A stretch of 54,398 bases of DNA from Planctomycetota bacterium. GTDB lineage: Bacteria > Planctomycetota > JAJSAM01 > JAJVHW01. The stretch is taken from assembly GCA_024277065.1 (NCBI GenBank), contig JAJRVY010000102.1, positions 1 through 54,398 of the forward strand. Reading direction: 5' to 3'. This document shows, piece by piece, positions 1 through 54,398 of the stretch. The notes beneath the pieces are model-generated. The model was not told the DNA's origin and did not search any database. It saw only the letters and a list, made by a program, of their open reading frames with translations. A program made the position numbers and the translations under genes. The first letter of the stretch is position 1. Each line of letters opens with the position of its first letter.

Positions 1-372
1 GCGCCGCGTCCGCCATCGGCCGCCGAGCCGCCGGCGACGGACTTCGGGACCGTGCCCGTGAAGCGCCCGCGGGCCGCCCCACCGCCGCCCCCGGCGCCCA
101 CACCGGCGGCGATCCTCGCGAAGGTCGCGCCGCGCTACCCTAGCACGGCGCGTGAGCGCGGCATCGAAGGCGTCGTGACGCTGCGCGTCGTCGTGCTGGC
201 AGACGGCTCGCGCGGCGACATCATCGTCACGGGTTCGTCCGGCTCGGCCCTCCTCGACCGCGCCGCCGTCGCCGCCGTGAAGAGGTGGGAGTTCCGCCCC
301 GCGACCGTCCAGGGCAAGCCCGTACGATCGACCCTCGACCTCCCCCCGATCCGCTTCCGCCTGATCGACTGA
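1..372 (+). CDS. Energy transducer TonB family protein, C-terminal part (5' end outside the window)
   Basis: Frame is open from base 1. Pro-rich linker followed by the TonB_C signature PRYPSTARERGIEGVVTLRVVV...SSGSALLDRAAVAAVKRWEFRPA. Confidence 0.9.
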   Translation, partial: APRPPSAAEPPATDFGTVPVKRPRAAPPPPPAPTPAAILAKVAPRYPSTARERGIEGVVTLRVVVLADGSRGDIIVTGSSGSALLDRAAVAAVKRWEFRPATVQGKPVRSTLDLPPIRFRLID

Positions 373-1485
373 TCAACCGTCCTCGGGCTCTTCGAGGCCC
401 GGACCGATGCCACGGACGGCGAACTCGGGGACGGCGCCCTCGACGGTGCGGGGCTTGCCGCCGGCGTCGCGGAAGCGGCGCTCGGCGCGGCGCCGCAGGT
501 TGCCGAGGCCCCCGAGGACCGCCTCGCGCCAGGTCCCGTCGCCGTCGGGCACACCTCGGATGTCGAAGCCGTAGACGCGAGTCTGCAGCATCGCCACCCA
601 CGTGCCGTCCGAGGCGCGGATCGGCACCGAGACGTCCTGGCCGGCGAGCCAGTAGACATCCTCCGACGGCGAGAACATGTCGGTCACGAGGTGCCCCTCG
701 TCGTTCAGCGACGTGCGGATGCGAACGTCGCAATCGACCGTGCCGTAAGGGAACGGGACGTCGCTGCGGAACACCATCCGCACGATGGTGCATGCGCCCC
801 ACCCCTCATCGGGCGTGCGCACGTAGCCGCCCCGCACGGCATGGATCAGCTCGTAGTTGGCGTTGACGTTGCCCGTGTAGGTGGCAAAGTCGTTCTCCGC
901 GTCCTTGATCGCCTCGAGGTCGGCGTAGATCAGCGTCGCGGCCTGGTATACGTCCGTCGTGCCGCCCACCTCGCTCCAGAACGGGTCGCCGGACGCGGAA
1001 CGGTCGAAGGGCTCGGCGAGCAGCAGTCCGTCGTCGTCCTCGTACTCCTCGGAGTCCCACGCGTCGCCGTAGAGGCGGTCGTCGTTCACGAGCGCCGGCA
1101 GATACCCAGCGACGCGCTGCCACACCGACGGGCGCCGCGCGCGCAGGATGCGGAGCATGCGGCCGCGGCGCGCCGGATCGCCCTTGGCCTGGCGCAGTCC
1201 CCGCACGAGATCGCCGAAGGTGTGGCTCCAGGCCAGGTCGCGCTCACCGCGCTGCAGGGGGAACTCCATGGCGGCGAGTTCGCGCATCTCGCGCGCCAGG
1301 TCCACGCGCAGCGGCGGCTCGCGGGCGGACTCCGAGACGCGCAGCACAGGGAGCCGCCACTCGTCGTGGAACAGCGTCCGCGCCGCGTCGCGGCGCACGA
1401 TGCGCGGCACGAGCAGATCCTCCGCTGCGATGAGCGGAGCAGCCACGGCGGCGGTCAGGGCCAACAGAAAGACGGGGCGGCGCAT
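373..1485 (-). CDS. Secreted hypothetical protein
   Basis: 370-aa ORF with signal peptide MRRPVFLLALTAAVAAPLIA and normal globular composition. No family recognised. Confidence 0.7.
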   Translation of the reverse strand: MRRPVFLLALTAAVAAPLIAAEDLLVPRIVRRDAARTLFHDEWRLPVLRVSESAREPPLRVDLAREMRELAAMEFPLQRGERDLAWSHTFGDLVRGLRQAKGDPARRGRMLRILRARRPSVWQRVAGYLPALVNDDRLYGDAWDSEEYEDDDGLLLAEPFDRSASGDPFWSEVGGTTDVYQAATLIYADLEAIKDAENDFATYTGNVNANYELIHAVRGGYVRTPDEGWGACTIVRMVFRSDVPFPYGTVDCDVRIRTSLNDEGHLVTDMFSPSEDVYWLAGQDVSVPIRASDGTWVAMLQTRVYGFDIRGVPDGDGTWREAVLGGLGNLRRRAERRFRDAGGKPRTVEGAVPEFAVRGIGPGLEEPEDG

Positions 1486-1554
1486 GGAACGTGAGTCCCA
1501 CGATACGCGCCGCCCCGCTCGTTTTCCCGTAGCAGTCGAGTTCGGGCCGCCCTG

Positions 1555-2922
1555 CTACATGATGCCGCAGGAGAGCACGGCGTCGGCGACCTTCGCGAAG
1601 CCGCCGACGTTGGCGCCCTTCACGTAGTTCACGTAGCCGTTGCCGTCGTGGCCGTACTGCACGCACTGCGCGTGGATCTTCTTCATGATGTCGTGCAGCC
1701 GGGCATCGACCTCCTCGCGCGTCCACATGAGGCGCTGGGCGTTCTGGGTCTGCTCGAGACCCGAGACGGCGACGCCACCGGCGTTCGCTGCCTTGCCCGG
1801 CCCGTAGAGGACCTTCGAGTTGAGGAAGATGTGGATGCCGTCGAGGTTGGTCGGCATGTTCGCGCCCTCGGCGACGGCGATGATACCGTTGTCCACGAGG
1901 AGCTTCGCCTCGTCACCGACGATTTCGTTCTGCGTGGCGCACGGGAAGGCGAGATCGGCCTTGACACCCCAGGGCTTCTGGCCCTCGACGTACGAGGCGC
2001 CGGAGAACTTCTCGGCCATCTCGGTGAGGCGCCCGCGACGGACCTCCTTGAGGTCCTTCAGGTACTCGAGGTGCTCCTCGGTGAACCCGTCCGGGATGTG
2101 CAGAAAACCGTCGTACTCCGAGACGGTGACGACCTTCGAGCCGAGGTGCAGGAGCTTCTCGACGCAGTAGATCGCGACGTTGCCCGAGCCCGAGACGAGG
2201 GCCGTCTTTCCGGCCGCGCTGTCGCCGCGCTCCTTGAGCATCTCCTCGACGAAGTAGACCGTGCCGTAGCCGGTGGCCTCGGTGCGGATGGGGCTGCCGC
2301 CGAACGACAGGCCCTTGCCGGTCATCACACCGGCCCAGCGCTCGGTGATGCGCTTGTACTGGCCGAAGAGGTAGCTGACCTCGCGGCCACCGACGCCGAT
2401 GTCACCGGCCGGGACGTCCACGTCCTCGCCGATGTAGGGGTAGAGCGCCGTCATGAACGACTGGCAGAAGCGCATGACCTCGCGGTCGCTCTTGCCCTTG
2501 GGGTCGAAGTTCGAGCCGCCCTTGCCGCCGCCCATCGGGAGCGTCGTGAGCGCGTTCTTGAACACCTGCTCGAAGGCCAGGAACTTCAGCGTGCCGAGCG
2601 TGACGCTCGGGTGGAAGCGCAGACCGCCCTTGTAGGGTCCGATCGCGTTGCTCATCTGCACGCGCCAGCCGCGGTTGACGTGGACGCCGCCCTTGTCGTC
2701 CTCCCACGCGACACGGAAGGTGTACGAGCGGTCGGGCTCGGTGAGCCGCTCGAGGAGCGCGTTCTCCTGATACCTGGGGTTCTCGAGGATGAACGGCATG
2801 AGCCAGTCCACCACCTCGGAGACCGCCTGGTGGAATTCGGGCTGGCCCGGGTTGCGAGCCCGCACGCCCTCCATGAATTCCGCAGTCGCCCGCTGTGCTT
2901 GACGTTCCAACGTGTCCGACAC
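1555..2922 (-). CDS. gdhA: NADP-specific glutamate dehydrogenase
   Basis: Motifs GPYKGGLRFHPSV, KFLAFEQVFKNALTTLPMGGGKGG, DVPAGDIGVG, RTEATGYG, GSGNVA, PGKAANAGGVAVSGLE. AAGGAGG RBS before the GTG start. Confidence 0.96.
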   Translation of the reverse strand: MSDTLERQAQRATAEFMEGVRARNPGQPEFHQAVSEVVDWLMPFILENPRYQENALLERLTEPDRSYTFRVAWEDDKGGVHVNRGWRVQMSNAIGPYKGGLRFHPSVTLGTLKFLAFEQVFKNALTTLPMGGGKGGSNFDPKGKSDREVMRFCQSFMTALYPYIGEDVDVPAGDIGVGGREVSYLFGQYKRITERWAGVMTGKGLSFGGSPIRTEATGYGTVYFVEEMLKERGDSAAGKTALVSGSGNVAIYCVEKLLHLGSKVVTVSEYDGFLHIPDGFTEEHLEYLKDLKEVRRGRLTEMAEKFSGASYVEGQKPWGVKADLAFPCATQNEIVGDEAKLLVDNGIIAVAEGANMPTNLDGIHIFLNSKVLYGPGKAANAGGVAVSGLEQTQNAQRLMWTREEVDARLHDIMKKIHAQCVQYGHDGNGYVNYVKGANVGGFAKVADAVLSCGIM

Positions 2923-3432
2923 GAGCCCCTCCTTGGTCAGGGGTCAGGGGGTGAATGAAGCGCGTGATCCTAGTCTCATGGGATCGCACGCCCGTGAACG
3001 CATCGAGGGTCAGCTTCATCCCGTCATCTCGGCCCCGGCGGAGAGCGCCGCGACCTCCGCCGGAGCGACCGGAGCGCCGACCCAGGCCCGACATGATGCC
3101 CGAACCCGTCGCAGACCGCGTGTGAGCGGAATCACGATTGCGAGGACAGTTGCGTGCGTCTCTCCCGCGTGCCGTGATCGTGAACGAGAACACGTCTCGC
3201 GATTCGCGCCACCAGTGTCGGCGCGGCGGTCCACTACGCTGGGTGCTCACATTGGGCGCTCGACGCGACGGAGCGCAACTCGTCGGTGCGCGAGGACGAC
3301 TTCGCCGACACGATCGTGATCTTGTGCGACGGCGAGCCGAACTGCGGACCGATCGCCGCCGTGGAAGACGTGCTCGACGAGGTGCACCGCAAGCGCTGAG
3401 AAGGTGTGGCTCGGGGCGGCCCGGCCGGGGCG

Positions 3433-4425
3433 CTACCCGAACGCGCTCACGCGCTGGATCGTCCAGTACACGGCTACGGCGCCGATCCCGTAGGCGGGCA
3501 CCCACGCCGCCCAGCGCGGCGTGACGCCGACACACCGGCGGGCCAGGGCGAGCACAGCGAGGACGGCCCCGACGAAGAGCAGTTGGCCGGCCTCGACCCC
3601 GACGTTGAAGAGGAAGAGCGCCACGGGGATGGCGTGTCCAGGGAGCCCCACCTCGCGCAGGGCGCTCGCGAACCCCAGGCCGTGGAGCAGACCGAAGACG
3701 AGCGCCACGATCCACGGCGAGCGTGCGGTCACGCCTTCCTGCCCGCGCAGGCCATGCACGATCTCGGCGGCGACGAAGACGATACTGAGCGCGATCACGG
3801 CCTCGACCGGGGCCGGCGGGACGCGCAGCCAACCGAGCGTGGCGGCCGCGAGCGTGATGCTGTGCGCCACGGTGAACGCCGTGATCGTGAAGAAGAGACG
3901 GCGGCGGCCCTTCACGAGCATGAGCAGCGCGAGTACGAACAGCAGGTGGTCGATCCCCCCGAGGATGTGCTCGACGCCGAGCGCGAAGTACGTTCCGGCG
4001 AGGGACCAGAGGCTCGGCTCCGACGCGAGGACGAAGCTCGGGTGCGTCGGCTCGACGCGGCTCACGAACGACGTACCGCTGCTCTGCTCGACACGCACGA
4101 GCACGTCGGTCATCGTCCCGCCGAGGCCGTCGAAGTGAATCGTCTCGCCCGTCAGTCCTCCCGCGCGGCGCACGCTCCAGCGATCGACGAACGCGCCGCG
4201 CGCGAAGACGCCGCGGTGCTCGCTGGTGTCCTCGGTCCCCGCCGGAAATCGCAGGTGGATGCCGAGGCGCATGCTCTCGCCCGCCGCCGGCACCTTCCAC
4301 AGGACGTCGTACGTCTCGGGGCCGGTCTGCGTCAGCTCGAGATAGCCCGGCCGCACCTCGTGCGCGAGCGCCGTGCCGCTCAGGCAGAGCAGGGCGAGGA
4401 GGCACGCCGCCCACCAGCGCGTCAC
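3433..4425 (-). CDS. HupE/UreJ family protein (putative Ni/Co permease with N-terminal periplasmic domain)
   Basis: AHEVRPGYLEL N-terminus, LGVEHILGGIDHLLFVLAL, TAFTVAHSITL, FGLLHGLGFA, FNVGVEAGQL. Confidence 0.92.
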   Translation of the reverse strand: MTRWWAACLLALLCLSGTALAHEVRPGYLELTQTGPETYDVLWKVPAAGESMRLGIHLRFPAGTEDTSEHRGVFARGAFVDRWSVRRAGGLTGETIHFDGLGGTMTDVLVRVEQSSGTSFVSRVEPTHPSFVLASEPSLWSLAGTYFALGVEHILGGIDHLLFVLALLMLVKGRRRLFFTITAFTVAHSITLAAATLGWLRVPPAPVEAVIALSIVFVAAEIVHGLRGQEGVTARSPWIVALVFGLLHGLGFASALREVGLPGHAIPVALFLFNVGVEAGQLLFVGAVLAVLALARRCVGVTPRWAAWVPAYGIGAVAVYWTIQRVSAFG

Positions 4426-5324
4426 GGCTTCCGCGCCCCGTCCGTCCCCGCCGTCCCGCCCGGGTCGCCGCTTCCGTCAGACGTACCCTGCGGCCACTCG
4501 ACGACGACGCGGTAGCGCGCCACCAGACCGTCGTAGAAGCGCTTCGAGGCCTCGTCGCGTTGCGCCGACGCCCAATCCCGCTCGACCTCCGCGCGCACGT
4601 CGTCGAGGGGCGGAAGCGCCCCCGGATCGCGCGCATCGACGCGCACGATGTGTAGGCCGAAGGCCGACTTCACGGGCCCGCTCCACTCGCCGATCGGCAA
4701 CTCCGCGACGCTCTCGAGGAACGGCGCTCCGAACGTAGCGATCACGTCCTGCGCGCTCGCGTCCCGATACGCGTGCTCGAGCAGCGACGGATCGCCGAGT
4801 TCGCGGGGGTCCGCCTCGTCGCCGAGCGCCCGCACGTCCGCGAGGACGGCGCGCGCGTCTGCCGCGGGATCGTCACCGTGCAGTTCCGGGTTCACGTAGA
4901 GCTGACGGAAGCGGAACCGTGCCGGCCGCGTGTAGCGATCGGCGTGCTCCGCCAGCCACGCCTCGAGCTGCGGCTCGGTGGGCGCCGCCTGCTCGATGAT
5001 GTCGTCCACGGCGAACTCCATCTTCTGGCGCACGCGACGCCGAATGATGGTGTCGTCCACATCGACACCGAGCGCCTTGCCCTCACGGTAGAGCGCCTCC
5101 TCGAGGACGAAGTCGTCCACGAGAGTGCGCAGCTCGGGCGCCGACGGCGGCCGCTGCCACGTCTTGGCGAAGAGGGCCGCCAGATTCTCGATACGGCCCC
5201 GGGAGACGACGATCTCGTCGCCACCCGCGGGGGCCGTGCGCCGCCCCATCAGGGCGTCCAGCGCGAAGAGGGCCGCCCCGAGGAGTACGAAGTGGAGCAA
5301 TGGCTCCCGGATGAAATGTCTCAC
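4422..5324 (-). CDS. PpiC/parvulin-type peptidyl-prolyl isomerase domain protein
   Basis: Start is probably GTG 5324 (overlaps the upstream stop as GTGA). [15 protein letters not shown] anchor, [31 protein letters not shown]. The longer 5' extension in the ORF track is shadow sequence. Confidence 0.88.
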
Positions 5325-7246
5325 TTCGCCGGCGTGAACCAGATCGGTGAGGTGTACGCCAGCTCCTGCAGGACGGTCGTGGCGCCCTCGGGGATCTCGA
5401 CGCCGAAGCGGTAGGCGTCGTAGACGACCCACCGCGGTGTCGGGATCTCGATCACACGCGCGTAGTAGAATGCACGCTCTGCGGGGTCGAACTCCGGGTC
5501 GGTCCAGACCGTCGCGAGCTCCGACGCACCAATCGTGTTCGTCCAACTCGCGCGCTCGATGTCCACCGTGTTGCCGACCTGCGTGGCGCAGTTCCCGTCC
5601 GTGATCTCGCGGCCGGCCGACACCGACACGTCGTAGACGCGCTCGTGGGTCCGGCCCTCGCCATCGAGCCAGCCCTTGATGATCTGGATGCGATCGAGGT
5701 TCGCCCCCTCGGGGTCGCGCAGGGCGTAGACCATGAAGCTCGGCGCCCCGTCGCCGTCGTGGGCGCGCAGGTCTCCGCCCATCGGAACACCCTTGGCGTA
5801 GCCGACGAAGGCCGGCTGACGACTGCTGAGGTCGGCGGCCACGAAGTCCCAACCGCCGAACAGGCGCACCGTCATGCGCGGACCGGTCGTGGCGTAGACC
5901 TCCTTGCGGGCCATCGCATCGAAGATCGACTCACGCGTGTTCTCCTTCGCCCACACCGCCGCGAGCCCGGAGGCCGACTGCTGCCACGAGTAGAGGACGC
6001 CCTGATCCGTCTTCATGAACGGATGGCTCATGCGCTCGGGCGAGGGCTCGTAGCCGGAGTGCTTGCCGAAGAAGTTGTCCTCTCCGGCGGTGGCGAGCGA
6101 CGTGTGCGAGTCGGTCGAACCGACCATGCCGAACTTGTAGGGATTGGTGCCGAGCCGTTCCTCGAGGGCCAGTCCGTTCTTGAGGGCCTCACGGGCGTAC
6201 TCACCGGCGAGCATGGCGTCCGTCTTCGCGACGGACAGGTCAAGGTTGCCGACGTCCCATGCCTCGAAGTCGGCGAACCCGTCGTCGGGAGAGAGCTTGG
6301 GGTGCGTCTCGCTGTCGCCCTTGATCTGCGTGACCTCGTAGAGCGGCTCCCATTTCGCGCGCTGCTCGACGTAGCGCTTGTCGAGCTTGCGTCCCGAGTA
6401 CTGGGCGTCGATCGGGAACATGATCCCGTTGGACAGGTTGCCGTTGTGCGCGAGCGCCAGGACCGAACCGCCGGTCTTCTCCTCGTACGACGCCATCCAG
6501 TCGTACAGATCGAGGGGGTCGGGGCTGCCGACCGGCGCCTGCGTCGTGTACGGCACGATGCGCTTGGCCTGCACCGGGCCGTCGCGGAAGATGACGTTGC
6601 GGTGCATGTTGGCCCCCTTGACGAGGGAGGTCCACTCGAAGCCCAGCAACGCCGTGAAGCGGCCCGGCTCGTTGTACTTCTCGGCGGCATCGACGGCCCG
6701 CTGCCAGATGCTCTTGTACTTGTTCGAACCCGGCGAGTAGTGGCCGAACATCTCCGGATCCATCTTCGCCTGAGAGAAGGTGGTGATCAGGTCGAGCGCC
6801 GCCTTGACGCCGGCCTGCCCGCCCTCGCGCATTCCCGCGAACCAGCGGCGCCCCTGCTCGGACCTCATGATCTCCGGAGCGCCGGCCATGACGTCCTGGA
6901 CCATGCCGAGTCCGTCGGAGTGATCGGAGACGAGGATCCAATCGAGGGGCCGCGTCAGCTTCACGGGCTGACCGGTGGACGAGACGACATCCTCGCCGCG
7001 GGCGAACCGATGCGCCTCCTCGGGGCCGAGCCGGTTGCCGAAGAGGCCCGCGTCCATCGACAGCGCCGTGTGCACATGGCTGTCGCCCCACAGCGGACGT
7101 GTGGGGAACGCGCGCGCCGCGTACGGGGAATACACCTTGCCGGGGTAGGCACCCGGTTCGGGCGTCTCGGACGCGCTGTCCTGGGCGGCTGCGATGCTCG
7201 ACAGTGCCAGAACTGCGAGGGACGCGGTCGCAAGGGCGATCTTCAT
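5321..7246 (-). CDS. DUF3604 domain protein (secreted PHP-like metallohydrolase fold)
   Basis: ATG 7246 with GAGGAG RBS and a signal peptide. Motifs [82 protein letters not shown]. Confidence 0.92.
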
Positions 7247-7394
7247 GGGCAAACACTCCTCTCTCGATGGATGGGGTCGTGCGCGGCGGTCACGCCGCCG
7301 CGTCCGGAGCGGCCGCTGCCGCTGACGCGCACCAGCACACTCCGACACACGACGATCTCACGGTAGCACGGGAGCACGGGGTGGCCGGCGCGGG

Positions 7395-7416
7395 GATTCG
7401 GGGCAGATTCGGGGCA
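7395..7416. repeat. 11-bp tandem direct repeat GATTCGGGGCA x2 upstream of the DUF3604 operon
   Basis: Exact copies at 7395-7405 and 7406-7416, followed by a degenerate third copy. Intergenic. Confidence 0.55.
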
Positions 7417-7550
7417 GTCCGGGCCATGGAGCGGGGCATGGCAACCATGAACGCGGAGACGGTCGCAACGGCCTCCTCGGGCGGAAGCCGTCCGCGGCGG
7501 CCGCGCCGCCGGAGCGGCCCGGGAGCGGTCGTCGCGGCGGCCGCGAAGCG

Positions 7551-10500
7551 TCAGCGCCCGCAGACGCAGTACGCCTGGTCGGCGCCGCCGAGGACGGAAT
7601 CGAGGGGCGGGCCCTGCGGCAGCTCACGGCGCTCGGGCAGGATCTGGGCCATGACGCGCGCGTCGTAGAGGCGGCCGTTCGCGACGACGTAGGTGATCCG
7701 CTCGGACGCCGAGACGTCCTCCAGCACGGCGTCGTCCACCACGATCAGATCCGCGAGGTACCCGGCCCTGACGGCGCCCAGTTCGCGCTCCAGGCAGAGA
7801 GCGCGCGCGCCCTCGTACGTCGCGCAGCGCAGTGCCTCGTGGGGCGTCATGCCGCCCTGCACGAGCATCCAGATCTCCCAGTGCGCGGCGAGTCCCTGGA
7901 GTTGGCCGTGGGCGCCGATCTGCACGTGGCCGCCGCGGCGCTCGACGTCCGCGCACGTGCGCGCGAGACGGAAGTGATTGTAGTCCTCGTCGTCGGTCGC
8001 CAGCACGCGGCGGCGGGCGGCGGGATCGATCACGCTGCGCGGCACGAAGCGCGCCAGGCGCTCGTTCTGCCAGACCTTCGTCTTGGCGTACCACCAGTTC
8101 TCCCCCATCAGGCCGCCGTAGCCGACGACGAGCGTAGGCGTGTAGCCGGTACCGCTCTCCGCGAACAGCCGTAACTCCGGTTCATAGAGCGGCGCGACGG
8201 GGATCGCGTGCTCGATGGTCGTGTGGCCGTCGAGCAGATGCGTCATGTTGTAGTGCAGTGTCGAGCCGCCCTCGGGCACGACGAGGATGCCGAGTTCGCC
8301 CGCCGCCGCCATCACCTGCTGGCGCTGCTCGCGCCGCGGCTGGTTGTAGGACTTCACCGAGCGCGGGCCCCAGGCGATGGTGCGCGCGATCTCCTGACGC
8401 GCGTCGTCGAGCGAGTTGATGACCGCCTTCGCGTCGCCCTCCGCGCCGTAGAGGATCGTGCCCGTCGAGAGCAGCCGGGGACCGAGCCGCAGGCCGGCGC
8501 CCACCATCTCGGACTCGGTGTAGATGCCCTGCGTGTCGTTGCTGGGGTCGTGCGTGGTCGTCACACCGAACGCGAGTTGCGCGACGAGCTTCCAGTTCTG
8601 CTGCGGCAGGACGCCGCCGGACGGTGAGCCCGAGTGCGCGTGCACGTCCACGAAGCCGGGCATCACGACGCGGCTGCGGCAGTCGATGTCCACGGCGCCG
8701 TCCGGAATCGCCACCTCGCCTTCCTTGCCGACCGCCTCGATGCGACGCCCGCGCACGATGACGACACCGTCCTCGATGACGGTGAGGTCGTCCATGGGCA
8801 GCACGGTCCCGTGGCGCAGTGCGAACAGCGTCTGCGGCGCGTCCGCGGGCACGGAGAACCCCACGCGCTGCGCCGTCGCGCCGACGCCGCGCGGCGCGTC
8901 CTCGCCCTGCACGGGCGCCGCCGCCATCACGTCCGCGACGGTCGCGGCGAACAGCTCCGGACCGAGGCTCCAGCGCACGACGGACGAGTCCGCCGACCAC
9001 GACAGGTACGTGCCACCGGGGTACGACAGACGTCGCACGGGACCGCCCTTCGCGTCCGGCCCCAGCTCCAGTGCACGCGGCTGCGGCGGCAGCGGCGCGA
9101 CATACGTCTGCCACAGCTCCTCGAACGCGATCCAGCGGCCGTCGGGCGACACCGCGAAGTCCCGCGCGTGCTCGGATGTCGCAAGAACGCGGCGGTCCGA
9201 GCCGATGCGATCGATGCCGACGAGCGCGTTCTTCTCGCCCTCGCGCGAGAGCAGCAGGATGCGGCGCCCGTCCGCCGAGAAGCGCGGCTTGCGGCCCTCG
9301 CGCCTCAGGAATCGCGGCTGCGCCCCGTCCTTGACCTTGATGCGGTAGATACCCGGCTCTGCCGCCCACTGCCCGCCGCGGAAGCCGTCGCCGGCGCCGC
9401 GGTGGTAGACCACCTCGGCGCCGTCCGCGGAGAGGTCCGCCGACAGGTAGTGCCCGGGGATCGCGACCACGGTGCGCCCGGCCCCACCGTCGATGCCGAT
9501 CGTCTTGACGCGGCCCCCGGCGGCGTCGCTCCAGGTGACGTAGACGACCGTCCGGCCGTCGCGGGACAGGCGCGGCGCGAACTCCAGTTCGGGGGCGTCC
9601 GTAAGGCGCACGGGCGCCCCGGCCCCGCTCCTGCGGTAGAGATGTCCGAGCGCGGAGAAGACGACGGTACCGTCCGGCGCCACGCTCGGCCAGCGCACCA
9701 CGTTCACGTCGAACGTGTCGCCGGCGATCGAGTGCGGTGTGCGGCGCAGCGGCAGCAGGCGCTGCCGCACGGCGGCCCGGAAGGGGATGGGCGTGGCCGC
9801 GCCACTCGCGACATCGACGCGAACCAGCCCGCCCTGCGCCCAGATGACGATCGACGCGCCGTCCGGCGTCCAGTCGAATCCCGGATACGGACCGAAGATG
9901 GCCCACGTCTCCTGCTGGTCGTGGGAGAGGCCGTCCCAGACGTCGCGGATCTCCCCCGACGCCAGGTCGAGCACCGCCAGCACGCTGCGATTGCGCTCAC
10001 GGCGCACGAACGCGAGCGACGCGCCGTCGGGCGAGGGCTCGGGGCGTACGGCGCCGCCGGGCCGCCGGATCAGATCGCGGATCTCGCCGCTCTCCATGTC
10101 CAGCCGGCGGATGACGTAGATCGTTCCGTGCGGGTCCTTGTTGTACTGGAACGTCTTGCCGCCCGACATGTCCTCGGACCAGTAGAGATACCGGCCGTCG
10201 GGCGAGATCGCGGGCTCGCCGACGTCCTGCTGGTCGTTCTTGCGCTCGGTAAGGCGCAGGCCCTCGCCGGCGGTCGACTCGCCGTCGGCCGGCAGCCGGT
10301 ACATCCACATCTCGCCCGCGCCGAGACTGCGGCGCGACGTGAAGTGCTTCTTCGCGACGACGTAGTCGCCGGACGGATGCCAGACCGCATTATTGAGGAG
10401 CCGCAAGCTCTCGGTCGTCAGCGCACGGCGCCGCGCGCCGTCCGCGTCCATGACCCAGACGTTGTCACCACCACCGCGGTCGCTCGTGAACGAGATCGCC

Positions 10501-10856
10501 GTGCCGTCCGGGCTGTAGCGCGGCTGCACGTCGTAGGCGAGTCCGCCCGAGAGCAACGTCGCCTCGCCTCCGGCGATCGGCACGGTCCAGATGTCACCGA
10601 GCAGGTCGAAGACGAGCTGCGTGCCGTCCGGATGCACATCGACGCTCATCCACGTCGCCTCGGTGGCGTCGAGCGCGAACTCTCGATACGGCCCGCCGGG
10701 GTCATCGACGTTCCAGTCGGGCGCCGCGGGGCGGCCGGCGCCGTCGCCGGCGTCGTCCCGGGAGCCGTCCGCGGACGGCTCCCCGCCTCGGGCGCTCCCG
10801 GCCGGGAGCGTGAGGAGTGCGGCGAGTGCAAGAAGAGAGGCTGCGCGAATGCTCAT
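7551..10856 (-). CDS. Secreted amidohydrolase with N-terminal TolB/PD40 beta-propeller domains
   Basis: Signal peptide. Repeated (S/H)PDG propeller motifs (TWMSVDVHPDG, QPRYSPDG, EPAISPDG). C-terminal amidohydrolase motifs MPGFVDVHAH, FGVTTTHDP, VKSYNQPRR, GAHGQLQG, GYLADLIVVD. Confidence 0.92.
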   Translation of the reverse strand: MSIRAASLLALAALLTLPAGSARGGEPSADGSRDDAGDGAGRPAAPDWNVDDPGGPYREFALDATEATWMSVDVHPDGTQLVFDLLGDIWTVPIAGGEATLLSGGLAYDVQPRYSPDGTAISFTSDRGGGDNVWVMDADGARRRALTTESLRLLNNAVWHPSGDYVVAKKHFTSRRSLGAGEMWMYRLPADGESTAGEGLRLTERKNDQQDVGEPAISPDGRYLYWSEDMSGGKTFQYNKDPHGTIYVIRRLDMESGEIRDLIRRPGGAVRPEPSPDGASLAFVRRERNRSVLAVLDLASGEIRDVWDGLSHDQQETWAIFGPYPGFDWTPDGASIVIWAQGGLVRVDVASGAATPIPFRAAVRQRLLPLRRTPHSIAGDTFDVNVVRWPSVAPDGTVVFSALGHLYRRSGAGAPVRLTDAPELEFAPRLSRDGRTVVYVTWSDAAGGRVKTIGIDGGAGRTVVAIPGHYLSADLSADGAEVVYHRGAGDGFRGGQWAAEPGIYRIKVKDGAQPRFLRREGRKPRFSADGRRILLLSREGEKNALVGIDRIGSDRRVLATSEHARDFAVSPDGRWIAFEELWQTYVAPLPPQPRALELGPDAKGGPVRRLSYPGGTYLSWSADSSVVRWSLGPELFAATVADVMAAAPVQGEDAPRGVGATAQRVGFSVPADAPQTLFALRHGTVLPMDDLTVIEDGVVIVRGRRIEAVGKEGEVAIPDGAVDIDCRSRVVMPGFVDVHAHSGSPSGGVLPQQNWKLVAQLAFGVTTTHDPSNDTQGIYTESEMVGAGLRLGPRLLSTGTILYGAEGDAKAVINSLDDARQEIARTIAWGPRSVKSYNQPRREQRQQVMAAAGELGILVVPEGGSTLHYNMTHLLDGHTTIEHAIPVAPLYEPELRLFAESGTGYTPTLVVGYGGLMGENWWYAKTKVWQNERLARFVPRSVIDPAARRRVLATDDEDYNHFRLARTCADVERRGGHVQIGAHGQLQGLAAHWEIWMLVQGGMTPHEALRCATYEGARALCLERELGAVRAGYLADLIVVDDAVLEDVSASERITYVVANGRLYDARVMAQILPERRELPQGPPLDSVLGGADQAYCVCGR

Positions 10857-10897
10857 CCACGCAGCCTACCCAATTCGATCGAACAGGTCGCCGGAGG

Positions 10898-11089
10898 TTA
10901 CTTCTCCTCGAGCGCCTTCGTCGCGTCGTCCGCCGCGTCGTTCGCGGCGTCGCCCGCATCGTCGGCCTGATCGGCCGCGTGGTCCATGGCGTCGTCCAGC
11001 TTGTCGCCGGTGCTCTTCTCACCGCAACCGGTGAGTGCGAACAGTCCTGCTACGGCGAACAGCGCCGCGAATGTCATTCCCTTGCGCAT
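10898..11089 (-). CDS. Small acidic lipoprotein (63 aa)
   Basis: ATG 11089 after a CAGGAGG RBS. Lipobox LTGC followed by DDA/DAA-rich helical repeats. Confidence 0.8.
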   Translation of the reverse strand: MRKGMTFAALFAVAGLFALTGCGEKSTGDKLDDAMDHAADQADDAGDAANDAADDATKALEEK

Positions 11090-11237
11090 CGATGAACCCT
11101 CCTGAACTGCAAACGTTCTGGGTGCCGTCCCGCCACCTTCTGGCGGGCGACATCCTCCCAAGCACTCAATCCTAGCGCGCATGCGCACTGCGAACCGCGG
11201 TGTTTACGGCAAATTCGGCCCGGATCGTGCCTGACCG

Positions 11238-11951
11238 CTACCTGCTGCGGAGCTGCATGAGCAGGCGCAGGATGTAGAAGAACAGCAGCATCACGGAGGC
11301 GAAGAGTTCGACGGCCGCGCCGACGTACTGCCCGGTGCCGTAGGTGCGCAGGATCTTCGACGTGTCGTAGAGGATCGCGCCGCACGCGAACAGGATCATG
11401 GCGCCGCTGAACCAGATGCCGAGGTTCCAGCCGAAGATGACGCTGAAGATGACGCAGCCCATGGCGATGAGGCCGGCCACGGCGAGGATCGGACCGAGGA
11501 AGGAGAAGTCCTTCTTCGTGGGCATCACGAACGCGGTGAGGCCGCCGAAGGTGACGATCGTCAGCCCGGCGGCCTGCGGCAGGACGCCCGCGAACTCGGG
11601 GGCGGTCGCGGCGATCCAGAGGATCGGCGAGAAGAAGAACGCGTAGAGCCCCGCGTAGAGCACGAGCCCGAAGTACTGCACGGTGGTCGAGGCGGAGTGC
11701 GCCATGCGCGAGGCGAGCCAGCCCGCGATCATGAAGCCGCCGACGAAGAGGAACATCCCGAGCCGCCCGCCGCTGAACATCCCGAGCACCTGGGCGGCGA
11801 GCTGCGAGGTGACCATGAACCAGGCCATCGCGAGGAACAGGGAGACCGTGCCCGCGAGGTGCAGATACGTCTTGCGCAGGAATTCGAGCCGCGCATCCAG
11901 CGGCTCGTGCGCGACGGGGACCATCGTGCCGAATGCCTGCATCTGTCGCAT
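11238..11951 (-). CDS. Bax inhibitor-1/YccA family membrane protein
   Basis: ATG 11951 after GAGGAGG. RLEFLRKTYLHLAG, about 7 TM helices, TKKDFSFL, ILYDTSKI, LFASVMLLFFYILRLL. Confidence 0.92.
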   Translation of the reverse strand: MRQMQAFGTMVPVAHEPLDARLEFLRKTYLHLAGTVSLFLAMAWFMVTSQLAAQVLGMFSGGRLGMFLFVGGFMIAGWLASRMAHSASTTVQYFGLVLYAGLYAFFFSPILWIAATAPEFAGVLPQAAGLTIVTFGGLTAFVMPTKKDFSFLGPILAVAGLIAMGCVIFSVIFGWNLGIWFSGAMILFACGAILYDTSKILRTYGTGQYVGAAVELFASVMLLFFYILRLLMQLRSR

Positions 11952-12207
11952 TTTCGCCTCCTCGTCCGTCGCGCGGACCCATCGACGACGTCGCCGAACA
12001 GCGGAACGGTACCGGGCAACCGCCCGCACGACATAGTTCGACGAGGCCGGAGCACCGAATGGGAAACGCCGCTCGGAGCCTGCCCCGCGCCGTTCGTCCC
12101 GCGCCCTGGCAATCCGTCCCTTGCCGCCGGATGTGCGCGGCGCCCCCTCTATGCTCGGCACCGGGGCGCCACATCGACGCCCGCCCGTCCCCGTGAAGGA
12201 GTCGCTC

Positions 12208-13020
12208 ATGTCCGCCCGCCCGCTCGTCCCCGCTCTCGCGCTCGCAGTCGCCGCCTCCGTCCTCGTGGCCGCCACGGCGCTGTCCGGCTGCTGCTCCGAC
12301 ACGACCACCGACGGCCCGGACCTCGGCGCCGAGCTCCGCGCCCTGCGCAAGTCGCTCGATGCCTCGCGCGATGCCACCGCGCGCCTCTCCACGGAGGTCC
12401 AGCGCCAGAATCGCCGACTCAACGACCTCTCGCGACGCGTCACCGAGAACGGCGAGCGGCGACGGATGGTGGGAACACCGTCCGCGCCCGCGGCGCCCGG
12501 CCACGAAGGCGAGGCGGCCGCGGCGGGCGTGGGGAGCGACGCGAGCGCGCCCACGAGCGAGATCGCGTCCGAGGTCGCGGCCGTGCTCGCCTCGGAGGAC
12601 GGCCGCAAGGTCGTGGCGGCCGCCGCGCGGGGCGCGATCGCCGAGCGCGCGTCGCGGGAGCGTGACGCCTTCGTAGCGTACTCGCTGTCCCGCTTCGCCG
12701 ACGAGGCGGGCCTCAGCGAGACCCAGAGCCGCGAGGTGCGCAAGGTGTGGGACGACGTCATGGCGGACGCGCGCAAGATGATGCGTGACGCGGCACCGAA
12801 GCCCGGGATGACACCGGAGGAGCGGGCGCAGAAGGTGCAGGAGATCAGCGCCGGCATGCGCGATCTCGGTACGCGCCGCCAGGAGGAGATGAGGTCGATC
12901 CTCGACGACACGCAGTGGGAACTCTACGAGAAGCGCCAGGAGGACATCGACGCCGGGCTCCACGGAGCCCCGCCGCGGGGTCGCACCGAGACCGGCTCCG
13001 GCGACGCGCCGCAGCGCTGA
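12208..13020 (+). CDS. Lipoprotein with coiled coil and LTXXQ (Spy/CpxP-like) C-terminal region
   Basis: ATG 12208 after AAGGAG. Lipobox LSGC, coiled coil, GLSETQ...ILDDTQWELYEK motifs. Confidence 0.7.
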   Translation: MSARPLVPALALAVAASVLVAATALSGCCSDTTTDGPDLGAELRALRKSLDASRDATARLSTEVQRQNRRLNDLSRRVTENGERRRMVGTPSAPAAPGHEGEAAAAGVGSDASAPTSEIASEVAAVLASEDGRKVVAAAARGAIAERASRERDAFVAYSLSRFADEAGLSETQSREVRKVWDDVMADARKMMRDAAPKPGMTPEERAQKVQEISAGMRDLGTRRQEEMRSILDDTQWELYEKRQEDIDAGLHGAPPRGRTETGSGDAPQR

Positions 13021-13078
13021 CGCGAGTCACGGGCGCATCCCGCTTGTGCCGCCGGCCCGGCGCCGCGAACCTCTGGTG

Positions 13079-14125
13079 ATGGAGCAGTCCGAAGCGCACG
13101 TGGAGAACGGGGGCGAGACCGCGCTGGCGGCGCTGCGTCCGCGCGTCTGGCTCTCGTCGCTCGGCGTGTGGGCTCTCGTGGCCGTTCTCGTGACGGCGAC
13201 CGTCGTCCACACGCACTCCCGAGCGGCGGACTTCGTCGCACTACTGAGCGCGGCGCTGCCCGCGTGGATCGCGTACGTGCTGCTGACGCCCCCCGTCATC
13301 GCCCTCGACGCCTGGCTCGCGAGCCACCCACGTCCGCAATGGGTGCGAGTCGGCGCGCTGATCCTCGGCGGCGCACTGTTCGTCACGCTGCTCCACCTGC
13401 TGTCGCGCGTCGTCGGCAGCAACGCGACGATGCCGTGGTCGTGGGTCGTGTACGCCGTGCTCGTCGTGCTGGCACGCAGCAGGCGGCGACGCCGGATGCT
13501 GCGCGCGCGCGAACTCCAGGCGGAGAGTCTGCGGCGCCAGCTCGCGGAGGCGCGCGTCGCGGCACTCCAGTCGCGGCTCCAGCCGCACTTCCTGTTCAAC
13601 ACGCTGCACGCCGTCTCCGCCACGCTCGAGGACGATCCCGGGAAGGCCCGGCGCATGCTCGTGCGGCTGAGTGACCTGCTGCGCTCGGTCCTGCGGCTCG
13701 ACGCGCCGGAGGTCTCGCTCGCGAGCGACATCGAGATCCTGCGCCCCTACGTCGAGCTGCAGTCGATCCGCTTCGGGGAGCGCTTGGACGTACGCATCGA
13801 CATCCCCGACGACCTGCGCTCGTACTCCGTACCGGCGTTGCTGCTCCAGCCACTCGTCGAGAACGCCGTGACGCACGGCATCGGTCCGCGGGCGGAGGGG
13901 GGCACGATCGTCGTGACGGCGCGCGAGGAGCACGGCGTGCTGGTCGCCTGCGTCAGCGACGACGGCGTGGGGCCGCCTGCGGACGGCGCGCGAGAGGGAA
14001 TCGGCCTCGGCAACCTGAGGGAACGCCTCGACACGCTCTACGGCCCGGCGGCGCGTCTCACGATCGCGCCCGCTGCGCCGCGCGGCACGCGCGTCGAGGT
14101 CCACATCCCGGAGCGCGCGCCATGA
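13079..14125 (+). CDS. LytS/YehU family sensor histidine kinase
   Basis: N-terminal TM helices, LQSRLQPHFLFNTLH H-box, LLLQPLVENAVTHG, VSDDGVG, GIGLGNLRERL. Confidence 0.93.
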   Translation: MEQSEAHVENGGETALAALRPRVWLSSLGVWALVAVLVTATVVHTHSRAADFVALLSAALPAWIAYVLLTPPVIALDAWLASHPRPQWVRVGALILGGALFVTLLHLLSRVVGSNATMPWSWVVYAVLVVLARSRRRRRMLRARELQAESLRRQLAEARVAALQSRLQPHFLFNTLHAVSATLEDDPGKARRMLVRLSDLLRSVLRLDAPEVSLASDIEILRPYVELQSIRFGERLDVRIDIPDDLRSYSVPALLLQPLVENAVTHGIGPRAEGGTIVVTAREEHGVLVACVSDDGVGPPADGAREGIGLGNLRERLDTLYGPAARLTIAPAAPRGTRVEVHIPERAP

Positions 14126-14877
14126 CGGCCATGGCGCGCGTGCTCCTCGTGGACGACGAGCGCCTGGCGCGCGACGAGGTCCGGCGACACCTCGGCCGGC
14201 ATGCCGGAATCGAGATCGTCGGCGAGGCCACGGACGGCGCGGCGGCGGTCGAGAGCATCGTGCTCCTGGCGCCCGACATCGTGTTCCTCGACATCGAGAT
14301 GCCGGAACTGGACGGCTTCGAGGTGCTCCAGGCGGTCCCGGACGACGAACGCCCGGTGGTGGTGTTCGTCACGGCCTACGACGAGTTCGCCCTGCGCGCG
14401 TTCGAGGCGCGCGCCGTGGACTACCTGCTGAAGCCATTCGACGAGGAGCGCTTCGACGCGGCCCTCGCCCGCGCTCTCGTCCACGTCCACGGCCGGGCCG
14501 CGGCGCTCGGCGAGCTCTTGACCGACGTCGCGCGCGCCGGCCACCGGCCGACGCGCATCGCGGCCCGCGCCGGGCGCCGTTTCCACCTTCTGGACGTCGC
14601 CGACATCGAGCGCCTCGAGGCGTCACGCAACTACGTCCTCGTGCACACCGCCGGCGGCGAGTACCTGACGCGCACGACGCTGACGTCGCTCGCGGAGCGG
14701 CTCGACCCGGGCGAGTTCCTGCGCATCCACCGCAGTCACGTCGTGCGCATCGAGTCCGTCGCAGCTCTCGATCGCGCGAGTTCCGGCGACCTCGATGTGC
14801 GCCTGCGCGACGGCACCACGCTGCCCGTCGCCCGCAGCAAGCGAAGCCAGGTGCTCGAACGGTTCCAGGCCCTCTGA
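14122..14877 (+). CDS. LytTR family response regulator
   Basis: Receiver domain (LVDDE, FLDIEMPELDG, FVTAYDEFA, DYLLKP) plus LytTR domain (FLRIHRSHVV). ATGA overlap with the kinase gene. Confidence 0.95.
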   Translation: MTAMARVLLVDDERLARDEVRRHLGRHAGIEIVGEATDGAAAVESIVLLAPDIVFLDIEMPELDGFEVLQAVPDDERPVVVFVTAYDEFALRAFEARAVDYLLKPFDEERFDAALARALVHVHGRAAALGELLTDVARAGHRPTRIAARAGRRFHLLDVADIERLEASRNYVLVHTAGGEYLTRTTLTSLAERLDPGEFLRIHRSHVVRIESVAALDRASSGDLDVRLRDGTTLPVARSKRSQVLERFQAL

Positions 14878-15019
14878 GGTCCGCGATCGGGAAGGGACGT
14901 GGCAGACCACGGGGACCGCGAGTCTGCTCGCATCTTCCGCCCCCCCCCCTCCGTGTGCGGCGCCCGGGCGTCGCAGCGAACGAGTACGCCCGCCATCCGT
15001 TAGCCCGGGAGGAGAGCCC

Positions 15020-16562
15020 GTGCGCCGCACTCTGACGATCTGTCTATTCGCGACCTGTCTCGTCGCCGCCGGTTCGGTGACCACCGCGCAGGTGCGCGCG
15101 GGCGGGTTCGAGCCGGTCGTCGTGCCCGACCGCAAGGGGCGTGACACGCTGTACGCATGGCTCAGTACGATCGGCTACCCCGACGGCGTCGGCACCGAGA
15201 CCGTCGTGCTGCGATCGCGGGCGAACGAACTGGCGTTCGTCGTGGGCGACAGCGACGAGAGCCTGGATCTGTTCTCCGTGGACGGCGCGGCTGTGACGAT
15301 CACGCGCGCCGACGCAGACGGTACACCCGAGCGCGCTGCGGGTGCAGCTCATCGCCGAACTCGGCGGCGCCGAGGACGACAGCGTCACCGACGTGCTGCG
15401 GGGCGAGTGCGCCGCGGACCGTCCGTTCGCCGTGCGGCAGATCGCCGCGCAGCGACTGCGTCCCCGCGACCCTCGGGCGGCCCGGCAGATCGTCCTGGAT
15501 CTCTGGCGCACGGACGCGGGGCCGATCGCCATCGACTATCCGGCCGCGCAGGCGGTGGTCGTGGAGCACCAGGATCGCGAGAGCGCGTGGAGTCGTCTGA
15601 TTCCGGATCTCGTCGCGACGGAGGCGTGGAGCGCAATCGCGATGGAACTGCCGCAGAAGACCCCGTGGACGCGCGTCCACGTGCTGCGACAGATCGCCAC
15701 CTCGGCACCTGCGCCACTCGCGGAGCGAGCCGTGGCGGAGATGCTGCTCGACGGCCTGCTCGACGGAAGCGAGCTGCCGGACGCCGTGGGCACGGGCGAC
15801 ATCGGGAACTGCCCGGACCCGCGCGTCTGCGACGTCATCGGCACAGCACTGGCCGGACGCGGCGACGCGGTCGCCACGCTCCGCTCGTTCCCCGCTCTCG
15901 CTGCGCGTGAAGACCGTGATATCGCCTTCGCTACGGCGCGCGCCGCCCTGCGCTCGGCGCTCGGGCAGGAGCCGCGCCCCACGCCCACCGCGTTCCGCGT
16001 CACGCCTCTCGCCGACGCCGACGTGGCGCCTCTCGCGCTTGCCTGCCGGACCGGCGATCTCGCTGCGCAGGATCGTGCAGAGGACGCGATCGCCGCCGCG
16101 GGCCTGCCCGCACTGCCGCCACTGCGGCGCGCGTTCGGGGCGCTCACGAGCGGCGTTCCGGGCCGGCGTGCGTTCGCGCGCGCACTGTCGCGGCTCGCCA
16201 CGACGGTGGGCCGCGTGATCGTGCGCCCGGACGTGGACGAACACGTCGCTGCGGCCGTCTTGCCTCTCGCTGACCGGCCACTGGACGTTCGCGCACTCGT
16301 CGCGTCGTTGCGGGCGCTGCTCGACGACGGCCGTGCTCTCACGCTCTTGGTGCATCGACCGGCGGACGGCACCGGCGTCACGATCGTGGTCGCGGCGCCC
16401 GCGACGTCCCAGCGCTACCGGCTGGAGATGAACGGTGCGCACGGCCGGTCATCCCACCGCAACTTGGATGAGGCTGCCTGGGACCGTGTGGAGGAGGAGC
16501 TGCGCGCAGCGGTCACGACGCCCCACGACACGGGCTGGGCGGTTCGCATTCGGCTGCGCTGA
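15020..16562 (+). pseudogene. Secreted hypothetical protein with HEAT-like region, split by a frame change near 15300-15345
   Basis: GTG 15020 after GGAGGAG gives a signal peptide and about 100 protein-like residues, then that frame becomes Arg-rich nonsense. Protein-like coding continues in another frame (ALRVQLIAELGG...RVCDVIGTALA) to the stop at 16562. Confidence 0.55.
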
Positions 16563-16629
16563 CGCCGGCTCGCGGAACCCTGTGCGCCTCCACTCACGGC
16601 GTTCCCCTGACGGCGCAGGCACGACCTTC

Positions 16630-19539
16630 TCAGACCATCTGGCGCGCCATCATGCGAGCGAACGGTCCCTCGCTCGCGGTGAGTTCCTCGAAGGTGCCCT
16701 GCTGCACGATGCAGCCCTCGTCGAGCACGTAGATGCGGCTCGCGCTGCGGACCGTGCTGAGGAGGTGCGCGATGACGATGCGCGTCACGCTGCGCCGCGC
16801 GAGGCTCTCGCCCACGACGCTCTGCGTGCGATTGTCGAGCGCGCTGGTGGCCTCGTCGAAGAGCAGGATGCAGGGGCGCACGACGAGCGCACGGGCGATC
16901 AACAGCCGCTGACGCTGCCCGCCGGAGAGGTTGCCGCCACCTTCGCTGACCACGGTGTGCAGGCCCATGGGCATCTGTGCGAGGTCGCTCTCGAGGCCCG
17001 CGTCGCGCGCCGCCTCCATGGCCTCGTCGAGAGACACGAGACTGCCGCACGCGATGTTGTCGTAGATGGACCCGGTGTTCAGCCGCCCCGACTGCAGGAC
17101 GACGCCGAGCTGCCTGCGCACGGCGGTGACGTCCAGGCCCGCGACGTCCTGGCCGTCGAACAGCACGGCGCCAGACTCCGGTGCTTCGAAGCCCAGGAGC
17201 AGCCGGAAGACCGTGGACTTGCCGCTGCCCGACGGGCCGACCAGGGCGATGAACTCGCCGGGCTCCGCCCGCAGGCTGATGTCGTCGAGGATCTTCGGTC
17301 CGTCGTCGCGGTAGCGGAAGACGATGCGCTCCAGCTCGACGCGGCCGGCCAGTCGTCCGGGGTCGGACTTCGAAGGGTCCACCTCCGGCTGCGCCTCGAG
17401 GATCGGGCGAATGCGCTTGCCGCGCGTCATCGTGTCCAGCATCCCGATGATCGTGTTGCTGAGCGACGTCGCGCCGCCGAGGAACGTCCCGAACGCCGCG
17501 TTGAACGCCAGGAACGTGCCGATGCTGAGCGGCTTCGCCGCGCCCTCGGCGAGCATCTGGCCGTAGCCGAACCAGAACAGCGAGATCGTGCCGAGCGTGG
17601 GCACGACGCCGTTGAAGATCACGACGTAGTCCTCGAGCCGCTGCGCGGCGAACATCACCCGGAGTTGTTCGGTGTAGCGCCGCACCCACGTCGTGTACGC
17701 GCGCTGTTCCGCGCCGGCGACGCGCAGTTTCGAGACGCCGCCCACGAGCTGGATGACGAGCCCGTAGAACGCCCCGCGCAGGTCCTCGAGGACGATGATC
17801 TTGCGCCGCACGGCCGCGCCGAACGACGCCGTGACGGCGAGGGCGACGGCCGTCACCACGACGGCGATGAGAGCGAGTTTCGCGCTGTAGTAGAGGAGCA
17901 GCCCCAGGTTGAGGAGTGCCAGGAAGCTCGTGAAGATGGTCCGCAGGGTCGCGCCGTTCAGCTCGCGGCCGACGTCGTTCGCGGCCAGCGCGCGGGACTG
18001 CAGGTCCCCCGATGAGTACTTCCTGAAGAACGACGGCTTGAGCGAGAGGAGGCGGTCCCAGACGGCCGCCTGGCTCGCGGCCTCGGTGCCCAGCCCGAGG
18101 CGCATGCTCACGACGCCCTCGGCGAGCGCGAAGACGGCCTGGCCGAAGGCCGCCGCGGCGAGCGCCAATCCCAGTTCCAGCAGCAGCCGGACGTTGGCCT
18201 CCGGGATGGCCTGATCCATCAGGAGCGCGGTGGCCTGCGGTGTGAGCATGCCCAGCAACGTGGCCGCCGTGCCGGTCATCAGGATGAACGCCAGATCACG
18301 TCCGCGGCCCGCCAGGGAGAAGCGCACGAGATCCCACAGAGTGAGCTTCCGTGCCGGGAGCGGGCGATACAGCATCACCGCCTCGGGATCGAGGGTCGCC
18401 GCCGTCGCTGCGTCCACCGGCGTCCGCTCGCGCGTCACCGGATCGAAGATCTCGTAGCGCTGGCGCCGCCCCTGGAGCAGTGCCAGCGGGCGCCGCTCTT
18501 CGTCCGCCGAGTACGCCACGAGAGGCCCGCAGTCCTGCCGCCACCACGCGCCCGAGAGCAGCACGCGACGGGTGCGCACGCGCGAGGCGCGGGCGATCGC
18601 GTCGAGCGGATCGGCCACGCGACCCATGTCCTCGGATCGCCCGGGGGGCTTGATCTCGACGCCCAGCGCGTCGCCGACGGCCGTGAGCACGGTGAGCAGC
18701 GACGTGTCGCAGGTGGCCGGGACGTCACGGGGATCCAGCACCGCTGCGAGATCCTCCAGCGCCGCGTCGGTCAGGTGTGCCTGGCGCCGACCACGCTCCT
18801 GCAATCGCCTGCGCTCGGCGTCGTCGGCGGCCAGCGCCTCACGCTGGAGATGCGCGAGCACGATGCGGTCGAGGTGCGAGAGTGCGGCGACGAGCTCCGC
18901 CGCGTCCGTGAGGGAGTTCGTGGCGCGCGCGCGCACGGTGGCCGCTCCCGCGGCGGTCACCCACATCGGTGAGCCGACGGGAAGCACGCCGTCACCGGCG
19001 GCGAGAGGCATCTCCGCGGCGCCCATGCAGTGCACCGTGCCCCGCTCGACGGCCATCCAGGCGACGCGGTCACTCGCGGGACGCAGGCACTGGCCGTCGT
19101 CCAGCGCAACCGCGCCGTCGTCCTCGACCTTCCGCGTGACGACGGGCGGCTCGAAGCCCGTGAGCAGTCGTCCGACGCGGTTCACCCACTGCTCGATGCG
19201 CGTCACGAACGGCGCCGGCAGAGTGCCACTGCGGCCGCGCGCCGTCGCGAGCGGCACGTCGCGCAGGCGCGCGGCCGCAGCGGCCACGGCGATGAGGCGC
19301 AACCGACGACCGGGCGCGCCCGGCACGGAGATCAGGGGCTCGCCCGCGCCGACGCGGAACAGGAAGCGCCGCGGCCCGACGGCGACGCCGCCGTCCGTCT
19401 CGGCGCAGAAGACCGCGACCGTGCCCGAGACGACGACGTGCATCGTGCCCGCACCATCCAGCAACAGGGGTTCGTTGCCGACCAGGGCGCGCTCGTCCTC
19501 GCCCGTGCCGGAGTCGCGCCGATCGGGGGCCGAGGTCAC
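16630..19539 (-). CDS. NHLP/Nif11 peptide export ABC transporter, permease/ATPase subunit without peptidase (TIGR03797-like)
   Basis: GTG 19539 overlaps the upstream stop. Long N-terminal region, IARASRVRTRRVLLSGAWWRQDCGPL, TM domain, GPSGSGKST, LSGGQRQRL, FDEATSALDN. Confidence 0.92.
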   Translation of the reverse strand: MTSAPDRRDSGTGEDERALVGNEPLLLDGAGTMHVVVSGTVAVFCAETDGGVAVGPRRFLFRVGAGEPLISVPGAPGRRLRLIAVAAAAARLRDVPLATARGRSGTLPAPFVTRIEQWVNRVGRLLTGFEPPVVTRKVEDDGAVALDDGQCLRPASDRVAWMAVERGTVHCMGAAEMPLAAGDGVLPVGSPMWVTAAGAATVRARATNSLTDAAELVAALSHLDRIVLAHLQREALAADDAERRRLQERGRRQAHLTDAALEDLAAVLDPRDVPATCDTSLLTVLTAVGDALGVEIKPPGRSEDMGRVADPLDAIARASRVRTRRVLLSGAWWRQDCGPLVAYSADEERRPLALLQGRRQRYEIFDPVTRERTPVDAATAATLDPEAVMLYRPLPARKLTLWDLVRFSLAGRGRDLAFILMTGTAATLLGMLTPQATALLMDQAIPEANVRLLLELGLALAAAAFGQAVFALAEGVVSMRLGLGTEAASQAAVWDRLLSLKPSFFRKYSSGDLQSRALAANDVGRELNGATLRTIFTSFLALLNLGLLLYYSAKLALIAVVVTAVALAVTASFGAAVRRKIIVLEDLRGAFYGLVIQLVGGVSKLRVAGAEQRAYTTWVRRYTEQLRVMFAAQRLEDYVVIFNGVVPTLGTISLFWFGYGQMLAEGAAKPLSIGTFLAFNAAFGTFLGGATSLSNTIIGMLDTMTRGKRIRPILEAQPEVDPSKSDPGRLAGRVELERIVFRYRDDGPKILDDISLRAEPGEFIALVGPSGSGKSTVFRLLLGFEAPESGAVLFDGQDVAGLDVTAVRRQLGVVLQSGRLNTGSIYDNIACGSLVSLDEAMEAARDAGLESDLAQMPMGLHTVVSEGGGNLSGGQRQRLLIARALVVRPCILLFDEATSALDNRTQSVVGESLARRSVTRIVIAHLLSTVRSASRIYVLDEGCIVQQGTFEELTASEGPFARMMARQMV

Positions 19540-21749
19540 GGCGCCTCCCCGGCGCCGTCGGCCGTGCGCAGCAGCGCGGCGTAGGTGCCGCCACGCCGCC
19601 ACAACTCATCGTGCGTGCCACGTTCGACGACCTTGCCGCGATCGAGCACGATGATCTCGTCGCAGTCGCGAATCGTGCTGAGGCGATGGGCGACGACGAT
19701 GCAGGAGCAGCCCCGCAGCCGCAGTCGATCGGAGATGTTGCGCTCGGTCTCCGCGTCGAGGGCGCTGGTCGCCTCGTCGAGGACCAGGATCGTCGGGTCA
19801 CCGACGAGCGCACGCGCGATCTCGAGCCGCTGGCGCTGTCCACCGCTGAGCGTGTTGCCGCCCTCGCCGAGTTCGCTGTCGAGGCCTCCCGGCAACGAGC
19901 GCACGACATCGTGGATGTCCGCGTCGCGACACGCACGGACGAGCGTCTCCTCGGGAACCGTCGCGTCCCACAGCGTCAGGTTGTCGCGCACGGATCCGCC
20001 GAAGAGCGAGATGTCCTGATCGACCAGCGCGAGCGAGTTGTGGACCAGATCGCGCGGCACGTCCTCGCGCCGCGTCCCGTCGAGCAGGATCTCGCCCGAC
20101 CACGGCGAGAAGAGGCCGCAGATGATCTTGGCGATCGTGGACTTGCCGGACCCGCTGCCACCCACGAGCGCCACGCGCTGGCCGGGTTTGAGCACGAAGC
20201 CGAAGTCCTCGATGAGAGGGGGATCGAGAGGGCTGTAGCCGAACGTGACACCACGGAGCTCGATGGCCCCGCGCAGGCGCACGCGATCGGTGAGCGCTGC
20301 GGGCGCGGCGGACTCCTGCGGCTCGCCCGGCGCGGACGGATCGACCGAGTGGGCCAGCACGTCGTCGAGACGGGCCATGTCGCCGTGCAGTTCCTGGATC
20401 GTGCTGCCGAGTCCCACGAGGCTGTTCACGGGTCCGAGGAAGCTGAACATGAGGCTCTGGAAGGCCACGAGCATGCCGATGGTCAGGGCGCCGTCGATCA
20501 CGCGGTATCCGCCGACGACCAGGATGAGCAGCGTGGCCAGCCCGGTGAGCAGTGACGGCACGACGCCCAGCGCCTGGTTGGCGGTCTCGATCTCCTGCCG
20601 TGCGTTGGACGCGTTCGCGTAGTAGCCGTTCAGCTTGGCGAAGAAGCCCGACTCCTGGCCCGACGACTTGATCGTCTCCATGCTCTGCAACCCGGCGATG
20701 GCGGCGCCACCGACCTTGCCGTACTCCTGCAACAGACGCATGTTCGCCTCGACACGCCGTGACGAGAGCACCTTGAGCAACAGCACGTTCAGCAGCGCGA
20801 AGGCGATGCCGATGAGCGTCAGCACACCGTCGTAGAGGAACATCATCGCGGCGTAGAAGACGAGCATCACGACGTCGATGACGGTCGATGCGAGCTGCCC
20901 GGAAAGTACGTCGGCGACCTTGTCGTTGAGCTCCGTCCGGGACGTGATCTCGCCCGCGTAGCGCTGGGAGTAGAACTCCGCGGGCAGCCGTAGCAGGTGC
21001 CAGAAGAACTTCGCCGACATGCGCACGGACAGCGCGAGCTTGAGGCGCCGCAGGTAGCGCAGTTGCAGGAAACGCAGCGAGCCCTGCATCAACACGGTGC
21101 CGCACATGGCCACGACCAGCGGCCGCAGCCACTCCGAGCGTCCCTCGGCGAGCACGTTGTCGAGGAACACCTGCATGAACGCCGGCACGGCGAGGCCGGG
21201 GATGACGAGCAGGAACCCCGCCAGCACGCAGTACCAAACGGCCGCGTGGTTGCCGTGAAGCCGCTCGCGCAGCGCGGGCAGCATGCGGGGCCGGCGGCCG
21301 CCCTTCTCGAAGTCCGGTCCGGGGGACATGACGAGCGTGACGCCCGTGAACCCCTCGTCGAACTCCTCGAGCGTCACGGTTCGGTGGCCCACCGCAGGGT
21401 CGTTGAGGAAGACCTTGTCCTTCCCGAAGCCCTCCACGACGACGAAGTGGTTGAAGTGCCAGAAGATGATGTACGGGAGTTCCACGTCGCGCAGCGACTC
21501 GACGCTCTTCGAGAAGCCCTTCGCGTTCAGCCCGTAGCGCCGCGCCGCCTTGACGACGTTGGACGCGCGGGAGCCGTCGCGCGAGACGCCGCACTCCCGG
21601 CGCAGTTCGGCCAGCGGCACGATGCGGCCGTGATGGCCGAGGATCATGCCGAGAGCCGCCGCGCCGCACTCGACGGCCTCCATCTGGATGACCGTCGGCG
21701 TGGACCGCCGCCGTGGCACCGCACGCGACCTGTCGGTCAGGAAGGGCAA
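19536..21749 (-). CDS. NHLP/Nif11 peptide export ABC transporter with C39 peptidase (PCAT, TIGR03796-like)
   Basis: TPTVIQMEAVECGAAAL (catalytic Cys), CGVSRDGS, FWHFNHFVVVEG (catalytic His), NDPA, TM domain, GGSGSGKST, LSGGQRQRLEIARAL. Confidence 0.95.
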   Translation of the reverse strand: MPFLTDRSRAVPRRRSTPTVIQMEAVECGAAALGMILGHHGRIVPLAELRRECGVSRDGSRASNVVKAARRYGLNAKGFSKSVESLRDVELPYIIFWHFNHFVVVEGFGKDKVFLNDPAVGHRTVTLEEFDEGFTGVTLVMSPGPDFEKGGRRPRMLPALRERLHGNHAAVWYCVLAGFLLVIPGLAVPAFMQVFLDNVLAEGRSEWLRPLVVAMCGTVLMQGSLRFLQLRYLRRLKLALSVRMSAKFFWHLLRLPAEFYSQRYAGEITSRTELNDKVADVLSGQLASTVIDVVMLVFYAAMMFLYDGVLTLIGIAFALLNVLLLKVLSSRRVEANMRLLQEYGKVGGAAIAGLQSMETIKSSGQESGFFAKLNGYYANASNARQEIETANQALGVVPSLLTGLATLLILVVGGYRVIDGALTIGMLVAFQSLMFSFLGPVNSLVGLGSTIQELHGDMARLDDVLAHSVDPSAPGEPQESAAPAALTDRVRLRGAIELRGVTFGYSPLDPPLIEDFGFVLKPGQRVALVGGSGSGKSTIAKIICGLFSPWSGEILLDGTRREDVPRDLVHNSLALVDQDISLFGGSVRDNLTLWDATVPEETLVRACRDADIHDVVRSLPGGLDSELGEGGNTLSGGQRQRLEIARALVGDPTILVLDEATSALDAETERNISDRLRLRGCSCIVVAHRLSTIRDCDEIIVLDRGKVVERGTHDELWRRGGTYAALLRTADGAGEAP

Positions 21750-21753
21750 GCAG

Positions 21754-23187
21754 CTACTCTCCCGAGATACAGGACCGCAGGAACGGAAGTACGAACGTGA
21801 TCGGGGCGCGCTCCTCGGTGGTCACGCGAATCGTGGCGGTGGTGCCGGCCGTGACGTCCAGTTCGGGGCCGCCGGACGACGTCCACTCGAGGCCGCTGAA
21901 GGTGGTGGCATCCGGTGCCAGATCCGCGAACACCTCGATGCGGTTGCCGCCGCCGGTGAGCACCTGCGCCATCTCGCGATTGCCCACCTGGTTGGCGGCG
22001 GCGTCGGTGGTCACCGGGTACGCGGAGACCGCCGTGACGGCGCCGCGGATGCTGCCGAAACGCTCGCGCGGCACGGTCGAGGGGCTGATACGCGCCTTCA
22101 TGCCCGGCTCGATGCGCTTGCCGTCCGCCACGAGGAAGTAGGCCACGGCGAGCAACCGGCTCGCAGGATCCTCCGCCTCCATCGCGCCCAGCCTCTGCCC
22201 CGCAACGACGTAGGTGCCCACTGCCGCAGTCACCTCCAGGATGCGCCCGGAGTACTCGCTGACGATCCGTCCGCGCGTCTCGAGCTGACCCTCCAGCCGC
22301 GTGATCAACCTCTGGATGCCCTCCACCTCGCTCGCGCTGGACAGGGAACCCGACAGGAGGCGCCGGTCGATCTCGGCTTCCTTGATCTCCAGCGTCTGCA
22401 ACTGGATGCCGAGGTCGGCGATGCGATCGAGCTGCTCGAGGTAGGTTTCCTCGCTCTCGATCTCGCGCAGTTCCACGCCTTGCAGCGACACGCCGAGCTC
22501 GGCGAGCCGCAGTTTGTTCTCGATGAACGCGCGGCGCGAGTTCACCACCGCGTCCTCGGAGCTGAGTCCCTCGGACCTGAGGGCCTTGTAGCTCGCGAAA
22601 CGCTGCTGCAGGGCGAGGTCCAACTCGTCGCACAGACGCCGCGTCGTCGCGAGATTCGCGCGCTGCTGCTCGATGTACGCACGGTTCTTGGCCAACACGC
22701 TCTCCGCCATCTCGCCGAGTTTCGCGACGCGCTTCTCGATGAGTTCCCGCTGCCGGGCGAGGAAGCGCTTCTCCTTCTCGGCCTGCTCCTTCTCGAACGA
22801 GGTCAACGTCGCGTCGCGCGTGCGGAACTGGGCCAGCTTGCCGCGCTCCTCGGTGAGCTGCCGCTCGATCTCGGGGAGGTTCAGCGTCCCGAGGAGCTGC
22901 CCCTTCTTCACGAAGTCCCCCACGCGCACGTCGAGCGAGACGAGCTGTCCGCTCGCGGGCGACTGGAAGGCCACGACCTGCCGAGGATGGGCGAGAAGCG
23001 CGGTGCCGGTGGCCGTGATCGGAATGCGCCCGACGAAGCTCCAGGCGACGGCCAGCGCCAACGCGACGCTCGCGGCCACCAGCGGCAGCCAGTTTCGCCG
23101 CTTGACGACCCGCAGTAGTTCGTCGAGCCGGTCCGGGGTTGACAGACGTTCCAGGGACTTCTTCCTGAAGATGCTCTTCGCGGCCAT
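21754..23187 (-). CDS. NHLP system HlyD-family membrane fusion/secretion protein (TIGR03794-like)
   Basis: IFRKKSLERLSTPDRLDELLRVV N-terminus, one TM helix, lipoyl halves, long coiled coil, PSTVPRERFGSIRG, LEWTSSGGP, PITFVLPFLR. Confidence 0.94.
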   Translation of the reverse strand: MAAKSIFRKKSLERLSTPDRLDELLRVVKRRNWLPLVAASVALALAVAWSFVGRIPITATGTALLAHPRQVVAFQSPASGQLVSLDVRVGDFVKKGQLLGTLNLPEIERQLTEERGKLAQFRTRDATLTSFEKEQAEKEKRFLARQRELIEKRVAKLGEMAESVLAKNRAYIEQQRANLATTRRLCDELDLALQQRFASYKALRSEGLSSEDAVVNSRRAFIENKLRLAELGVSLQGVELREIESEETYLEQLDRIADLGIQLQTLEIKEAEIDRRLLSGSLSSASEVEGIQRLITRLEGQLETRGRIVSEYSGRILEVTAAVGTYVVAGQRLGAMEAEDPASRLLAVAYFLVADGKRIEPGMKARISPSTVPRERFGSIRGAVTAVSAYPVTTDAAANQVGNREMAQVLTGGGNRIEVFADLAPDATTFSGLEWTSSGGPELDVTAGTTATIRVTTEERAPITFVLPFLRSCISGE

Positions 23188-23212
23188 GTCCGCCTCCTGA
23201 GCTGCGCGATCG

Positions 23213-23755
23213 CTATACGGTCCGCAACTGCCGCATGAACCAGTCGAATCTCGCCCCGGCGAGCGAGACGCTCTCGAGGAGTTCCGGCGAGAGCTCGTCC
23301 TCCTCGCGCTCGTTCTGCGCGAGCGAGTGCTTGCCGCCCTTGGCGTGCATCGCCGTCGTGGCGGTCAGGCGGTTCGCGAGGAACAGGCACAGCGCACGGT
23401 AGAAGCGCGCCGCGAAACCGTTGTCGCTGCGCAGTTTGGAGCGGAGCGTGTCGTGCGGGATGGCGAACACCCTCGAATCGAGCGTAGCCGTGACGGTCGC
23501 GCTCGCTGGACGGGCGTCCAGGAGCGCCATGTCGCCGACGACCTCACCGCAACCGAGCCGCGCCACCTCCTCGCCACGAAGAGCGGCAACGGTGATGCGG
23601 AACTCGCCGTCCAGGATGACGTACAGCCGGTCGAGCTGCCGGCCCTCGTGGATGATGGCCGTGCCCGTCGCGACACGCGTGGACGTGCCGGAACCCACGA
23701 GCCAGTGGAGGTCGTCCTCGCTGAGCTCGCCGAAGATGAAGAGGACCTTGCGCAT
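23213..23755 (-). CDS. Cyclic-nucleotide-binding domain protein of NHLP-type transport clusters (TIGR03896-like)
   Basis: MRKVLFIFGELSEDDLHWL, LYVILDG, GEVVGDMALLDARPASATV, GFAARFYRAL, EDELSPELLESVSLAGARFDW. First gene of the exporter operon. Confidence 0.88.
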   Translation of the reverse strand: MRKVLFIFGELSEDDLHWLVGSGTSTRVATGTAIIHEGRQLDRLYVILDGEFRITVAALRGEEVARLGCGEVVGDMALLDARPASATVTATLDSRVFAIPHDTLRSKLRSDNGFAARFYRALCLFLANRLTATTAMHAKGGKHSLAQNEREEDELSPELLESVSLAGARFDWFMRQLRTV

Positions 23756-23822
23756 CGACGCCCCTCCCCGGCTGCCGGTACAGCGCCCGCGGCGATCGCG
23801 AGTCGCATTGGGCAGCGCCTTA

Positions 23823-23832
23823 GTGATATCAC
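23823..23832. promoter_or_regulatory. Perfect palindrome GTGATATCAC in the divergent promoter region between the exporter operon and tolC
   Basis: 10-bp self-complementary, relatively AT-rich element in a 131-bp divergent intergenic gap. Confidence 0.35.
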
Positions 23833-23886
23833 CTTTCGCGGCGTAGTCTGTAGGCCGGAATCCAGGAACGGACTCGCACCAGAACC

Positions 23887-25566
23887 ATGCTCACGGCCCA
23901 CGACGTCTTCCGCGTCCCGACGGCACTGACACTCACGGTCGCAGTTCTCGCCGCCTCGTGCCAGCGGCCGTTCCTCGCCGACGACCCGCTCCTGTCACCC
24001 GACGCCGACGCCCGCTTTCGCACGATCGAGGCAATGGCGCTCGAGGACCGGTCGCGCACGCCACCCGTGACGCCCGACGCCGCGCAGGCGACGACGCCCG
24101 AGGAGAGCGCCACCGCGGAGAACGAGAAGCCGTCGCTCTCGATACGGATCGAGGACGTCCGCAGTGACGCGCTGGCCAACAATCTGCTGCTCGAGGTACA
24201 GATCATCGACCCCGCCATCGCGGGCGCCGTCCTGGACGAGGAGGAGGCCAAGTTCGAGGCCGCGTTCTTCGCGCGCGTCGAGGCGCAGCGACGCGAGGTG
24301 AACGGCCCGCTCGCGCCGCCGCTCGACGCCACGACGAGCCGCCTCGAGCCGGGCATCCGCATCCCGCTGCGCGGCGGCGGAGAGGCGCGCGTCAGCCTGC
24401 CCGTGGAGTTCCGCGACGTGGACCCGCTCGGCGCGCCGTCGATCGACGCGACGGACAGCGGCGTGCGCTTCTCCTTCTCGCAGCCACTGCTTCGCGACGC
24501 CGGAGTCGGCGTCAACACGGCGTCCATCCAGGTCGCCCGCTTCAACGACCGGCGCGAGGAGGCGCGCAGCAAGCTCACCGCGATCCGCGTTCTCGCCAAC
24601 GCGGAGAAGGCCTACTGGGAGCTCTACGCCGCGACGCGCGAAGTGGAGATCCTGCACGACCGCTACGAGTCCACGCTGGAGCAGCTCGCCCAGGCCCGGC
24701 GCCTGGTCGTGGGAGGCGTCGTCGCCGAGATCGAGATCGTGCGCGCACAGGCGGGCGTCGCGCGCCGCCTCGAGTCGGTGATCTTCGCGGAGACGCGGCG
24801 CCGACTGGCCGAGACCGACCTCAAGCGCATCGTCAATCGACCGGACCTCCCTCTCGAGTCCGTCACCGTTCTCGTGCCGCAGACGGAGCCGCGCCCGCGC
24901 GGACTCGATCTGGACCCGCGAGCCATCGCGGCGCTGGCCATCACCAATCGCATGGAGCTGCTCGAACTCGAGATCCAACTCGCCATCGACGCGGTGAACG
25001 TCGAGGTGGCACGCAACGCAGAGCTCCCCGTGTTCGCACTGGACTTCGACTACTCCTTCAAGGGCACCGGAGACAGTTTCTCGGACTCGACGAGCAAGCT
25101 CGCGGACAACGACCTCGCGGACTGGGTCGTGGGCGCCACGATCGACATCCCGCTCGGCAACCACGCGGCGCGGGCACGCTTCCGTCAGGCCGTACTGCGC
25201 CGCACGCGGACCCTGGCGACGAGGGCGCTGCGCGAGCTCGCCATCCGCCAAGAGGTGAGCGACGCGCTCGACCAGCTCGAACAGGACTGGCAGCGGGTGC
25301 TCGCCGCGCGCCGCGAGACGATCCTCGTCGGTCGCAACTTCGAAGCCGAGCGCAGGCAGTTCCAGGCGGGCGTCCGCACGAGCACCGAGGTGCTGGAAGC
25401 CGCAGACTTCCTCGCGGAGGCGCGCACGCGGGAGGTGCGCGCGCTGGCCGACTACCAGGTCTCCATGGTGAATCTGGCGTTTGCGACGGGTACCGTCTTG
25501 GGACAGAGCCGCATTCACTGGCCCGCATTCGCCGCGGCCGCGCGGGAGGATCCCGCACAGGACTGA
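23887..25566 (+). CDS. TolC family outer-membrane efflux protein (lipoprotein signal)
   Basis: Lipobox LAASC and two OEP repeats (FSFSQPLLRDAG...EKAYWELY; LAITNRMEL...IDIPLGNHAARA...FQAGVRTSTEVL...LAFATGT). Confidence 0.92.
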   Translation: MLTAHDVFRVPTALTLTVAVLAASCQRPFLADDPLLSPDADARFRTIEAMALEDRSRTPPVTPDAAQATTPEESATAENEKPSLSIRIEDVRSDALANNLLLEVQIIDPAIAGAVLDEEEAKFEAAFFARVEAQRREVNGPLAPPLDATTSRLEPGIRIPLRGGGEARVSLPVEFRDVDPLGAPSIDATDSGVRFSFSQPLLRDAGVGVNTASIQVARFNDRREEARSKLTAIRVLANAEKAYWELYAATREVEILHDRYESTLEQLAQARRLVVGGVVAEIEIVRAQAGVARRLESVIFAETRRRLAETDLKRIVNRPDLPLESVTVLVPQTEPRPRGLDLDPRAIAALAITNRMELLELEIQLAIDAVNVEVARNAELPVFALDFDYSFKGTGDSFSDSTSKLADNDLADWVVGATIDIPLGNHAARARFRQAVLRRTRTLATRALRELAIRQEVSDALDQLEQDWQRVLAARRETILVGRNFEAERRQFQAGVRTSTEVLEAADFLAEARTREVRALADYQVSMVNLAFATGTVLGQSRIHWPAFAAAAREDPAQD

Positions 25567-25905
25567 CTGCTGCCGAGCGAGTGCGCGGCCTCCAGCGGGC
25601 ATCGGTTCTCCGCGCAGGACATCGACGATCTCGTCCTCGCCGCAGCCGTCACCGAGGCGCGCGAGGCCGGCGGCGAGCTGAGTCTGGAGGCGCTGGACGC
25701 CGCCGCAGGGGGCGTGGTGGGGCTCGGATCGAGCGCGATGCTCTCCCCGTCCTCGGCGCTGGCACGCCTCGGAAGCAGGGCCAGCGCCATGGGGATGCAC
25801 TTCCAACAGGCCATGCAAAGGCAGTCCCAGCTCACGAACGTGCTCAGCAACATGTTGAAGCAGCGGCACAACGCCTCCATGTCGATCATCAACAACATGC
25901 GGTGA
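25567..25905 (+). CDS. Double-glycine (Nif11/NHLP-like) leader precursor with a T3SS-needle-like core; start uncertain
   Basis: Open frame right after the tolC stop: LLPSECAASSGHRFSAQDIDDLVLAAAVTEAREAGGELSLEALDAAAGG / VVGLGSSAMLSPSSALARLGSRASAMGMHFQQAMQRQSQLTNVLSNMLKQRHNASMSIINNMR. No ATG/GTG/TTG before the leader; CTG at 25567 and 25570. Confidence 0.8.
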   Translation: MLPSECAASSGHRFSAQDIDDLVLAAAVTEAREAGGELSLEALDAAAGGVVGLGSSAMLSPSSALARLGSRASAMGMHFQQAMQRQSQLTNVLSNMLKQRHNASMSIINNMR

Positions 25906-26387
25906 TCGCCCGGGCCAGGTCGGCGCGGCAGCCGCTTGCAGATGCAATGCGCCGCGCCCGGCGCGCGGCGGCATCGATCCGCGTCTTCCGCAAGTCGCCG
26001 CGGACGACACCCGGGCCACTCGGGGATGCCCTGGCACGCTGGATCGACGGACATTCACTGGTCGCCGGGATGGACGACGAGTCCGCGCTGCTCGATGTCG
26101 CGCTGTCACCGGCGCCCGGCCTCGAGCGCATCCATCGCGCGCAGCCCACGGGCGACGGCTGGAACTCGACGTCACAACGGTTGCGCATCCGCGCGGGACT
26201 CTGCTGCGAGTCCGACGTCGATTCAGTGGCGGCCGAGATCGTCGGCCTGCTGGGCAACGGACGAACGCCCCGCGAGGCGCTCGCGGTGTTCGCAAAGCGT
26301 CACGTCATCTCCGTCGAGCCGTTCCTTCCGGGTCTGCCGGCTGCCCTCGCCAAACTCCTGGGCATGGGCGTGCTCACGCCGGGTTGA
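25902..26387 (+). CDS. PqqD/RRE-like winged-helix protein resembling the C-terminal part of a class I SAM methyltransferase (possibly a remnant)
   Basis: GTG 25902 overlaps the precursor stop; alternative ATG at 25947. LLDVALSPAPG...GDGW...RLRIRAGL...DVDSVAAEIVGLLGNGRTPREAL...LAKLLGMGVL. No SAM-binding motif present. Confidence 0.55.
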   Translation: MIARARSARQPLADAMRRARRAAASIRVFRKSPRTTPGPLGDALARWIDGHSLVAGMDDESALLDVALSPAPGLERIHRAQPTGDGWNSTSQRLRIRAGLCCESDVDSVAAEIVGLLGNGRTPREALAVFAKRHVISVEPFLPGLPAALAKLLGMGVLTPG

Positions 26388-26478
26388 GAGGAGCACGCGG
26401 CCATGGCACGCGCAGACCTCGGGTCCGGCGCCGTCCCGCAGGAACCGGCGCTCGTCGCCGGTGCGCGTGGGACGTCGA

Positions 26479-27831
26479 TCAGAAGTCCCACTCCGGCGCC
26501 GGGGCGGGCTCGCTCTTCTTCACGATCATCCCCGCGCCGACGGTCTGGTTCGTACTCTCTTCGATGAGGATGAAGGCACCTGTCGCGCGATTGGCCGAGT
26601 AGTCATCACAGAAGAGCGGCTTCTGCACGCGGATCAGGACACGACCGAGCTCGTTCAGATCGAGTTGATCGACGCCCTCGTCGCGATGGAGGGTGTTCAC
26701 GTCGATGCGGTAGCGCAGCACCTTGATGCGCGCCCGCACCTGCTTCGTCGTGTGACGCAGGAGGTACTTCTTCGCGGGGTCCATCTTGGAATCCGACATC
26801 CAGCAGACGGTGGCCTCGATCTCGTTCTCGATGCGCGGCACGTTCTGCGGGCGCACGATCATGTCGCCGCGACTCACGTCGATGTCGTCCTCTAGCGTGA
26901 GACAGACCGACTGCGGCGCGACAGCCGTGCGTAGATCCCCGTCGTACGTGACGATCGACGCCACCTTGCTGGTGATGCCCGACGGCAGGTGGACGACCTC
27001 GTCGCCGACCGACACGGCGCCGGACTCGATCTGCCCCATGTACCCGCGGAAGTCGTGCAGTTCGTCGGTCTGCGGACGGCTCACGTACTGCACCGGGAAA
27101 CGGAAGTCGATGAGGTTGCGGTCGAACGACGTCTCGAGGTTCTCGACGAGGTTGAGCAGTGTGCGGCCGTGATACCACGGCATCTTCTCGCCGCGCTCCA
27201 CCACCATGTCGCCGTTCAGCGCGGACAGCGGGATGTAGCGGATGTCCCGCGCCTCGAGCTTGGCGGCCCACTCGCGGAACTCGCCACGGATCTCCTCGAA
27301 ACGCGCCTAGGAGTAGTCCACGAGATCCATCTTGTTGACGGCGATCACGAGGTGCGGGATGCCGAGCAGCGCGGAGATGAACGCGTGGCGCTTGGTCTGC
27401 GTCAGGATGCCGTTGCGGGCGTCCACGAGAATGATCGCGACCTCGGCCGTGCTGGCCCCGGTCACCATGTTGCGCGTGTACTGGATGTGGCCCGGCGTGT
27501 CGGCGACGATGAACGAGCGCCGCGGCGTCGAGAAGTAGCGGTACGCGACGTCGATCGTGATGCCCTGCTCGCGCTCGGCACGCAGGCCGTCGGTGATCAG
27601 CGCGAGGTCCACGCCCTCGCCGCCACGCCGGCGGTTCACGTCCTCGACATGTTCGAGCTGGTCCTCGAACACCGCCTTGGTGTCCACCAGCAGCCGCCCG
27701 AGCAGCGTGGACTTGCCGTCGTCCACGGAGCCGGCGGTGGCCATGCGCAGCAGCTCGATCTTGCGCCCGAAGACCGCCTGGGCGGCGTTCGGTGCGGCGT
27801 CCCGGGGGGGGCGGGCGGCGTTCGAGGGCAT
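26479..27831 (-). pseudogene. cysN: Sulfate adenylyltransferase subunit 1 interrupted by an in-frame TAG at 27307-27309 (may be a sequence error)
   Basis: [61 protein letters not shown]..., then the same frame continues with SALNGDMVV, FRFPVQYV, GAFILIEE..NQTVGAGMI. Confidence 0.9.
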
Positions 27832-28736
27832 CAGAAGTAACCGTCCTTCTTCTTGTCTTCCATGGAGTCGGCGCCCTGATCGACGAGGCGCGTCTCGCGC
27901 TCGCTGCGCGTCGCCGTGAGGGCCTCGGCGACGATCTCCTCGAGCGTCGTGGCCGTTGACCGGATGGCGCCGGTGCAGGTCATGCAGCCGAGCGTGCGGA
28001 AGCGACAGACGATCTTCTGCGGCTTCTCGCCGGGCCGCAGGAGTCGCGTCTCCTGCGCCGACAGCAGGATGCCGCCGCGGTCCACGACCTCGCGCTCGGC
28101 GGCGAAGTACAGCGGAACGATCTCGATCTTCTCCTGGCGGATGTACTGCCAGATATCCGCCTCCGTCCAGTTGGACAGGGGGAAGACGCGGATCGACTCG
28201 CCCTCGTGGATGCGCGAGTTGTAGAGGTTCCAGAGTTCGGGCCGCTGGCGTTTGGGATCCCAGGCCCCGAATTCGTCGCGGAAGCTGAACACGCGCTCCT
28301 TGGCGCGCGAGCGCTCCTCCTCGCGACGGGCGCCGCCGATGGCCGCATCGAACGCGTGCTTCGCCAGGGCGGCCAGCAGCCCCTCGGTCTTGAGCGTCCG
28401 GGAGCAGTACGAGCACACGCGCGCCGGGTTCGAGAAGTCGGGCAGACGAGCGATGCCCGCCTCGTTCTTCTCGACGATCAGCCGGAACCCGCGCTCCCGC
28501 GCGACGCGCTCGCGGAACTCGTACATCTCCGGAAACTTGAGCCCCGTGTCCACGTGCAGCAGCGGGAACGGGATCGGACCGGGATGGAAGGCCTTCTCGG
28601 CCAGGCGCAGGAGAACGCTCGAGTCCTTCCCGACGGACCAGAGCATGACCGGGTTCTCGAAGCAGGCCGCGACCTCACGGATGATGTGGACCGACTCGGC
28701 CTCGAGCTGCTGCAGATGGGTGATCGTGTTCGACAT
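27831..28736 (-). CDS. cysD: Sulfate adenylyltransferase subunit 2
   Basis: [77 protein letters not shown]. Confidence 0.96.
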
Positions 28737-29020
28737 TCAGGGCTTCCGCGTGTGTCGTCGCGTCATTCCGCGCGCACGGCGCGGGACCAAGCGGCGCAGC
28801 CTACCCCCGCGGCCTGCGCGTGTCAGACCTTGCGGGAGGGAAGACGCGAGCGAAGGGCCATGCGCCGACCTGCGCGCGGGCTCCGGACTTCGCGCGGCTG
28901 CGGCGGCGCTGCGGGGAGAATGGCCGCGACGGAGGCCCGTGACGAGGGGTCCCCCGAGAGACCGTTTCCCGGTGACGCGGCCACGATCGGCGCGATCCAC
29001 CCCGGCCCGGAGCCCGCATC

Positions 29021-29305
29021 ATGGACGACCTGCTTCGCTACAACGGCGCGGACTGGACGGGTTTCGTGCTCACGCTGCTCTCGCTGCACATGCTCGGTGA
29101 CCAGAAGCGCGCGGGCTTCGTGCTGGGCGCCGTCGCGTGCGTCGCCTGGGCGGCGTTCAGCGTGCAGGCCGGCAGCACCGCCACCCTCATCGCGAACATC
29201 GCCTTTCTGGGTCTCAACGTGCGCGGATGGGCGAAATGGCGGCCCGTGCCACGGGCACCAGGCGACGCGGAGGGCGCGGGCGGCCAAGGGCCCGCGCAGG
29301 AATAG
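29021..29305 (+). CDS. Small 3-TM membrane protein (PnuC-half/SemiSWEET-like)
   Basis: Three hydrophobic segments, with DW.G..LTL at the start and NVRGWAKW at the end. GGAG RBS. Confidence 0.65.
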   Translation: MDDLLRYNGADWTGFVLTLLSLHMLGDQKRAGFVLGAVACVAWAAFSVQAGSTATLIANIAFLGLNVRGWAKWRPVPRAPGDAEGAGGQGPAQE

Positions 29306-29476
29306 GTTCGTAGGACCGAGGGCGAGCGAGGGCGGCGCGGGGCAAGGCGCCTCGACGACGCGACTCATCGCGGAGCCGAGTCGGGGAGGAGAGGCAACGC
29401 CGCCCCGCGTCGTCGCAGCCGGCCGAATCCCGAAGTTATTCCTGCGCGGGCCCTATCGTCTGATTCGGAGGACTTG

Positions 29477-29647
29477 ATGGACAAGCGTGCAAAGAAGCGG
29501 ATCCAGGGACTGCGAACGAAGATCGGCACGCTGCGCAAGAAGCTCGCGGGCGCGCAGCAGCAGGCCGACGACCCCGGCGAGGAGCAGGCCGTCCGCGACG
29601 AGATCGCCAAGTGCGAGGCCGAGATCGAGCGTCTCAAGAAGGGCTGA
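29477..29647 (+). CDS. Small coiled-coil hairpin protein (56 aa), not in the ORF track
   Basis: GGAGG RBS, then MDKRAKKRIQGLRTKIGTLRKKLAGAQQQADDPGEEQAVRDEIAKCEAEIERLKKG. Codon usage is GC3-rich. Confidence 0.85.
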   Translation: MDKRAKKRIQGLRTKIGTLRKKLAGAQQQADDPGEEQAVRDEIAKCEAEIERLKKG

Positions 29648-29738
29648 GCGCGCGGCCCGCCCCCGGCGGCCGTGCGCGCCGAGCCGCGATCGCGCACGAC
29701 CGCATCTCCGTTCGCACGTCGAACCGGATGACGACGCG

Positions 29739-29778
29739 GCGGCATCCCTACCATGGACGCGGCATCCCTCCCATGGAA
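29739..29778. repeat. 20-bp tandem direct repeat upstream of the ECF sigma gene
   Basis: GCGGCATCCCTACCATGGAC / GCGGCATCCCTCCCATGGAA (18 of 20 identical). Confidence 0.6.
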
Positions 29779-29811
29779 GGGAGGGCGATCAGAGGCCGCC
29801 GTTCTCCAGAC

Positions 29812-31637
29812 ATGTCGGACTTCCTGCACTCGATCGAACCGGACACGCTCCTGGCGCATCACGAGTGGATGCGGCGGCTGGCCCGCCGTCTGGTGCTGGA
29901 CGACGCCGAGGCCGACGACGTGGTGCAGGAGGCGTGGCTGCGTGCCACGGAGCGGCCGCCCCGTGAAGCCGGCGCGCTGCGCGCCTGGCTCGCGACCGTG
30001 GTCAGAAACGCCGCCAGGCAACTCGCACGCGGCGAGAGCCGGCGTGGTCGCCGCGAATTCGCCGCGGCGCGCTCCGAGGCGCTCCCGCGACGTCCGAACT
30101 CGTGGCGCGCGCGGAGGCCAGGCGGCTCCTGATGGACGCGACGCTGGCGCTCGCCGAACCCGGCCGCTCGACGATCCTGCTGCGCTTCTTCGAAGGCCTG
30201 CCGCCGCGCGAGATCGCCGCGCGCCAGCGCGTCCCGGTCGAGACGGTCCGCTCGCGCGTACGCCGCGCGCTCGCGGAGATCCGCAAGACGCTCGATCGCC
30301 GCGCCGGCGACCGCAGCGCGTGGGCCGTCGCGCTGCTGCCCCTTGCGGGCCCCGCGCTGCCCGGCGCCGCCCCGCCGGGTGAGCTGCCGATCGACGGTCC
30401 GGCGCCGGCTGCGCCCACCGCCGGACTCTTCGCCGTGGCCGCGGCCGTGGTGATCGTCGCCGTGGGCGGCGCCGCCGGATGGATCGCCGCCGCGACACGG
30501 CGGCCGGCGACGACTGCCACCGAGTTGCGCGACGCAATCGGGGACGAGCGCGCACGCACACGGGAGTTTGAACAGGTGACGTCGCGCACGGCAGCGCGGA
30601 CGCGCGCCCGCGACGCCGCGAACGCGCCACGGGCCGACGCCGCGGGCGGCACGCCAAGGGGAGCGCCGGCCATCGCGGCGCGCGCGGTGCCGGGCGCGGA
30701 TGCGGCGGCGCCTACGACCGACGCCCCCACGCCGTTCCCCGCATATCGCGCCGCGCTCGCGGGCGAGGACTGGGGCGCGGCCGGACGCGCGTTCGCGGCG
30801 CTCATCCGATCCGTGCGCCCGATCGCCGAGGCCGCCGCCGCGGATCGCCAGCCGTCACCCGAGGAGATCGGGACGCTGCAGGCGCGCAGCGGTCCGGTCG
30901 CGGCGCTGGCGCTGCGTCTCCAGGCACGCGGGGTGCCGGGCGCCATCCCCAATCTGGTCCTCGCGCACCCGGCGGTCCTCACGAACCTCCTGCCCCCGAC
31001 ACTGGCCGCCCTCGGCGAACCGCTGACCGCCGAGCAGCGCACGCGACTCATGCGCGCGGCATGGGACGGCGTGAGCGCCGTGGACAGTGCGCACGACACG
31101 CTCGGAGACGACGAGATCCTGTTGCGCCGCATGGCCGTCGAGGCGGCCGCCCTCGGCCCCTGGCTCGCCGCGGTGAACGACGTGCTGACGCAGAGGCAGC
31201 GCGCCGTGCTACGTCCCGAGCGCTTCCGCGGCCGCGCCGGCGTCGATCTCGTCTCCCCGGGCTTCCTGTGGCCGGCGCTCCCGCCGCGCGTCGAGGCACG
31301 CGCCGCCGAGGAGTACGTGCGCAAGGTCGAGTCCCTGCTGCTCGCACCGCAGTTCCCGGCAGGCACGCGTGCGCGGGACAACGCACGCGACATCCTCGAC
31401 ACGTGGGCGGCCGCGTTGCCGGCCGGCGCCTTCGCGGGCACGCGCTCGCCGCTCGACGCAAGCGGCTTCGCGCATGCCGAGCGTCTGGCATTCTGGGCGG
31501 CGCAGACCGCCGACCTGCTCGAGGCCCTGCGCGACGGCGCCGCCGAGACCCGCCGCCAGCGCGAGGCGCTCACGCGGCGGCTGATTCTGCTCATGCCGTT
31601 CCTCCCCGCGCAGTTGAACGGCGACCCGCCGCGATGA
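29812..31637 (+). CDS. ECF sigma-70 factor with TM helix and long C-terminal extension; frameshift at about 30084-30087
   Basis: Region 2 (WMRRLARRLV..AEADDVVQEAWL..LRAWLATVVRN) and region 4 (ILLRFFEGLPPREIA...VPVETVRSRVRRAL) are in different frames. Adding one C to CTCCCGCG restores EALPATSELVARAE. Confidence 0.85.
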
Positions 31638-32866
31638 GGGCGGTGGCCGTCGCCTGCGCGCTCGGCCTGCTCGCGGCGAGCGCCGGCGCCGGCTGGATGC
31701 TGCGTTCGCCGGACGATCCGCCCGGCGACCTCTCGGCACTGCGGCTGGAGCTCGCCGAAGCGCGTGCGGACCGCGCGCGCGCGGGCGCGGCGGCCCACGA
31801 GGCACGGCAGCGGGCGCGGTCGGCGGAGCACAGCGCGGCGGTGTCGCGCAGCGAGCGGCCGACGACGCTCGCGGGTCGCGCCGACGCGACGCCCGCGGAC
31901 GCCGGCGGCGCCCCCGCGGTGACACCCGACGAGACCGCGGGCCGGCGTGCACGTGTCGCGCTCTACCCGCTGTACGCGTTCGACGACGCGGCCCCTGCGG
32001 TGCGCGACGCACTCGCCGCGACCGACTGGCCGGCGGTCGCGGAGAACCTCGCGGCGATGCTGCCGGTGGCGGACGAGATCGTCGGTGCACTCGCACGCGG
32101 AGAGCGACCGTCGGCGGAGTCCATCGGCCGCTCGCAAGAGCTCAACGGCCCACTGATCACGATCGCGATGCGACTCGAGGCGGCCGGCGTCCCGGGGACC
32201 GGCGCCAACGGCGCGTTCACGCATCCCGCGTTCATGAGCAACGCCATCGCGGCGAGCCTCGAGGCACTCGGCATGCCCCTCGACAGCGCGCAGCAGGCCG
32301 CCCTCGGGCACGTCGGCGCGGAGTTCGCGCGGCGCGAGAGACAGCGCGTCGCGGCCCGTACGGTTGACGCCGTGAAGCTCCGCCGCCTCGTCGAGGAGGC
32401 GGAGCAGAAACGCGACTACTTCGCGGCGGCGCGGGCTCTGCTCTCGGACGAGCAGAGGAACGCCCTCTGCCCTCCCGCCGTGCGCGGCCGCGTCGCTGCC
32501 GATCTCTTCTCCGAGGGTCTGGTCTGGGTGGGCCGCGCACAACCGCTGACGTACCGCGACGAAGCGCACCTCGCCGAGCTCATCGAGGCGCGACTCCTCG
32601 GCGACGCCGACGAGACCGCGCGCGGCGCGGCCCGCGACATCGTCGCGGCGTGGGTCGCCGCCCTGCCACGCGAGATCGTGGACCACCATGCCGATGCTCT
32701 CGACCGCGTCGGCATGGTCGATGCCGCGTACACCACGACCTGTGCACGCCATGTCGCGGCCCTGACGGAGACGCTCCTGCGCGACGGCGGCGTCAGCGCA
32801 GGTGCCGCAGCGCGGTTGCGCGACCTCGGCGGCACGGTCGTGCTGTTCCGCGCGCCCTCGGAGTGA
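31634..32866 (+). CDS. Membrane-anchored or secreted hypothetical protein paralogous to the ECF C-terminal domain
   Basis: ATG 31634 (ATGA overlap). N-terminal hydrophobic segment, coiled coil, then a domain colinear with the ECF extension. Confidence 0.8.
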   Translation: MRAVAVACALGLLAASAGAGWMLRSPDDPPGDLSALRLELAEARADRARAGAAAHEARQRARSAEHSAAVSRSERPTTLAGRADATPADAGGAPAVTPDETAGRRARVALYPLYAFDDAAPAVRDALAATDWPAVAENLAAMLPVADEIVGALARGERPSAESIGRSQELNGPLITIAMRLEAAGVPGTGANGAFTHPAFMSNAIAASLEALGMPLDSAQQAALGHVGAEFARRERQRVAARTVDAVKLRRLVEEAEQKRDYFAAARALLSDEQRNALCPPAVRGRVAADLFSEGLVWVGRAQPLTYRDEAHLAELIEARLLGDADETARGAARDIVAAWVAALPREIVDHHADALDRVGMVDAAYTTTCARHVAALTETLLRDGGVSAGAAARLRDLGGTVVLFRAPSE

Positions 32867-33025
32867 CGGCACCACCTCGCGACGGTTTTCTGTAGCATCG
32901 GCGCTCCGACGACGGCGACTCATTGCGAAGCCGCGTCGCGGAGGAGGCGCAACACAGCCCTGGACGGTCGCAGCTGGCGAATGGAGCAGTTGCTTCCGGA
33001 CACGTCCACACGGGAGGCAGCGGCG

Positions 33026-33235
33026 ATGGCAACGACGATCGACTGGCACTACCGCCGCAGCGGCTGAACCGGCTGCAAGCGCTCCGACGCGGTGATCGCC
33101 GCGCGGGGTGCAACCGTCCGGGAGACGGTGAAGGCGAGCACGGGCAAGCTCTTCGACGACGCCACGCGCGTCCTCGTCGGCACGGAATGGCCCGTCGGCT
33201 TCGCCGGTGAGATGTGGAACGAGGTGCTCACATGA
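33026..33235 (+). CDS. ArsC-family (thioredoxin-fold) selenoprotein with UxxC motif, apparently shortened
   Basis: GGGAGG RBS. MATTIDWHYRRSG-U(TGA 33065-33067)-TGCKRSDAVIAARG...VGFAGEMWNEVLT. Stop overlaps the next ATG. Confidence 0.75.
33068..33116 (+). promoter_or_regulatory. Candidate bacterial SECIS hairpin
   Basis: GCGCTCCG (33079-86) pairs with CGGGGTGC (33104-11), and CGCGGT (33088-93) pairs with GCCGCG (33098-103). Apical loop GATC lies 26 nt after the UGA. Confidence 0.55.
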
Positions 33236-34770
33236 TCCGCGCACTCCTCTTCGCGGCGTGCTACGCGCTCTTGGCGTCCCCCGCGTTCGGCGCCGATGAA
33301 AGCTGCTTCGAGTGCCACGAGAAGCCGGCCGCGGATGGCTCGTTCATGCCGATCGTTCGCGCCGAGCAGTACGCCGGCGGCGTCCACGCCGCACTGCCGT
33401 GCGCGCAGTGCCACGAGGCGCGAGACGGTGGCTTCGACGTCGTCCCGCACGATCTCGTCACGCAGCGAACGCCGGAGTGCATGGACTGCCATGAGGACGA
33501 TTTCGCCGCGATCGCGCAGGAGACCACGCGCAGCGTGCATGCCGGCGGCGAGCGCCCGTTCACCTGCTCGCGCTGCCACGACGTGCACCGCATGCTGCGC
33601 ACGCCGGTCGATGCGCCGCCCGCGGTGCGACGGGAGTTGGCGAACGGACCGTGCATCGACTGCCACCGCGACACGGTCGTCGAGGTCGGTGGGCGCGAGG
33701 GCGCAACCGGCGTCGGCGTCGCGCACGAGTGGCTGCCCTACGCCGATTCGCACGCGATCATGCGGTGCATCGTCTGCCACTCACCGGTGAGCGAGGCGGG
33801 CATTCACGAGGTGCTGGGCAAGGACCGCACGACGCGCAGGTGCGAGCAGTGCCACACGGACCAGTCGGGGCTGATCGACAAGTTCGTCGGCCGCGACGAC
33901 CGCTCGTCGTGGATCACGAACCCGGGGCTCTTCGAGTTCGCGTACGTGCGCGGTGCGACGCGCAACCGCGCCGTGGACAGCGCTCTCATCGGGCTCCTGC
34001 TACTGACGCTCGCCGGCGTCGTCGCGCATGCGTTCGGGCGAGCGGTGCTGCGCCGCCCGGAGTCCGCCCCGCACGTCGTGCGCGAGACGGTGCTCTACAC
34101 GCTCACGACGCGCCTCGGCCACTGGATCAACGCCGCGCTCATGCTGGCCCTGATGGCGACGGGGATGCGCATGCATTTCGGCGGCCGCGAAGGAGCGCTG
34201 ATCGGCTTCGAGAGCGCGTTCCACGTGCACAACATCGTCGGCGCAATCCTGGTCGCCGTCTCCGTGATCTTCTTCGTCGTGCACGTCGTCGGCGGTGGCG
34301 CGCGGCAGTACCTGACGTTCCGCGAGGGCCACGTCCGCGGGGGCGTCGCGCAGGCCAAGTGGTACCTCGTCGGCGTGTTCCGCGGCGCGCCGCACCCCTC
34401 GCATCCGTCGCCGGAGCGACGTTTCAACCCGTTGCAGCAGACCGCGTACGCGTCGCTCATGTGGGTGACACTCCCCGCGCTCCTCGTCTCGGGTGTGCTG
34501 CTGCTGTTCCCGGCGACGATCCCCGACGAGGTGTTCGGGGTCCGCGGCACGTGGCTCGTCTCGACGCTCCACTACCTTGTGTCGTGGGCGTTCGTGCTGT
34601 TCCTCGCCGGCCACCTCTACCTGATCACGATGGGCGACAGGCCGTGGTACGGGCTGACCGCCATGATCACGGGCGTTCACCGCCACCACGAGCCGGCGCC
34701 GGCGGCCGACGAGAGTGCCGCAGACGCCGAGAGTGGCGCCGACACCGAGAGTGACTGCGACGCCGACTGA
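33232..34770 (+). CDS. Multihaem cytochrome c (7 CxxCH) fused to a membrane cytochrome b domain
   Basis: Signal peptide. CFECH, CAQCH, CMDCH, CSRCH, CIDCH, CIVCH, CEQCH. Then RLGHWINA, FHVHNIVG, RFNPLQQTAY, TLHY...AGHLYL of hydrogenase/thiosulfate-reductase-type cytochrome b. Confidence 0.9.
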   Translation: MIRALLFAACYALLASPAFGADESCFECHEKPAADGSFMPIVRAEQYAGGVHAALPCAQCHEARDGGFDVVPHDLVTQRTPECMDCHEDDFAAIAQETTRSVHAGGERPFTCSRCHDVHRMLRTPVDAPPAVRRELANGPCIDCHRDTVVEVGGREGATGVGVAHEWLPYADSHAIMRCIVCHSPVSEAGIHEVLGKDRTTRRCEQCHTDQSGLIDKFVGRDDRSSWITNPGLFEFAYVRGATRNRAVDSALIGLLLLTLAGVVAHAFGRAVLRRPESAPHVVRETVLYTLTTRLGHWINAALMLALMATGMRMHFGGREGALIGFESAFHVHNIVGAILVAVSVIFFVVHVVGGGARQYLTFREGHVRGGVAQAKWYLVGVFRGAPHPSHPSPERRFNPLQQTAYASLMWVTLPALLVSGVLLLFPATIPDEVFGVRGTWLVSTLHYLVSWAFVLFLAGHLYLITMGDRPWYGLTAMITGVHRHHEPAPAADESAADAESGADTESDCDAD

Positions 34771-36445
34771 AGCCGAACTGGACGTCGCACTCGGCACGCT
34801 CCGCGACCGCGCCGCGGTGTGGGCGTCGTCTCCCGTCGGCGAGAAGATCCGGCACCTGCACGCACTGCTCGCAGGAACGCTGCGCGTGTCCGCGCGTCAG
34901 GTGCGCGCAGCGTGCGAAGCGAAGGGGCTGGCGGTCGGTACTCCCGCCGAGGGCGAGGAGTGGTTCGCGGGCGTCCTGCCCCAGGTCCGCACGCTGCGGC
35001 GCCTGATCCGCACGGCCGAGGAGATCCGTGACAGGGGGACCGTCCACGTCCCGGCGTCGCGACTGCGCGCCCGCCCGGGCGGGCGCACGGCCGTCGTCGT
35101 CCTGCCCGAGGAACGCCACGACCGGCTGCTGTTCGCCGGCTTCCGCGCCGAGGTCTGGATGCGACCGGGGGTGGCCGCGGCGAACGTCGCCGACGGCGCC
35201 GGAGGCGCACTGGCCCGGCCGCCCGAGGAGAGCGGTGTCGCGCTGGTACTCGGCGCCGGCAACGTCGCCGCCATCGCCCCCCTCGACGTCGTGCACGAGC
35301 TGTTCGCCAGGGGGCGCACGGTGCTGCTCAAGCTGAACCCCGTGAACGACTACCTGCAGCCGTTCCTGGACGCAACGTTCGCGACGCTCATCGACGCGGG
35401 GTTCGTGCGCATCACGACGGGCGGCGCCGACGTCGGCGCGTACCTCTGCGAGCACCCCGACGTGGACGAGATCCACGTCACCGGCAGCGCGGCGACGCAC
35501 GATGCGATCGTGTGGGGCGGCGGCGACGAAGGCGCCGCTCGCCGCGCCCGCGGCGAGCCGCGGCTGCGCAAGCTCGTGACCAGCGAGCTCGGCAACGTCA
35601 GCCCCGTCATCGTCGTCCCAGGACGCTGGAGCGCCGCCGACCTGCGCTTCCACGCCGCGAACGTGGCCACGCAGTTGACGCAGAACGGCGGCTTCAACTG
35701 CAACGCCGCGAAGGTACTCGTGACCCACTGCGACTGGCCGCAGCGGACGGCGTTCCTGGACGCCCTGCGCGACGTGCTGCGCGCGCTGCCGCCGCGGCGT
35801 GCCTACTATCCCGGCGCGCGCGAGCGCTGGCAGCGCTTCGTCGATGGTCACGACGGCGCCGAGGTGCTGGGCCCCGTCACGAAGGGCTGCCTGCCGCCGG
35901 CGCTGCTCGTCGATCAGGACGCGGAAGATGCGGACGTCCTCGCGTTCCGCGAGGAGTCGTTCTGCTGCGTCGCCGCCGAGACCTCGCTGCCGGGCCGGGA
36001 CGCCGCGGAGTTCCTGCGGCACGCGGTCGGGTTTGCGAACGACCGCCTGTACGGCACGCTGAACGCCTGCGTCATCGTCGATCCACGGACGGTGCGCTCC
36101 CTCGGCGCGGCGCTCCGCGACGCCGTCGCGGATCTGCGCTACGGCACCGTCGCCGTCAACCACTGGCCGGCGATCGCGTTCGCGCTCGGAGGCACGACGT
36201 GGGGCGCGTATCCCGGCCACACGCTCGCCGACATCGGCAGCGGCATCGGCTCCGTGCACGGCGCCTGGCTGCTCGCGGACACCGAGCGCAGCGTCGTCCA
36301 CGGCCCGTTCCGCGTACGGCCGACGCCGCCGTGGTTCGTGACGCACCGCCGCGCGCACGAGGTCGCCCGCCGCCTCGTCCGCCACCAGGCCGCGCCGTCC
36401 CTCCTGCGCCTCCCCGCCATCGCGTGGCACGCCCTGCGCGGCTGA
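34751..36445 (+). CDS. Aldehyde dehydrogenase family protein
   Basis: LVLGAGN, LKLNPVN, IHVTGS, TSELGNVSP (catalytic Glu), NGGFNCNAAK (catalytic Cys), EESFC, LRYGTVAVN. Start position approximate. Confidence 0.88.
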   Translation: MTATPTEAELDVALGTLRDRAAVWASSPVGEKIRHLHALLAGTLRVSARQVRAACEAKGLAVGTPAEGEEWFAGVLPQVRTLRRLIRTAEEIRDRGTVHVPASRLRARPGGRTAVVVLPEERHDRLLFAGFRAEVWMRPGVAAANVADGAGGALARPPEESGVALVLGAGNVAAIAPLDVVHELFARGRTVLLKLNPVNDYLQPFLDATFATLIDAGFVRITTGGADVGAYLCEHPDVDEIHVTGSAATHDAIVWGGGDEGAARRARGEPRLRKLVTSELGNVSPVIVVPGRWSAADLRFHAANVATQLTQNGGFNCNAAKVLVTHCDWPQRTAFLDALRDVLRALPPRRAYYPGARERWQRFVDGHDGAEVLGPVTKGCLPPALLVDQDAEDADVLAFREESFCCVAAETSLPGRDAAEFLRHAVGFANDRLYGTLNACVIVDPRTVRSLGAALRDAVADLRYGTVAVNHWPAIAFALGGTTWGAYPGHTLADIGSGIGSVHGAWLLADTERSVVHGPFRVRPTPPWFVTHRRAHEVARRLVRHQAAPSLLRLPAIAWHALRG

Positions 36446-36495
36446 CAGCGAACGCGCAGGACCATGGTCCACGGACTACGGACGGCGGACGCGCG

Positions 36496-36669
36496 TCAGC
36501 CGCCGAACAGCAGGAACACGGCCACGCTGCCGAGCAGGAGTCCGCCGATCAGCAGCGCGGCGATCACGCGTCCGATCGGCTCCACGACCCCGTCGGCCGT
36601 CGCTCGTGCCGGCCGCCGCGGTCTCGGGCGCCGGTCGGGCCGCAGCGTCGTGACGTCCGGCCCGTTCAC
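36496..36669 (-). CDS. Small single-TM hypothetical protein (57 aa)
   Basis: GTG 36669 overlaps the upstream stop. Basic N-terminus and C-terminal VIAALLIGGLLLGSVAVFLLF. Confidence 0.55.
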   Translation of the reverse strand: MNGPDVTTLRPDRRPRPRRPARATADGVVEPIGRVIAALLIGGLLLGSVAVFLLFGG

Positions 36670-37373
36670 GGGCTCCCGACCTCGAGATCCCGGAAGAGCG
36701 TACGCGCATCGGCCTTGGCCCAGAGACCGACCTTGCCCGCGGCGGGGAACGTCGTGTCCTCGACGCGCAGCAGCGGCTCGTCGTCGAGGGAGCACTCGAT
36801 GACGCTGCCGACCATGCGGACGTGGAGCGTGCGCGCGGCCGCGCCGGGCTCCGTCGCCGCTCCGCCGAGCTGCGTGCGCACACCGTCCACGACCTTGTAG
36901 ACGCGGTAGTTGTCCTCGAGAGGGTTCCAACGCGCGACGTAGTAGTTGTCGGCGTCCTGCGCCCGCCACAGCGGGCCGCCGCCGCGGTCGATCTCGCCGT
37001 CCACCGCCTCGACACGGACGACGATGTCCACGTCGGCGTAGTTCGTGTCGTCGATCAGGACGACGTTGAAGACGGGGCGCTCGTTCTGCGCACTCTGCAG
37101 CAGGCCGCCGCGCGCCGCCAAACCCCATCGCCCGCCGGCCGGCGTGAACCCCGCGGGGAGCGCCGCAGCGACGCCTTCTGAGAACGACCAGCGACGCGGC
37201 GCGGGGGCACCGGGCACGTCCCCAGCGGGCACCTCGGCCGACGGCGCGGGCGCGTCGCCGGAGGCGGCAGACGCGGCCCTCTCGGTGCGTCCCGCGCACG
37301 CGGCGAGGAGCGCCACGGCGAGTGCCGGGACGAGTGCGATGCACAGCGCGTGCGATGATGAGGCAGGGGGCAT
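36666..37373 (-). CDS. Lipoprotein with ConA-like beta-sandwich (DUF1080/GH16-like)
   Basis: ATG 37373 after CAGGAG. Lipobox LAAC, GEIDRGGGPLWRAQDADNYYVARWNPLEDNYRVYKVVDG, GKVGLWAKADA. Confidence 0.8.
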   Translation of the reverse strand: MPPASSSHALCIALVPALAVALLAACAGRTERAASAASGDAPAPSAEVPAGDVPGAPAPRRWSFSEGVAAALPAGFTPAGGRWGLAARGGLLQSAQNERPVFNVVLIDDTNYADVDIVVRVEAVDGEIDRGGGPLWRAQDADNYYVARWNPLEDNYRVYKVVDGVRTQLGGAATEPGAAARTLHVRMVGSVIECSLDDEPLLRVEDTTFPAAGKVGLWAKADARTLFRDLEVGSP

Positions 37374-37495
37374 GGCGGTTCTCCTGGCCGCTCCCAGGAT
37401 AGACTGCGACGGTTCCGGATGCCGAGGAGGATGCGTCGTGAGCACGAAACGACTGCCGCCGTCCGTGGACGGCTCGCGCGGCCGCAGTTCGGCCG

Positions 37496-38137
37496 TTGGC
37501 GCGGCATCCGAGGAGCGTGGATACCGCACCGCGCGTCGGACACATGGATCTCGGTATCGACACGCAAGGCAGCGAAGTGCTGCTCTTCGGCAACGACACG
37601 ACCGACTTCCTGTCCATGCAGGACCTCGCGACCGGGCGCGAGACACATCTTCTGTCCTACGTCCACGGGACGACGTGGGCGGAGTCGCGCACGCTCAGCG
37701 GGCAGGGGTTCCACATCTCGGGCAACGCGTACGCCACGCCGGGGTGGATGGTGGTCTCGACCTACGGGTACGAGAAACAGCGGACGCACTGGAACTCACA
37801 CGCCATCTACCTGCTCGAGCTGAACCCGGACGCCGATCCGGCGCAGCCGGTCATCTGGCGGGTCGCCCACGCGCGCTCCGTGTGGGACCCCGATCTGACC
37901 AAGCACTACTGGGCGGAGACGCACGCGTCGATCGACCCGCGCGGCCGCACGATCATCTTCGCGTCGAACTGGAGCAATCCCAAGGCCGCCATCGAGACCT
38001 ATCGCCTCGACCTGCCCGAGAACCAGCACGACCGGCTGATGGGCAAGCGAGCGGCGGACGAGGCCCGCGCGAGAAGTGCGAAGCTGCTGGGGATGACGGG
38101 GCGCGGGATGACGGGGCGCGAGTTGACGGAGCGCTGA
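37496..38137 (+). CDS. Beta-propeller-like hypothetical protein, probably 5'-truncated
   Basis: GHMDLG, FHISGNA...PGWMVVSTY, HYWAETHASIDPRGRTIIFASNW look like the final blades of a propeller. No convincing start or signal peptide in frame. Confidence 0.55.
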   Translation: MARHPRSVDTAPRVGHMDLGIDTQGSEVLLFGNDTTDFLSMQDLATGRETHLLSYVHGTTWAESRTLSGQGFHISGNAYATPGWMVVSTYGYEKQRTHWNSHAIYLLELNPDADPAQPVIWRVAHARSVWDPDLTKHYWAETHASIDPRGRTIIFASNWSNPKAAIETYRLDLPENQHDRLMGKRAADEARARSAKLLGMTGRGMTGRELTER

Positions 38138-38344
38138 AACGTCGTCCGACCGCGGCGTTTCCCATCACGCCGATGCACGCGCGGCAAGATCTGGTACGGT
38201 CTCGGCTCGGGAAAAGGGCTTGACGCTGCGGTTCCCCATGCCCGCTCGGCGTCGGGACGCGACGTTCGAATCCGCATCGTCCACTCATGCGTCGGCGTGG
38301 GCCGGCACCGCGAGCGCGCAGTGATCAACGGAGGTATCGAGTCC

Positions 38345-39505
38345 ATGGCAACGCGCTTCACCGTCCTCCTGGCCTTCATCGTCGTCTGTCTCACCGCGGC
38401 TCTCGCGCCGGCGCAGGTCACACCGGAAGAGGGCACGATCGGAACGACCTTCACGGTCGAGACCGGCGTGGACATCGGCGCCGACCCCGCTCGCAAGCCC
38501 AAGGTCATCCTTCGTTTCCTGGGGGCTGCGGCCAAGAAGAAGGCGAAGACCCCGAAGGCGAGGGCCAAGGTCACCCGCTCCTTGGGAGGCAGCGTCAGTT
38601 TCTTCGTGAAGTCCGCCAATGGCGGCGGGCGCTTCAGCATCGAGGTGCGCGGGACGGGAAACGGACGGAGCATCCAGAAGATCGTGGGTGAGCTGACCCT
38701 CGCCGGCCCGCGCATCGATGCGGCCGGAGTTGAGTCCGTGGCAGCCGGCGGCCAACTCACGATCACGGGTCGGCTCTTCGGTGGGATCATCAAGAAGCGC
38801 GCCGCTCCGAAGGTCTTCGTGGGCGGCCGGAAGGCGAAGGTCAAGGCGTTCAGTGACACGCTGATCACCGTCGTCGTCCACAAGAAGACGCGCGTCGGTG
38901 TGGCGGACATCACCGTGCGCACGAAGGTGGGCTCGGACACGCTCGCCGGGTCGATCACGGTGACCGAGCGCAAGCCCCCGAAGAACGGCGCGAAACTCAG
39001 CGGCCCGGACCGGCTGACCATGGCCATCGACGGCGAGTTCGTGCGCGCAAACGAGGGCGTCGGCCGCGGGATCGAGGTGAGTGCGATGCACGTCACGGCG
39101 CGGAGGCAGATGAACATCGGGATCAACGTGCTCACCGGGTCGGTGGGCGTTGGAAACTCGTGGCGCGTCCAGCAGTTCTCGATCACGATCCCGGTCCCCG
39201 ACGATCTGGCGACACTGCCCATCCCGTCCACGTTCCTCGACGACGAGGTCCGGGACATGACCTACCGCGACCTGCGAGCGTCGAGGGTCAAGAACAAGGA
39301 GACCGGAGAGATCACCGAGACCGAACGCAGCACCCTGTGGTCCAACCGGTCGGGACTGTCGCTGCTGGTCAAGATCACGGCGTACGACGGCAAGCGCATC
39401 GCCGGATCGTTCAGCGGCGAGTTGCTCCGGACCGCGGGCACCGGGCCCTCGAACCTGATCGTCAACGGCGGGGACTTCGTGATCGAGGTCGTCTCGGTTC
39501 CGTAG
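38345..39505 (+). CDS. Secreted protein with IPT/TIG (Ig-like) domain
   Basis: ATG 38345 after GGAGG. Signal peptide, GGQLTITGRLFG...KVFVGGRKAKVKAFSDTLITVVV. Lys-rich beta-strand composition. Confidence 0.75.
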   Translation: MATRFTVLLAFIVVCLTAALAPAQVTPEEGTIGTTFTVETGVDIGADPARKPKVILRFLGAAAKKKAKTPKARAKVTRSLGGSVSFFVKSANGGGRFSIEVRGTGNGRSIQKIVGELTLAGPRIDAAGVESVAAGGQLTITGRLFGGIIKKRAAPKVFVGGRKAKVKAFSDTLITVVVHKKTRVGVADITVRTKVGSDTLAGSITVTERKPPKNGAKLSGPDRLTMAIDGEFVRANEGVGRGIEVSAMHVTARRQMNIGINVLTGSVGVGNSWRVQQFSITIPVPDDLATLPIPSTFLDDEVRDMTYRDLRASRVKNKETGEITETERSTLWSNRSGLSLLVKITAYDGKRIAGSFSGELLRTAGTGPSNLIVNGGDFVIEVVSVP

Positions 39506-39604
39506 CGGCGGCGGCAGGGCGCACGGCGCGCGTGAGCGGCGTCTCTCGCCGACGGTGAAGAGCGTATGCGACGCCGGAGGGGCGTCCGGGCAGGAGGACC
39601 AGCC

Positions 39605-40582
39605 ATGGAACGCGGCCCCGTCTCTCGGTTCGTCGAGCACCACTACCGCCACTTCAACGCCGCGGCTCTGATCGACGCGGCGAGAGCGTGGGAGCAGCAC
39701 CTCGAGCAGGGCGGCAAGATGCTCGTGACGCTGGCCGGTGCCATGAGCACGGCCGAACTCGGGTTGTCGCTGGCGGAGATGATCCGGCAGGACAAGGTGC
39801 ATGCGATCTGCTGCACCGGCGCGAACCTCGAGGAGGACATCTTCAACCTCGTGGCGCACGACCACTACGTGCGGCTGCCGGACTACCGCGATCTGACGCC
39901 GCAGCAGGAAGAGGATCTCCTGGCGCGCCACCTCAACCGCGTCACGGACACGTGTATCCCGGAGGAGGAGGCCATGCGGCGCATCGAGGCGGCGGTGCTC
40001 GCCGAGTGGCAGGCCGCCGATGCCGCCGGTGAGCGCCGCTTCCCGCATGAGTTCATGTTCCGCATCCTGCGCTCGGGCAGGCTGCGGGAGTCGTACCAGA
40101 TCGACCCGCAGGACTCGTGGATGGTGGCCGCCTGCGAGAAGGACCTGCCGCTGATCGTGCCGGGCTGGGAGGACTCCACGCTCGGCAACATGTTCGCCGG
40201 TCACGTGATCGCAGGCGACATCGCGAACGTGCACACGGTCCGCACGGGCATCGAGTACATGCAGGGACTCGCGCGCTGGTACGCCGCGGAGAGCGCCGCG
40301 CACTCGATCGGCTTCTTCCAGATCGGCGGCGGCATCGCGGGCGACTTCCCCATCTGCGTGGTGCCGATGCTGCACCAGGATCTCGGCCGCACGGACACGC
40401 CCGAGTGGGGCTACTTCTGCCAGATCTCCGACTCGACGACGAGCTACGGCGGCTACTCCGGAGCCGTGCCCAACGAGAAGATCACGTGGGGCAAGCTGCG
40501 CGCGGAGACGCCCAAGTTCATCATCGAGTCGGACGCCACGATCGTCGCGCCGTTGATCTTCGCCTGGCTGCTCGGCTGGTAG
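39605..40582 (+). CDS. Deoxyhypusine synthase-like protein
   Basis: YRHFNAAAL, TLAGAMSTAELG, CTGANLEED, PGWEDST, QIGGGIAGDF, YGGYSGAVPNEKITWGK (active Lys), IESDATIVAP. Confidence 0.93.
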   Translation: MERGPVSRFVEHHYRHFNAAALIDAARAWEQHLEQGGKMLVTLAGAMSTAELGLSLAEMIRQDKVHAICCTGANLEEDIFNLVAHDHYVRLPDYRDLTPQQEEDLLARHLNRVTDTCIPEEEAMRRIEAAVLAEWQAADAAGERRFPHEFMFRILRSGRLRESYQIDPQDSWMVAACEKDLPLIVPGWEDSTLGNMFAGHVIAGDIANVHTVRTGIEYMQGLARWYAAESAAHSIGFFQIGGGIAGDFPICVVPMLHQDLGRTDTPEWGYFCQISDSTTSYGGYSGAVPNEKITWGKLRAETPKFIIESDATIVAPLIFAWLLGW

Positions 40583-40647
40583 CAACGCCCGCGCGGTCAC
40601 CCCGGGGTAGACTCGGGAGTTCCACCGACCGTACGAAGGAGCCTTCG

Positions 40648-41568
40648 ATGTCCATGCCCCGGCGCACCGTCTTCGTCCTTGCCGCCGCCCTTGCCACGGC
40701 CACCGTCTTCAATGCCGCTCCGCCGGCCGAGGCCGGGCGGCGGGGGGACGCGCTCGCCGGGGCGGCGAAGACGTTCCGCAAGGGCTTCAAGAGCGACGCC
40801 AAGATCGCGGAGGCGACGTTCGCGCGCGTCGCCGCCAACCTGGCCAAGGGCGTGGCGGCGGGCACGACGTCGAGCGAGAGCGCCGTCAAGGACTTCGGCA
40901 CGGCACTCGCGTTCTTCGCCTCGTCGCTCCACGAGGCGGCGGCGGACGCCGCAGAGGGCTTCGCGGGCGAGGCGGTCACGGCGATGTCGGTGGGCGGCGA
41001 CCCCAGCCTGCCCGGGGCGGCGGCGGGCGACGGCGGCTCCCTGGACGTGTTCGCGGAGAGCATCCGCGCGGACCTGGCGAAATTCCGGGCGAAGACGCGC
41101 AAGCGCGCCGCGAAGTTCCAGAAGGCCCTCGCCAAGGCCGGCGGCCAGAGGCGCGGGCTGCGCGTGACCTTCGAGGACTGGACGTTCACGATGCGTCCGG
41201 CGCCCGATGTCGGCGGCGCGGCCAAGCTCATCCCAGAGCCCGTCCGGCTCTGGGGCGCGCTGGCCACGCGCCTGAACGACGGGCGCATCATCGTGACCGC
41301 GTTCGGCAGCGCAGCGCCGGAGATCGACGACCGGTTCGACGTGCGGCTGGCGCGCGGCTTCGACGTGCGCGCCCTCGGCGACTTCCTGCGCTCCGGCGGC
41401 ATGGACGTGGACGCCACGGGATGGTGGTCCTTCACGGACGTCATCAACGACCCGTTCGGCGGCGACACGGTCGTCGCGGGTAACGCCCAGATCCACTTCG
41501 GCGTCGATCACGACGAGAGGGGCGAACCGCAGCGCCTCGTGCACGGCGGGATCATCAGCATTCCGTAG
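40648..41568 (+). CDS. Secreted hypothetical protein
   Basis: ATG 40648 after AAGGAG. Signal peptide ending AEA, helical N-half and beta-rich C-half. Confidence 0.75.
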   Translation: MSMPRRTVFVLAAALATATVFNAAPPAEAGRRGDALAGAAKTFRKGFKSDAKIAEATFARVAANLAKGVAAGTTSSESAVKDFGTALAFFASSLHEAAADAAEGFAGEAVTAMSVGGDPSLPGAAAGDGGSLDVFAESIRADLAKFRAKTRKRAAKFQKALAKAGGQRRGLRVTFEDWTFTMRPAPDVGGAAKLIPEPVRLWGALATRLNDGRIIVTAFGSAAPEIDDRFDVRLARGFDVRALGDFLRSGGMDVDATGWWSFTDVINDPFGGDTVVAGNAQIHFGVDHDERGEPQRLVHGGIISIP

Positions 41569-41614
41569 CCGGCCCGGGGGCGATCCGTGCAGGATGGCCT
41601 GCCGGGAGGGACGT

Positions 41615-42649
41615 ATGGGCATTCGATCGACGTTGCTCGGCGCGCTGTGTTGCGTCGTGGCCGCAGCCTGCGGTGACGACGCCGCGCAGCCGGGAGACCG
41701 CGCGGTGGGGAGCACGCCACCGGGCGCGCCCCCCGCGGCTCTGGAGCGCGTCGTCTACGCCGGCTCCAACTGGTACGGGCACGCACCGGCATGGGTGGGG
41801 ATCGAGAAGGGCATGTTCGCCGCGGCGGGTTTCGACGTCGAGGCGAGCCCGTTCGGATCGAGCCCCAATCGCGTCACCGCGCTCGAGAACGGCAACGCGC
41901 AGTTCGCGAGCCTCGGCGAGGTCGCCATGCTCGAGGCGATGGCCGAGGATCGCACGGACTTCTACTGGATCGGCAACCAGGACATCGCGCCCGGGGCCGA
42001 GGGTCTGGTGGCCATCGGCATCGAGCGTATCGAGGACCTGCGCGGCAAGACGATCGCCGTCAACGTCAACACGTCGGTGCACATCACGGTGTACGAGTTG
42101 CTGAAGGGCGCGGGCCTCGACCTCGCCACCGACGTCGAGGTGCTGCGCGGGAACGACTCGGCCATCGTCGATCTCGTCCGCAGCGGCGAGGCGCAGGCGG
42201 GCATCATCTGGGAGCCGTACTACACCAAGCTGCGCGAGATCCCGGGCGCCGTCGTGCTCGGCACCGACATGGACACGTCGATCTACGAGCGCTTCAAGAC
42301 CATGACCGGCCCGGACATGATCTGCGCGTCGAAGGAGTGGGTGGACGCCGATCCCGCGCGCGCGAAGCGCCTCTTCCGCGCCTACTTCGAGGCCGTGCTC
42401 TGGTGCCGCGAGAACCCCGACGCGCTGATCGCCCTGATCGCGCAGCACGTGAACGAGGACGAAGCCAAGGTCCGTCCGGTGCTCGCGAACTTCAAGTGGC
42501 TCACGCTCGAGGATCAGGCCGTCGTGATGAGCGACGCGATGTTGTTCGGGCAGGCGCAGGTGGCATCCGAGATCCTGGTCCGCATGGGCCTCGCGAAGAA
42601 GGTCCCCGACTTCCGGAAGTGGACCCGGCCGGATCTCCTGGCCGACTGA
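41615..42649 (+). CDS. ABC transporter substrate-binding lipoprotein (SsuA/TauA/NMT1 family)
   Basis: Lipobox AAAC, PAWVGIEKGMF, IERIEDLRGKTIA, AGIIWEPY. Confidence 0.9.
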   Translation: MGIRSTLLGALCCVVAAACGDDAAQPGDRAVGSTPPGAPPAALERVVYAGSNWYGHAPAWVGIEKGMFAAAGFDVEASPFGSSPNRVTALENGNAQFASLGEVAMLEAMAEDRTDFYWIGNQDIAPGAEGLVAIGIERIEDLRGKTIAVNVNTSVHITVYELLKGAGLDLATDVEVLRGNDSAIVDLVRSGEAQAGIIWEPYYTKLREIPGAVVLGTDMDTSIYERFKTMTGPDMICASKEWVDADPARAKRLFRAYFEAVLWCRENPDALIALIAQHVNEDEAKVRPVLANFKWLTLEDQAVVMSDAMLFGQAQVASEILVRMGLAKKVPDFRKWTRPDLLAD

Positions 42650-42661
42650 TACCGTCCAGGG

Positions 42662-43603
42662 ATGCAGGCGTTTCCCCGCACTCTGCCGCCCCGCCGCCGG
42701 CTGCTGCTCGGCGTCGCCGGTGTCCTCGGTGTGATCGTGCTGTGGTGGGCGCTGACGTTCCCGTTCTTCACGGAGACCGTCACGCGGCACGAGCGCGTCG
42801 CCACCGGCGAGATCGTCACCCGCACGCACCCCGTCACCGGCGAGACGTTGCAGATGCCCGTGTTCGACACCGTCGAGCGCACGGAGTCGCGCCACCGCGC
42901 GCTGGTCAACCCCCCGGCGCTCGACACGCCGGGGAATACACTGCGCGATGCGTGGACCCTGCTCACCGTGGAGCGCCCCGGCCGCCCGACGCTGCTGACG
43001 CACATGCTGCGTTCGACGCTGCGCATCCTGCTCGGCTTCCTGGTCAGCGCGTCCGTCGCCGTGCCGCTCGGCATCGCCATGGGGCTGTTCCCGACGCTGC
43101 GCGCGCTCGTGTCCCCGATCATCAGCTTCCTGCGTCCGCTGCCCTCGATCTCGTGGGTGCCACTGGCCATGATCTGGCTCGGCGCGGGTGAGTTGCAGAA
43201 GCTCGCGATCGTCTTCATGGGCATGTTCGCCGCAGCGCTGATCTACACCATCGAGGCCACGATCAAAGTGCCTCCCGACCTCATCAAGGCGGCCCGCAAC
43301 CTGGGCGCGAGCGACCGCCAACTGCTGTGGCGCGTGCTGCTGCCGGCGGCCCTGCCGAACATCGTCAGCGGTCTCAAGGTGGTCGTGGCCATCGGCTGGA
43401 CGTGCGTCATCTCGGCCGAGATCGTCGGCACGCAGGAGGGCCTCGGCGCGCTCATCTGGCTGTCGAAGGAGACGGCCGACACGTCGGCGGTGCTCGTGGG
43501 CATGGCGTGCATCAGTGGCATCGTGCTGCTGCTCGACCTGGCGACGACGCGCATCGAGCGCCATCTGCTGCCGTACCTCTTCCTGCGGGAGCGCGGCTCG
43601 TGA
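42662..43603 (+). CDS. ABC transporter permease (SsuC/TauC family)
   Basis: STLRILLGF, FLRPLPSISWVPL, AARNLGAS, VLLPAALPNIVSGL, VISAEIVG. Confidence 0.92.
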   Translation: MQAFPRTLPPRRRLLLGVAGVLGVIVLWWALTFPFFTETVTRHERVATGEIVTRTHPVTGETLQMPVFDTVERTESRHRALVNPPALDTPGNTLRDAWTLLTVERPGRPTLLTHMLRSTLRILLGFLVSASVAVPLGIAMGLFPTLRALVSPIISFLRPLPSISWVPLAMIWLGAGELQKLAIVFMGMFAAALIYTIEATIKVPPDLIKAARNLGASDRQLLWRVLLPAALPNIVSGLKVVVAIGWTCVISAEIVGTQEGLGALIWLSKETADTSAVLVGMACISGIVLLLDLATTRIERHLLPYLFLRERGS

Positions 43604-44364
43604 CCACGGTGCTCGAGGCCCGCGACGTCACGATGCGCTTCGGCGACGTCGTCGCGCTGGACGGGCTGTCCCTCGCCGTGGCGCAGGGGGAGTTCGTCGT
43701 CGTGGTCGGCGCGTCGGGCTGCGGCAAGTCCACGCTGCTCAACCTCTTCGCGGGCTTCGAGGCCCCGACGCGGGGCGAGGTACTGCTGCACGGCGCGCGC
43801 ATCGCCGACATCGAGCCGCGCTGCGGGATGGTCTTCCAGAACTACGCGCTGTTCGAGTGGCTGACCGTCGCGCAGAACATCGGCTTCGGCCCGCGCATGC
43901 GCGGACGCGCCGATCCGCAGCGCGTCGCCGACCTGCTGCGGCTGATCGGCATCGAGGACTTCGCGGACCACTACCCGGCCCAGCTCTCGGGCGGCATGAA
44001 GCAGCGTGTGGCGCTCGCGCGGACGCTGGCGAACGAGCCCGAGGTGCTGCTCTGCGACGAACCGTTCGCGGCCCTCGACGCCATGACACGCCAGGTCCTG
44101 CAGCAGGAGTTGTCGCGCATCGTGCAGCATGAGAAGCGCACCTGCGTCTTCATCACGCACTCGATCGACGAGGCGCTGCTGCTGGCCGACCGCATCGTCG
44201 TCATGTCCGCGCGGCCGGGCCGCGTCAAGCAGGTGCTGGACAACGATCTGCCGCGCCCACGGACGGCGGACGTGCAGCTCTCCGAGTACTTCCTCGACCG
44301 TAAGCGAGCGATCTGGGAGAGCGTCCAGGAGGAGGTTCTGACGAGTCTCGTTCGGGCACCCTGA
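43600..44364 (+). CDS. ABC transporter ATP-binding protein (SsuB/TauB family)
   Basis: GTG 43600. GASGCGKST, YPAQLSGGMKQRVALAR, DEPFAALDA, ITHSIDEA. Confidence 0.94.
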   Translation: MTTVLEARDVTMRFGDVVALDGLSLAVAQGEFVVVVGASGCGKSTLLNLFAGFEAPTRGEVLLHGARIADIEPRCGMVFQNYALFEWLTVAQNIGFGPRMRGRADPQRVADLLRLIGIEDFADHYPAQLSGGMKQRVALARTLANEPEVLLCDEPFAALDAMTRQVLQQELSRIVQHEKRTCVFITHSIDEALLLADRIVVMSARPGRVKQVLDNDLPRPRTADVQLSEYFLDRKRAIWESVQEEVLTSLVRAP

Positions 44365-44447
44365 GCGCGCGACGCCGCCCGTGCGGTGCCCGACGTGGGG
44401 CCCGCGCAGGGGAGCACGCCGCGCCGCGTCGCTGGTAGCCTGACGCC

Positions 44448-46121
44448 ATGCTGCTCAAGGCACTCATCGCCGCCCGCGACCTCGGCCGGCTGAACTAGAT
44501 CGCGGGCGTCCTCGTGCGACACGGGTTCGGTGATCTCGTGCACCGCACGGGCGTCGTCGCCGTGCTCGAGGCGACGGGGCGCGCCCTGCGCATCGACCGC
44601 ATGAAGAGCCTGCCGCACCTGCCTCCTCCCGAGCGCCTGCGCAGGGTGCTCGAGGAGCTCGGGCCGACATTCGTCAAGCTCGGCCAGGTTATCGCCAGCC
44701 GGCCCGATCTCTTGCCGCCCGACTGGCTGGCGGAGTTCTCGAAACTCCACGAGGACGTGCTGTCGGTGCCGTTCGAGAAGCTGCGCCCGCAGATCGAGGC
44801 CGTCCTCGGGCGCCCGCCCGAGGAGGTGTTCGAGGAGTTCGACACAACGCCGCTCGCAGCCGGTTCGATCGCGCAGGTGCACCGCGCGCGGCTCGCGGGG
44901 CGCGGGGACGTCGTGCTGAAGGTCCGGCGCCCCGGGATCTCCACCGAAGTGGCCGCGGACCTGAGGCTGCTGGAGCGCTTCGCCGAGGTGCTGGAGCAGG
45001 AGGTCACCGAGCTGCGGCGCTTCCACCCGCGACGCATCGCGAAGCAGTTCGCGCGCTCCATGCGGGCCGAGCTCGACCTCTCCCTCGAAGCCCGCAACCT
45101 GCGGCAGATCGCAGAGAACCTGGAGGAGCGGCCGGAGATCGTGATCCCGGAGGTGGTGGATCCCTTCGCGGACCCGCGCATGCTGGTGCTCACGTACGTG
45201 GAGGGAACGTCGGCTGCGGAGTGGCTGCGCGGCACACGGCCGGAGGGCCTGGACACGCGTGCACTCATCGGCGCGGGCGCGGACGCCATCCTCGACATGG
45301 TGTTCGTGCACGGGCTCTACCACGCCGATCCGCATCCGGGGAACGTGCTCTTCCTGCCGGACTCACGCATCGGCCTGCTCGACTTCGGGATGGTCGGGCG
45401 GCTCTCCGAGGAGCGACGCCGGGAGTTCGTCGAGCTGCTCGCGGCGGTCGCGGACCACGACGAGGACGCCATCGTCGATGTACTCCTCTCGTGGTCCGAC
45501 GGCGGCAGCACGGACGTGGAGTTCCTGACGCAGGATGCGCGCGCGTTCCTCGACCGCTACCACGGCGTGCCGCTGCGGTCGCTGGACGTCACGCGCATGC
45601 TGGGCGACGTCGCGGAGATCGTGCGCGAGAACGAACTCGCGCTCCCGAGCGACGTGGCGATGCTCGTCAAGGTGTTCATCACTCTGGAGGGACTGGGGCG
45701 CTCGCTCGACCCGGACTTCGACATGGCTGCCCACGTGGAACCCGCGGCGCGGCGCATGATCACGCAGCAGCACAACCCGGTGGCGGTCGCCGCGCGCGGT
45801 ATGCGGGACGTCAAGAAACTGCTCCTCGGGCTGCCCAAGGACCTGCGCTCGATCATCGCGCGCGCGCGCCGCGGCGGCCTGCGCATCGAGCTCGACCTCA
45901 AGCGCCTCGAGGAGTTCGGGCAACACCTCTACCGCAGCGCGAACCGCGTGACCGGGGGCGTCGTGACGGCGGCGCTGATCGTGGGCAGCGCCATCACGAT
46001 GACGGTGGATCAGGGGCCCAAGCTGCTGGGCTTCCCGGTGTTCGCCCTGTTCGGCTTCGTGTCGTCCTTCGCGCTCGGGATGATCCTCGTCTGGTCGATC
46101 ATCCGCAGCGGCAAGTCGTAG
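44448..46121 (+). CDS. UbiB/AarF/ABC1 family kinase; in-frame TAG at codon 17 (44496-44498)
   Basis: MLLKALIAARDLGRLN*IAGVLVRHGFGD, then LEELGPTFVKLGQ, AAGSIAQVHRA, VLKVRRP, HADPHPGN, LDFGMVG and two C-terminal TM helices. Confidence 0.9.
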
Positions 46122-46158
46122 CGCGGACGGCCCGCGAGCTGCGCCGCGCGCCGGCGCG

Positions 46159-47691
46159 CTACTCGACGTGGATGACGGCCCAGGCGAACGGGCGCATGAG
46201 GGAGTACATGTCGAGCGCGCCCAGCAGCGGCTCGTCGTCGCCGCCCCTGAAGCCGTTGCCCGCGAGCGCCATGCGGAAGCGGCGCGGGAGGCCCTCCGGG
46301 AAGAGCGTCGCCACCGGGATCTCGATCACCATCGAGACGGTCCCGTTCTCGCCGGCGGCCTCGACCGAGATCGCCTCGGCGTCCACGAGCGACTGACCGC
46401 CGCCCAGGTCGATCGCCACGGCGCCGACCTTCTGCAGCGGCGCGAGCACGATCGCGATCTGAGCCTCGCCCGGCGTCACGCGCAGGCGCGGCTCGCTCCC
46501 GAACGTGAGCAGCAGCGACGTCCCGAGACGGTCCGTGCTCGGCACCAGCTCTCCGTCGATCTCGAGCGTCGCCGCGATCACGAGGCGGCCGCGGGCCAGG
46601 CCCATGCGCACGTACTCGCCGTCACGCCGGTTGCGGACGGGAAGGTCCGCCAGGAGGTCGAGCGCTGGCCGGCCGTCGGCGCCGCTCGGCACGCGCTCGA
46701 GTTGCACGCGGTCGGCGACGGCCAGCCACGGATCGAGCGAGCACGCGAGCGGGCGGTCCACGAAGTATGCGTCGCGCTGCTCGTTCGTGAAGATGATGCC
46801 CGTCTCCGTCCACGCGAGCGCCTCGCACTGCCGCGCGTGCAGCGTGAACGCCTGGCGCGGATCGCCGCTGACGTCATCCGCGGGCCAGATCAGGAGCTGG
46901 GAGTAGGTGAGCAGGGCGACCACGCCGTCGGCGTTCGAGTCGGCGGCGGTGACCTGCTCGCCCTCCGGGATGTTGACGGAACCGATGCGCGTGGGCGTGT
47001 TCGTGGCGCCGTCCCGCAGGTCGTCGAAGCGGTAGACGTACGTCGCGTCCTCGCCGCGGTTCTTGATCACGATGTGAACACGTCCAGCCCAGACGAAGAC
47101 CCCCTCGGCGTCGTGCTTGCCGTCGGGGTACGTGACCGGATACGTCGCAACGCGCTCGAGGCCCGAATCCGTCGGCCTCGCGCGGTAGATGGTCACGTCA
47201 TCGCGCACGCGATCGTTGTCGCCGATGTCGCAGATCAAGAGATCGCCGTCGAGGACGGCGAGTTCCTCCCAGTCCACCGCCGTGGCGCCCGGGACCTCGA
47301 TGCGCTCGGCCGTGTCGAACCACGGTGACTTCGAGCGGAAGAGGAAGGGGCCGTCGCCGCTGTCGTTGTGCGTCCACCAGTAGCCGCCGGCATACGCCAG
47401 CCCGCTGCCCTCTTCGATGCGGTCGTCGCCGATGCGCGCTGCCGGCACGAGCAACGCAGCGCCGTCGCCGAGCGGCTCCAGCGAGTCGGCGCGCGCCGCT
47501 GCCGCTGCCGCTGTCGGCGACAGAGACGGAGACGGTGTCGCCGTGGAGGGCACGCCCACGTCGGCGCCGCGCGCCGGCGCGCGCGGCCGCGGCGTGAGAT
47601 CGTGGGACGGACCGCCCGCGCAGCCGGTAGCGGAGGCGACGATGGACGCGGCGACGAGAGCCGCGGCGGCAGGGAGCAGCGGACGGTGCAT
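46159..47691 (-). CDS. Lipoprotein with beta-propeller (SdiA-regulated/phytase-like) domain and C-terminal beta domain
   Basis: ATG 47691 after GAGGAG. Lipobox ATGC, IEEGSGL, WTHNDSGD, DWEELA, DIGDN, YPDGKHDAEG, QCEALAW. Confidence 0.8.
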   Translation of the reverse strand: MHRPLLPAAAALVAASIVASATGCAGGPSHDLTPRPRAPARGADVGVPSTATPSPSLSPTAAAAAARADSLEPLGDGAALLVPAARIGDDRIEEGSGLAYAGGYWWTHNDSGDGPFLFRSKSPWFDTAERIEVPGATAVDWEELAVLDGDLLICDIGDNDRVRDDVTIYRARPTDSGLERVATYPVTYPDGKHDAEGVFVWAGRVHIVIKNRGEDATYVYRFDDLRDGATNTPTRIGSVNIPEGEQVTAADSNADGVVALLTYSQLLIWPADDVSGDPRQAFTLHARQCEALAWTETGIIFTNEQRDAYFVDRPLACSLDPWLAVADRVQLERVPSGADGRPALDLLADLPVRNRRDGEYVRMGLARGRLVIAATLEIDGELVPSTDRLGTSLLLTFGSEPRLRVTPGEAQIAIVLAPLQKVGAVAIDLGGGQSLVDAEAISVEAAGENGTVSMVIEIPVATLFPEGLPRRFRMALAGNGFRGGDDEPLLGALDMYSLMRPFAWAVIHVE

Positions 47692-47759
47692 GGTCTCCTC
47701 CCTCCGGCACCCGCGAACGCCGCGTGCGCCGGACGAAGCCGTCACGGTACGGTCTCTCG

Positions 47760-48425
47760 ATGCCCTCGCCACTCTTCGTCCCGCTGCCCGATCGCTTCGA
47801 TCCCGGCATTCCGCCCACCGACGCGCTGCGCGGCTTCCACGACGTGCTGCGCCGCCGACGCAGCATTCGCGACTTCTCCGACCGCCCGGTACCGCGCGAG
47901 GCCATCAAGTGGCTGGTGCGCTGCGCGACGACGGCGCCGAGCGGCGCCAACAAGCAGCCGTGGCGCTTCGTGTGCGTCGCGGACGCGGGCCTCAAGCACG
48001 CCATCCGACTCGCCGCCGAGGAAGAGGAGCGCGCGTTCTACGCGTCACGGGCGAGCGAGGGGTGGTTGGCCGATCTCGCGCCACTCGGCACGGACGACCA
48101 CAAGCGATTCCTCGACGCCGCCCCGTGGCTGGTCGTCGTGTTCAAGCTGACGCAGGACGACGACGGCGGCCGCGTCTATTACGCCGACGAGTCGGTGGGC
48201 ATCGCCGTCGGGATGTTCCTGGCCGCGGCGCAGATGGCGGGACTCGCCACGCTCACGCACACGCCCAGCCCGATGCGCTTTCTCAGTGATGTTCTCGGGC
48301 GCCCGCGGCACGAGCGCCCGTTCGCGCTGATCCCGGTCGGCTACCCGGCCGCGGACTGCCGCGTGCCGGCGCACGCGCTGGAGCGCAAGCCGCTGGAGCA
48401 GGTCGCCATCTTCGACCCCGCGTGA
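47760..48425 (+). CDS. Nitroreductase family protein, iodotyrosine deiodinase-like
   Basis: RRRSIRDFS, APSGANKQPW, IRLAAEEEERAFY, WLADLAPLGTD, ESVGIAVG, TLTHTPSPM, ERPFALIPVGYP. Confidence 0.9.
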   Translation: MPSPLFVPLPDRFDPGIPPTDALRGFHDVLRRRRSIRDFSDRPVPREAIKWLVRCATTAPSGANKQPWRFVCVADAGLKHAIRLAAEEEERAFYASRASEGWLADLAPLGTDDHKRFLDAAPWLVVVFKLTQDDDGGRVYYADESVGIAVGMFLAAAQMAGLATLTHTPSPMRFLSDVLGRPRHERPFALIPVGYPAADCRVPAHALERKPLEQVAIFDPA

Positions 48426-48495
48426 CGAGCCGCTCCGCCGCCCCTGCGCCCCACACGGCGGAGCGCGCGATGACGCAAGGCCGCCACGGCCGACT

Positions 48496-48525
48496 GGGAC
48501 GCCCGGTCTGGGGACGCCCGGTCTG
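48496..48525. repeat. 15-bp perfect tandem repeat GGGACGCCCGGTCTG x2 between convergent genes
   Basis: Exact copies at 48496-48510 and 48511-48525. Confidence 0.6.
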
Positions 48526-48544
48526 GCGGTCACGGCTGGCACGG

Positions 48545-49078
48545 TCACATGCCCCACATGGAGCCGGTGTGCACGGATTTGCCCTGCAGTTTGAGGTAGT
48601 ATAAGAGCTGCGCGCGATGGATGCCGACGTGCAGCAGGCACTCCTGCAGGTTGTAGCCGAGGGGCCGCGGCTCCGGATTCCACGGAGCCGAACCCTCCTC
48701 GGTCGTGATGCGCTCCTCGCCGGCCGCCTCGACGGCGGCCACGAACGCGGCGCGGTCACTCGCCAGCGCCTCGCGGAAGGCCGCCACGCTCGTGATGGTA
48801 GGCAGCGCGGTGGCCGGGTGGAGGCCGGTCTCGGGATCGCGCTGGGACTCGTCCATCTCGCCGCACTCACCGAGCCCTGACCAGTCGCCGGCCACGAAGC
48901 ACTTCGCGATCAGGCCGCAGGCCATCTGCAGATGGCTGAGGAGTTGCCCCGTGGTCATCCAGTTCGAGCCCGTCTCGGGCTTCCAGTCCAGGTGCTCGTC
49001 CTCGACCAGCGCCGCCAACCCGTCGGTGGCCCGGTAGACATCCTCGGCCTGCCGCAGCAGCAACTCGCTCACGTTCAT
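48545..49078 (-). CDS. DinB/YfiT family protein
   Basis: LDWKP...MTTGQLLSHL and HVGIHRAQLLYYLKLQG His triad. Confidence 0.88.
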   Translation of the reverse strand: MNVSELLLRQAEDVYRATDGLAALVEDEHLDWKPETGSNWMTTGQLLSHLQMACGLIAKCFVAGDWSGLGECGEMDESQRDPETGLHPATALPTITSVAAFREALASDRAAFVAAVEAAGEERITTEEGSAPWNPEPRPLGYNLQECLLHVGIHRAQLLYYLKLQGKSVHTGSMWGM

Positions 49079-49230
49079 CACACACTCCTCGCTCGCCCTC
49101 GCCGGGGCTCCAGGTCCAATCCACTCAACGTACCACGCCTGTCGCGTTAGGTCAATGTTATCGATCGATGCCGCGTGCCCGGTGCCGGCACGTGGCGACG
49201 AGCGGCGACGCCGGGGCGTGGCGTACGGGA

Positions 49231-51483
49231 TCAGACCAGCTCGCCGACGAACAGGCTGCTGTTCTTGACGAAGAACACCGTGGGCAGGCCCTCCGCCAGG
49301 CGGTCCAGACGCTCGGCGTACGCCAGTTCCACGCCGGACTCGGGCACCTGGAGTCCGAGGAACACCGCCGCCGCGTCGCGACTCTCGTAGCGGATGATGT
49401 CGGCGATCGGTGTCTCGCGGGCGCGCAGCAGCAGGCGCGTCTCGGCGTCGATGCGGATCTCGTCGATCAGGTGTGCGAGCGACGCCTCGGCCTCGGCCCG
49501 CTCGGTCTCGTCACGGACCACCGAGAGCACCTTGATGGTGGCATGCCGCCACTCGGGGCTGCTCTGCAGCATGTGCGCGAGGAGCAGCATGAGGTCGCCG
49601 TTGCGTTGCAGGCCGCCCCACCACACGTGGATCTCGGTGCGACGGGACCGCGCGGGGATGCCGCTGCCGCTCACGCGCGCGATCACGATCGACTTGTGCA
49701 CGCGCTCGAGCCGGCGCGTCACGACGAGGATCTCCGCCAGCCGGTCCATGTGCTCGGGCCAGCCGATGACGATGACGTTGCTCTCCATCCCGGCGATGCC
49801 GTTGGCCTGGGCGACGTCCGCCAGTCCGTGGATCACGTTGCGCACGACGGCCACCTCGGGGAAGGCGACGAGCCCGGCGCGACGCAGCACGTCCTCGGCG
49901 CGTCGCTTGCGCCCGCGCAGGTCGATGGTGTCGTCGGTCAGGTCGCCGATCACGAGTTCGCAGACCGTCACGACGCCGCGCTGCCGCGCGAACCAGTTGC
50001 CGAAGCGCACCTCGGTCACGCGGTCCTCGACGTTGCCGGCGAAGACCAGTACGTGCGGTCGCCAGGACCGGGCCTGCATGGGATGGCGCCGCAGCTTGAT
50101 GAGCGACCAGCGAATCAGCGCCTCGTAGGCGCCGCGGCGGGCGTCTCCCCAGTCGCCGCGCCGCTCGCGCCGCGCGAGCACGACGAAGAGCAGAACCTCG
50201 GCGACGATCGCGGCCACCGCCGCCACCGGGTGGATCAGGAACATCACGCCGACGCAGGCCAGACCGCCGAGGAGACTGACCGGCCACGGAATCCGGAGCT
50301 TGGGGCGCCAGGACGGATCTCCGGCCACCGTCTCGAGCGCCGCGACGATGTTCACGCTGCCGTACACGGTCAGGAAGAACATCGTCACGAGCAGCGCCAC
50401 GTGGTTCAGGTCGCCGAGGAACACGGCACCGAGGGCGATCGCGGTGCTCACGAGCAGGCCGAACACCGGCCCGCGGGCCTCGTTCTCCGCGCGCGCCAGG
50501 AACGCCGGCGCGATGCGGTCGATGGCGAGCGCCTGCAGCGTTCGCGGAGCCCCCAGGATGGACCCCACGGCCGACGAGAAGATGGCGCCGATGAGTCCCG
50601 GGAACACGAGCCAGGCGCAGAGCGGCGCGACCTTCGTCCAGATCAGCGAGTCGTTGCGCAGCGCCTCGGCGTCGGCACCGCCGACGAGCAGCAGCGGCAC
50701 GATCATGTAGATCACGAGCCCCGTGAGCGTGGCCGTGATCGCGCCGACGGGAATCGCGCGGCCGGGGTCCTTGAGGTCCCCTGAGAGCCCGAGACCGGCC
50801 ATCACGCCTGTCACGGCGGGGAAGAACACGGCGAACGTGCCCCAGAAGCCGAGGCTCGCGTCCAGGATGGGCTCGCCGCCGGCGGCCGCGGTCACACGAT
50901 CGGTGGTGACGACGCCCACGAGCAGCGCCACGAGCGACACGCCGATGAAGACGAGCAGCGGGACCTGCGCGCGCAGCGCCAGGTGCGGCCCGGCGTACGC
51001 GAGCGCGGCGACGGCCAGCACGATCACGAACGCCGCCGGTTCGACCGGCAGCCCCGGCCAGAGCAGCGTCGCCGCCTCGGCCAGGCCGTACGCGTACAGC
51101 GTGACGCTGAACGCCTGCGACAGGAAGAGCGGCAGCCCGATGGCACCGCCGGTCTCGAGCCCGAGGCTGCGCGAGATGATGTAGTAGGCGCCGCCGACGC
51201 CGACCCGGATGTTGGTGGCCACGGCGGAGAAGCTGAACGCCGTGATGAGCGTGATGGCGTTCGCCAGCAGGATGATGCCGATGGTCTTGCCGAGCCCGGC
51301 GTGGCCGACGACGGCGCCGAGGCGCAGGTACATCATCACGCCGAGGATGGTCAGGATCGTCGGCAGGTAGACGCCCAGGAACGTCCCGAGCCCGGCCCCG
51401 CCCCTGTCGGCAGGCACATCGCCGCCGTCCCCTGAGCGCGCCCGGGCGTCGCCGCCCCCTTCGGTCGCCGTCTGATCTTCCAT
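49231..51483 (-). CDS. Cation-chloride cotransporter-like (SLC12/APC) permease
   Basis: LGTFLGVYLPTILTILGVMMYLR, GGAYYIISRSLG, FAVFFPAVTGVMAG, SGDLKDP, APRTLQALA, SWRP, cytosolic tail with IHVWWGG...NGDLMLLLA. Confidence 0.9.
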   Translation of the reverse strand: MEDQTATEGGGDARARSGDGGDVPADRGGAGLGTFLGVYLPTILTILGVMMYLRLGAVVGHAGLGKTIGIILLANAITLITAFSFSAVATNIRVGVGGAYYIISRSLGLETGGAIGLPLFLSQAFSVTLYAYGLAEAATLLWPGLPVEPAAFVIVLAVAALAYAGPHLALRAQVPLLVFIGVSLVALLVGVVTTDRVTAAAGGEPILDASLGFWGTFAVFFPAVTGVMAGLGLSGDLKDPGRAIPVGAITATLTGLVIYMIVPLLLVGGADAEALRNDSLIWTKVAPLCAWLVFPGLIGAIFSSAVGSILGAPRTLQALAIDRIAPAFLARAENEARGPVFGLLVSTAIALGAVFLGDLNHVALLVTMFFLTVYGSVNIVAALETVAGDPSWRPKLRIPWPVSLLGGLACVGVMFLIHPVAAVAAIVAEVLLFVVLARRERRGDWGDARRGAYEALIRWSLIKLRRHPMQARSWRPHVLVFAGNVEDRVTEVRFGNWFARQRGVVTVCELVIGDLTDDTIDLRGRKRRAEDVLRRAGLVAFPEVAVVRNVIHGLADVAQANGIAGMESNVIVIGWPEHMDRLAEILVVTRRLERVHKSIVIARVSGSGIPARSRRTEIHVWWGGLQRNGDLMLLLAHMLQSSPEWRHATIKVLSVVRDETERAEAEASLAHLIDEIRIDAETRLLLRARETPIADIIRYESRDAAAVFLGLQVPESGVELAYAERLDRLAEGLPTVFFVKNSSLFVGELV

Positions 51484-51579
51484 CCGCGGCCCGCAAACTA
51501 CACAGGGCGACGCCGATTCGCTGCATGCCGGTCCGCGCGAGGCGCGGCGCGTGCGGCGACGCTTCTGCGGTGTGGGCGC

Positions 51580-52446
51580 TCACGGCGTCCCCCGGGCGCT
51601 CGTCCGCGGCTCCCACGCGAGACTCGTGGCCGCGCACAGGAAGTGCAGCAGCGGAGTCGCCGCGCGCCAGATGCGCAGCGCCGTGCCCGGGAACGTTCCG
51701 GCCGCCGCGTCCTCGGGCGTCAGCTCATGGGCGGCGATGAAGTGCTTGCGGCGCAGATCGGCTGCGAACGCATGCTCCGCCGACCAGCCGGCAGGCACGC
51801 GCACCAGTTCCGGCGGTGTGAGGTCCCCGAACGCGGATCGGAAGCCGCGCGCCCGCCGCACCGCCGCCCACGCCTCCTGATCGGCGTCGATCGCGGTGCG
51901 GATGACGCGCAGCGTGTGCGCTCCGGGCACGCGCAGCCCTGCCGACAACGTCACGGCACGCGACGTCAGCCGCAGCGTGCAGCCCGGAGCCCAGCGCGGT
52001 TCGCTGTCGGCGTGCGGGAAACGCAGGATCACGGACGTGTGGTAGGGCCGCTTGCTGGCGCTGAATCGCGTGTCGCGGTTGATGCGCAGCATGGCCCCGC
52101 CGGCGCGGGCGTCCGAGGCGACCAGCCGCGGACAGACGCTCGCGATGCGCGGCGCCACCGCACGCACGAACGCCAGCGACGGCGCGCGCACCTGCTCTTC
52201 GAAGCGCTCGCGGTTGGCGTCCATGAACGCGCGCTCGTTGTGCTCTTCGAGTTCCCGCAAGAACGTGAACAGTGCGGCGGAGAAGCCCGCGAACGGCGGG
52301 CACTGCGGTGTGCGCGCAGTCCGCGGCGTACGCTCAGCGCGCGGCGGGCGCGGCGCCTCGGCGGTGGGACGGCCACCCTTGGTAGCGGTGGCGCCATCGG
52401 TGGCGCGATCGGTATCGGTGGCAGCGTCGCGTCGGGTGTCGTGCAT
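51580..52446 (-). CDS. DUF2461 (TIGR02453-like) family protein
   Basis: FAGFSAALFTFLRELEEHNERAF, LRINRDTRFS..KRPY, LVRVPAG...DLRRKHF. Confidence 0.85.
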   Translation of the reverse strand: MHDTRRDAATDTDRATDGATATKGGRPTAEAPRPPRAERTPRTARTPQCPPFAGFSAALFTFLRELEEHNERAFMDANRERFEEQVRAPSLAFVRAVAPRIASVCPRLVASDARAGGAMLRINRDTRFSASKRPYHTSVILRFPHADSEPRWAPGCTLRLTSRAVTLSAGLRVPGAHTLRVIRTAIDADQEAWAAVRRARGFRSAFGDLTPPELVRVPAGWSAEHAFAADLRRKHFIAAHELTPEDAAAGTFPGTALRIWRAATPLLHFLCAATSLAWEPRTSARGTP

Positions 52447-52588
52447 TCGGATCTCCGGAGACGGTCCTCTGGAATCCAGGTCGCACGAGAAGCCCGAAGG
52501 TTACGTCGAGGAGCCCGTTTTCTTTTTTGCCGCGCACGCCCGCGAGCGCCGCGCGGCGGACTGCGCGCGGCGCGCCGCGCGCTCCCCA

Positions 52589-53878
52589 CTACCTGGGGAC
52601 GGCCTTCGCGAGCGCCTGACCGAGGTCCGCGACGAGGTCGCCGGGGTCCTCGACGCCCACCGACAGCCGCACCATCGAGGGCAGGATGCCGAGCTCGGCC
52701 TGGCGCTCCGGCGGGATGTCGGAGTGCGTCATCGTCGCCGGGTGCTCGGCGAGCGATTCGGTGCCGCCGAGGCTCACGGCCAGCTTCACGAGCCGCAGCG
52801 CGTTCAGGAAGCGGAACGCCTCGGGCTCTCCGCCGTCCACGTCGAACGAGATGATCGATCCGGGCGCGAGACACTGGCGCGCATAGACCCGCCAGGCGTC
52901 GCTGCCGTGCGTGAGGTTGCCGAGGTAGTGGACCTCGCGCACCGCGGGATGCGCGTTCAGGAAGTCCGCGACATGCTTGGCGCTCTGCATCTGCTTGGTC
53001 ATGCGCAGTTGCAGGGTCTCGAGGCTGCGCATCAGGAGCCACCCGGTCCAGGGCCCCGACATGGTGCCGAGGAACGTCCGCAGCGCCGTCACCTGGTCCA
53101 TCAGCTTGCGCGAGCCGAGACACGCGCCGGCGATCACGTCGCTGTGCCCGCCGAGGAACTTGGTCGCCGAGTAGATGACGAGGTCCGCGCCGTGGTGCAG
53201 GGGATGCTGGAACACAGGCCCGAGGAACGTGTTGTCCACGATGACGGGCGGGCGCTCGCCGCCCTGCACCTCGGCGGCGCGATCGGCCAGGTCCGAGCAG
53301 GCCCGGATGTCCACCAGCGAGTTCGTGGGGTTGGCCGGGGTCTCGATGAAGATCGCCGCCACGCGGCCCGTCGCCAGCGCCTTCTCCAGCGCAGCGTCCA
53401 TGTCGGCGCGCGGGGAGCCGGCGGCGCATCCCAGGTGCTGCACGCCGAACTCCGGGAGCACCGCCTCGAGCAGGTGATCGGTGCCGCCGTAGAGCGGCCC
53501 GCTGTGCAGCACCACCGTCCCGGGCCGCACGAACGTCAGCAGCGTCGTGGCGATGGCGGCCATGCCGCTCTCGAACACCGCCGCCGCCTCGGCGTCGTCC
53601 CAGAGCGTCAGGCGGTCCTGGAGGATCTCGAGGTCCGGGTTGTTCAGGCGGCTGTAGATCAGCCCCATCTCCTCGGTGGGCCCCTTCTCGCGCAGGCCGT
53701 AGGCCACCTCGAAGAACGCCTTGCCCTCCTCGGCCGTGCGGAACACGAACGTGGACGTCTGGAAGATGGGCGACTTGATGGCGCCCTCGGAGAGTTCGGG
53801 CTTGTAGCCGTAGCTCATCATCAGCGAGGCCGGATGCAGCCGCCGCCCACCGATGTGTCGCTCGTCGTCGTGGGGCAT
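52589..53878 (-). CDS. Cystathionine gamma-synthase/methionine gamma-lyase family PLP enzyme
   Basis: PIFQTSTFVF, YSRLNNP, FESGMAAI, ETPANPT, DNTF, YSATKFLGGHSD (PLP Lys), AVSLGGTESL, RLSVGVE. Confidence 0.93.
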   Translation of the reverse strand: MPHDDERHIGGRRLHPASLMMSYGYKPELSEGAIKSPIFQTSTFVFRTAEEGKAFFEVAYGLREKGPTEEMGLIYSRLNNPDLEILQDRLTLWDDAEAAAVFESGMAAIATTLLTFVRPGTVVLHSGPLYGGTDHLLEAVLPEFGVQHLGCAAGSPRADMDAALEKALATGRVAAIFIETPANPTNSLVDIRACSDLADRAAEVQGGERPPVIVDNTFLGPVFQHPLHHGADLVIYSATKFLGGHSDVIAGACLGSRKLMDQVTALRTFLGTMSGPWTGWLLMRSLETLQLRMTKQMQSAKHVADFLNAHPAVREVHYLGNLTHGSDAWRVYARQCLAPGSIISFDVDGGEPEAFRFLNALRLVKLAVSLGGTESLAEHPATMTHSDIPPERQAELGILPSMVRLSVGVEDPGDLVADLGQALAKAVPR

Positions 53879-54101
53879 GCTCGTCCTCCTCGGTGCGGGA
53901 CTCCGGCCGTGGCCCGGGCCGCAGGCGCGATCGTCGCCGGCGGCCGGGGGAATGAGACTGCGCTCTCGTCCATTGTCGCGGGGCGACGGCGCCGCGCGCG
54001 AATGCTACCGAGGGGCGCGCGCCGATGGGGGTTTGAGTGCGCCGCAGCGTGACCTCGGTTACGTTGCCCACGCCTCCGTCCCCGCGACGATCTTCCGCCC
54101 C

Positions 54102-54398
54102 ATGCGCTCCGTCCTGCCCCCCCTGCTGCTCCTTGCCGGTCTCTTGGCCACATTCGCGGCGGCGCCGCCGCCCGCGCGCGCCGAGCAGGTCGTCGAACAC
54201 GACGAGACGGGGCGCGTCACGGCCAAGTACTCGACCGACGACGAGGGCCGCCGCCACGGCAACTACGCCGAGTTCCACGACGACGGCACGATCAGACTCA
54301 AGGCGATCTACCGCCACGGCCGCCTGAACGGCAAGTACGTCTCCTACCACCCCGGCGGCCGCCCGCACATCACGGCTGTGTACGAGAACGGCGAACGC
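54102..54398 (+). CDS. Secreted MORN-variant repeat protein (3' end outside the window), not in the ORF track
   Basis: MRSVLPPLLLLAGLLATFAAAPPPARA signal peptide, then GRRHGNYAEFHDDG / GRLNGKYVSYHPGG repeats. Confidence 0.85.
   Translation, partial: MRSVLPPLLLLAGLLATFAAAPPPARAEQVVEHDETGRVTAKYSTDDEGRRHGNYAEFHDDGTIRLKAIYRHGRLNGKYVSYHPGGRPHITAVYENGER

What the first reader, a model, noticed from the sequence alone, without database searches (positions are those of the whole stretch)
16630..26387. Complete NHLP-type export machine with no tailoring enzymes nearby
Seen: the cNMP protein, HlyD, C39-ABC (Cys and His intact) and second ABC form one operon. tolC, the precursor and the RRE-like gene are transcribed divergently. 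No YcaO/cyclodehydratase, LanM, radical SAM or immunity gene is recognisable anywhere in the 54 kb. Established: this transporter set is normally annotated as bacteriocin/RiPP export. Inference: here it may be a dedicated secretion system for unmodified or lightly modified structural peptides, not for a classical bacteriocin.
Basis: partly seen in the sequence, partly recalled or inferred. Interest (0 to 1): 0.75.

Follow-up and report, generated by a model that had tools for sequence, protein, structure and literature searches.

The report
Peptide exporter with needle-like helical cargo
This is a genuine peptide-cleaving export pump of a well-known type, but the two small genes beside it are broken gene fragments, and its likely cargo is an unmodified helical peptide related to proteins that other bacteria send out through quite different secretion machines.

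Summary
The exporter is real and of a known type. TIGR03797, TIGR03796 and TIGR03794 all score above their cut-offs. A cNMP-binding protein lies in the same tight operon and an OEP/TolC gene is divergent. It holds the only clear C39 peptidase domain in this 91.6%-complete MAG.

- The "precursor" (25567-25905) is a 5'-truncated Nif11-type gene. It has no ATG, GTG or TTG before its Gly-Gly site.
- The "RRE-like gene" is the last ~150 codons of a ~500-aa SAM methyltransferase. That family is full-length in relatives.

No YcaO, LanC, LanM or LanB was found in the genome. An NHLP precursor (C160), a Nif11 precursor (C282) and a short GG peptide (C272) sit among housekeeping genes.

The window core and the C160 core contain no Cys. 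They belong to a widespread ~45-aa C-terminal helix domain. This domain also occurs:
- at the sctF position of T3SS loci;
- directly after an Rhs core;
- on a tail-tube fusion;
- behind signal peptides.

The machine itself is ordinary. The cargo family looks undescribed in the searches I ran.

The parts
16630..19602 (-). Second ABC exporter subunit without a peptidase domain (NHLM_micro_ABC2). The likely start is at 19539 (4-nt overlap with the upstream gene) or GTG 19602. The N-terminal ~300 aa are unassigned.
   Evidence: TIGR03797 920.1 bits against cut-off 709.4, residues 300-989. Pfam ABC_membrane and ABC_tran. The N-terminal 300 aa have no Pfam hit at E<=0.05.
19536..21749 (-). C39 peptidase/permease/ATPase exporter (PCAT, NHLM_micro_ABC1)
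   Evidence: TIGR03796 1111 bits against cut-off 853.3. Peptidase_C39 124.5 bits. Gln22, Cys28, His101 and Asp117 are present in the translation. It is the only C39 match above cut-off in the genome.
21754..23187 (-). HlyD-type membrane fusion protein (NHLM_micro_HlyD)
   Evidence: TIGR03794 340 bits against cut-off 156.2. It is the only match above cut-off in the genome.
23213..23755 (-). Single-domain cyclic-nucleotide-binding protein, first gene of the operon
   Evidence: PF00027 66.7 bits. TIGR03896 154 bits, below cut-off 161.05, matching model positions 139-317 of 317. The same gene precedes HlyD in the cassettes of G018 and G037.
23887..25566 (+). Outer-membrane channel (OEP/TolC family), divergent from the operon, ending in TGA at 25564-25566
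   Evidence: PF02321 113.9 bits in two stretches. TIGR01844 77 bits, below cut-off. Not adjacent to the cassette in the three relatives examined.
25567..25713 (+). C-terminal half of a Nif11-type double-glycine leader (…ELSLEALDAAAGG). It has no canonical start codon and is in frame with the tolC stop.
   Evidence: sequence. GC3 is 0.90. It aligns to the second half of the leaders of Nif11-type relatives. No hit to TIGR03793, TIGR03798 or PF07862 at E<=10.
25714..25905 (+). 63-aa core with no Cys and net charge +6. The C-terminal ~40 aa belong to the '…SNIMKTKHDTAKNAINNVR' helix domain family.
   Evidence: An HMM built from 118 unrelated C-termini hits it at E 2.1e-7 among 59,620 six-frame ORFs. 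AlphaFold2 predicts one helix over residues 61-111 with pLDDT 79-95. Composition.
25947..26387 (+). 3' remnant of a DUF7059-MTase-DUF7782 class I SAM methyltransferase gene. This is the 'RRE-like' ORF, whose ATG is at 26070.
   Evidence: 56% identity to residues 350-481 of the 510-aa P0126. PF25004 27.7 bits against cut-off 27. It is the only piece of this protein in the assembly. In the other genomes listed, most matches span nearly the whole query.

Best explanation
Region 16630-25566 encodes a complete tripartite peptide exporter of the NHLP/Nif11-associated type. It comprises a C39-peptidase ABC transporter, a second ABC subunit, an HlyD adaptor, a small cNMP-binding protein and an outer-membrane channel. 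It is the only such machine found in the assembly. I infer that it serves as the shared exporter for double-glycine precursors scattered around the genome: an NHLP-leader precursor on C160, a Nif11-leader precursor on C282 and a short GG peptide on C272. The C39 domain would cut after Gly-Gly and the peptide would leave through HlyD and TolC. No recognisable maturase accompanies any of these precursors, so the products are most likely exported unmodified or only lightly modified.

The segment 25567-26387, just downstream of tolC, is a recombination scar. It holds a 5'-truncated Nif11-type precursor with no canonical start, butted against the last third of a methyltransferase gene. The truncated copy is probably not the main cargo, or is dead.

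Its core and the core of the intact C160 precursor are about 60-aa, Cys-free, cationic, amphipathic single helices. They belong to a widespread extreme-C-terminal domain that other lineages attach to T3SS-locus proteins, Rhs proteins, a tail-tube protein and Sec signal peptides. That domain, a secreted effector or assembly helix, is the payload.

Shown: gene identities, truncations, domain membership and distribution. Inferred: which peptides the pump exports, the absence of modification, and what the helix does.
For: - Exporter genes score above the curated cut-offs and are tightly spaced.
- There is one C39 domain above cut-off in the genome; a second match of 17.3 bits is below the cut-off of 22. 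There is one TIGR03794 match above cut-off.
- Leader matches elsewhere: C160 scores 52.8 bits against the NHLP cut-off of 50.9. C282 scores 40.3 bits against the Nif11 cut-off of 32.3.
- The 43 ORFs scanned around these three precursors are housekeeping genes: TrpRS, MerR, a short-chain dehydrogenase, a hydrolase, a PPIase. The only radical-SAM genes lie next to queC, or 10 kb away beside rph/Ham1.
- YcaO gave 0 matches and LANC_like gave 0.
- Truncation of the local precursor.
- Methyltransferase remnant. Matches spanning most of the 510-aa query (many from about residue 20 to 490) are listed in other genomes of the phylum; own genome matches only residues 351-507.
- Domain membership is independent of the leaders.
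- Domain carriers: 16 of 121 retrieved proteins have a Nif11-type GG leader. 36 of 80 genome loci have the TPR-chaperone neighbour inside T3SS clusters. One case sits 12 residues after an Rhs_assc_core match of 54.9 bits. There is a gp19 tube fusion and signal-peptide forms.
- Haft 2010 found this transporter to correlate with NHLP precursors better than any tailoring enzyme does (passages).
Against: - The assembly is 91.6% complete and in 362 contigs, so a maturase cluster could lie in the missing part or at contig ends.
- Four radical-SAM/SPASM matches (three clustered at the end of C139, one on C304) and a tandem SagB-type nitroreductase on C347 exist. Their neighbours look polysaccharide-related or housekeeping, but they are not excluded as peptide-modifying enzymes.
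- The controls for DUF4135 and Lant_dehydr_N rang in no control genome, so those two blanks are weak.
- No expression, cleavage or export data exist. No sequencing run was listed.
- The truncated local copy keeps GC3 of 0.90 and an open frame of 112 codons, so it might still be translated from CTG or by read-through.
- None of the 160 fetched loci carrying the domain has a C39 exporter within 10 kb. The link between this cargo and this pump therefore rests on the leaders alone.
Confidence: 0.65

Rival explanations
1. This is a classical RiPP export system. The precursors are modified by enzymes that are unassembled, unrecognised or remote (for example the radical-SAM/SPASM trio on C139 or the SagB-like protein on C347), and the transporter exports modified bacteriocins.
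For: There are four SPASM matches and one SagB-type match above cut-off in the genome. The assembly is incomplete (91.59%). Relatives carrying the same cassette have classical-looking cargo; for example G034 has five Nif11 precursors with V/I-rich cores beside HlyD. A methyltransferase remnant sits beside the local peptide.
Against: No GG-leader peptide was found by pattern within the examined parts of C139, C347 and C304. Their neighbours are a glycosyltransferase, Wzm/Wzt-type ABC genes, a carbamoyltransferase and RsmE. No YcaO or LanC was found. The two needle-like cores have 0 Cys and are a conserved folded domain, not a hypervariable core. The full-length methyltransferase family shows no GG peptide within 1.5 kb in 19 other loci.
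Confidence: 0.2
2. The peptide next to tolC is alive. It is translated from the CTG codons right after the tolC stop, or by read-through of the weak TGA-C stop. It is then cleaved at Gly-Gly and exported as a needle-like structural subunit that self-assembles outside the cell, which is the first reader's 'structural peptide'.
For: The frame is open for 112 codons with GC3 of 0.90 in both the leader and core parts. The GG motif and hydrophobic spacing are kept. The relatives' C-terminal domain occupies the sctF (needle) slot, followed by a TPR chaperone, an SctI-like gene, SctJ, SctL and SctN. There are weak hits to HrpA, HrpF and SctI.
Against: There is no ATG, GTG or TTG. The only GGGAGG lies 17 nt before the CTG. 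No SECIS-like fold follows the TGA (z = 0.18). Half the leader is missing, and the next gene is also a fragment. High GC3 and open frames persist in young pseudogenes of a 70% GC genome. Pfam scans at E<=1 did not list the needle family itself. A profile search of the PDB found no needle protein. The domain also sits at an Rhs toxin position.
Confidence: 0.15
3. The exported peptides are signals. The cassette together with the nearby LytTR two-component system (13046-14877) forms a peptide quorum-sensing circuit like those of Gram-positive bacteria.
For: A His_kinase (PF06580) and a Response_reg+LytTR pair lie 1.8 kb from the end of the operon. The association of PCATs with LytTR regulators in pheromone systems is recalled knowledge, not tested here.
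Against: The two are separated by about 1.7 kb of unassigned ORFs on the other strand. No synteny was seen with the cassette in the three relatives fetched. A 60-aa conserved helix shared with Rhs and T3SS proteins is unlike known pheromones.
Confidence: 0.07

Closest known systems
NHLP/Nif11-associated export cassette (TIGR03794, TIGR03796, TIGR03797; Haft et al. 2010, PMC2887384)
   Same: All three proteins score above the equivalog cut-offs. The order HlyD, C39-ABC, ABC2 is the same. The precursors have NHLP or Nif11 leaders ending in Gly-Gly. The precursors are scattered in the genome.
   Different: No TOMM or lanthipeptide enzymes were found. Two cores are a conserved helical protein domain rather than short hypervariable Cys/Ser/Thr-rich cores. 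An outer-membrane channel gene is adjacent here, but not in the three relatives looked at.
Class II microcin export (CvaA/CvaB/TolC-type; recalled, not tested against sequences)
   Same: A double-glycine leader, a C39 ABC exporter, an HlyD-type adaptor, TolC, and an unmodified cationic peptide product.
   Different: There are two ABC subunits plus a cNMP protein. The leaders are long NHLP/Nif11-type. No small membrane immunity gene was identified. The cargo has no similarity to known microcins in the NCBIfam scans.
T3SS needle or pilus subunits (SctF, HrpA, HrpF) and inner rod SctI
   Same: Relatives of the cargo domain sit between a small gene and a TPR chaperone (LcrH/SctY/CdsG-like). These lie upstream of SctI-like, SctJ, SctL and SctN genes. 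The domain is a C-terminal helix ending in a basic residue. There are weak hits to HrpA_pilin (E 0.0027), HrpF (0.015) and SctI (0.16).
   Different: All these hits are below the curated cut-offs. The needle Pfam family itself was not listed. The planctomycete copies are led by GG leaders and are not in a T3SS locus.
Polymorphic toxin C-terminal domains (Zhang et al. 2012, PMC3482391)
   Same: The same short C-terminal module is joined to many trafficking modules: an Rhs core, a gp19 tube, Sec signals and GG leaders.
   Different: The domain is unusually conserved (93% identity to P0004 residues 93-138 in Asgard-archaeal MAG contigs). No conserved immunity gene was found. No catalytic fold is possible in about 45 residues. 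I found no named toxin family for it (family scans).

Membership tests
NHLP-type bacteriocin export cassette | Peptidase/permease/ATPase subunit matching TIGR03796 above its cut-off | tested here: met
   1111 bits against 853.3.
NHLP-type bacteriocin export cassette | Second permease/ATPase subunit (TIGR03797) and HlyD subunit (TIGR03794) above their cut-offs, adjacent to each other | tested here: met
   920.1 against 709.4 and 340 against 156.2. Spacing of 4 nt and a 4-nt overlap.
NHLP-type bacteriocin export cassette | C39 catalytic Cys and His (with Gln and Asp) present | tested here: met
   Gln22, Cys28 (ECG), His101 (NHFVV) and Asp117 (NDP) can be read in the translation. Which residues are catalytic is recalled.
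TIGR03896 bacteriocin-type transport-associated cNMP protein | Score above 161.05 over the full 317-position model | tested here: not met
   154 bits, model positions 139-317 only. It is a half-length relative.
NHLP (TIGR03793) or Nif11 (TIGR03798/PF07862) leader precursor - window peptide | Match to the leader model, and a start codon | tested here: not met
   No hit at E<=10. No ATG, GTG or TTG before the GG site. Only the last ~35 leader residues align to Nif11-type relatives.
NHLP leader precursor - C160 paralogue | Match to TIGR03793 above 50.9 bits, a Gly-Gly site and an ATG start | tested here: met
   52.8 and 51.3 bits. Sequence MTDAV…SAAGG|LTRG….
RiPP recognition element (PqqD-like) - ORF 26070-26387 | Match to a PqqD/RRE family, as a stand-alone gene | tested here: not met
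   The Pfam scan at E<=10 lists only DUF7782. The ORF is the tail of a 490-510-aa methyltransferase. Only one other short form was found.
T3SS needle/pilin (SctF/HrpA) | Significant match to a needle or pilin family | tested here: not met
   Best hits are HrpA_pilin 18.9 bits (cut-off 25), HrpF 16.1 (22.8) and NF053530 14.7 (34). A PDB profile search found no needle protein.
T3SS needle/pilin (SctF/HrpA) | Gene at the sctF position beside a TPR chaperone within a T3SS locus | tested here: met
   This holds for the ~180-aa relatives only. The TPR neighbour occurs in 36 of 80 loci. L052 has SctJ at E 1.8e-40, SctL at 113 bits and SctN at 607.3 bits against a cut-off of 604.75. It does not hold for the window copy.
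Polymorphic toxin C-terminal domain | Located directly after an Rhs repeat-associated core | tested here: met
   One case. The TIGR03696 match (54.9 bits) ends 12 codons before the domain in the same 1846-aa frame.
Polymorphic toxin C-terminal domain | Cognate immunity gene immediately downstream | tested here: inconclusive
   No neighbour is shared across all contexts. The TPR gene in T3SS loci could be a chaperone or an immunity protein.

The most novel reading that the evidence does not exclude
The ~45-aa '…NRQFTxxSNIMKTKHDTAKNAINNVR' helix may be a cross-system secreted module. It could be the needle- or pilin-like subunit, or the secreted effector, that Myxococcales-type T3SS loci were reported to lack (Abby & Rocha 2012). 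On this reading it has been captured repeatedly by other export routes: Nif11/NHLP Gly-Gly leaders for C39 exporters, Rhs cages, contractile-tail tubes and Sec signals. In this planctomycete a T1SS-like pump would then export an unmodified T3SS-type helix, which acts on neighbouring cells either as a toxin or by interfering with their T3SS assembly.
Probability: 0.2. Interest if true: 0.8.

Novelty: new variant of a known kind. Interest (0 to 1): 0.5.

Why it matters
The exporter itself adds nothing new. However, it points to a class of NHLP/Nif11-led precursors whose "core" is a conserved protein domain rather than a scaffold for chemistry. If these are exported unmodified, genome-mining pipelines that call every such cassette a RiPP cluster over-predict natural products.

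The domain's occurrence across several export contexts (T3SS loci, an Rhs protein, a tail-tube fusion, Sec signals and PCAT leaders) makes it a candidate for a very small, widely shared effector or assembly module. It also offers a concrete candidate for the unassigned needle-position gene in T3SS loci of Myxococcota MAGs.

The case is also a caution.

Tried and rejected
- Selenocysteine or structured read-through at the tolC TGA. The 86 nt around it fold no better than shuffles (z = 0.18), so I rejected this.
- PDB profile search with the core alignment. One chance hit at E 0.93 and no needle protein.
- Fold search of the model. Not run, because a single long helix would match anything.
- Complex prediction with four copies of the core. 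The verdict was 'no answer'. It is not evidence either way.
- The look-up of sequencing runs for 25200-26400. None was listed, and no RNA holder was listed.
- The search of earlier findings by sequence. Nothing returned.
- A strict genome-wide pattern for ELSxExLxxxxGG found only the window copy in a plausible context. It missed the three other precursors, which the leader HMMs then found.
- A link between the methyltransferase family and GG peptides. Neither a GG peptide nor the helix domain lies within 1.5 kb of 19 full-length copies. Unrelated methyltransferase-TPR genes do sit beside Nif11-type copies in L131/L133 and L051. I left this unresolved.
- A link between the helix domain and C39 exporters. 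0 of 160 loci carry one within 10 kb.
- My first Pfam and NCBIfam query for the 'RRE' ORF was in the wrong frame. I repeated it correctly.
- Literature. No paper in the searched library holds 'Nif11', 'needle' and 'type III secretion' together.
Full report
**What is in the sequence**

The window is one whole contig (C2) of a 4.44-Mb MAG in 362 contigs, 91.6% complete and 1.07% contaminated. It is about 70% G+C, so I called genes by third-position GC.

On the minus strand four genes follow one another with gaps of 25 nt and 4 nt and then a 4-nt overlap:
- 23213-23755: a 180-aa cNMP-binding protein (PF00027, 66.7 bits).
- 21754-23187: an HlyD adaptor (TIGR03794, 340 bits against a cut-off of 156).
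- 19536-21749: a C39-peptidase ABC exporter (TIGR03796, 1111 bits against 853; Peptidase_C39, 124.5 bits).
- 16630-19539/19602: a second ABC subunit (TIGR03797, 920 bits against 709).

In the C39 domain, Gln22, Cys28, His101 and Asp117 are present. Their catalytic role is recalled, not tested. The cNMP protein reaches 154 bits on TIGR03896, just under the 161 cut-off, and covers only the second half of that model.

Divergently, across 131 nt, lies an OEP/TolC-family gene (23887-25566, PF02321 113.9 bits).

**The two small genes after tolC are fragments**

*The precursor.* The frame holding ELSLEALDAAAGG (25675-25713) is open from 25567 to 25905. Codon 1 directly follows tolC's TGA (25564-25566), in the same frame. 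There is no ATG, GTG or TTG before the GTG at 25714, which is the first codon after Gly-Gly. Third-position GC is 0.90 in the leader part and 0.91 in the core.

Aligned with its relatives, the leader corresponds only to the second half of Nif11-type leaders. For example, GHRFSAQDIDDLVLAAAVTEAREAGGELSLEALDAAAGG aligns with GFAFTDTEIDGVFLALAVEEAREAGQELSVEELEMVAGG. The first ~40 residues present in the Nif11-type relatives are missing. Neither the NHLP model nor the Nif11 model matches it at E<=10. The public gene call is a 38-aa stub (P0001). The RNA after the TGA folds no better than shuffles (z = 0.18). The only GGGAGG lies 17 nt before the first CTG.

*The "RRE-like" ORF.* This ORF (ATG at 26070) passes DUF7782 by a whisker (27.7 bits against 27). 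Its frame from 25947 aligns at 56% identity to residues 350-481 of a 510-aa DUF7059-methyltransferase-DUF7782 protein.
- No other piece of that protein exists in the assembly.
- In the same phylum, 24 of 301 genomes match it, own genome included. Most of the listed matches in other genomes span nearly the whole query, while the window matches only residues 351-507.
- Only one other short form was found.

So 25567-26387 is a junction of two truncated genes, only ~41 nt apart. The next gene, cysN, carries an in-frame TAG.

**Tailoring enzymes**

In the window, none of 46 ORFs scanned has a YcaO, LanC, LanB or radical-SAM domain. A plain nitroreductase lies 21 kb away.

In the whole assembly:
- YcaO: 0 matches. 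LANC_like: 0 matches.
- DUF4135: 0 and Lant_dehydr_N: 0, but their controls rang in no control genome, so these two blanks are weak.
- SPASM radical-SAM: four matches, three clustered at the end of C139 and one on C304.
- SagB-type dehydrogenase: above cut-off on C347.

The neighbours of these are a heptosyltransferase, Wzm/Wzt-type ABC genes, a carbamoyltransferase and RsmE. No GG-leader peptide was found by pattern near them. They are not excluded as peptide-modifying enzymes, but nothing ties them to peptides.

**Other precursors**

The leader models find:
- an NHLP precursor on C160 (52.8 bits against a cut-off of 50.9);
- a Nif11 precursor on C282 (40.3 bits against 32.3);
- a short GG peptide on C272, which is sub-threshold on the models but carries a clear …LDQVAGG site.

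The 43 neighbouring ORFs scanned are housekeeping genes. The window holds the only C39 domain above cut-off in the genome; a second match of 17.3 bits is below the cut-off. It also holds the only TIGR03794 match above cut-off. It is therefore the natural exporter for all of them. This is an inference.

Precursors that account for the pump exist elsewhere, but they lack Cys-rich cores and cognate maturases. Haft et al. 2010 already reported that this cassette correlates with NHLP precursors more strongly than any tailoring enzyme does (PMC2887384, passages read).

**What the cargo is**

The window core and the C160 core are related. Both end …LSN.L…H…S.SI.NM[RK].

- A phmmer scan of 1.84 billion representative proteins with the 112-aa frame gave 8 hits at E<=0.001. 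Among them were 108-141-aa peptides with Nif11-type leaders and the C-terminus …SNIMKTKHDTAKNAINNVR.
- A profile of the cores found 2018 proteins at E<=0.001 among the 7999 candidates scored. Only proteins of 115-2000 aa were searched.
- An HMM built from the last 52 residues of 118 such proteins, with no sequence from this genome, was run with filters off over all 59,620 six-frame ORFs of the genome. It hit exactly two: C160 (E 1.6e-8) and the window peptide (E 2.1e-7). Nothing else appeared up to E = 10.

Membership therefore does not depend on the leaders.

AlphaFold2 predicts one continuous helix for residues 61-111 of the window frame (pLDDT 79-95) and a poorly defined leader. The two cores have 0 Cys, net charge +6 and +5, many Gln and Asn, and a hydrophobic moment of 0.41-0.47.

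**Where else the domain occurs**

In one-genome-per-species contigs, 244 of 360 candidate stretches were confirmed. The 80 best loci are all MAGs. They include Myxococcota, Bdellovibrionales, Acidobacteriota, Aminicenantes, Gemmatimonadota, Armatimonadota and a few Asgard and Nitrososphaerota archaea. The archaeal copies are 93% identical to P0004 residues 93-138.

Of 121 retrieved proteins, 16 carry a Nif11-type GG leader directly before the domain.

Clustering of neighbouring ORFs shows a conserved operon. A ~115-aa gene is present in 33 of 80 loci. It is followed by the ~180-aa domain gene, then a ~140-aa TPR protein (36 of 80 loci). Further genes come after. Their family matches are:
- the TPR protein: LcrH/SycD, SctY and CdsG chaperones;
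- a FliA-type sigma factor;
- an SctI-like gene (weak);
- SctJ (E 1.8e-40);
- SctL (113 bits);
- SctN (607.3 bits against a cut-off of 604.75);
- FliJ.

That is the yscE-F-G…I-J-K-L-N order, which I recall rather than tested, with the domain gene in the needle slot. Weak hits to HrpA_pilin (E 0.0027), HrpF (0.015) and SctI (0.16) point the same way. All are below the cut-offs, and a profile search of PDB sequences found no needle protein.

Abby and Rocha (PMC3459982, passages read) reported that Myxococcales T3SS loci lack SctF. I did not test whether the loci seen here belong to that "Myxo" type.

The same domain also:
- forms the extreme C-terminus of an 1846-aa frame in another Planctomycetota MAG, 12 codons after an Rhs repeat-associated core match of 54.9 bits. 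That is the position of the toxin domain in Rhs proteins;
- ends a gp19 tail-tube fusion (PF06841, 42.1 bits);
- ends many proteins whose N-termini look like signal peptides. These were judged by eye.

None of the 160 fetched loci has a C39 exporter within 10 kb.

**Distribution of pump and cargo**

- The domain is found in 8 of 301 sampled genomes of the phylum, own genome included. It is in none of 7 genomes of the same family.
- TIGR03796 scores above cut-off in 4 of 41 relatives, own genome included, and in none of the same genus, family or order.
- The three other cassettes keep the order (cNMP)-HlyD-C39ABC-ABC2 but have no adjacent tolC.
- Their neighbouring GG-leader ORFs are quite different in the two richest cases. 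G034 has five Nif11 precursors with V/I-rich cores. G037 has an Arg/Asp/Gly-rich low-complexity ORF with a GG motif.

Pump and cargo are therefore patchy and independently assorted.

**How it most likely works**

Shown: a complete exporter, leader-bearing precursors, and no detectable maturase.

Inferred: precursors made anywhere in the genome are recognised through the last ~15 leader residues. They are cut after Gly-Gly by the C39 domain and passed through the ABC pair, HlyD and TolC. The NHLP-led C160 product, and the window product if it is made at all, would emerge as a ~60-aa unmodified cationic helix.

What that helix does is open. Its appearance behind an Rhs core, on a tube protein and behind GG leaders favours a toxin or effector role, and I lean that way. 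Its place in T3SS loci and the weak pilin and rod hits keep a self-assembling, needle-like role alive.

The copy beside tolC is more likely a remnant than a working gene. I put the chance that it is translated at about one in three.

**Verdict**

The exporter is a textbook member of a known family, and finding it away from maturases is already in the literature.

The cargo is the interesting part. It is a conserved helical domain shared among PCAT, T3SS-locus, Rhs, tail-tube and Sec contexts. I found it under no family name. No paper in the searched library holds 'Nif11', 'needle' and 'type III secretion' together.

Supplementary files of the cited papers were not consulted.

Noticed in passing
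window 26479-27831 (-), stop at 27307-27309: The cysN-like gene (GTP_EFTU domain plus C-terminal domain) is interrupted by a single in-frame TAG (…[19 protein letters not shown]…). Otherwise it is one continuous frame. It lies right next to the two truncated genes. It could be a nonsense mutation, an assembly error or local decay.
   Followed up: partly
G000:C139:40377-40559 (-): A radical-SAM/SPASM match in the own genome also carries one in-frame TAG. Together with cysN, that makes two in-frame TAGs in otherwise intact genes. Stop-codon usage in the genome was not examined.
   Followed up: no
window 13046-14877 (+): A LytS-type histidine kinase (PF06580) and a Response_reg+LytTR regulator lie 1.8 kb beyond the end of the exporter operon. 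Between them lie about 1.7 kb of ORFs with no Pfam match (14795-16562).
   Followed up: no
L052:9123-18860 and 35 further loci (L053-L128): T3SS clusters of Myxococcota, Bdellovibrionales and 'Deltaproteobacteria' MAGs carry a conserved ~180-aa gene at the sctF position. It has a conserved N-terminal region, a Gly/Ser-rich linker and the KHDTAK helix. A TPR chaperone gene follows it. It is a candidate needle, pilin or secreted subunit, where Myxococcales systems were reported to lack SctF.
   Followed up: partly
L062, L063, L064, L083 (Asgard archaeal MAG contigs); L077 (Nitrososphaerota): Proteins of 124-128 aa (332 aa in L077) in archaeal MAG contigs end in the same helix domain. Identity to P0004 residues 93-138 is 87-93% in the Asgard contigs and 76% over residues 88-138 in L077. 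This could be horizontal transfer, a mobile element or binning contamination. It was not resolved.
   Followed up: no
L131:1057-2883, L133:228-2156, L051:10395-11471 (-): Nif11-led copies of the helix peptide in metagenome and Gemmatimonadota contigs are flanked by TPR-containing SAM methyltransferases (Methyltransf_28 or Methyltransf_11). These families differ from the remnant in the window. This hints at possible methylation of such peptides.
   Followed up: partly
L049 (G034:C450) 13597-15584: A relative with the same export cassette has five tandem Nif11-leader precursors. Their cores are short and extremely hydrophobic, rich in V, I and P (for example …GG|VNTTVVVLVVVVMIALAE), and they lie directly upstream of HlyD.
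   Followed up: no
G000:C272:4899-5207 (-): A GG-leader peptide whose core is made of aromatic/Ser repeats and (T)PIPIP repeats (WGFSSFAAAYSYSYSPWAVTPIPIPQVAVTPIPIPMPGATPIAIP). It sits next to a PPIase gene.
   Followed up: no
window 16630-19602 (-), N-terminal ~300 aa: The second ABC subunit has a ~300-residue N-terminal extension before the TIGR03797 match. It has no Pfam domain at E<=0.05.
   Followed up: partly

Follow-up and report, generated by a model that had tools for sequence, protein, structure and literature searches.

At 25567–25905 in the DNA analysed here (the window, 54,398 nucleotides), an open frame lies directly downstream of a gene for a TolC-like outer-membrane channel, which raises the question of what it encodes and by what route the product might leave the cell. 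A sequence-only reading had proposed a double-glycine (GG) leader fused to a core like the needle subunits of type III secretion systems, carried out by an ABC exporter. The observation itself is confirmed; the interpretation as a whole is partly supported. The explanation preferred here, held at about an even chance, is that 25567–25905 encodes a cargo peptide with a double-glycine leader, exported by the NHLP-type type I system next to it (Table 1).

Table 1. Features at and around 25567–25905, with coordinates in the window
Feature	Coordinates	Strand	Evidence or remark
Histidine kinase (LytS-type) with LytTR response regulator; candidate regulators lying upstream of the exporter genes	13046..14877	+	Profile matches
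NHLP bacteriocin export ABC permease/ATPase, no peptidase domain, second ABC subunit	16630..19602	-	TIGR03797
Peptidase-containing ABC transporter, PCAT, with C39 peptidase, permease and ATPase parts; exporter presumed to cleave the leader	19536..21749	-	TIGR03796
HlyD-type periplasmic adaptor, NHLP export system	21754..23187	-	TIGR03794, 340 bits (cut-off 156.2)
Cyclic-nucleotide-binding protein, bacteriocin-transport-associated type	23213..23755	-	PF00027, 66.7 bits
TolC-like outer-membrane channel	23887..25566	+	PF02321 OEP, 113.9 bits
AGGA (25559-25562), TGA, CTG CTG (25567-25572): candidate ribosome site, putative coupled start	25559..25572	+	
Leader-like frame	25567..25713	+	49 codons, without ATG/GTG/TTG; GC1/2/3 0.82/0.55/0.90
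Double-glycine cleavage motif ELSLEALDAAAGG	25675-25713	+	Final 13 leader codons
63-aa core and stop	25714..25905	+	Family HMM E 1e-11, 47.9 bits; AF2 pLDDT 86.9
Predicted single long helix, core residues 12-62	25747-25899	+	AF2 model
Conserved C-terminal family domain QxAxQxxS...LSNxxKxRHxxxMxxIxNMR	25801-25902	+	
146-aa gene, role unassigned	25947..26387	+	PF25004 DUF7782, 27.8 bits (cut-off 27)

Translated from the DNA, frame 1 of 25567–25905 reads LLPSECAASSGHRFSAQDIDDLVLAAAVTEAREAGGELSLEALDAAAGG, then VVGLGSS...IINNMR, giving 112 aa in all (49 leader codons and the 63-aa core). The GG codons occupy 25708–25713 and GTG 25714 follows directly, which bears out the earlier placement of the GG site immediately before the first residue of the core. 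The core is Cys-free and rich in S, M, Q and N, again as described, these four accounting for 29 of its 63 residues and Ser alone for 11. It had also been called an annotated 63-aa ORF; the 63-aa frame is present, but the sole database gene call found is a 38-aa ORF from ATG 25789.

Profile comparison places the core, as a divergent member, in a large family without a name, with 404 representatives at E<=1e-3 in a full HMMER scan. The family-defining part is an amphipathic C-terminal helix of ~45 aa with the motif LQxAxQxESRxFxTLSNxxKxRH[DE]xAxxxIxN[MIVL][KR], which ends at the C-terminus; of the 150 best representatives, 147 have the domain flush with their C-terminus, and the core has every one of the nearly invariant residues (Q, Q, S, N, H, I and N). 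An independent family HMM, built from 129 members with this ORF and its paralog excluded, aligns with this ORF up to its last residue (scores in Table 1) and with an NHLP-leader paralog on another contig of the same genome, C160 (E 2.7e-23). These two are the only matches in 59,620 six-frame pieces of the genome. AF2 models the core as one helix, and its model of another member, P0018 (131-row alignment), has one confident helix (86–135), the remainder being of low confidence.

Searches of Pfam and NCBIfam gave no model for this family, and its members are annotated only as 'hypothetical'. It is present in 47 of 251 sampled Myxococcota genomes and also in Gemmatimonadota, Bdellovibrionota, Planctomycetota, Kapaibacteria and Gammaproteobacteria MAGs, and only one of 100 relatives has any family member. 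Within Myxococcota, FHIPEP genes accompany the family in 47 of 47 genomes, against 95 of 204 for the others, as raw counts. Single-protein searches found no close ortholog of this ORF; in 60 relatives they gave chance-level matches only, inside long GC-rich frames. Neither the 112-aa frame nor the paralog core brought up relatives in a word-indexed protein search, and the full HMMER scan was needed; related loci were sought with a 22-row sub-alignment of the family. No conserved partner or immunity gene was found next to family members, and the neighbours of the Sec-type members are unrelated housekeeping genes.

The end of the leader fits a pattern tested here (L-S/T-x-x-x-L-x-x-hydrophobic-x before GG, GA or GS). 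The motif LSxxxLxx[AVILM]xGG occurs seven times in the 8.2 million residues of the six-frame translation of the genome, and two of the seven directly precede the genome's only two family cores; the motif is not there by chance. By manual count, the leader end shares 12 of 23 residues with an ATG-started GG peptide of the same genome (G000:C160:9244-9525) and 7 of 13 with the NHLP paralog. GG-leader consensus sequences have a hydrophobic residue at position -15, where this leader has Gly. The NCBIfam profiles TIGR03798, TIGR03793 and TIGR01847 gave no match to the 112-aa frame at E<=10, so that the label of Nif11/NHLP-style leader, given on first reading, has no support from profiles; the N-terminal NHLP/Nif11 part that the C160 paralog has is absent from this leader. 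Haft et al. (2010; PMC2887384) give Leu2, Ser/Thr3, Leu7 and Val/Leu10 as the preferences of the GG motif, of which ELSLEALDAAAGG has Leu2, Ser3 and Leu7.

High-GC genomes are rich in long spurious ORFs, as is the DNA around this site, and a scan of 23600–26500 found no promoter-like or terminator-like site; both would suit a chance open frame that is no gene. The probability of this is close to negligible, given the match to the family HMM (E 1e-11, one of only two genome-wide), the rare GG motif and the exporter alongside. By codon position, GC1/2/3 is 0.50/0.47/0.91 in the core, with the leader values as tabulated, and GC3 is 0.90–0.92 in the neighbouring genes.

The leader frame begins right after the TGA (25564–25566) of the TolC-like gene, in the same frame, and no ATG, GTG or TTG lies in frame between this stop and 25714. 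The in-frame near-starts before 25714 are CTG at 25567, 25570, 25678, 25684 and 25693, and ATC at 25621 only. CTG 25570 stands 7 nt after AGGA, and from the sequence this pair may be a candidate non-canonical, translationally coupled start. Translation of this copy would require either initiation at CTG 25570 by coupling to termination of TolC, or a mistaken base in the assembled sequence, and the odds that the copy is expressed are put at about even. In the same window, cysN has an in-frame TAG, which would point to assembly base errors or decaying genes at this locus. Recoding of TGA, with the TolC stop read through, was rejected because the in-frame stop in cysN is TAG and not TGA, and because a fusion of TolC and leader would put the leader in the periplasm.

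The sole canonical starts in the frame are GTG 25714, GTG 25717 and ATG 25789, the last being that of the public 38-aa call, and a purine-rich AGGGGG (25707–25712) lies 4 nt before GTG 25717. These could indicate a leaderless cytoplasmic protein beginning at one of the three, with the GG motif upstream untranslated. Such a protein is very unlikely: the G run resembling a Shine–Dalgarno sequence consists of the GG codons themselves, the 49 codons upstream have a coding GC profile and have homologues among the real GG leaders of this genome, and in other family members the domain always stands behind an export or carrier part.

A possible, if rather doubtful, explanation is a relic, namely a 5'-truncated NHLP/Nif11-leader precursor, missing its start and half of the leader on the N-terminal side and no longer made as a leader–core product, the C160 paralog being the working copy. 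The lack of a canonical start, the abutment on the TolC stop, the absence of matches to leader profiles, the in-frame TAG in nearby cysN and the use of ATG 25789 only by the gene caller all agree with this, as does a leader of at most 49 aa, compared with 88 aa in the NHLP leader of the paralog and with mean leader lengths of 83 and 70 aa in Haft et al. (PMC2887384). Set against these are a GC3 of 0.90 and GC1>GC2 kept over all 49 leader codons with no stop or frameshift, and therefore any loss would be recent. In addition, short GG leaders of 26–35 aa serve by themselves as the complete leader in this genome and in further members of the family, so the N-terminal half would be dispensable in principle, and AGGA is positioned 7 nt before CTG 25570.

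The preferred reading, a cargo gene, draws on the exporter set next to the frame. Matches to TIGR03796, TIGR03794 and TIGR03797, together with the cyclic-nucleotide-binding protein and TolC, all fall within 9 kb, the C39 PCAT and the HlyD adaptor being 2.4–6 kb from the frame. The PCAT scores 1111 bits with TIGR03796 (cut-off 853.3) and 124.5 bits with Peptidase_C39, has ABC_membrane and ABC_tran domains as well, and contains the stretches QMEAVECG, NHFVVV and NDP, which may carry a putative Cys/His/Asp triad. Its ABC partner scores 920.1 bits with TIGR03797 (cut-off 709.4). Two assignments are sub-cut-off by a second profile: the cyclic-nucleotide-binding protein has 152.7 bits with TIGR03896, slightly below the cut-off of 161.05, and the TolC-like protein 77.2 bits with TIGR01844. 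The kinase and regulator pair matches His_kinase (77.7 bits), HATPase_c, Response_reg (83.1 bits) and LytTR (79.2 bits). Haft et al. (2010; PMC2887384) tie TIGR03794, TIGR03796 and TIGR03797 to GG-leader precursors. No RiPP maturase family was found among the neighbours scanned (5.3–31.6 kb); according to the same paper, maturase genes can sit far from the precursor (PMC2887384). The core is probably not a modified RiPP scaffold.

Delivery of other family members supports the proposed type I export and also limits its generality. GG leaders, of at least three types, are present in seven of the 150 best representatives; the other 143 use none, so the family is not PCAT-specific, and 64 of the 150 have signal-peptide-like N-termini by a crude rule. 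The carriers of the helix comprise Sec and lipoprotein signals, NHLP, Nif11-like and short GG leaders, eCIS_core, and one Hcp/tail-tube/VgrG-like giant. The eCIS_core protein (L135, 24.6 bits) has the family domain at its C-terminus, and the giant (L045), with Hcp, gp19 and Phage_base_V domains, also ends in it. The C-terminal helix is a portable exported module.

The paralog on C160 is intact and its leader passes TIGR03793 (52.8 bits, cut-off 50.9); its predicted mature core would begin LTRGLTG. An unrelated metagenome locus, L130, encodes nine tandem peptides with a common leader, two of which have family cores (89.9 and 41.9 bits); a cyclic-nucleotide-binding protein, a C39 PCAT and HlyD follow the array, and the two GG-leader family peptides lie 5.7 kb from PCAT and HlyD. 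Export by a PCAT/type I route, as first proposed, is supported by the TIGR03796, TIGR03794, TIGR03797 and TolC genes adjoining the ORF, and further by the seven GG leaders, the paralog and L130.

The likeness of the core to needle subunits is remote, as far as sequence comparison indicates. The earlier claim of nine identities to PrgI in the last 34 residues, ungapped and flush at the C-terminus, was reproduced with database-derived Salmonella needle proteins (P0196, P0208), and 9/34 applies to Salmonella/Shigella needle proteins. Among 20000 shuffles of the 34 residues, 0.035% reached nine identities and none reached the BLOSUM62 score, the alignment being post hoc and fixed. With hhalign, the whole family matched SctF with 69.5% probability (E 4.2e-5, score 29.0, 40 columns flush at the C-terminus), against an SctF alignment dominated by one clade (Neff 2.9); the score was matched by none of 100 column shuffles (maximum 18.6) and none of 70 heptad-block shuffles (maximum 24.6). 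The subfamily ending ...N[IVL]R (NIR-type) reached 81.5%, and the NMK-type subfamily (ending ...RNM[KR]), which holds this core, 41.7%, with a score (25.4) barely above shuffles (maximum 23.5).

Individual searches gave less. BLASTP of the core against MxiH had no match up to E 100, and with MxiH as sole target the family profile gave 4.3%; MxiH was taken from plasmid pCP301, because 300 genomes of a gammaproteobacterial class had yielded one near-cut-off needle. PF09392 (T3SS_needle_F, cut-off 29.4 bits) had no match at E<=10 to the 112-aa or the 63-aa protein, nor across the genome. Four of 131 family members match it, all below the cut-off (best E 0.0018); in total, the 131 members have 16 member-hits, to HrpA_pilin (6), HrpF (6) and T3SS_needle_F (4), none of them up to a Pfam cut-off, and in four members checked individually the HrpA, HrpF or needle match lies within one residue of the C-terminus. 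One member matches NCBIfam T3SS_pilin_HrpA (E 2.4e-5). The ESM Atlas offers a lead only: among the neighbours there are an HrpA cluster and another in which 11% of members carry PF09392.

No needle protein came up among PDB sequences (E<=10) or in Foldseek with either model, and no match was significant; for a fold search, a helix on its own is uninformative. A prediction of a four-copy complex of the core scored 0.34 (mark 0.42), which counts neither way. The SctF hairpin turns at P-(S/D)-(D/N)-P. A PSxP turn is visible in the SctF alignment, and the core has no PxxP before its helix; the models lack a helix–turn–helix hairpin and show a single helix because the core has neither an N-terminal helix nor a P-x-x-P turn.

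Nor does the genome, which is 91.6% complete, appear to encode an injectisome: tblastn with nine Shigella Mxi-Spa proteins found no SctV, C, J, R, S, T, U or Q at E<=1e-8, the sole matches being ATPase-like (26–28% identity). Elsewhere, a family member lies directly after sctV in one Myxococcales genome, and another member and a TPR protein are near; this was the only case among 34 sctV loci examined, the other Myxococcota loci giving none in 18 and none in 15. A 98-aa ORF following the sctV-adjacent member was considered as SctI and rejected (BLASTP against MxiI, E 0.7; no support from Pfam).

Needle-like, the term first used for the core, stands only as a remote single-helix likeness of the family; the likeness is lower for this core's subfamily, and the searches gave no Pfam match up to the cut-off, no PDB or fold match, no hairpin in the models and no T3SS in the genome. 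That the core is a true SctF-type subunit, forming a filament or pore after PCAT export and kept monomeric by its leader, is improbable. The hhalign scores of the whole family, above all shuffles, and of the NIR-type, the 16 member-hits and the T3SS_pilin_HrpA match, the ESM Atlas lead, the sctV-adjacent member and the nine flush identities are consistent with it. The low score of the NMK-type, the empty or weak MxiH comparisons, the Pfam, PDB and Foldseek results, the single-helix models, the one sctV locus in 34 and the narrow SctF alignment argue against it, as do the Sec signals on most family members, which needle subunits do not have.

A broader scheme would have the polymerization helix of needle or Hrp pilus subunits escape the injectisome and become a portable self-assembling module, delivered by Sec, PCAT/type I and contractile-injection carriers. 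PCAT-exported copies, this one and its NHLP paralog among them, might then form extracellular filaments or lumen-forming bundles, and the sctV-adjacent Myxococcales members might be the missing SctF of the Myxo T3SS. Myxo T3SSs are reportedly 'needle-less', lacking SctF. This scheme is unlikely as it stands. A literature search found no paper joining NHLP or double-glycine leaders with a type III needle or SctF.

Under the preferred reading of a type I cargo gene, the PCAT (19536–21749) would bind the leader end ELSLEALDAAAGG with its C39 peptidase domain and cut after GG, between 25713 and 25714; export of the 63-aa core would then run via the PCAT and its ABC partner, HlyD and TolC. Once outside the cell, the mature core would most likely be a helical effector that associates with itself, in an antagonistic (bacteriocin-like) or a structural role. 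The export machinery (NHLP-type PCAT, HlyD, TolC) is textbook and the novelty lies in the cargo. One short helix with at least four delivery routes may represent a small module of a new kind, effector or toxin, or else a unit that assembles itself and is related to injectisome needles. The intact NHLP paralog, the short-leader members and the L130 array form a set of candidate PCAT substrates for study.

Four known systems invite comparison. With the NHLP/Nif11 precursors and their export cassette (Haft et al., PMC2887384), the locus shares the same three exporter families beside the gene, Leu2, Ser3 and Leu7 of the GG motif, and more than one precursor in a genome, at times distant from the exporter. 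A further likeness is the C160 paralog, which passes TIGR03793. The locus differs in a leader with no TIGR03793 or TIGR03798 match and no canonical start, in a conserved helical core in place of a hypervariable Cys/Ser/Thr-rich scaffold, in a core domain also found on hundreds of proteins without a GG leader, and in having no modifying enzyme among the neighbours scanned. With the subunits SctF (MxiH, PrgI; PF09392), HrpA (PF09589) and HrpF (PF06266), the core shares a helix ending exactly at the C-terminus and the pattern SN..K...D/H......I.N.[RK]; unlike them, it has no N-terminal helix or P-x-x-P turn, its genome lacks T3SS genes and most of its relatives have Sec signals or other carriers.

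Unmodified class II-type GG-leader bacteriocins and microcins are exported by C39 ABC transporters (profiles TIGR01847, TIGR01193). The short GG leader, C39 PCAT, HlyD and TolC, with no maturase seen, resemble these systems, as do the LytTR two-component pair nearby and the L130 array sharing one leader; in contrast, the core is neither hydrophobic nor Gly-rich, its composition being strongly polar (S, Q, N, M, R, K), and no immunity gene was recognized here. With polymorphic toxins and effectors (eCIS_core PF13699, formerly DUF4157; evolved VgrG), the likeness is that of one C-terminal module on many carriers, the module here being ~45 aa, much smaller than known toxin domains.

The core of the ORF at 25567-25905 (a 49-codon leader part, 25567-25713, and a 63-aa core) belongs to an unnamed C-terminal helix family. 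The family itself is the main yield of this analysis: a C-terminal helix module that is widespread, undescribed and exported via several routes. A profile of two leader-ends with their cores (A1), scanned against 1.84 billion protein representatives, retrieves 404 proteins at E<=1e-3, of which 10 reach E<=1e-10. In 147 of the best 150 of the 404, the matched domain ends no more than three residues short of the C-terminus. It follows the consensus MNMQFLALQxAxQxESRxFxTLSNxxKARHDxAMxxIRNM[KR], with an invariant His and seven nearly invariant residues (L, Q, Q, S, N, I, N). An independent HMM of 129 members, with the ORF and its paralog left out, gives exactly two matches against 59,620 six-frame pieces of the genome, namely the paralog (E 2.7e-23) and the ORF (E 1e-11, 47.9 bits, aligned through the last residue). 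No Pfam or NCBIfam model matches any family member at significance, the sole annotation found for members is 'hypothetical protein', and no description of the family was found in the literature searched (articles without their supplements).

By a crude rule, 64 of the 150 best representatives have a signal-peptide-like N-terminus; neighbours of such Sec-type members are unrelated genes. A GG leader stands immediately ahead of the core in seven of the 150. The GG-leader members are P0001 and P0010 (NHLP), P0028 (Nif11-like), and P0084, P0115, P0117 and P0143 (26-54 aa, ATG-started). In other members the N-terminus is Gly-rich and bears a VxGxxIPGGxxLxxALG motif. Some members in genome and metagenome loci have an HExxHVxQQ region, which matches PF13699 eCIS_core in locus L135 (24.6 bits, cut-off 22) and, at a sub-threshold score, in L036. 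In L045, on a Planctomycetales chromosome, the domain stands at the end of an open frame of >3300 aa with repeated Hcp (107.6 bits), T4 gp19 tail-tube (69.9 bits) and gp5/VgrG OB (32.6 bits) domains. This looks like a fused contractile-injection polyprotein, of which the family module would be the tip. A further subfamily is found in the Myxococcota loci L081, L082, L084 and L088, as proteins of 210-320 aa, often in tandem pairs, with the C-terminus ...DPEGFW...LQxxIQxxNQLFSMxSNxxKAxHDTxKAxISNLRV.

In L130, a metagenome contig of 48% GC, nine tandem small genes encode different cores behind a common leader, MARIKIEDLPxDMEISxEEMRKVLGG. The cores of genes 1 and 2 belong to the family, scoring 89.9 and 41.9 bits against the independent HMM, and one peptide has a VxGxxIPGGxxL-like motif alone. 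Downstream are genes for a double cNMP-binding protein, a 716-aa C39 PCAT (C39-peptidase-containing ABC transporter; TIGR01193 515 bits and TIGR03796 533 bits, each below cut-off) and an HlyD protein. GG-type loci make up 3 of the 23 metagenome loci, with flanks present for L130 only, and no full-length PCAT was seen in the long non-GG metagenome loci. The case of L130 indicates that the combination of GG leader, family core and PCAT is real and recurrent, yet only a minority of the domain's occurrences are of this kind.

The exporter adjoining the ORF is a complete NHLP-type type I system, and the neighbours scanned include no member of a RiPP maturase family. LytTR-type regulators, one of which is encoded upstream, often govern peptide export loci. 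The cysN gene (26479-28416, minus strand) has an in-frame TAG at 27307-27309, with the CysN frame running on at both sides; this is possibly an assembly base error, or else a nonsense mutation or pseudogene reflecting local gene decay.

Features of the window, of its genome (G000) and of loci elsewhere that carry the family domain
Feature	Location	Strand	Profile match
LytS-type histidine kinase and LytTR response regulator, upstream of exporter genes	window, 13046-14877		
TIGR03797 protein	window, 16630-19602	-	920 bits
PCAT	window, 19536-21749	-	TIGR03796 1111 bits; Peptidase_C39 124.5 bits
TIGR03794 protein	window, 21754-23187	-	340 bits
cNMP-binding protein	window, 23213-23755	-	TIGR03896 152.7 bits, slightly under cut-off
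TolC/OEP protein	window, 23887-25566	+	
NHLP paralog of the ORF (P0001)	G000:C160 32678-33125 (L014 1468-1914)		TIGR03793 52.8 bits, above cut-off
GG-leader candidate, short ATG-started leader, unrelated core	G000:C160 9244-9525		
GG-leader candidate, ELSDAQLDQVAGG followed by WGFSSF..., unrelated core	G000:C272 about 4902-5207		
GG-leader candidate, Nif11 type, unrelated core	G000:C282 (L012 1450-1845)		TIGR03798 40.3 bits
Metagenome locus with nine tandem small genes	L130 9926-19209		
Open frame with family domain at its end	L045 2-10090 (CP060262)		
sctV locus of a Myxococcales MAG	L094 (G064:C258) 7700-13766		FHIPEP/SctV 624 bits

Translation of frame 1 gives LLPSECAASSGHRFSAQDIDDLVLAAAVTEAREAGGELSLEALDAAAGG followed by VVGLGSSAMLSPSSALARLGSRASAMGMHFQQAMQRQSQLTNVLSNMLKQRHNASMSIINNMR and a stop. 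This confirms the frame, the GG codons (25708-25713) and the GTG directly after them at 25714, as given in the sequence-only reading, together with a core free of Cys and rich in S/M/Q/N (29 of 63 residues). The leader frame abuts the TGA (25564-25566) of the TolC-like gene, both being in the same frame, and ATG, GTG and TTG are absent from its 49 codons. In a window of ~70% G+C, GC1/2/3 is 0.82/0.55/0.90 for the leader part and 0.50/0.47/0.91 for the core, with a GC3 of 0.90-0.92 in adjoining genes. The excess of GC1 over GC2 in the leader favours coding on the sense strand, and an antisense ORF at 25515-26054, which has third positions in common with it, looks like noise. An AGGA at 25559-25562 lies 7 nt upstream of a CTG at 25570, an arrangement that overlaps the TolC stop and would suit coupled, non-canonical initiation. 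No close ortholog is available for a conservation check, any family member being present in only 1 of 100 relatives. Translation of a leader-core precursor from this ORF is, on balance, an even call. The proposal that the ORF encodes PCAT cargo is well supported at the family level, by L130, the GG-leader members and the adjoining exporter.

The leader had also been described as Nif11/NHLP-style; as family membership this is not supported, since TIGR03793, TIGR03798 and TIGR01847 give no match to it at E<=10. The six-frame translation of the genome (8.2 million residues) has seven matches to the pattern LSxxxLxx[AVILM]xGG, three of them being the ORF, the NHLP paralog on contig C160 and a GG peptide on C272. 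Judged by these counts, the cleavage motif of the ORF is not a product of chance. A looser pattern brings in MTGDESDEPVAPAPEEAREKSEVLTEDELEDAAGG, a short-leader peptide on C160 with an ATG start, which shares 12 identities with the ORF leader over the last 23 leader residues (own count), and C282 encodes a Nif11-type precursor. P0001, the sole paralog of the ORF in the genome, is a protein of 149 aa, with an 88-aa NHLP leader ending in AAGG and a 61-aa family core with the C-terminus LSNALSAAHQSASNSIRNMK. Its gene sits between trpS and a putative MerR-like gene (by-eye reading), with no PCAT beside it. By tblastn, the genome has no second full-length PCAT-like match, similarity elsewhere being ~30% identity over the ABC part. 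As the PCAT of the window is the sole such match, the GG-leader peptides of the genome plausibly share it.

With regard to needle proteins of type III secretion systems (T3SSs), the nine flush C-terminal identities in 34 between the core and PrgI, on which the sequence-only reading drew, are reproducible. T3SS_needle_F matches neither the ORF nor anything else in the genome. A BLASTP comparison of the core with MxiH (from pCP301) gives nothing at E<=100, phmmer and hmmsearch against PDB sequences give no needle protein at E<=10, and Foldseek with the models gives no match. AF2 predicts a single long helix for the core (12-62, pLDDT 87) and, from a 131-sequence alignment, one confident helix for the family member P0018 (86-135), the remainder being of low confidence. 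Unlike SctF needle proteins, neither model contains a hairpin.

More remote signals are present. A scan of 131 members yields below-cut-off matches to HrpA_pilin (6), HrpF (6) and T3SS_needle_F (4), with similar levels for Occludin_ELL (in 7 members) and further families of coiled coils; NCBIfam T3SS_pilin_HrpA matches one member (E 2.4e-5). Comparison by hhalign, over short helices and without a secondary-structure term, of the family alignment (A2) with a 19-row SctF alignment (A4, mostly of the Inv/Mxi-Spa clade) gives a probability of 69.5%, E 4.2e-5 and a score of 29.0 over 40 columns, with both C-termini flush. This score is reached by none of 100 column shuffles (maximum 18.6) and none of 70 heptad-block shuffles (mean 17.6, sd 3.4, maximum 24.6). 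The NIR-type subfamily (...N[IVL]R, 32 rows) gives 81.5% and 33.9, and the NMK-type (...RNM[KR], 99 rows, including the ORF) 41.7% and 25.4 (shuffle maximum 23.5). Among the ESM Atlas neighbours, which serve only as leads, are a Myxococcota cluster (score 0.88) in which 11% of members carry PF09392, and an HrpA cluster (score 0.84). The needle signal from these indirect tests is consistent, though moderate. The needle likeness claimed for the core is real but remote: it stands as similarity of one helix, through the hhalign result for the family, but finds no support in the profile, PDB and Foldseek searches or in a hairpin. A hypothetical filament of cores and a hypothetical capping role for the leader were further proposals of the sequence-only reading.

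By tblastn, the genome (91.6% complete) shows none of SctV, C, J, R, S, T, U and Q. In the Myxococcales locus L094, the gene immediately after sctV encodes a 148-aa family member (68.4 bits); then come ORFs of 99 and 210 aa, another family member and a weakly TPR-like ORF of 124 aa (sub-cut-off matches). The 99-aa ORF was considered as SctI and dropped, as comparison gave no support. No family member lies within ~8-10 kb of sctV in the other Myxococcota loci (0 of 18 and 0 of 15), so that L094 is the only one of 34 sctV loci examined with one nearby. Among 251 sampled Myxococcota, a FHIPEP gene is present in 47 of 47 family-bearing and 95 of 204 family-less genomes; these are raw genome counts that ignore kinship, from tables matched by eye, and constitute a lead, not a test. 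The FHIPEP matches of family-bearing genomes fall mostly in one band of about 690-785 bits (by eye). According to Abby & Rocha (2012; PMC3459982), SctF is missing from Myxo T3SSs.

The TIGR03797, TIGR03796 and TIGR03794 transporter families were tied to GG-leader precursors by Haft et al. (2010; PMC2887384), who also describe multiple precursors per genome, some distant from the exporter. As in the systems described there, the same three exporter families are found beside the ORF.
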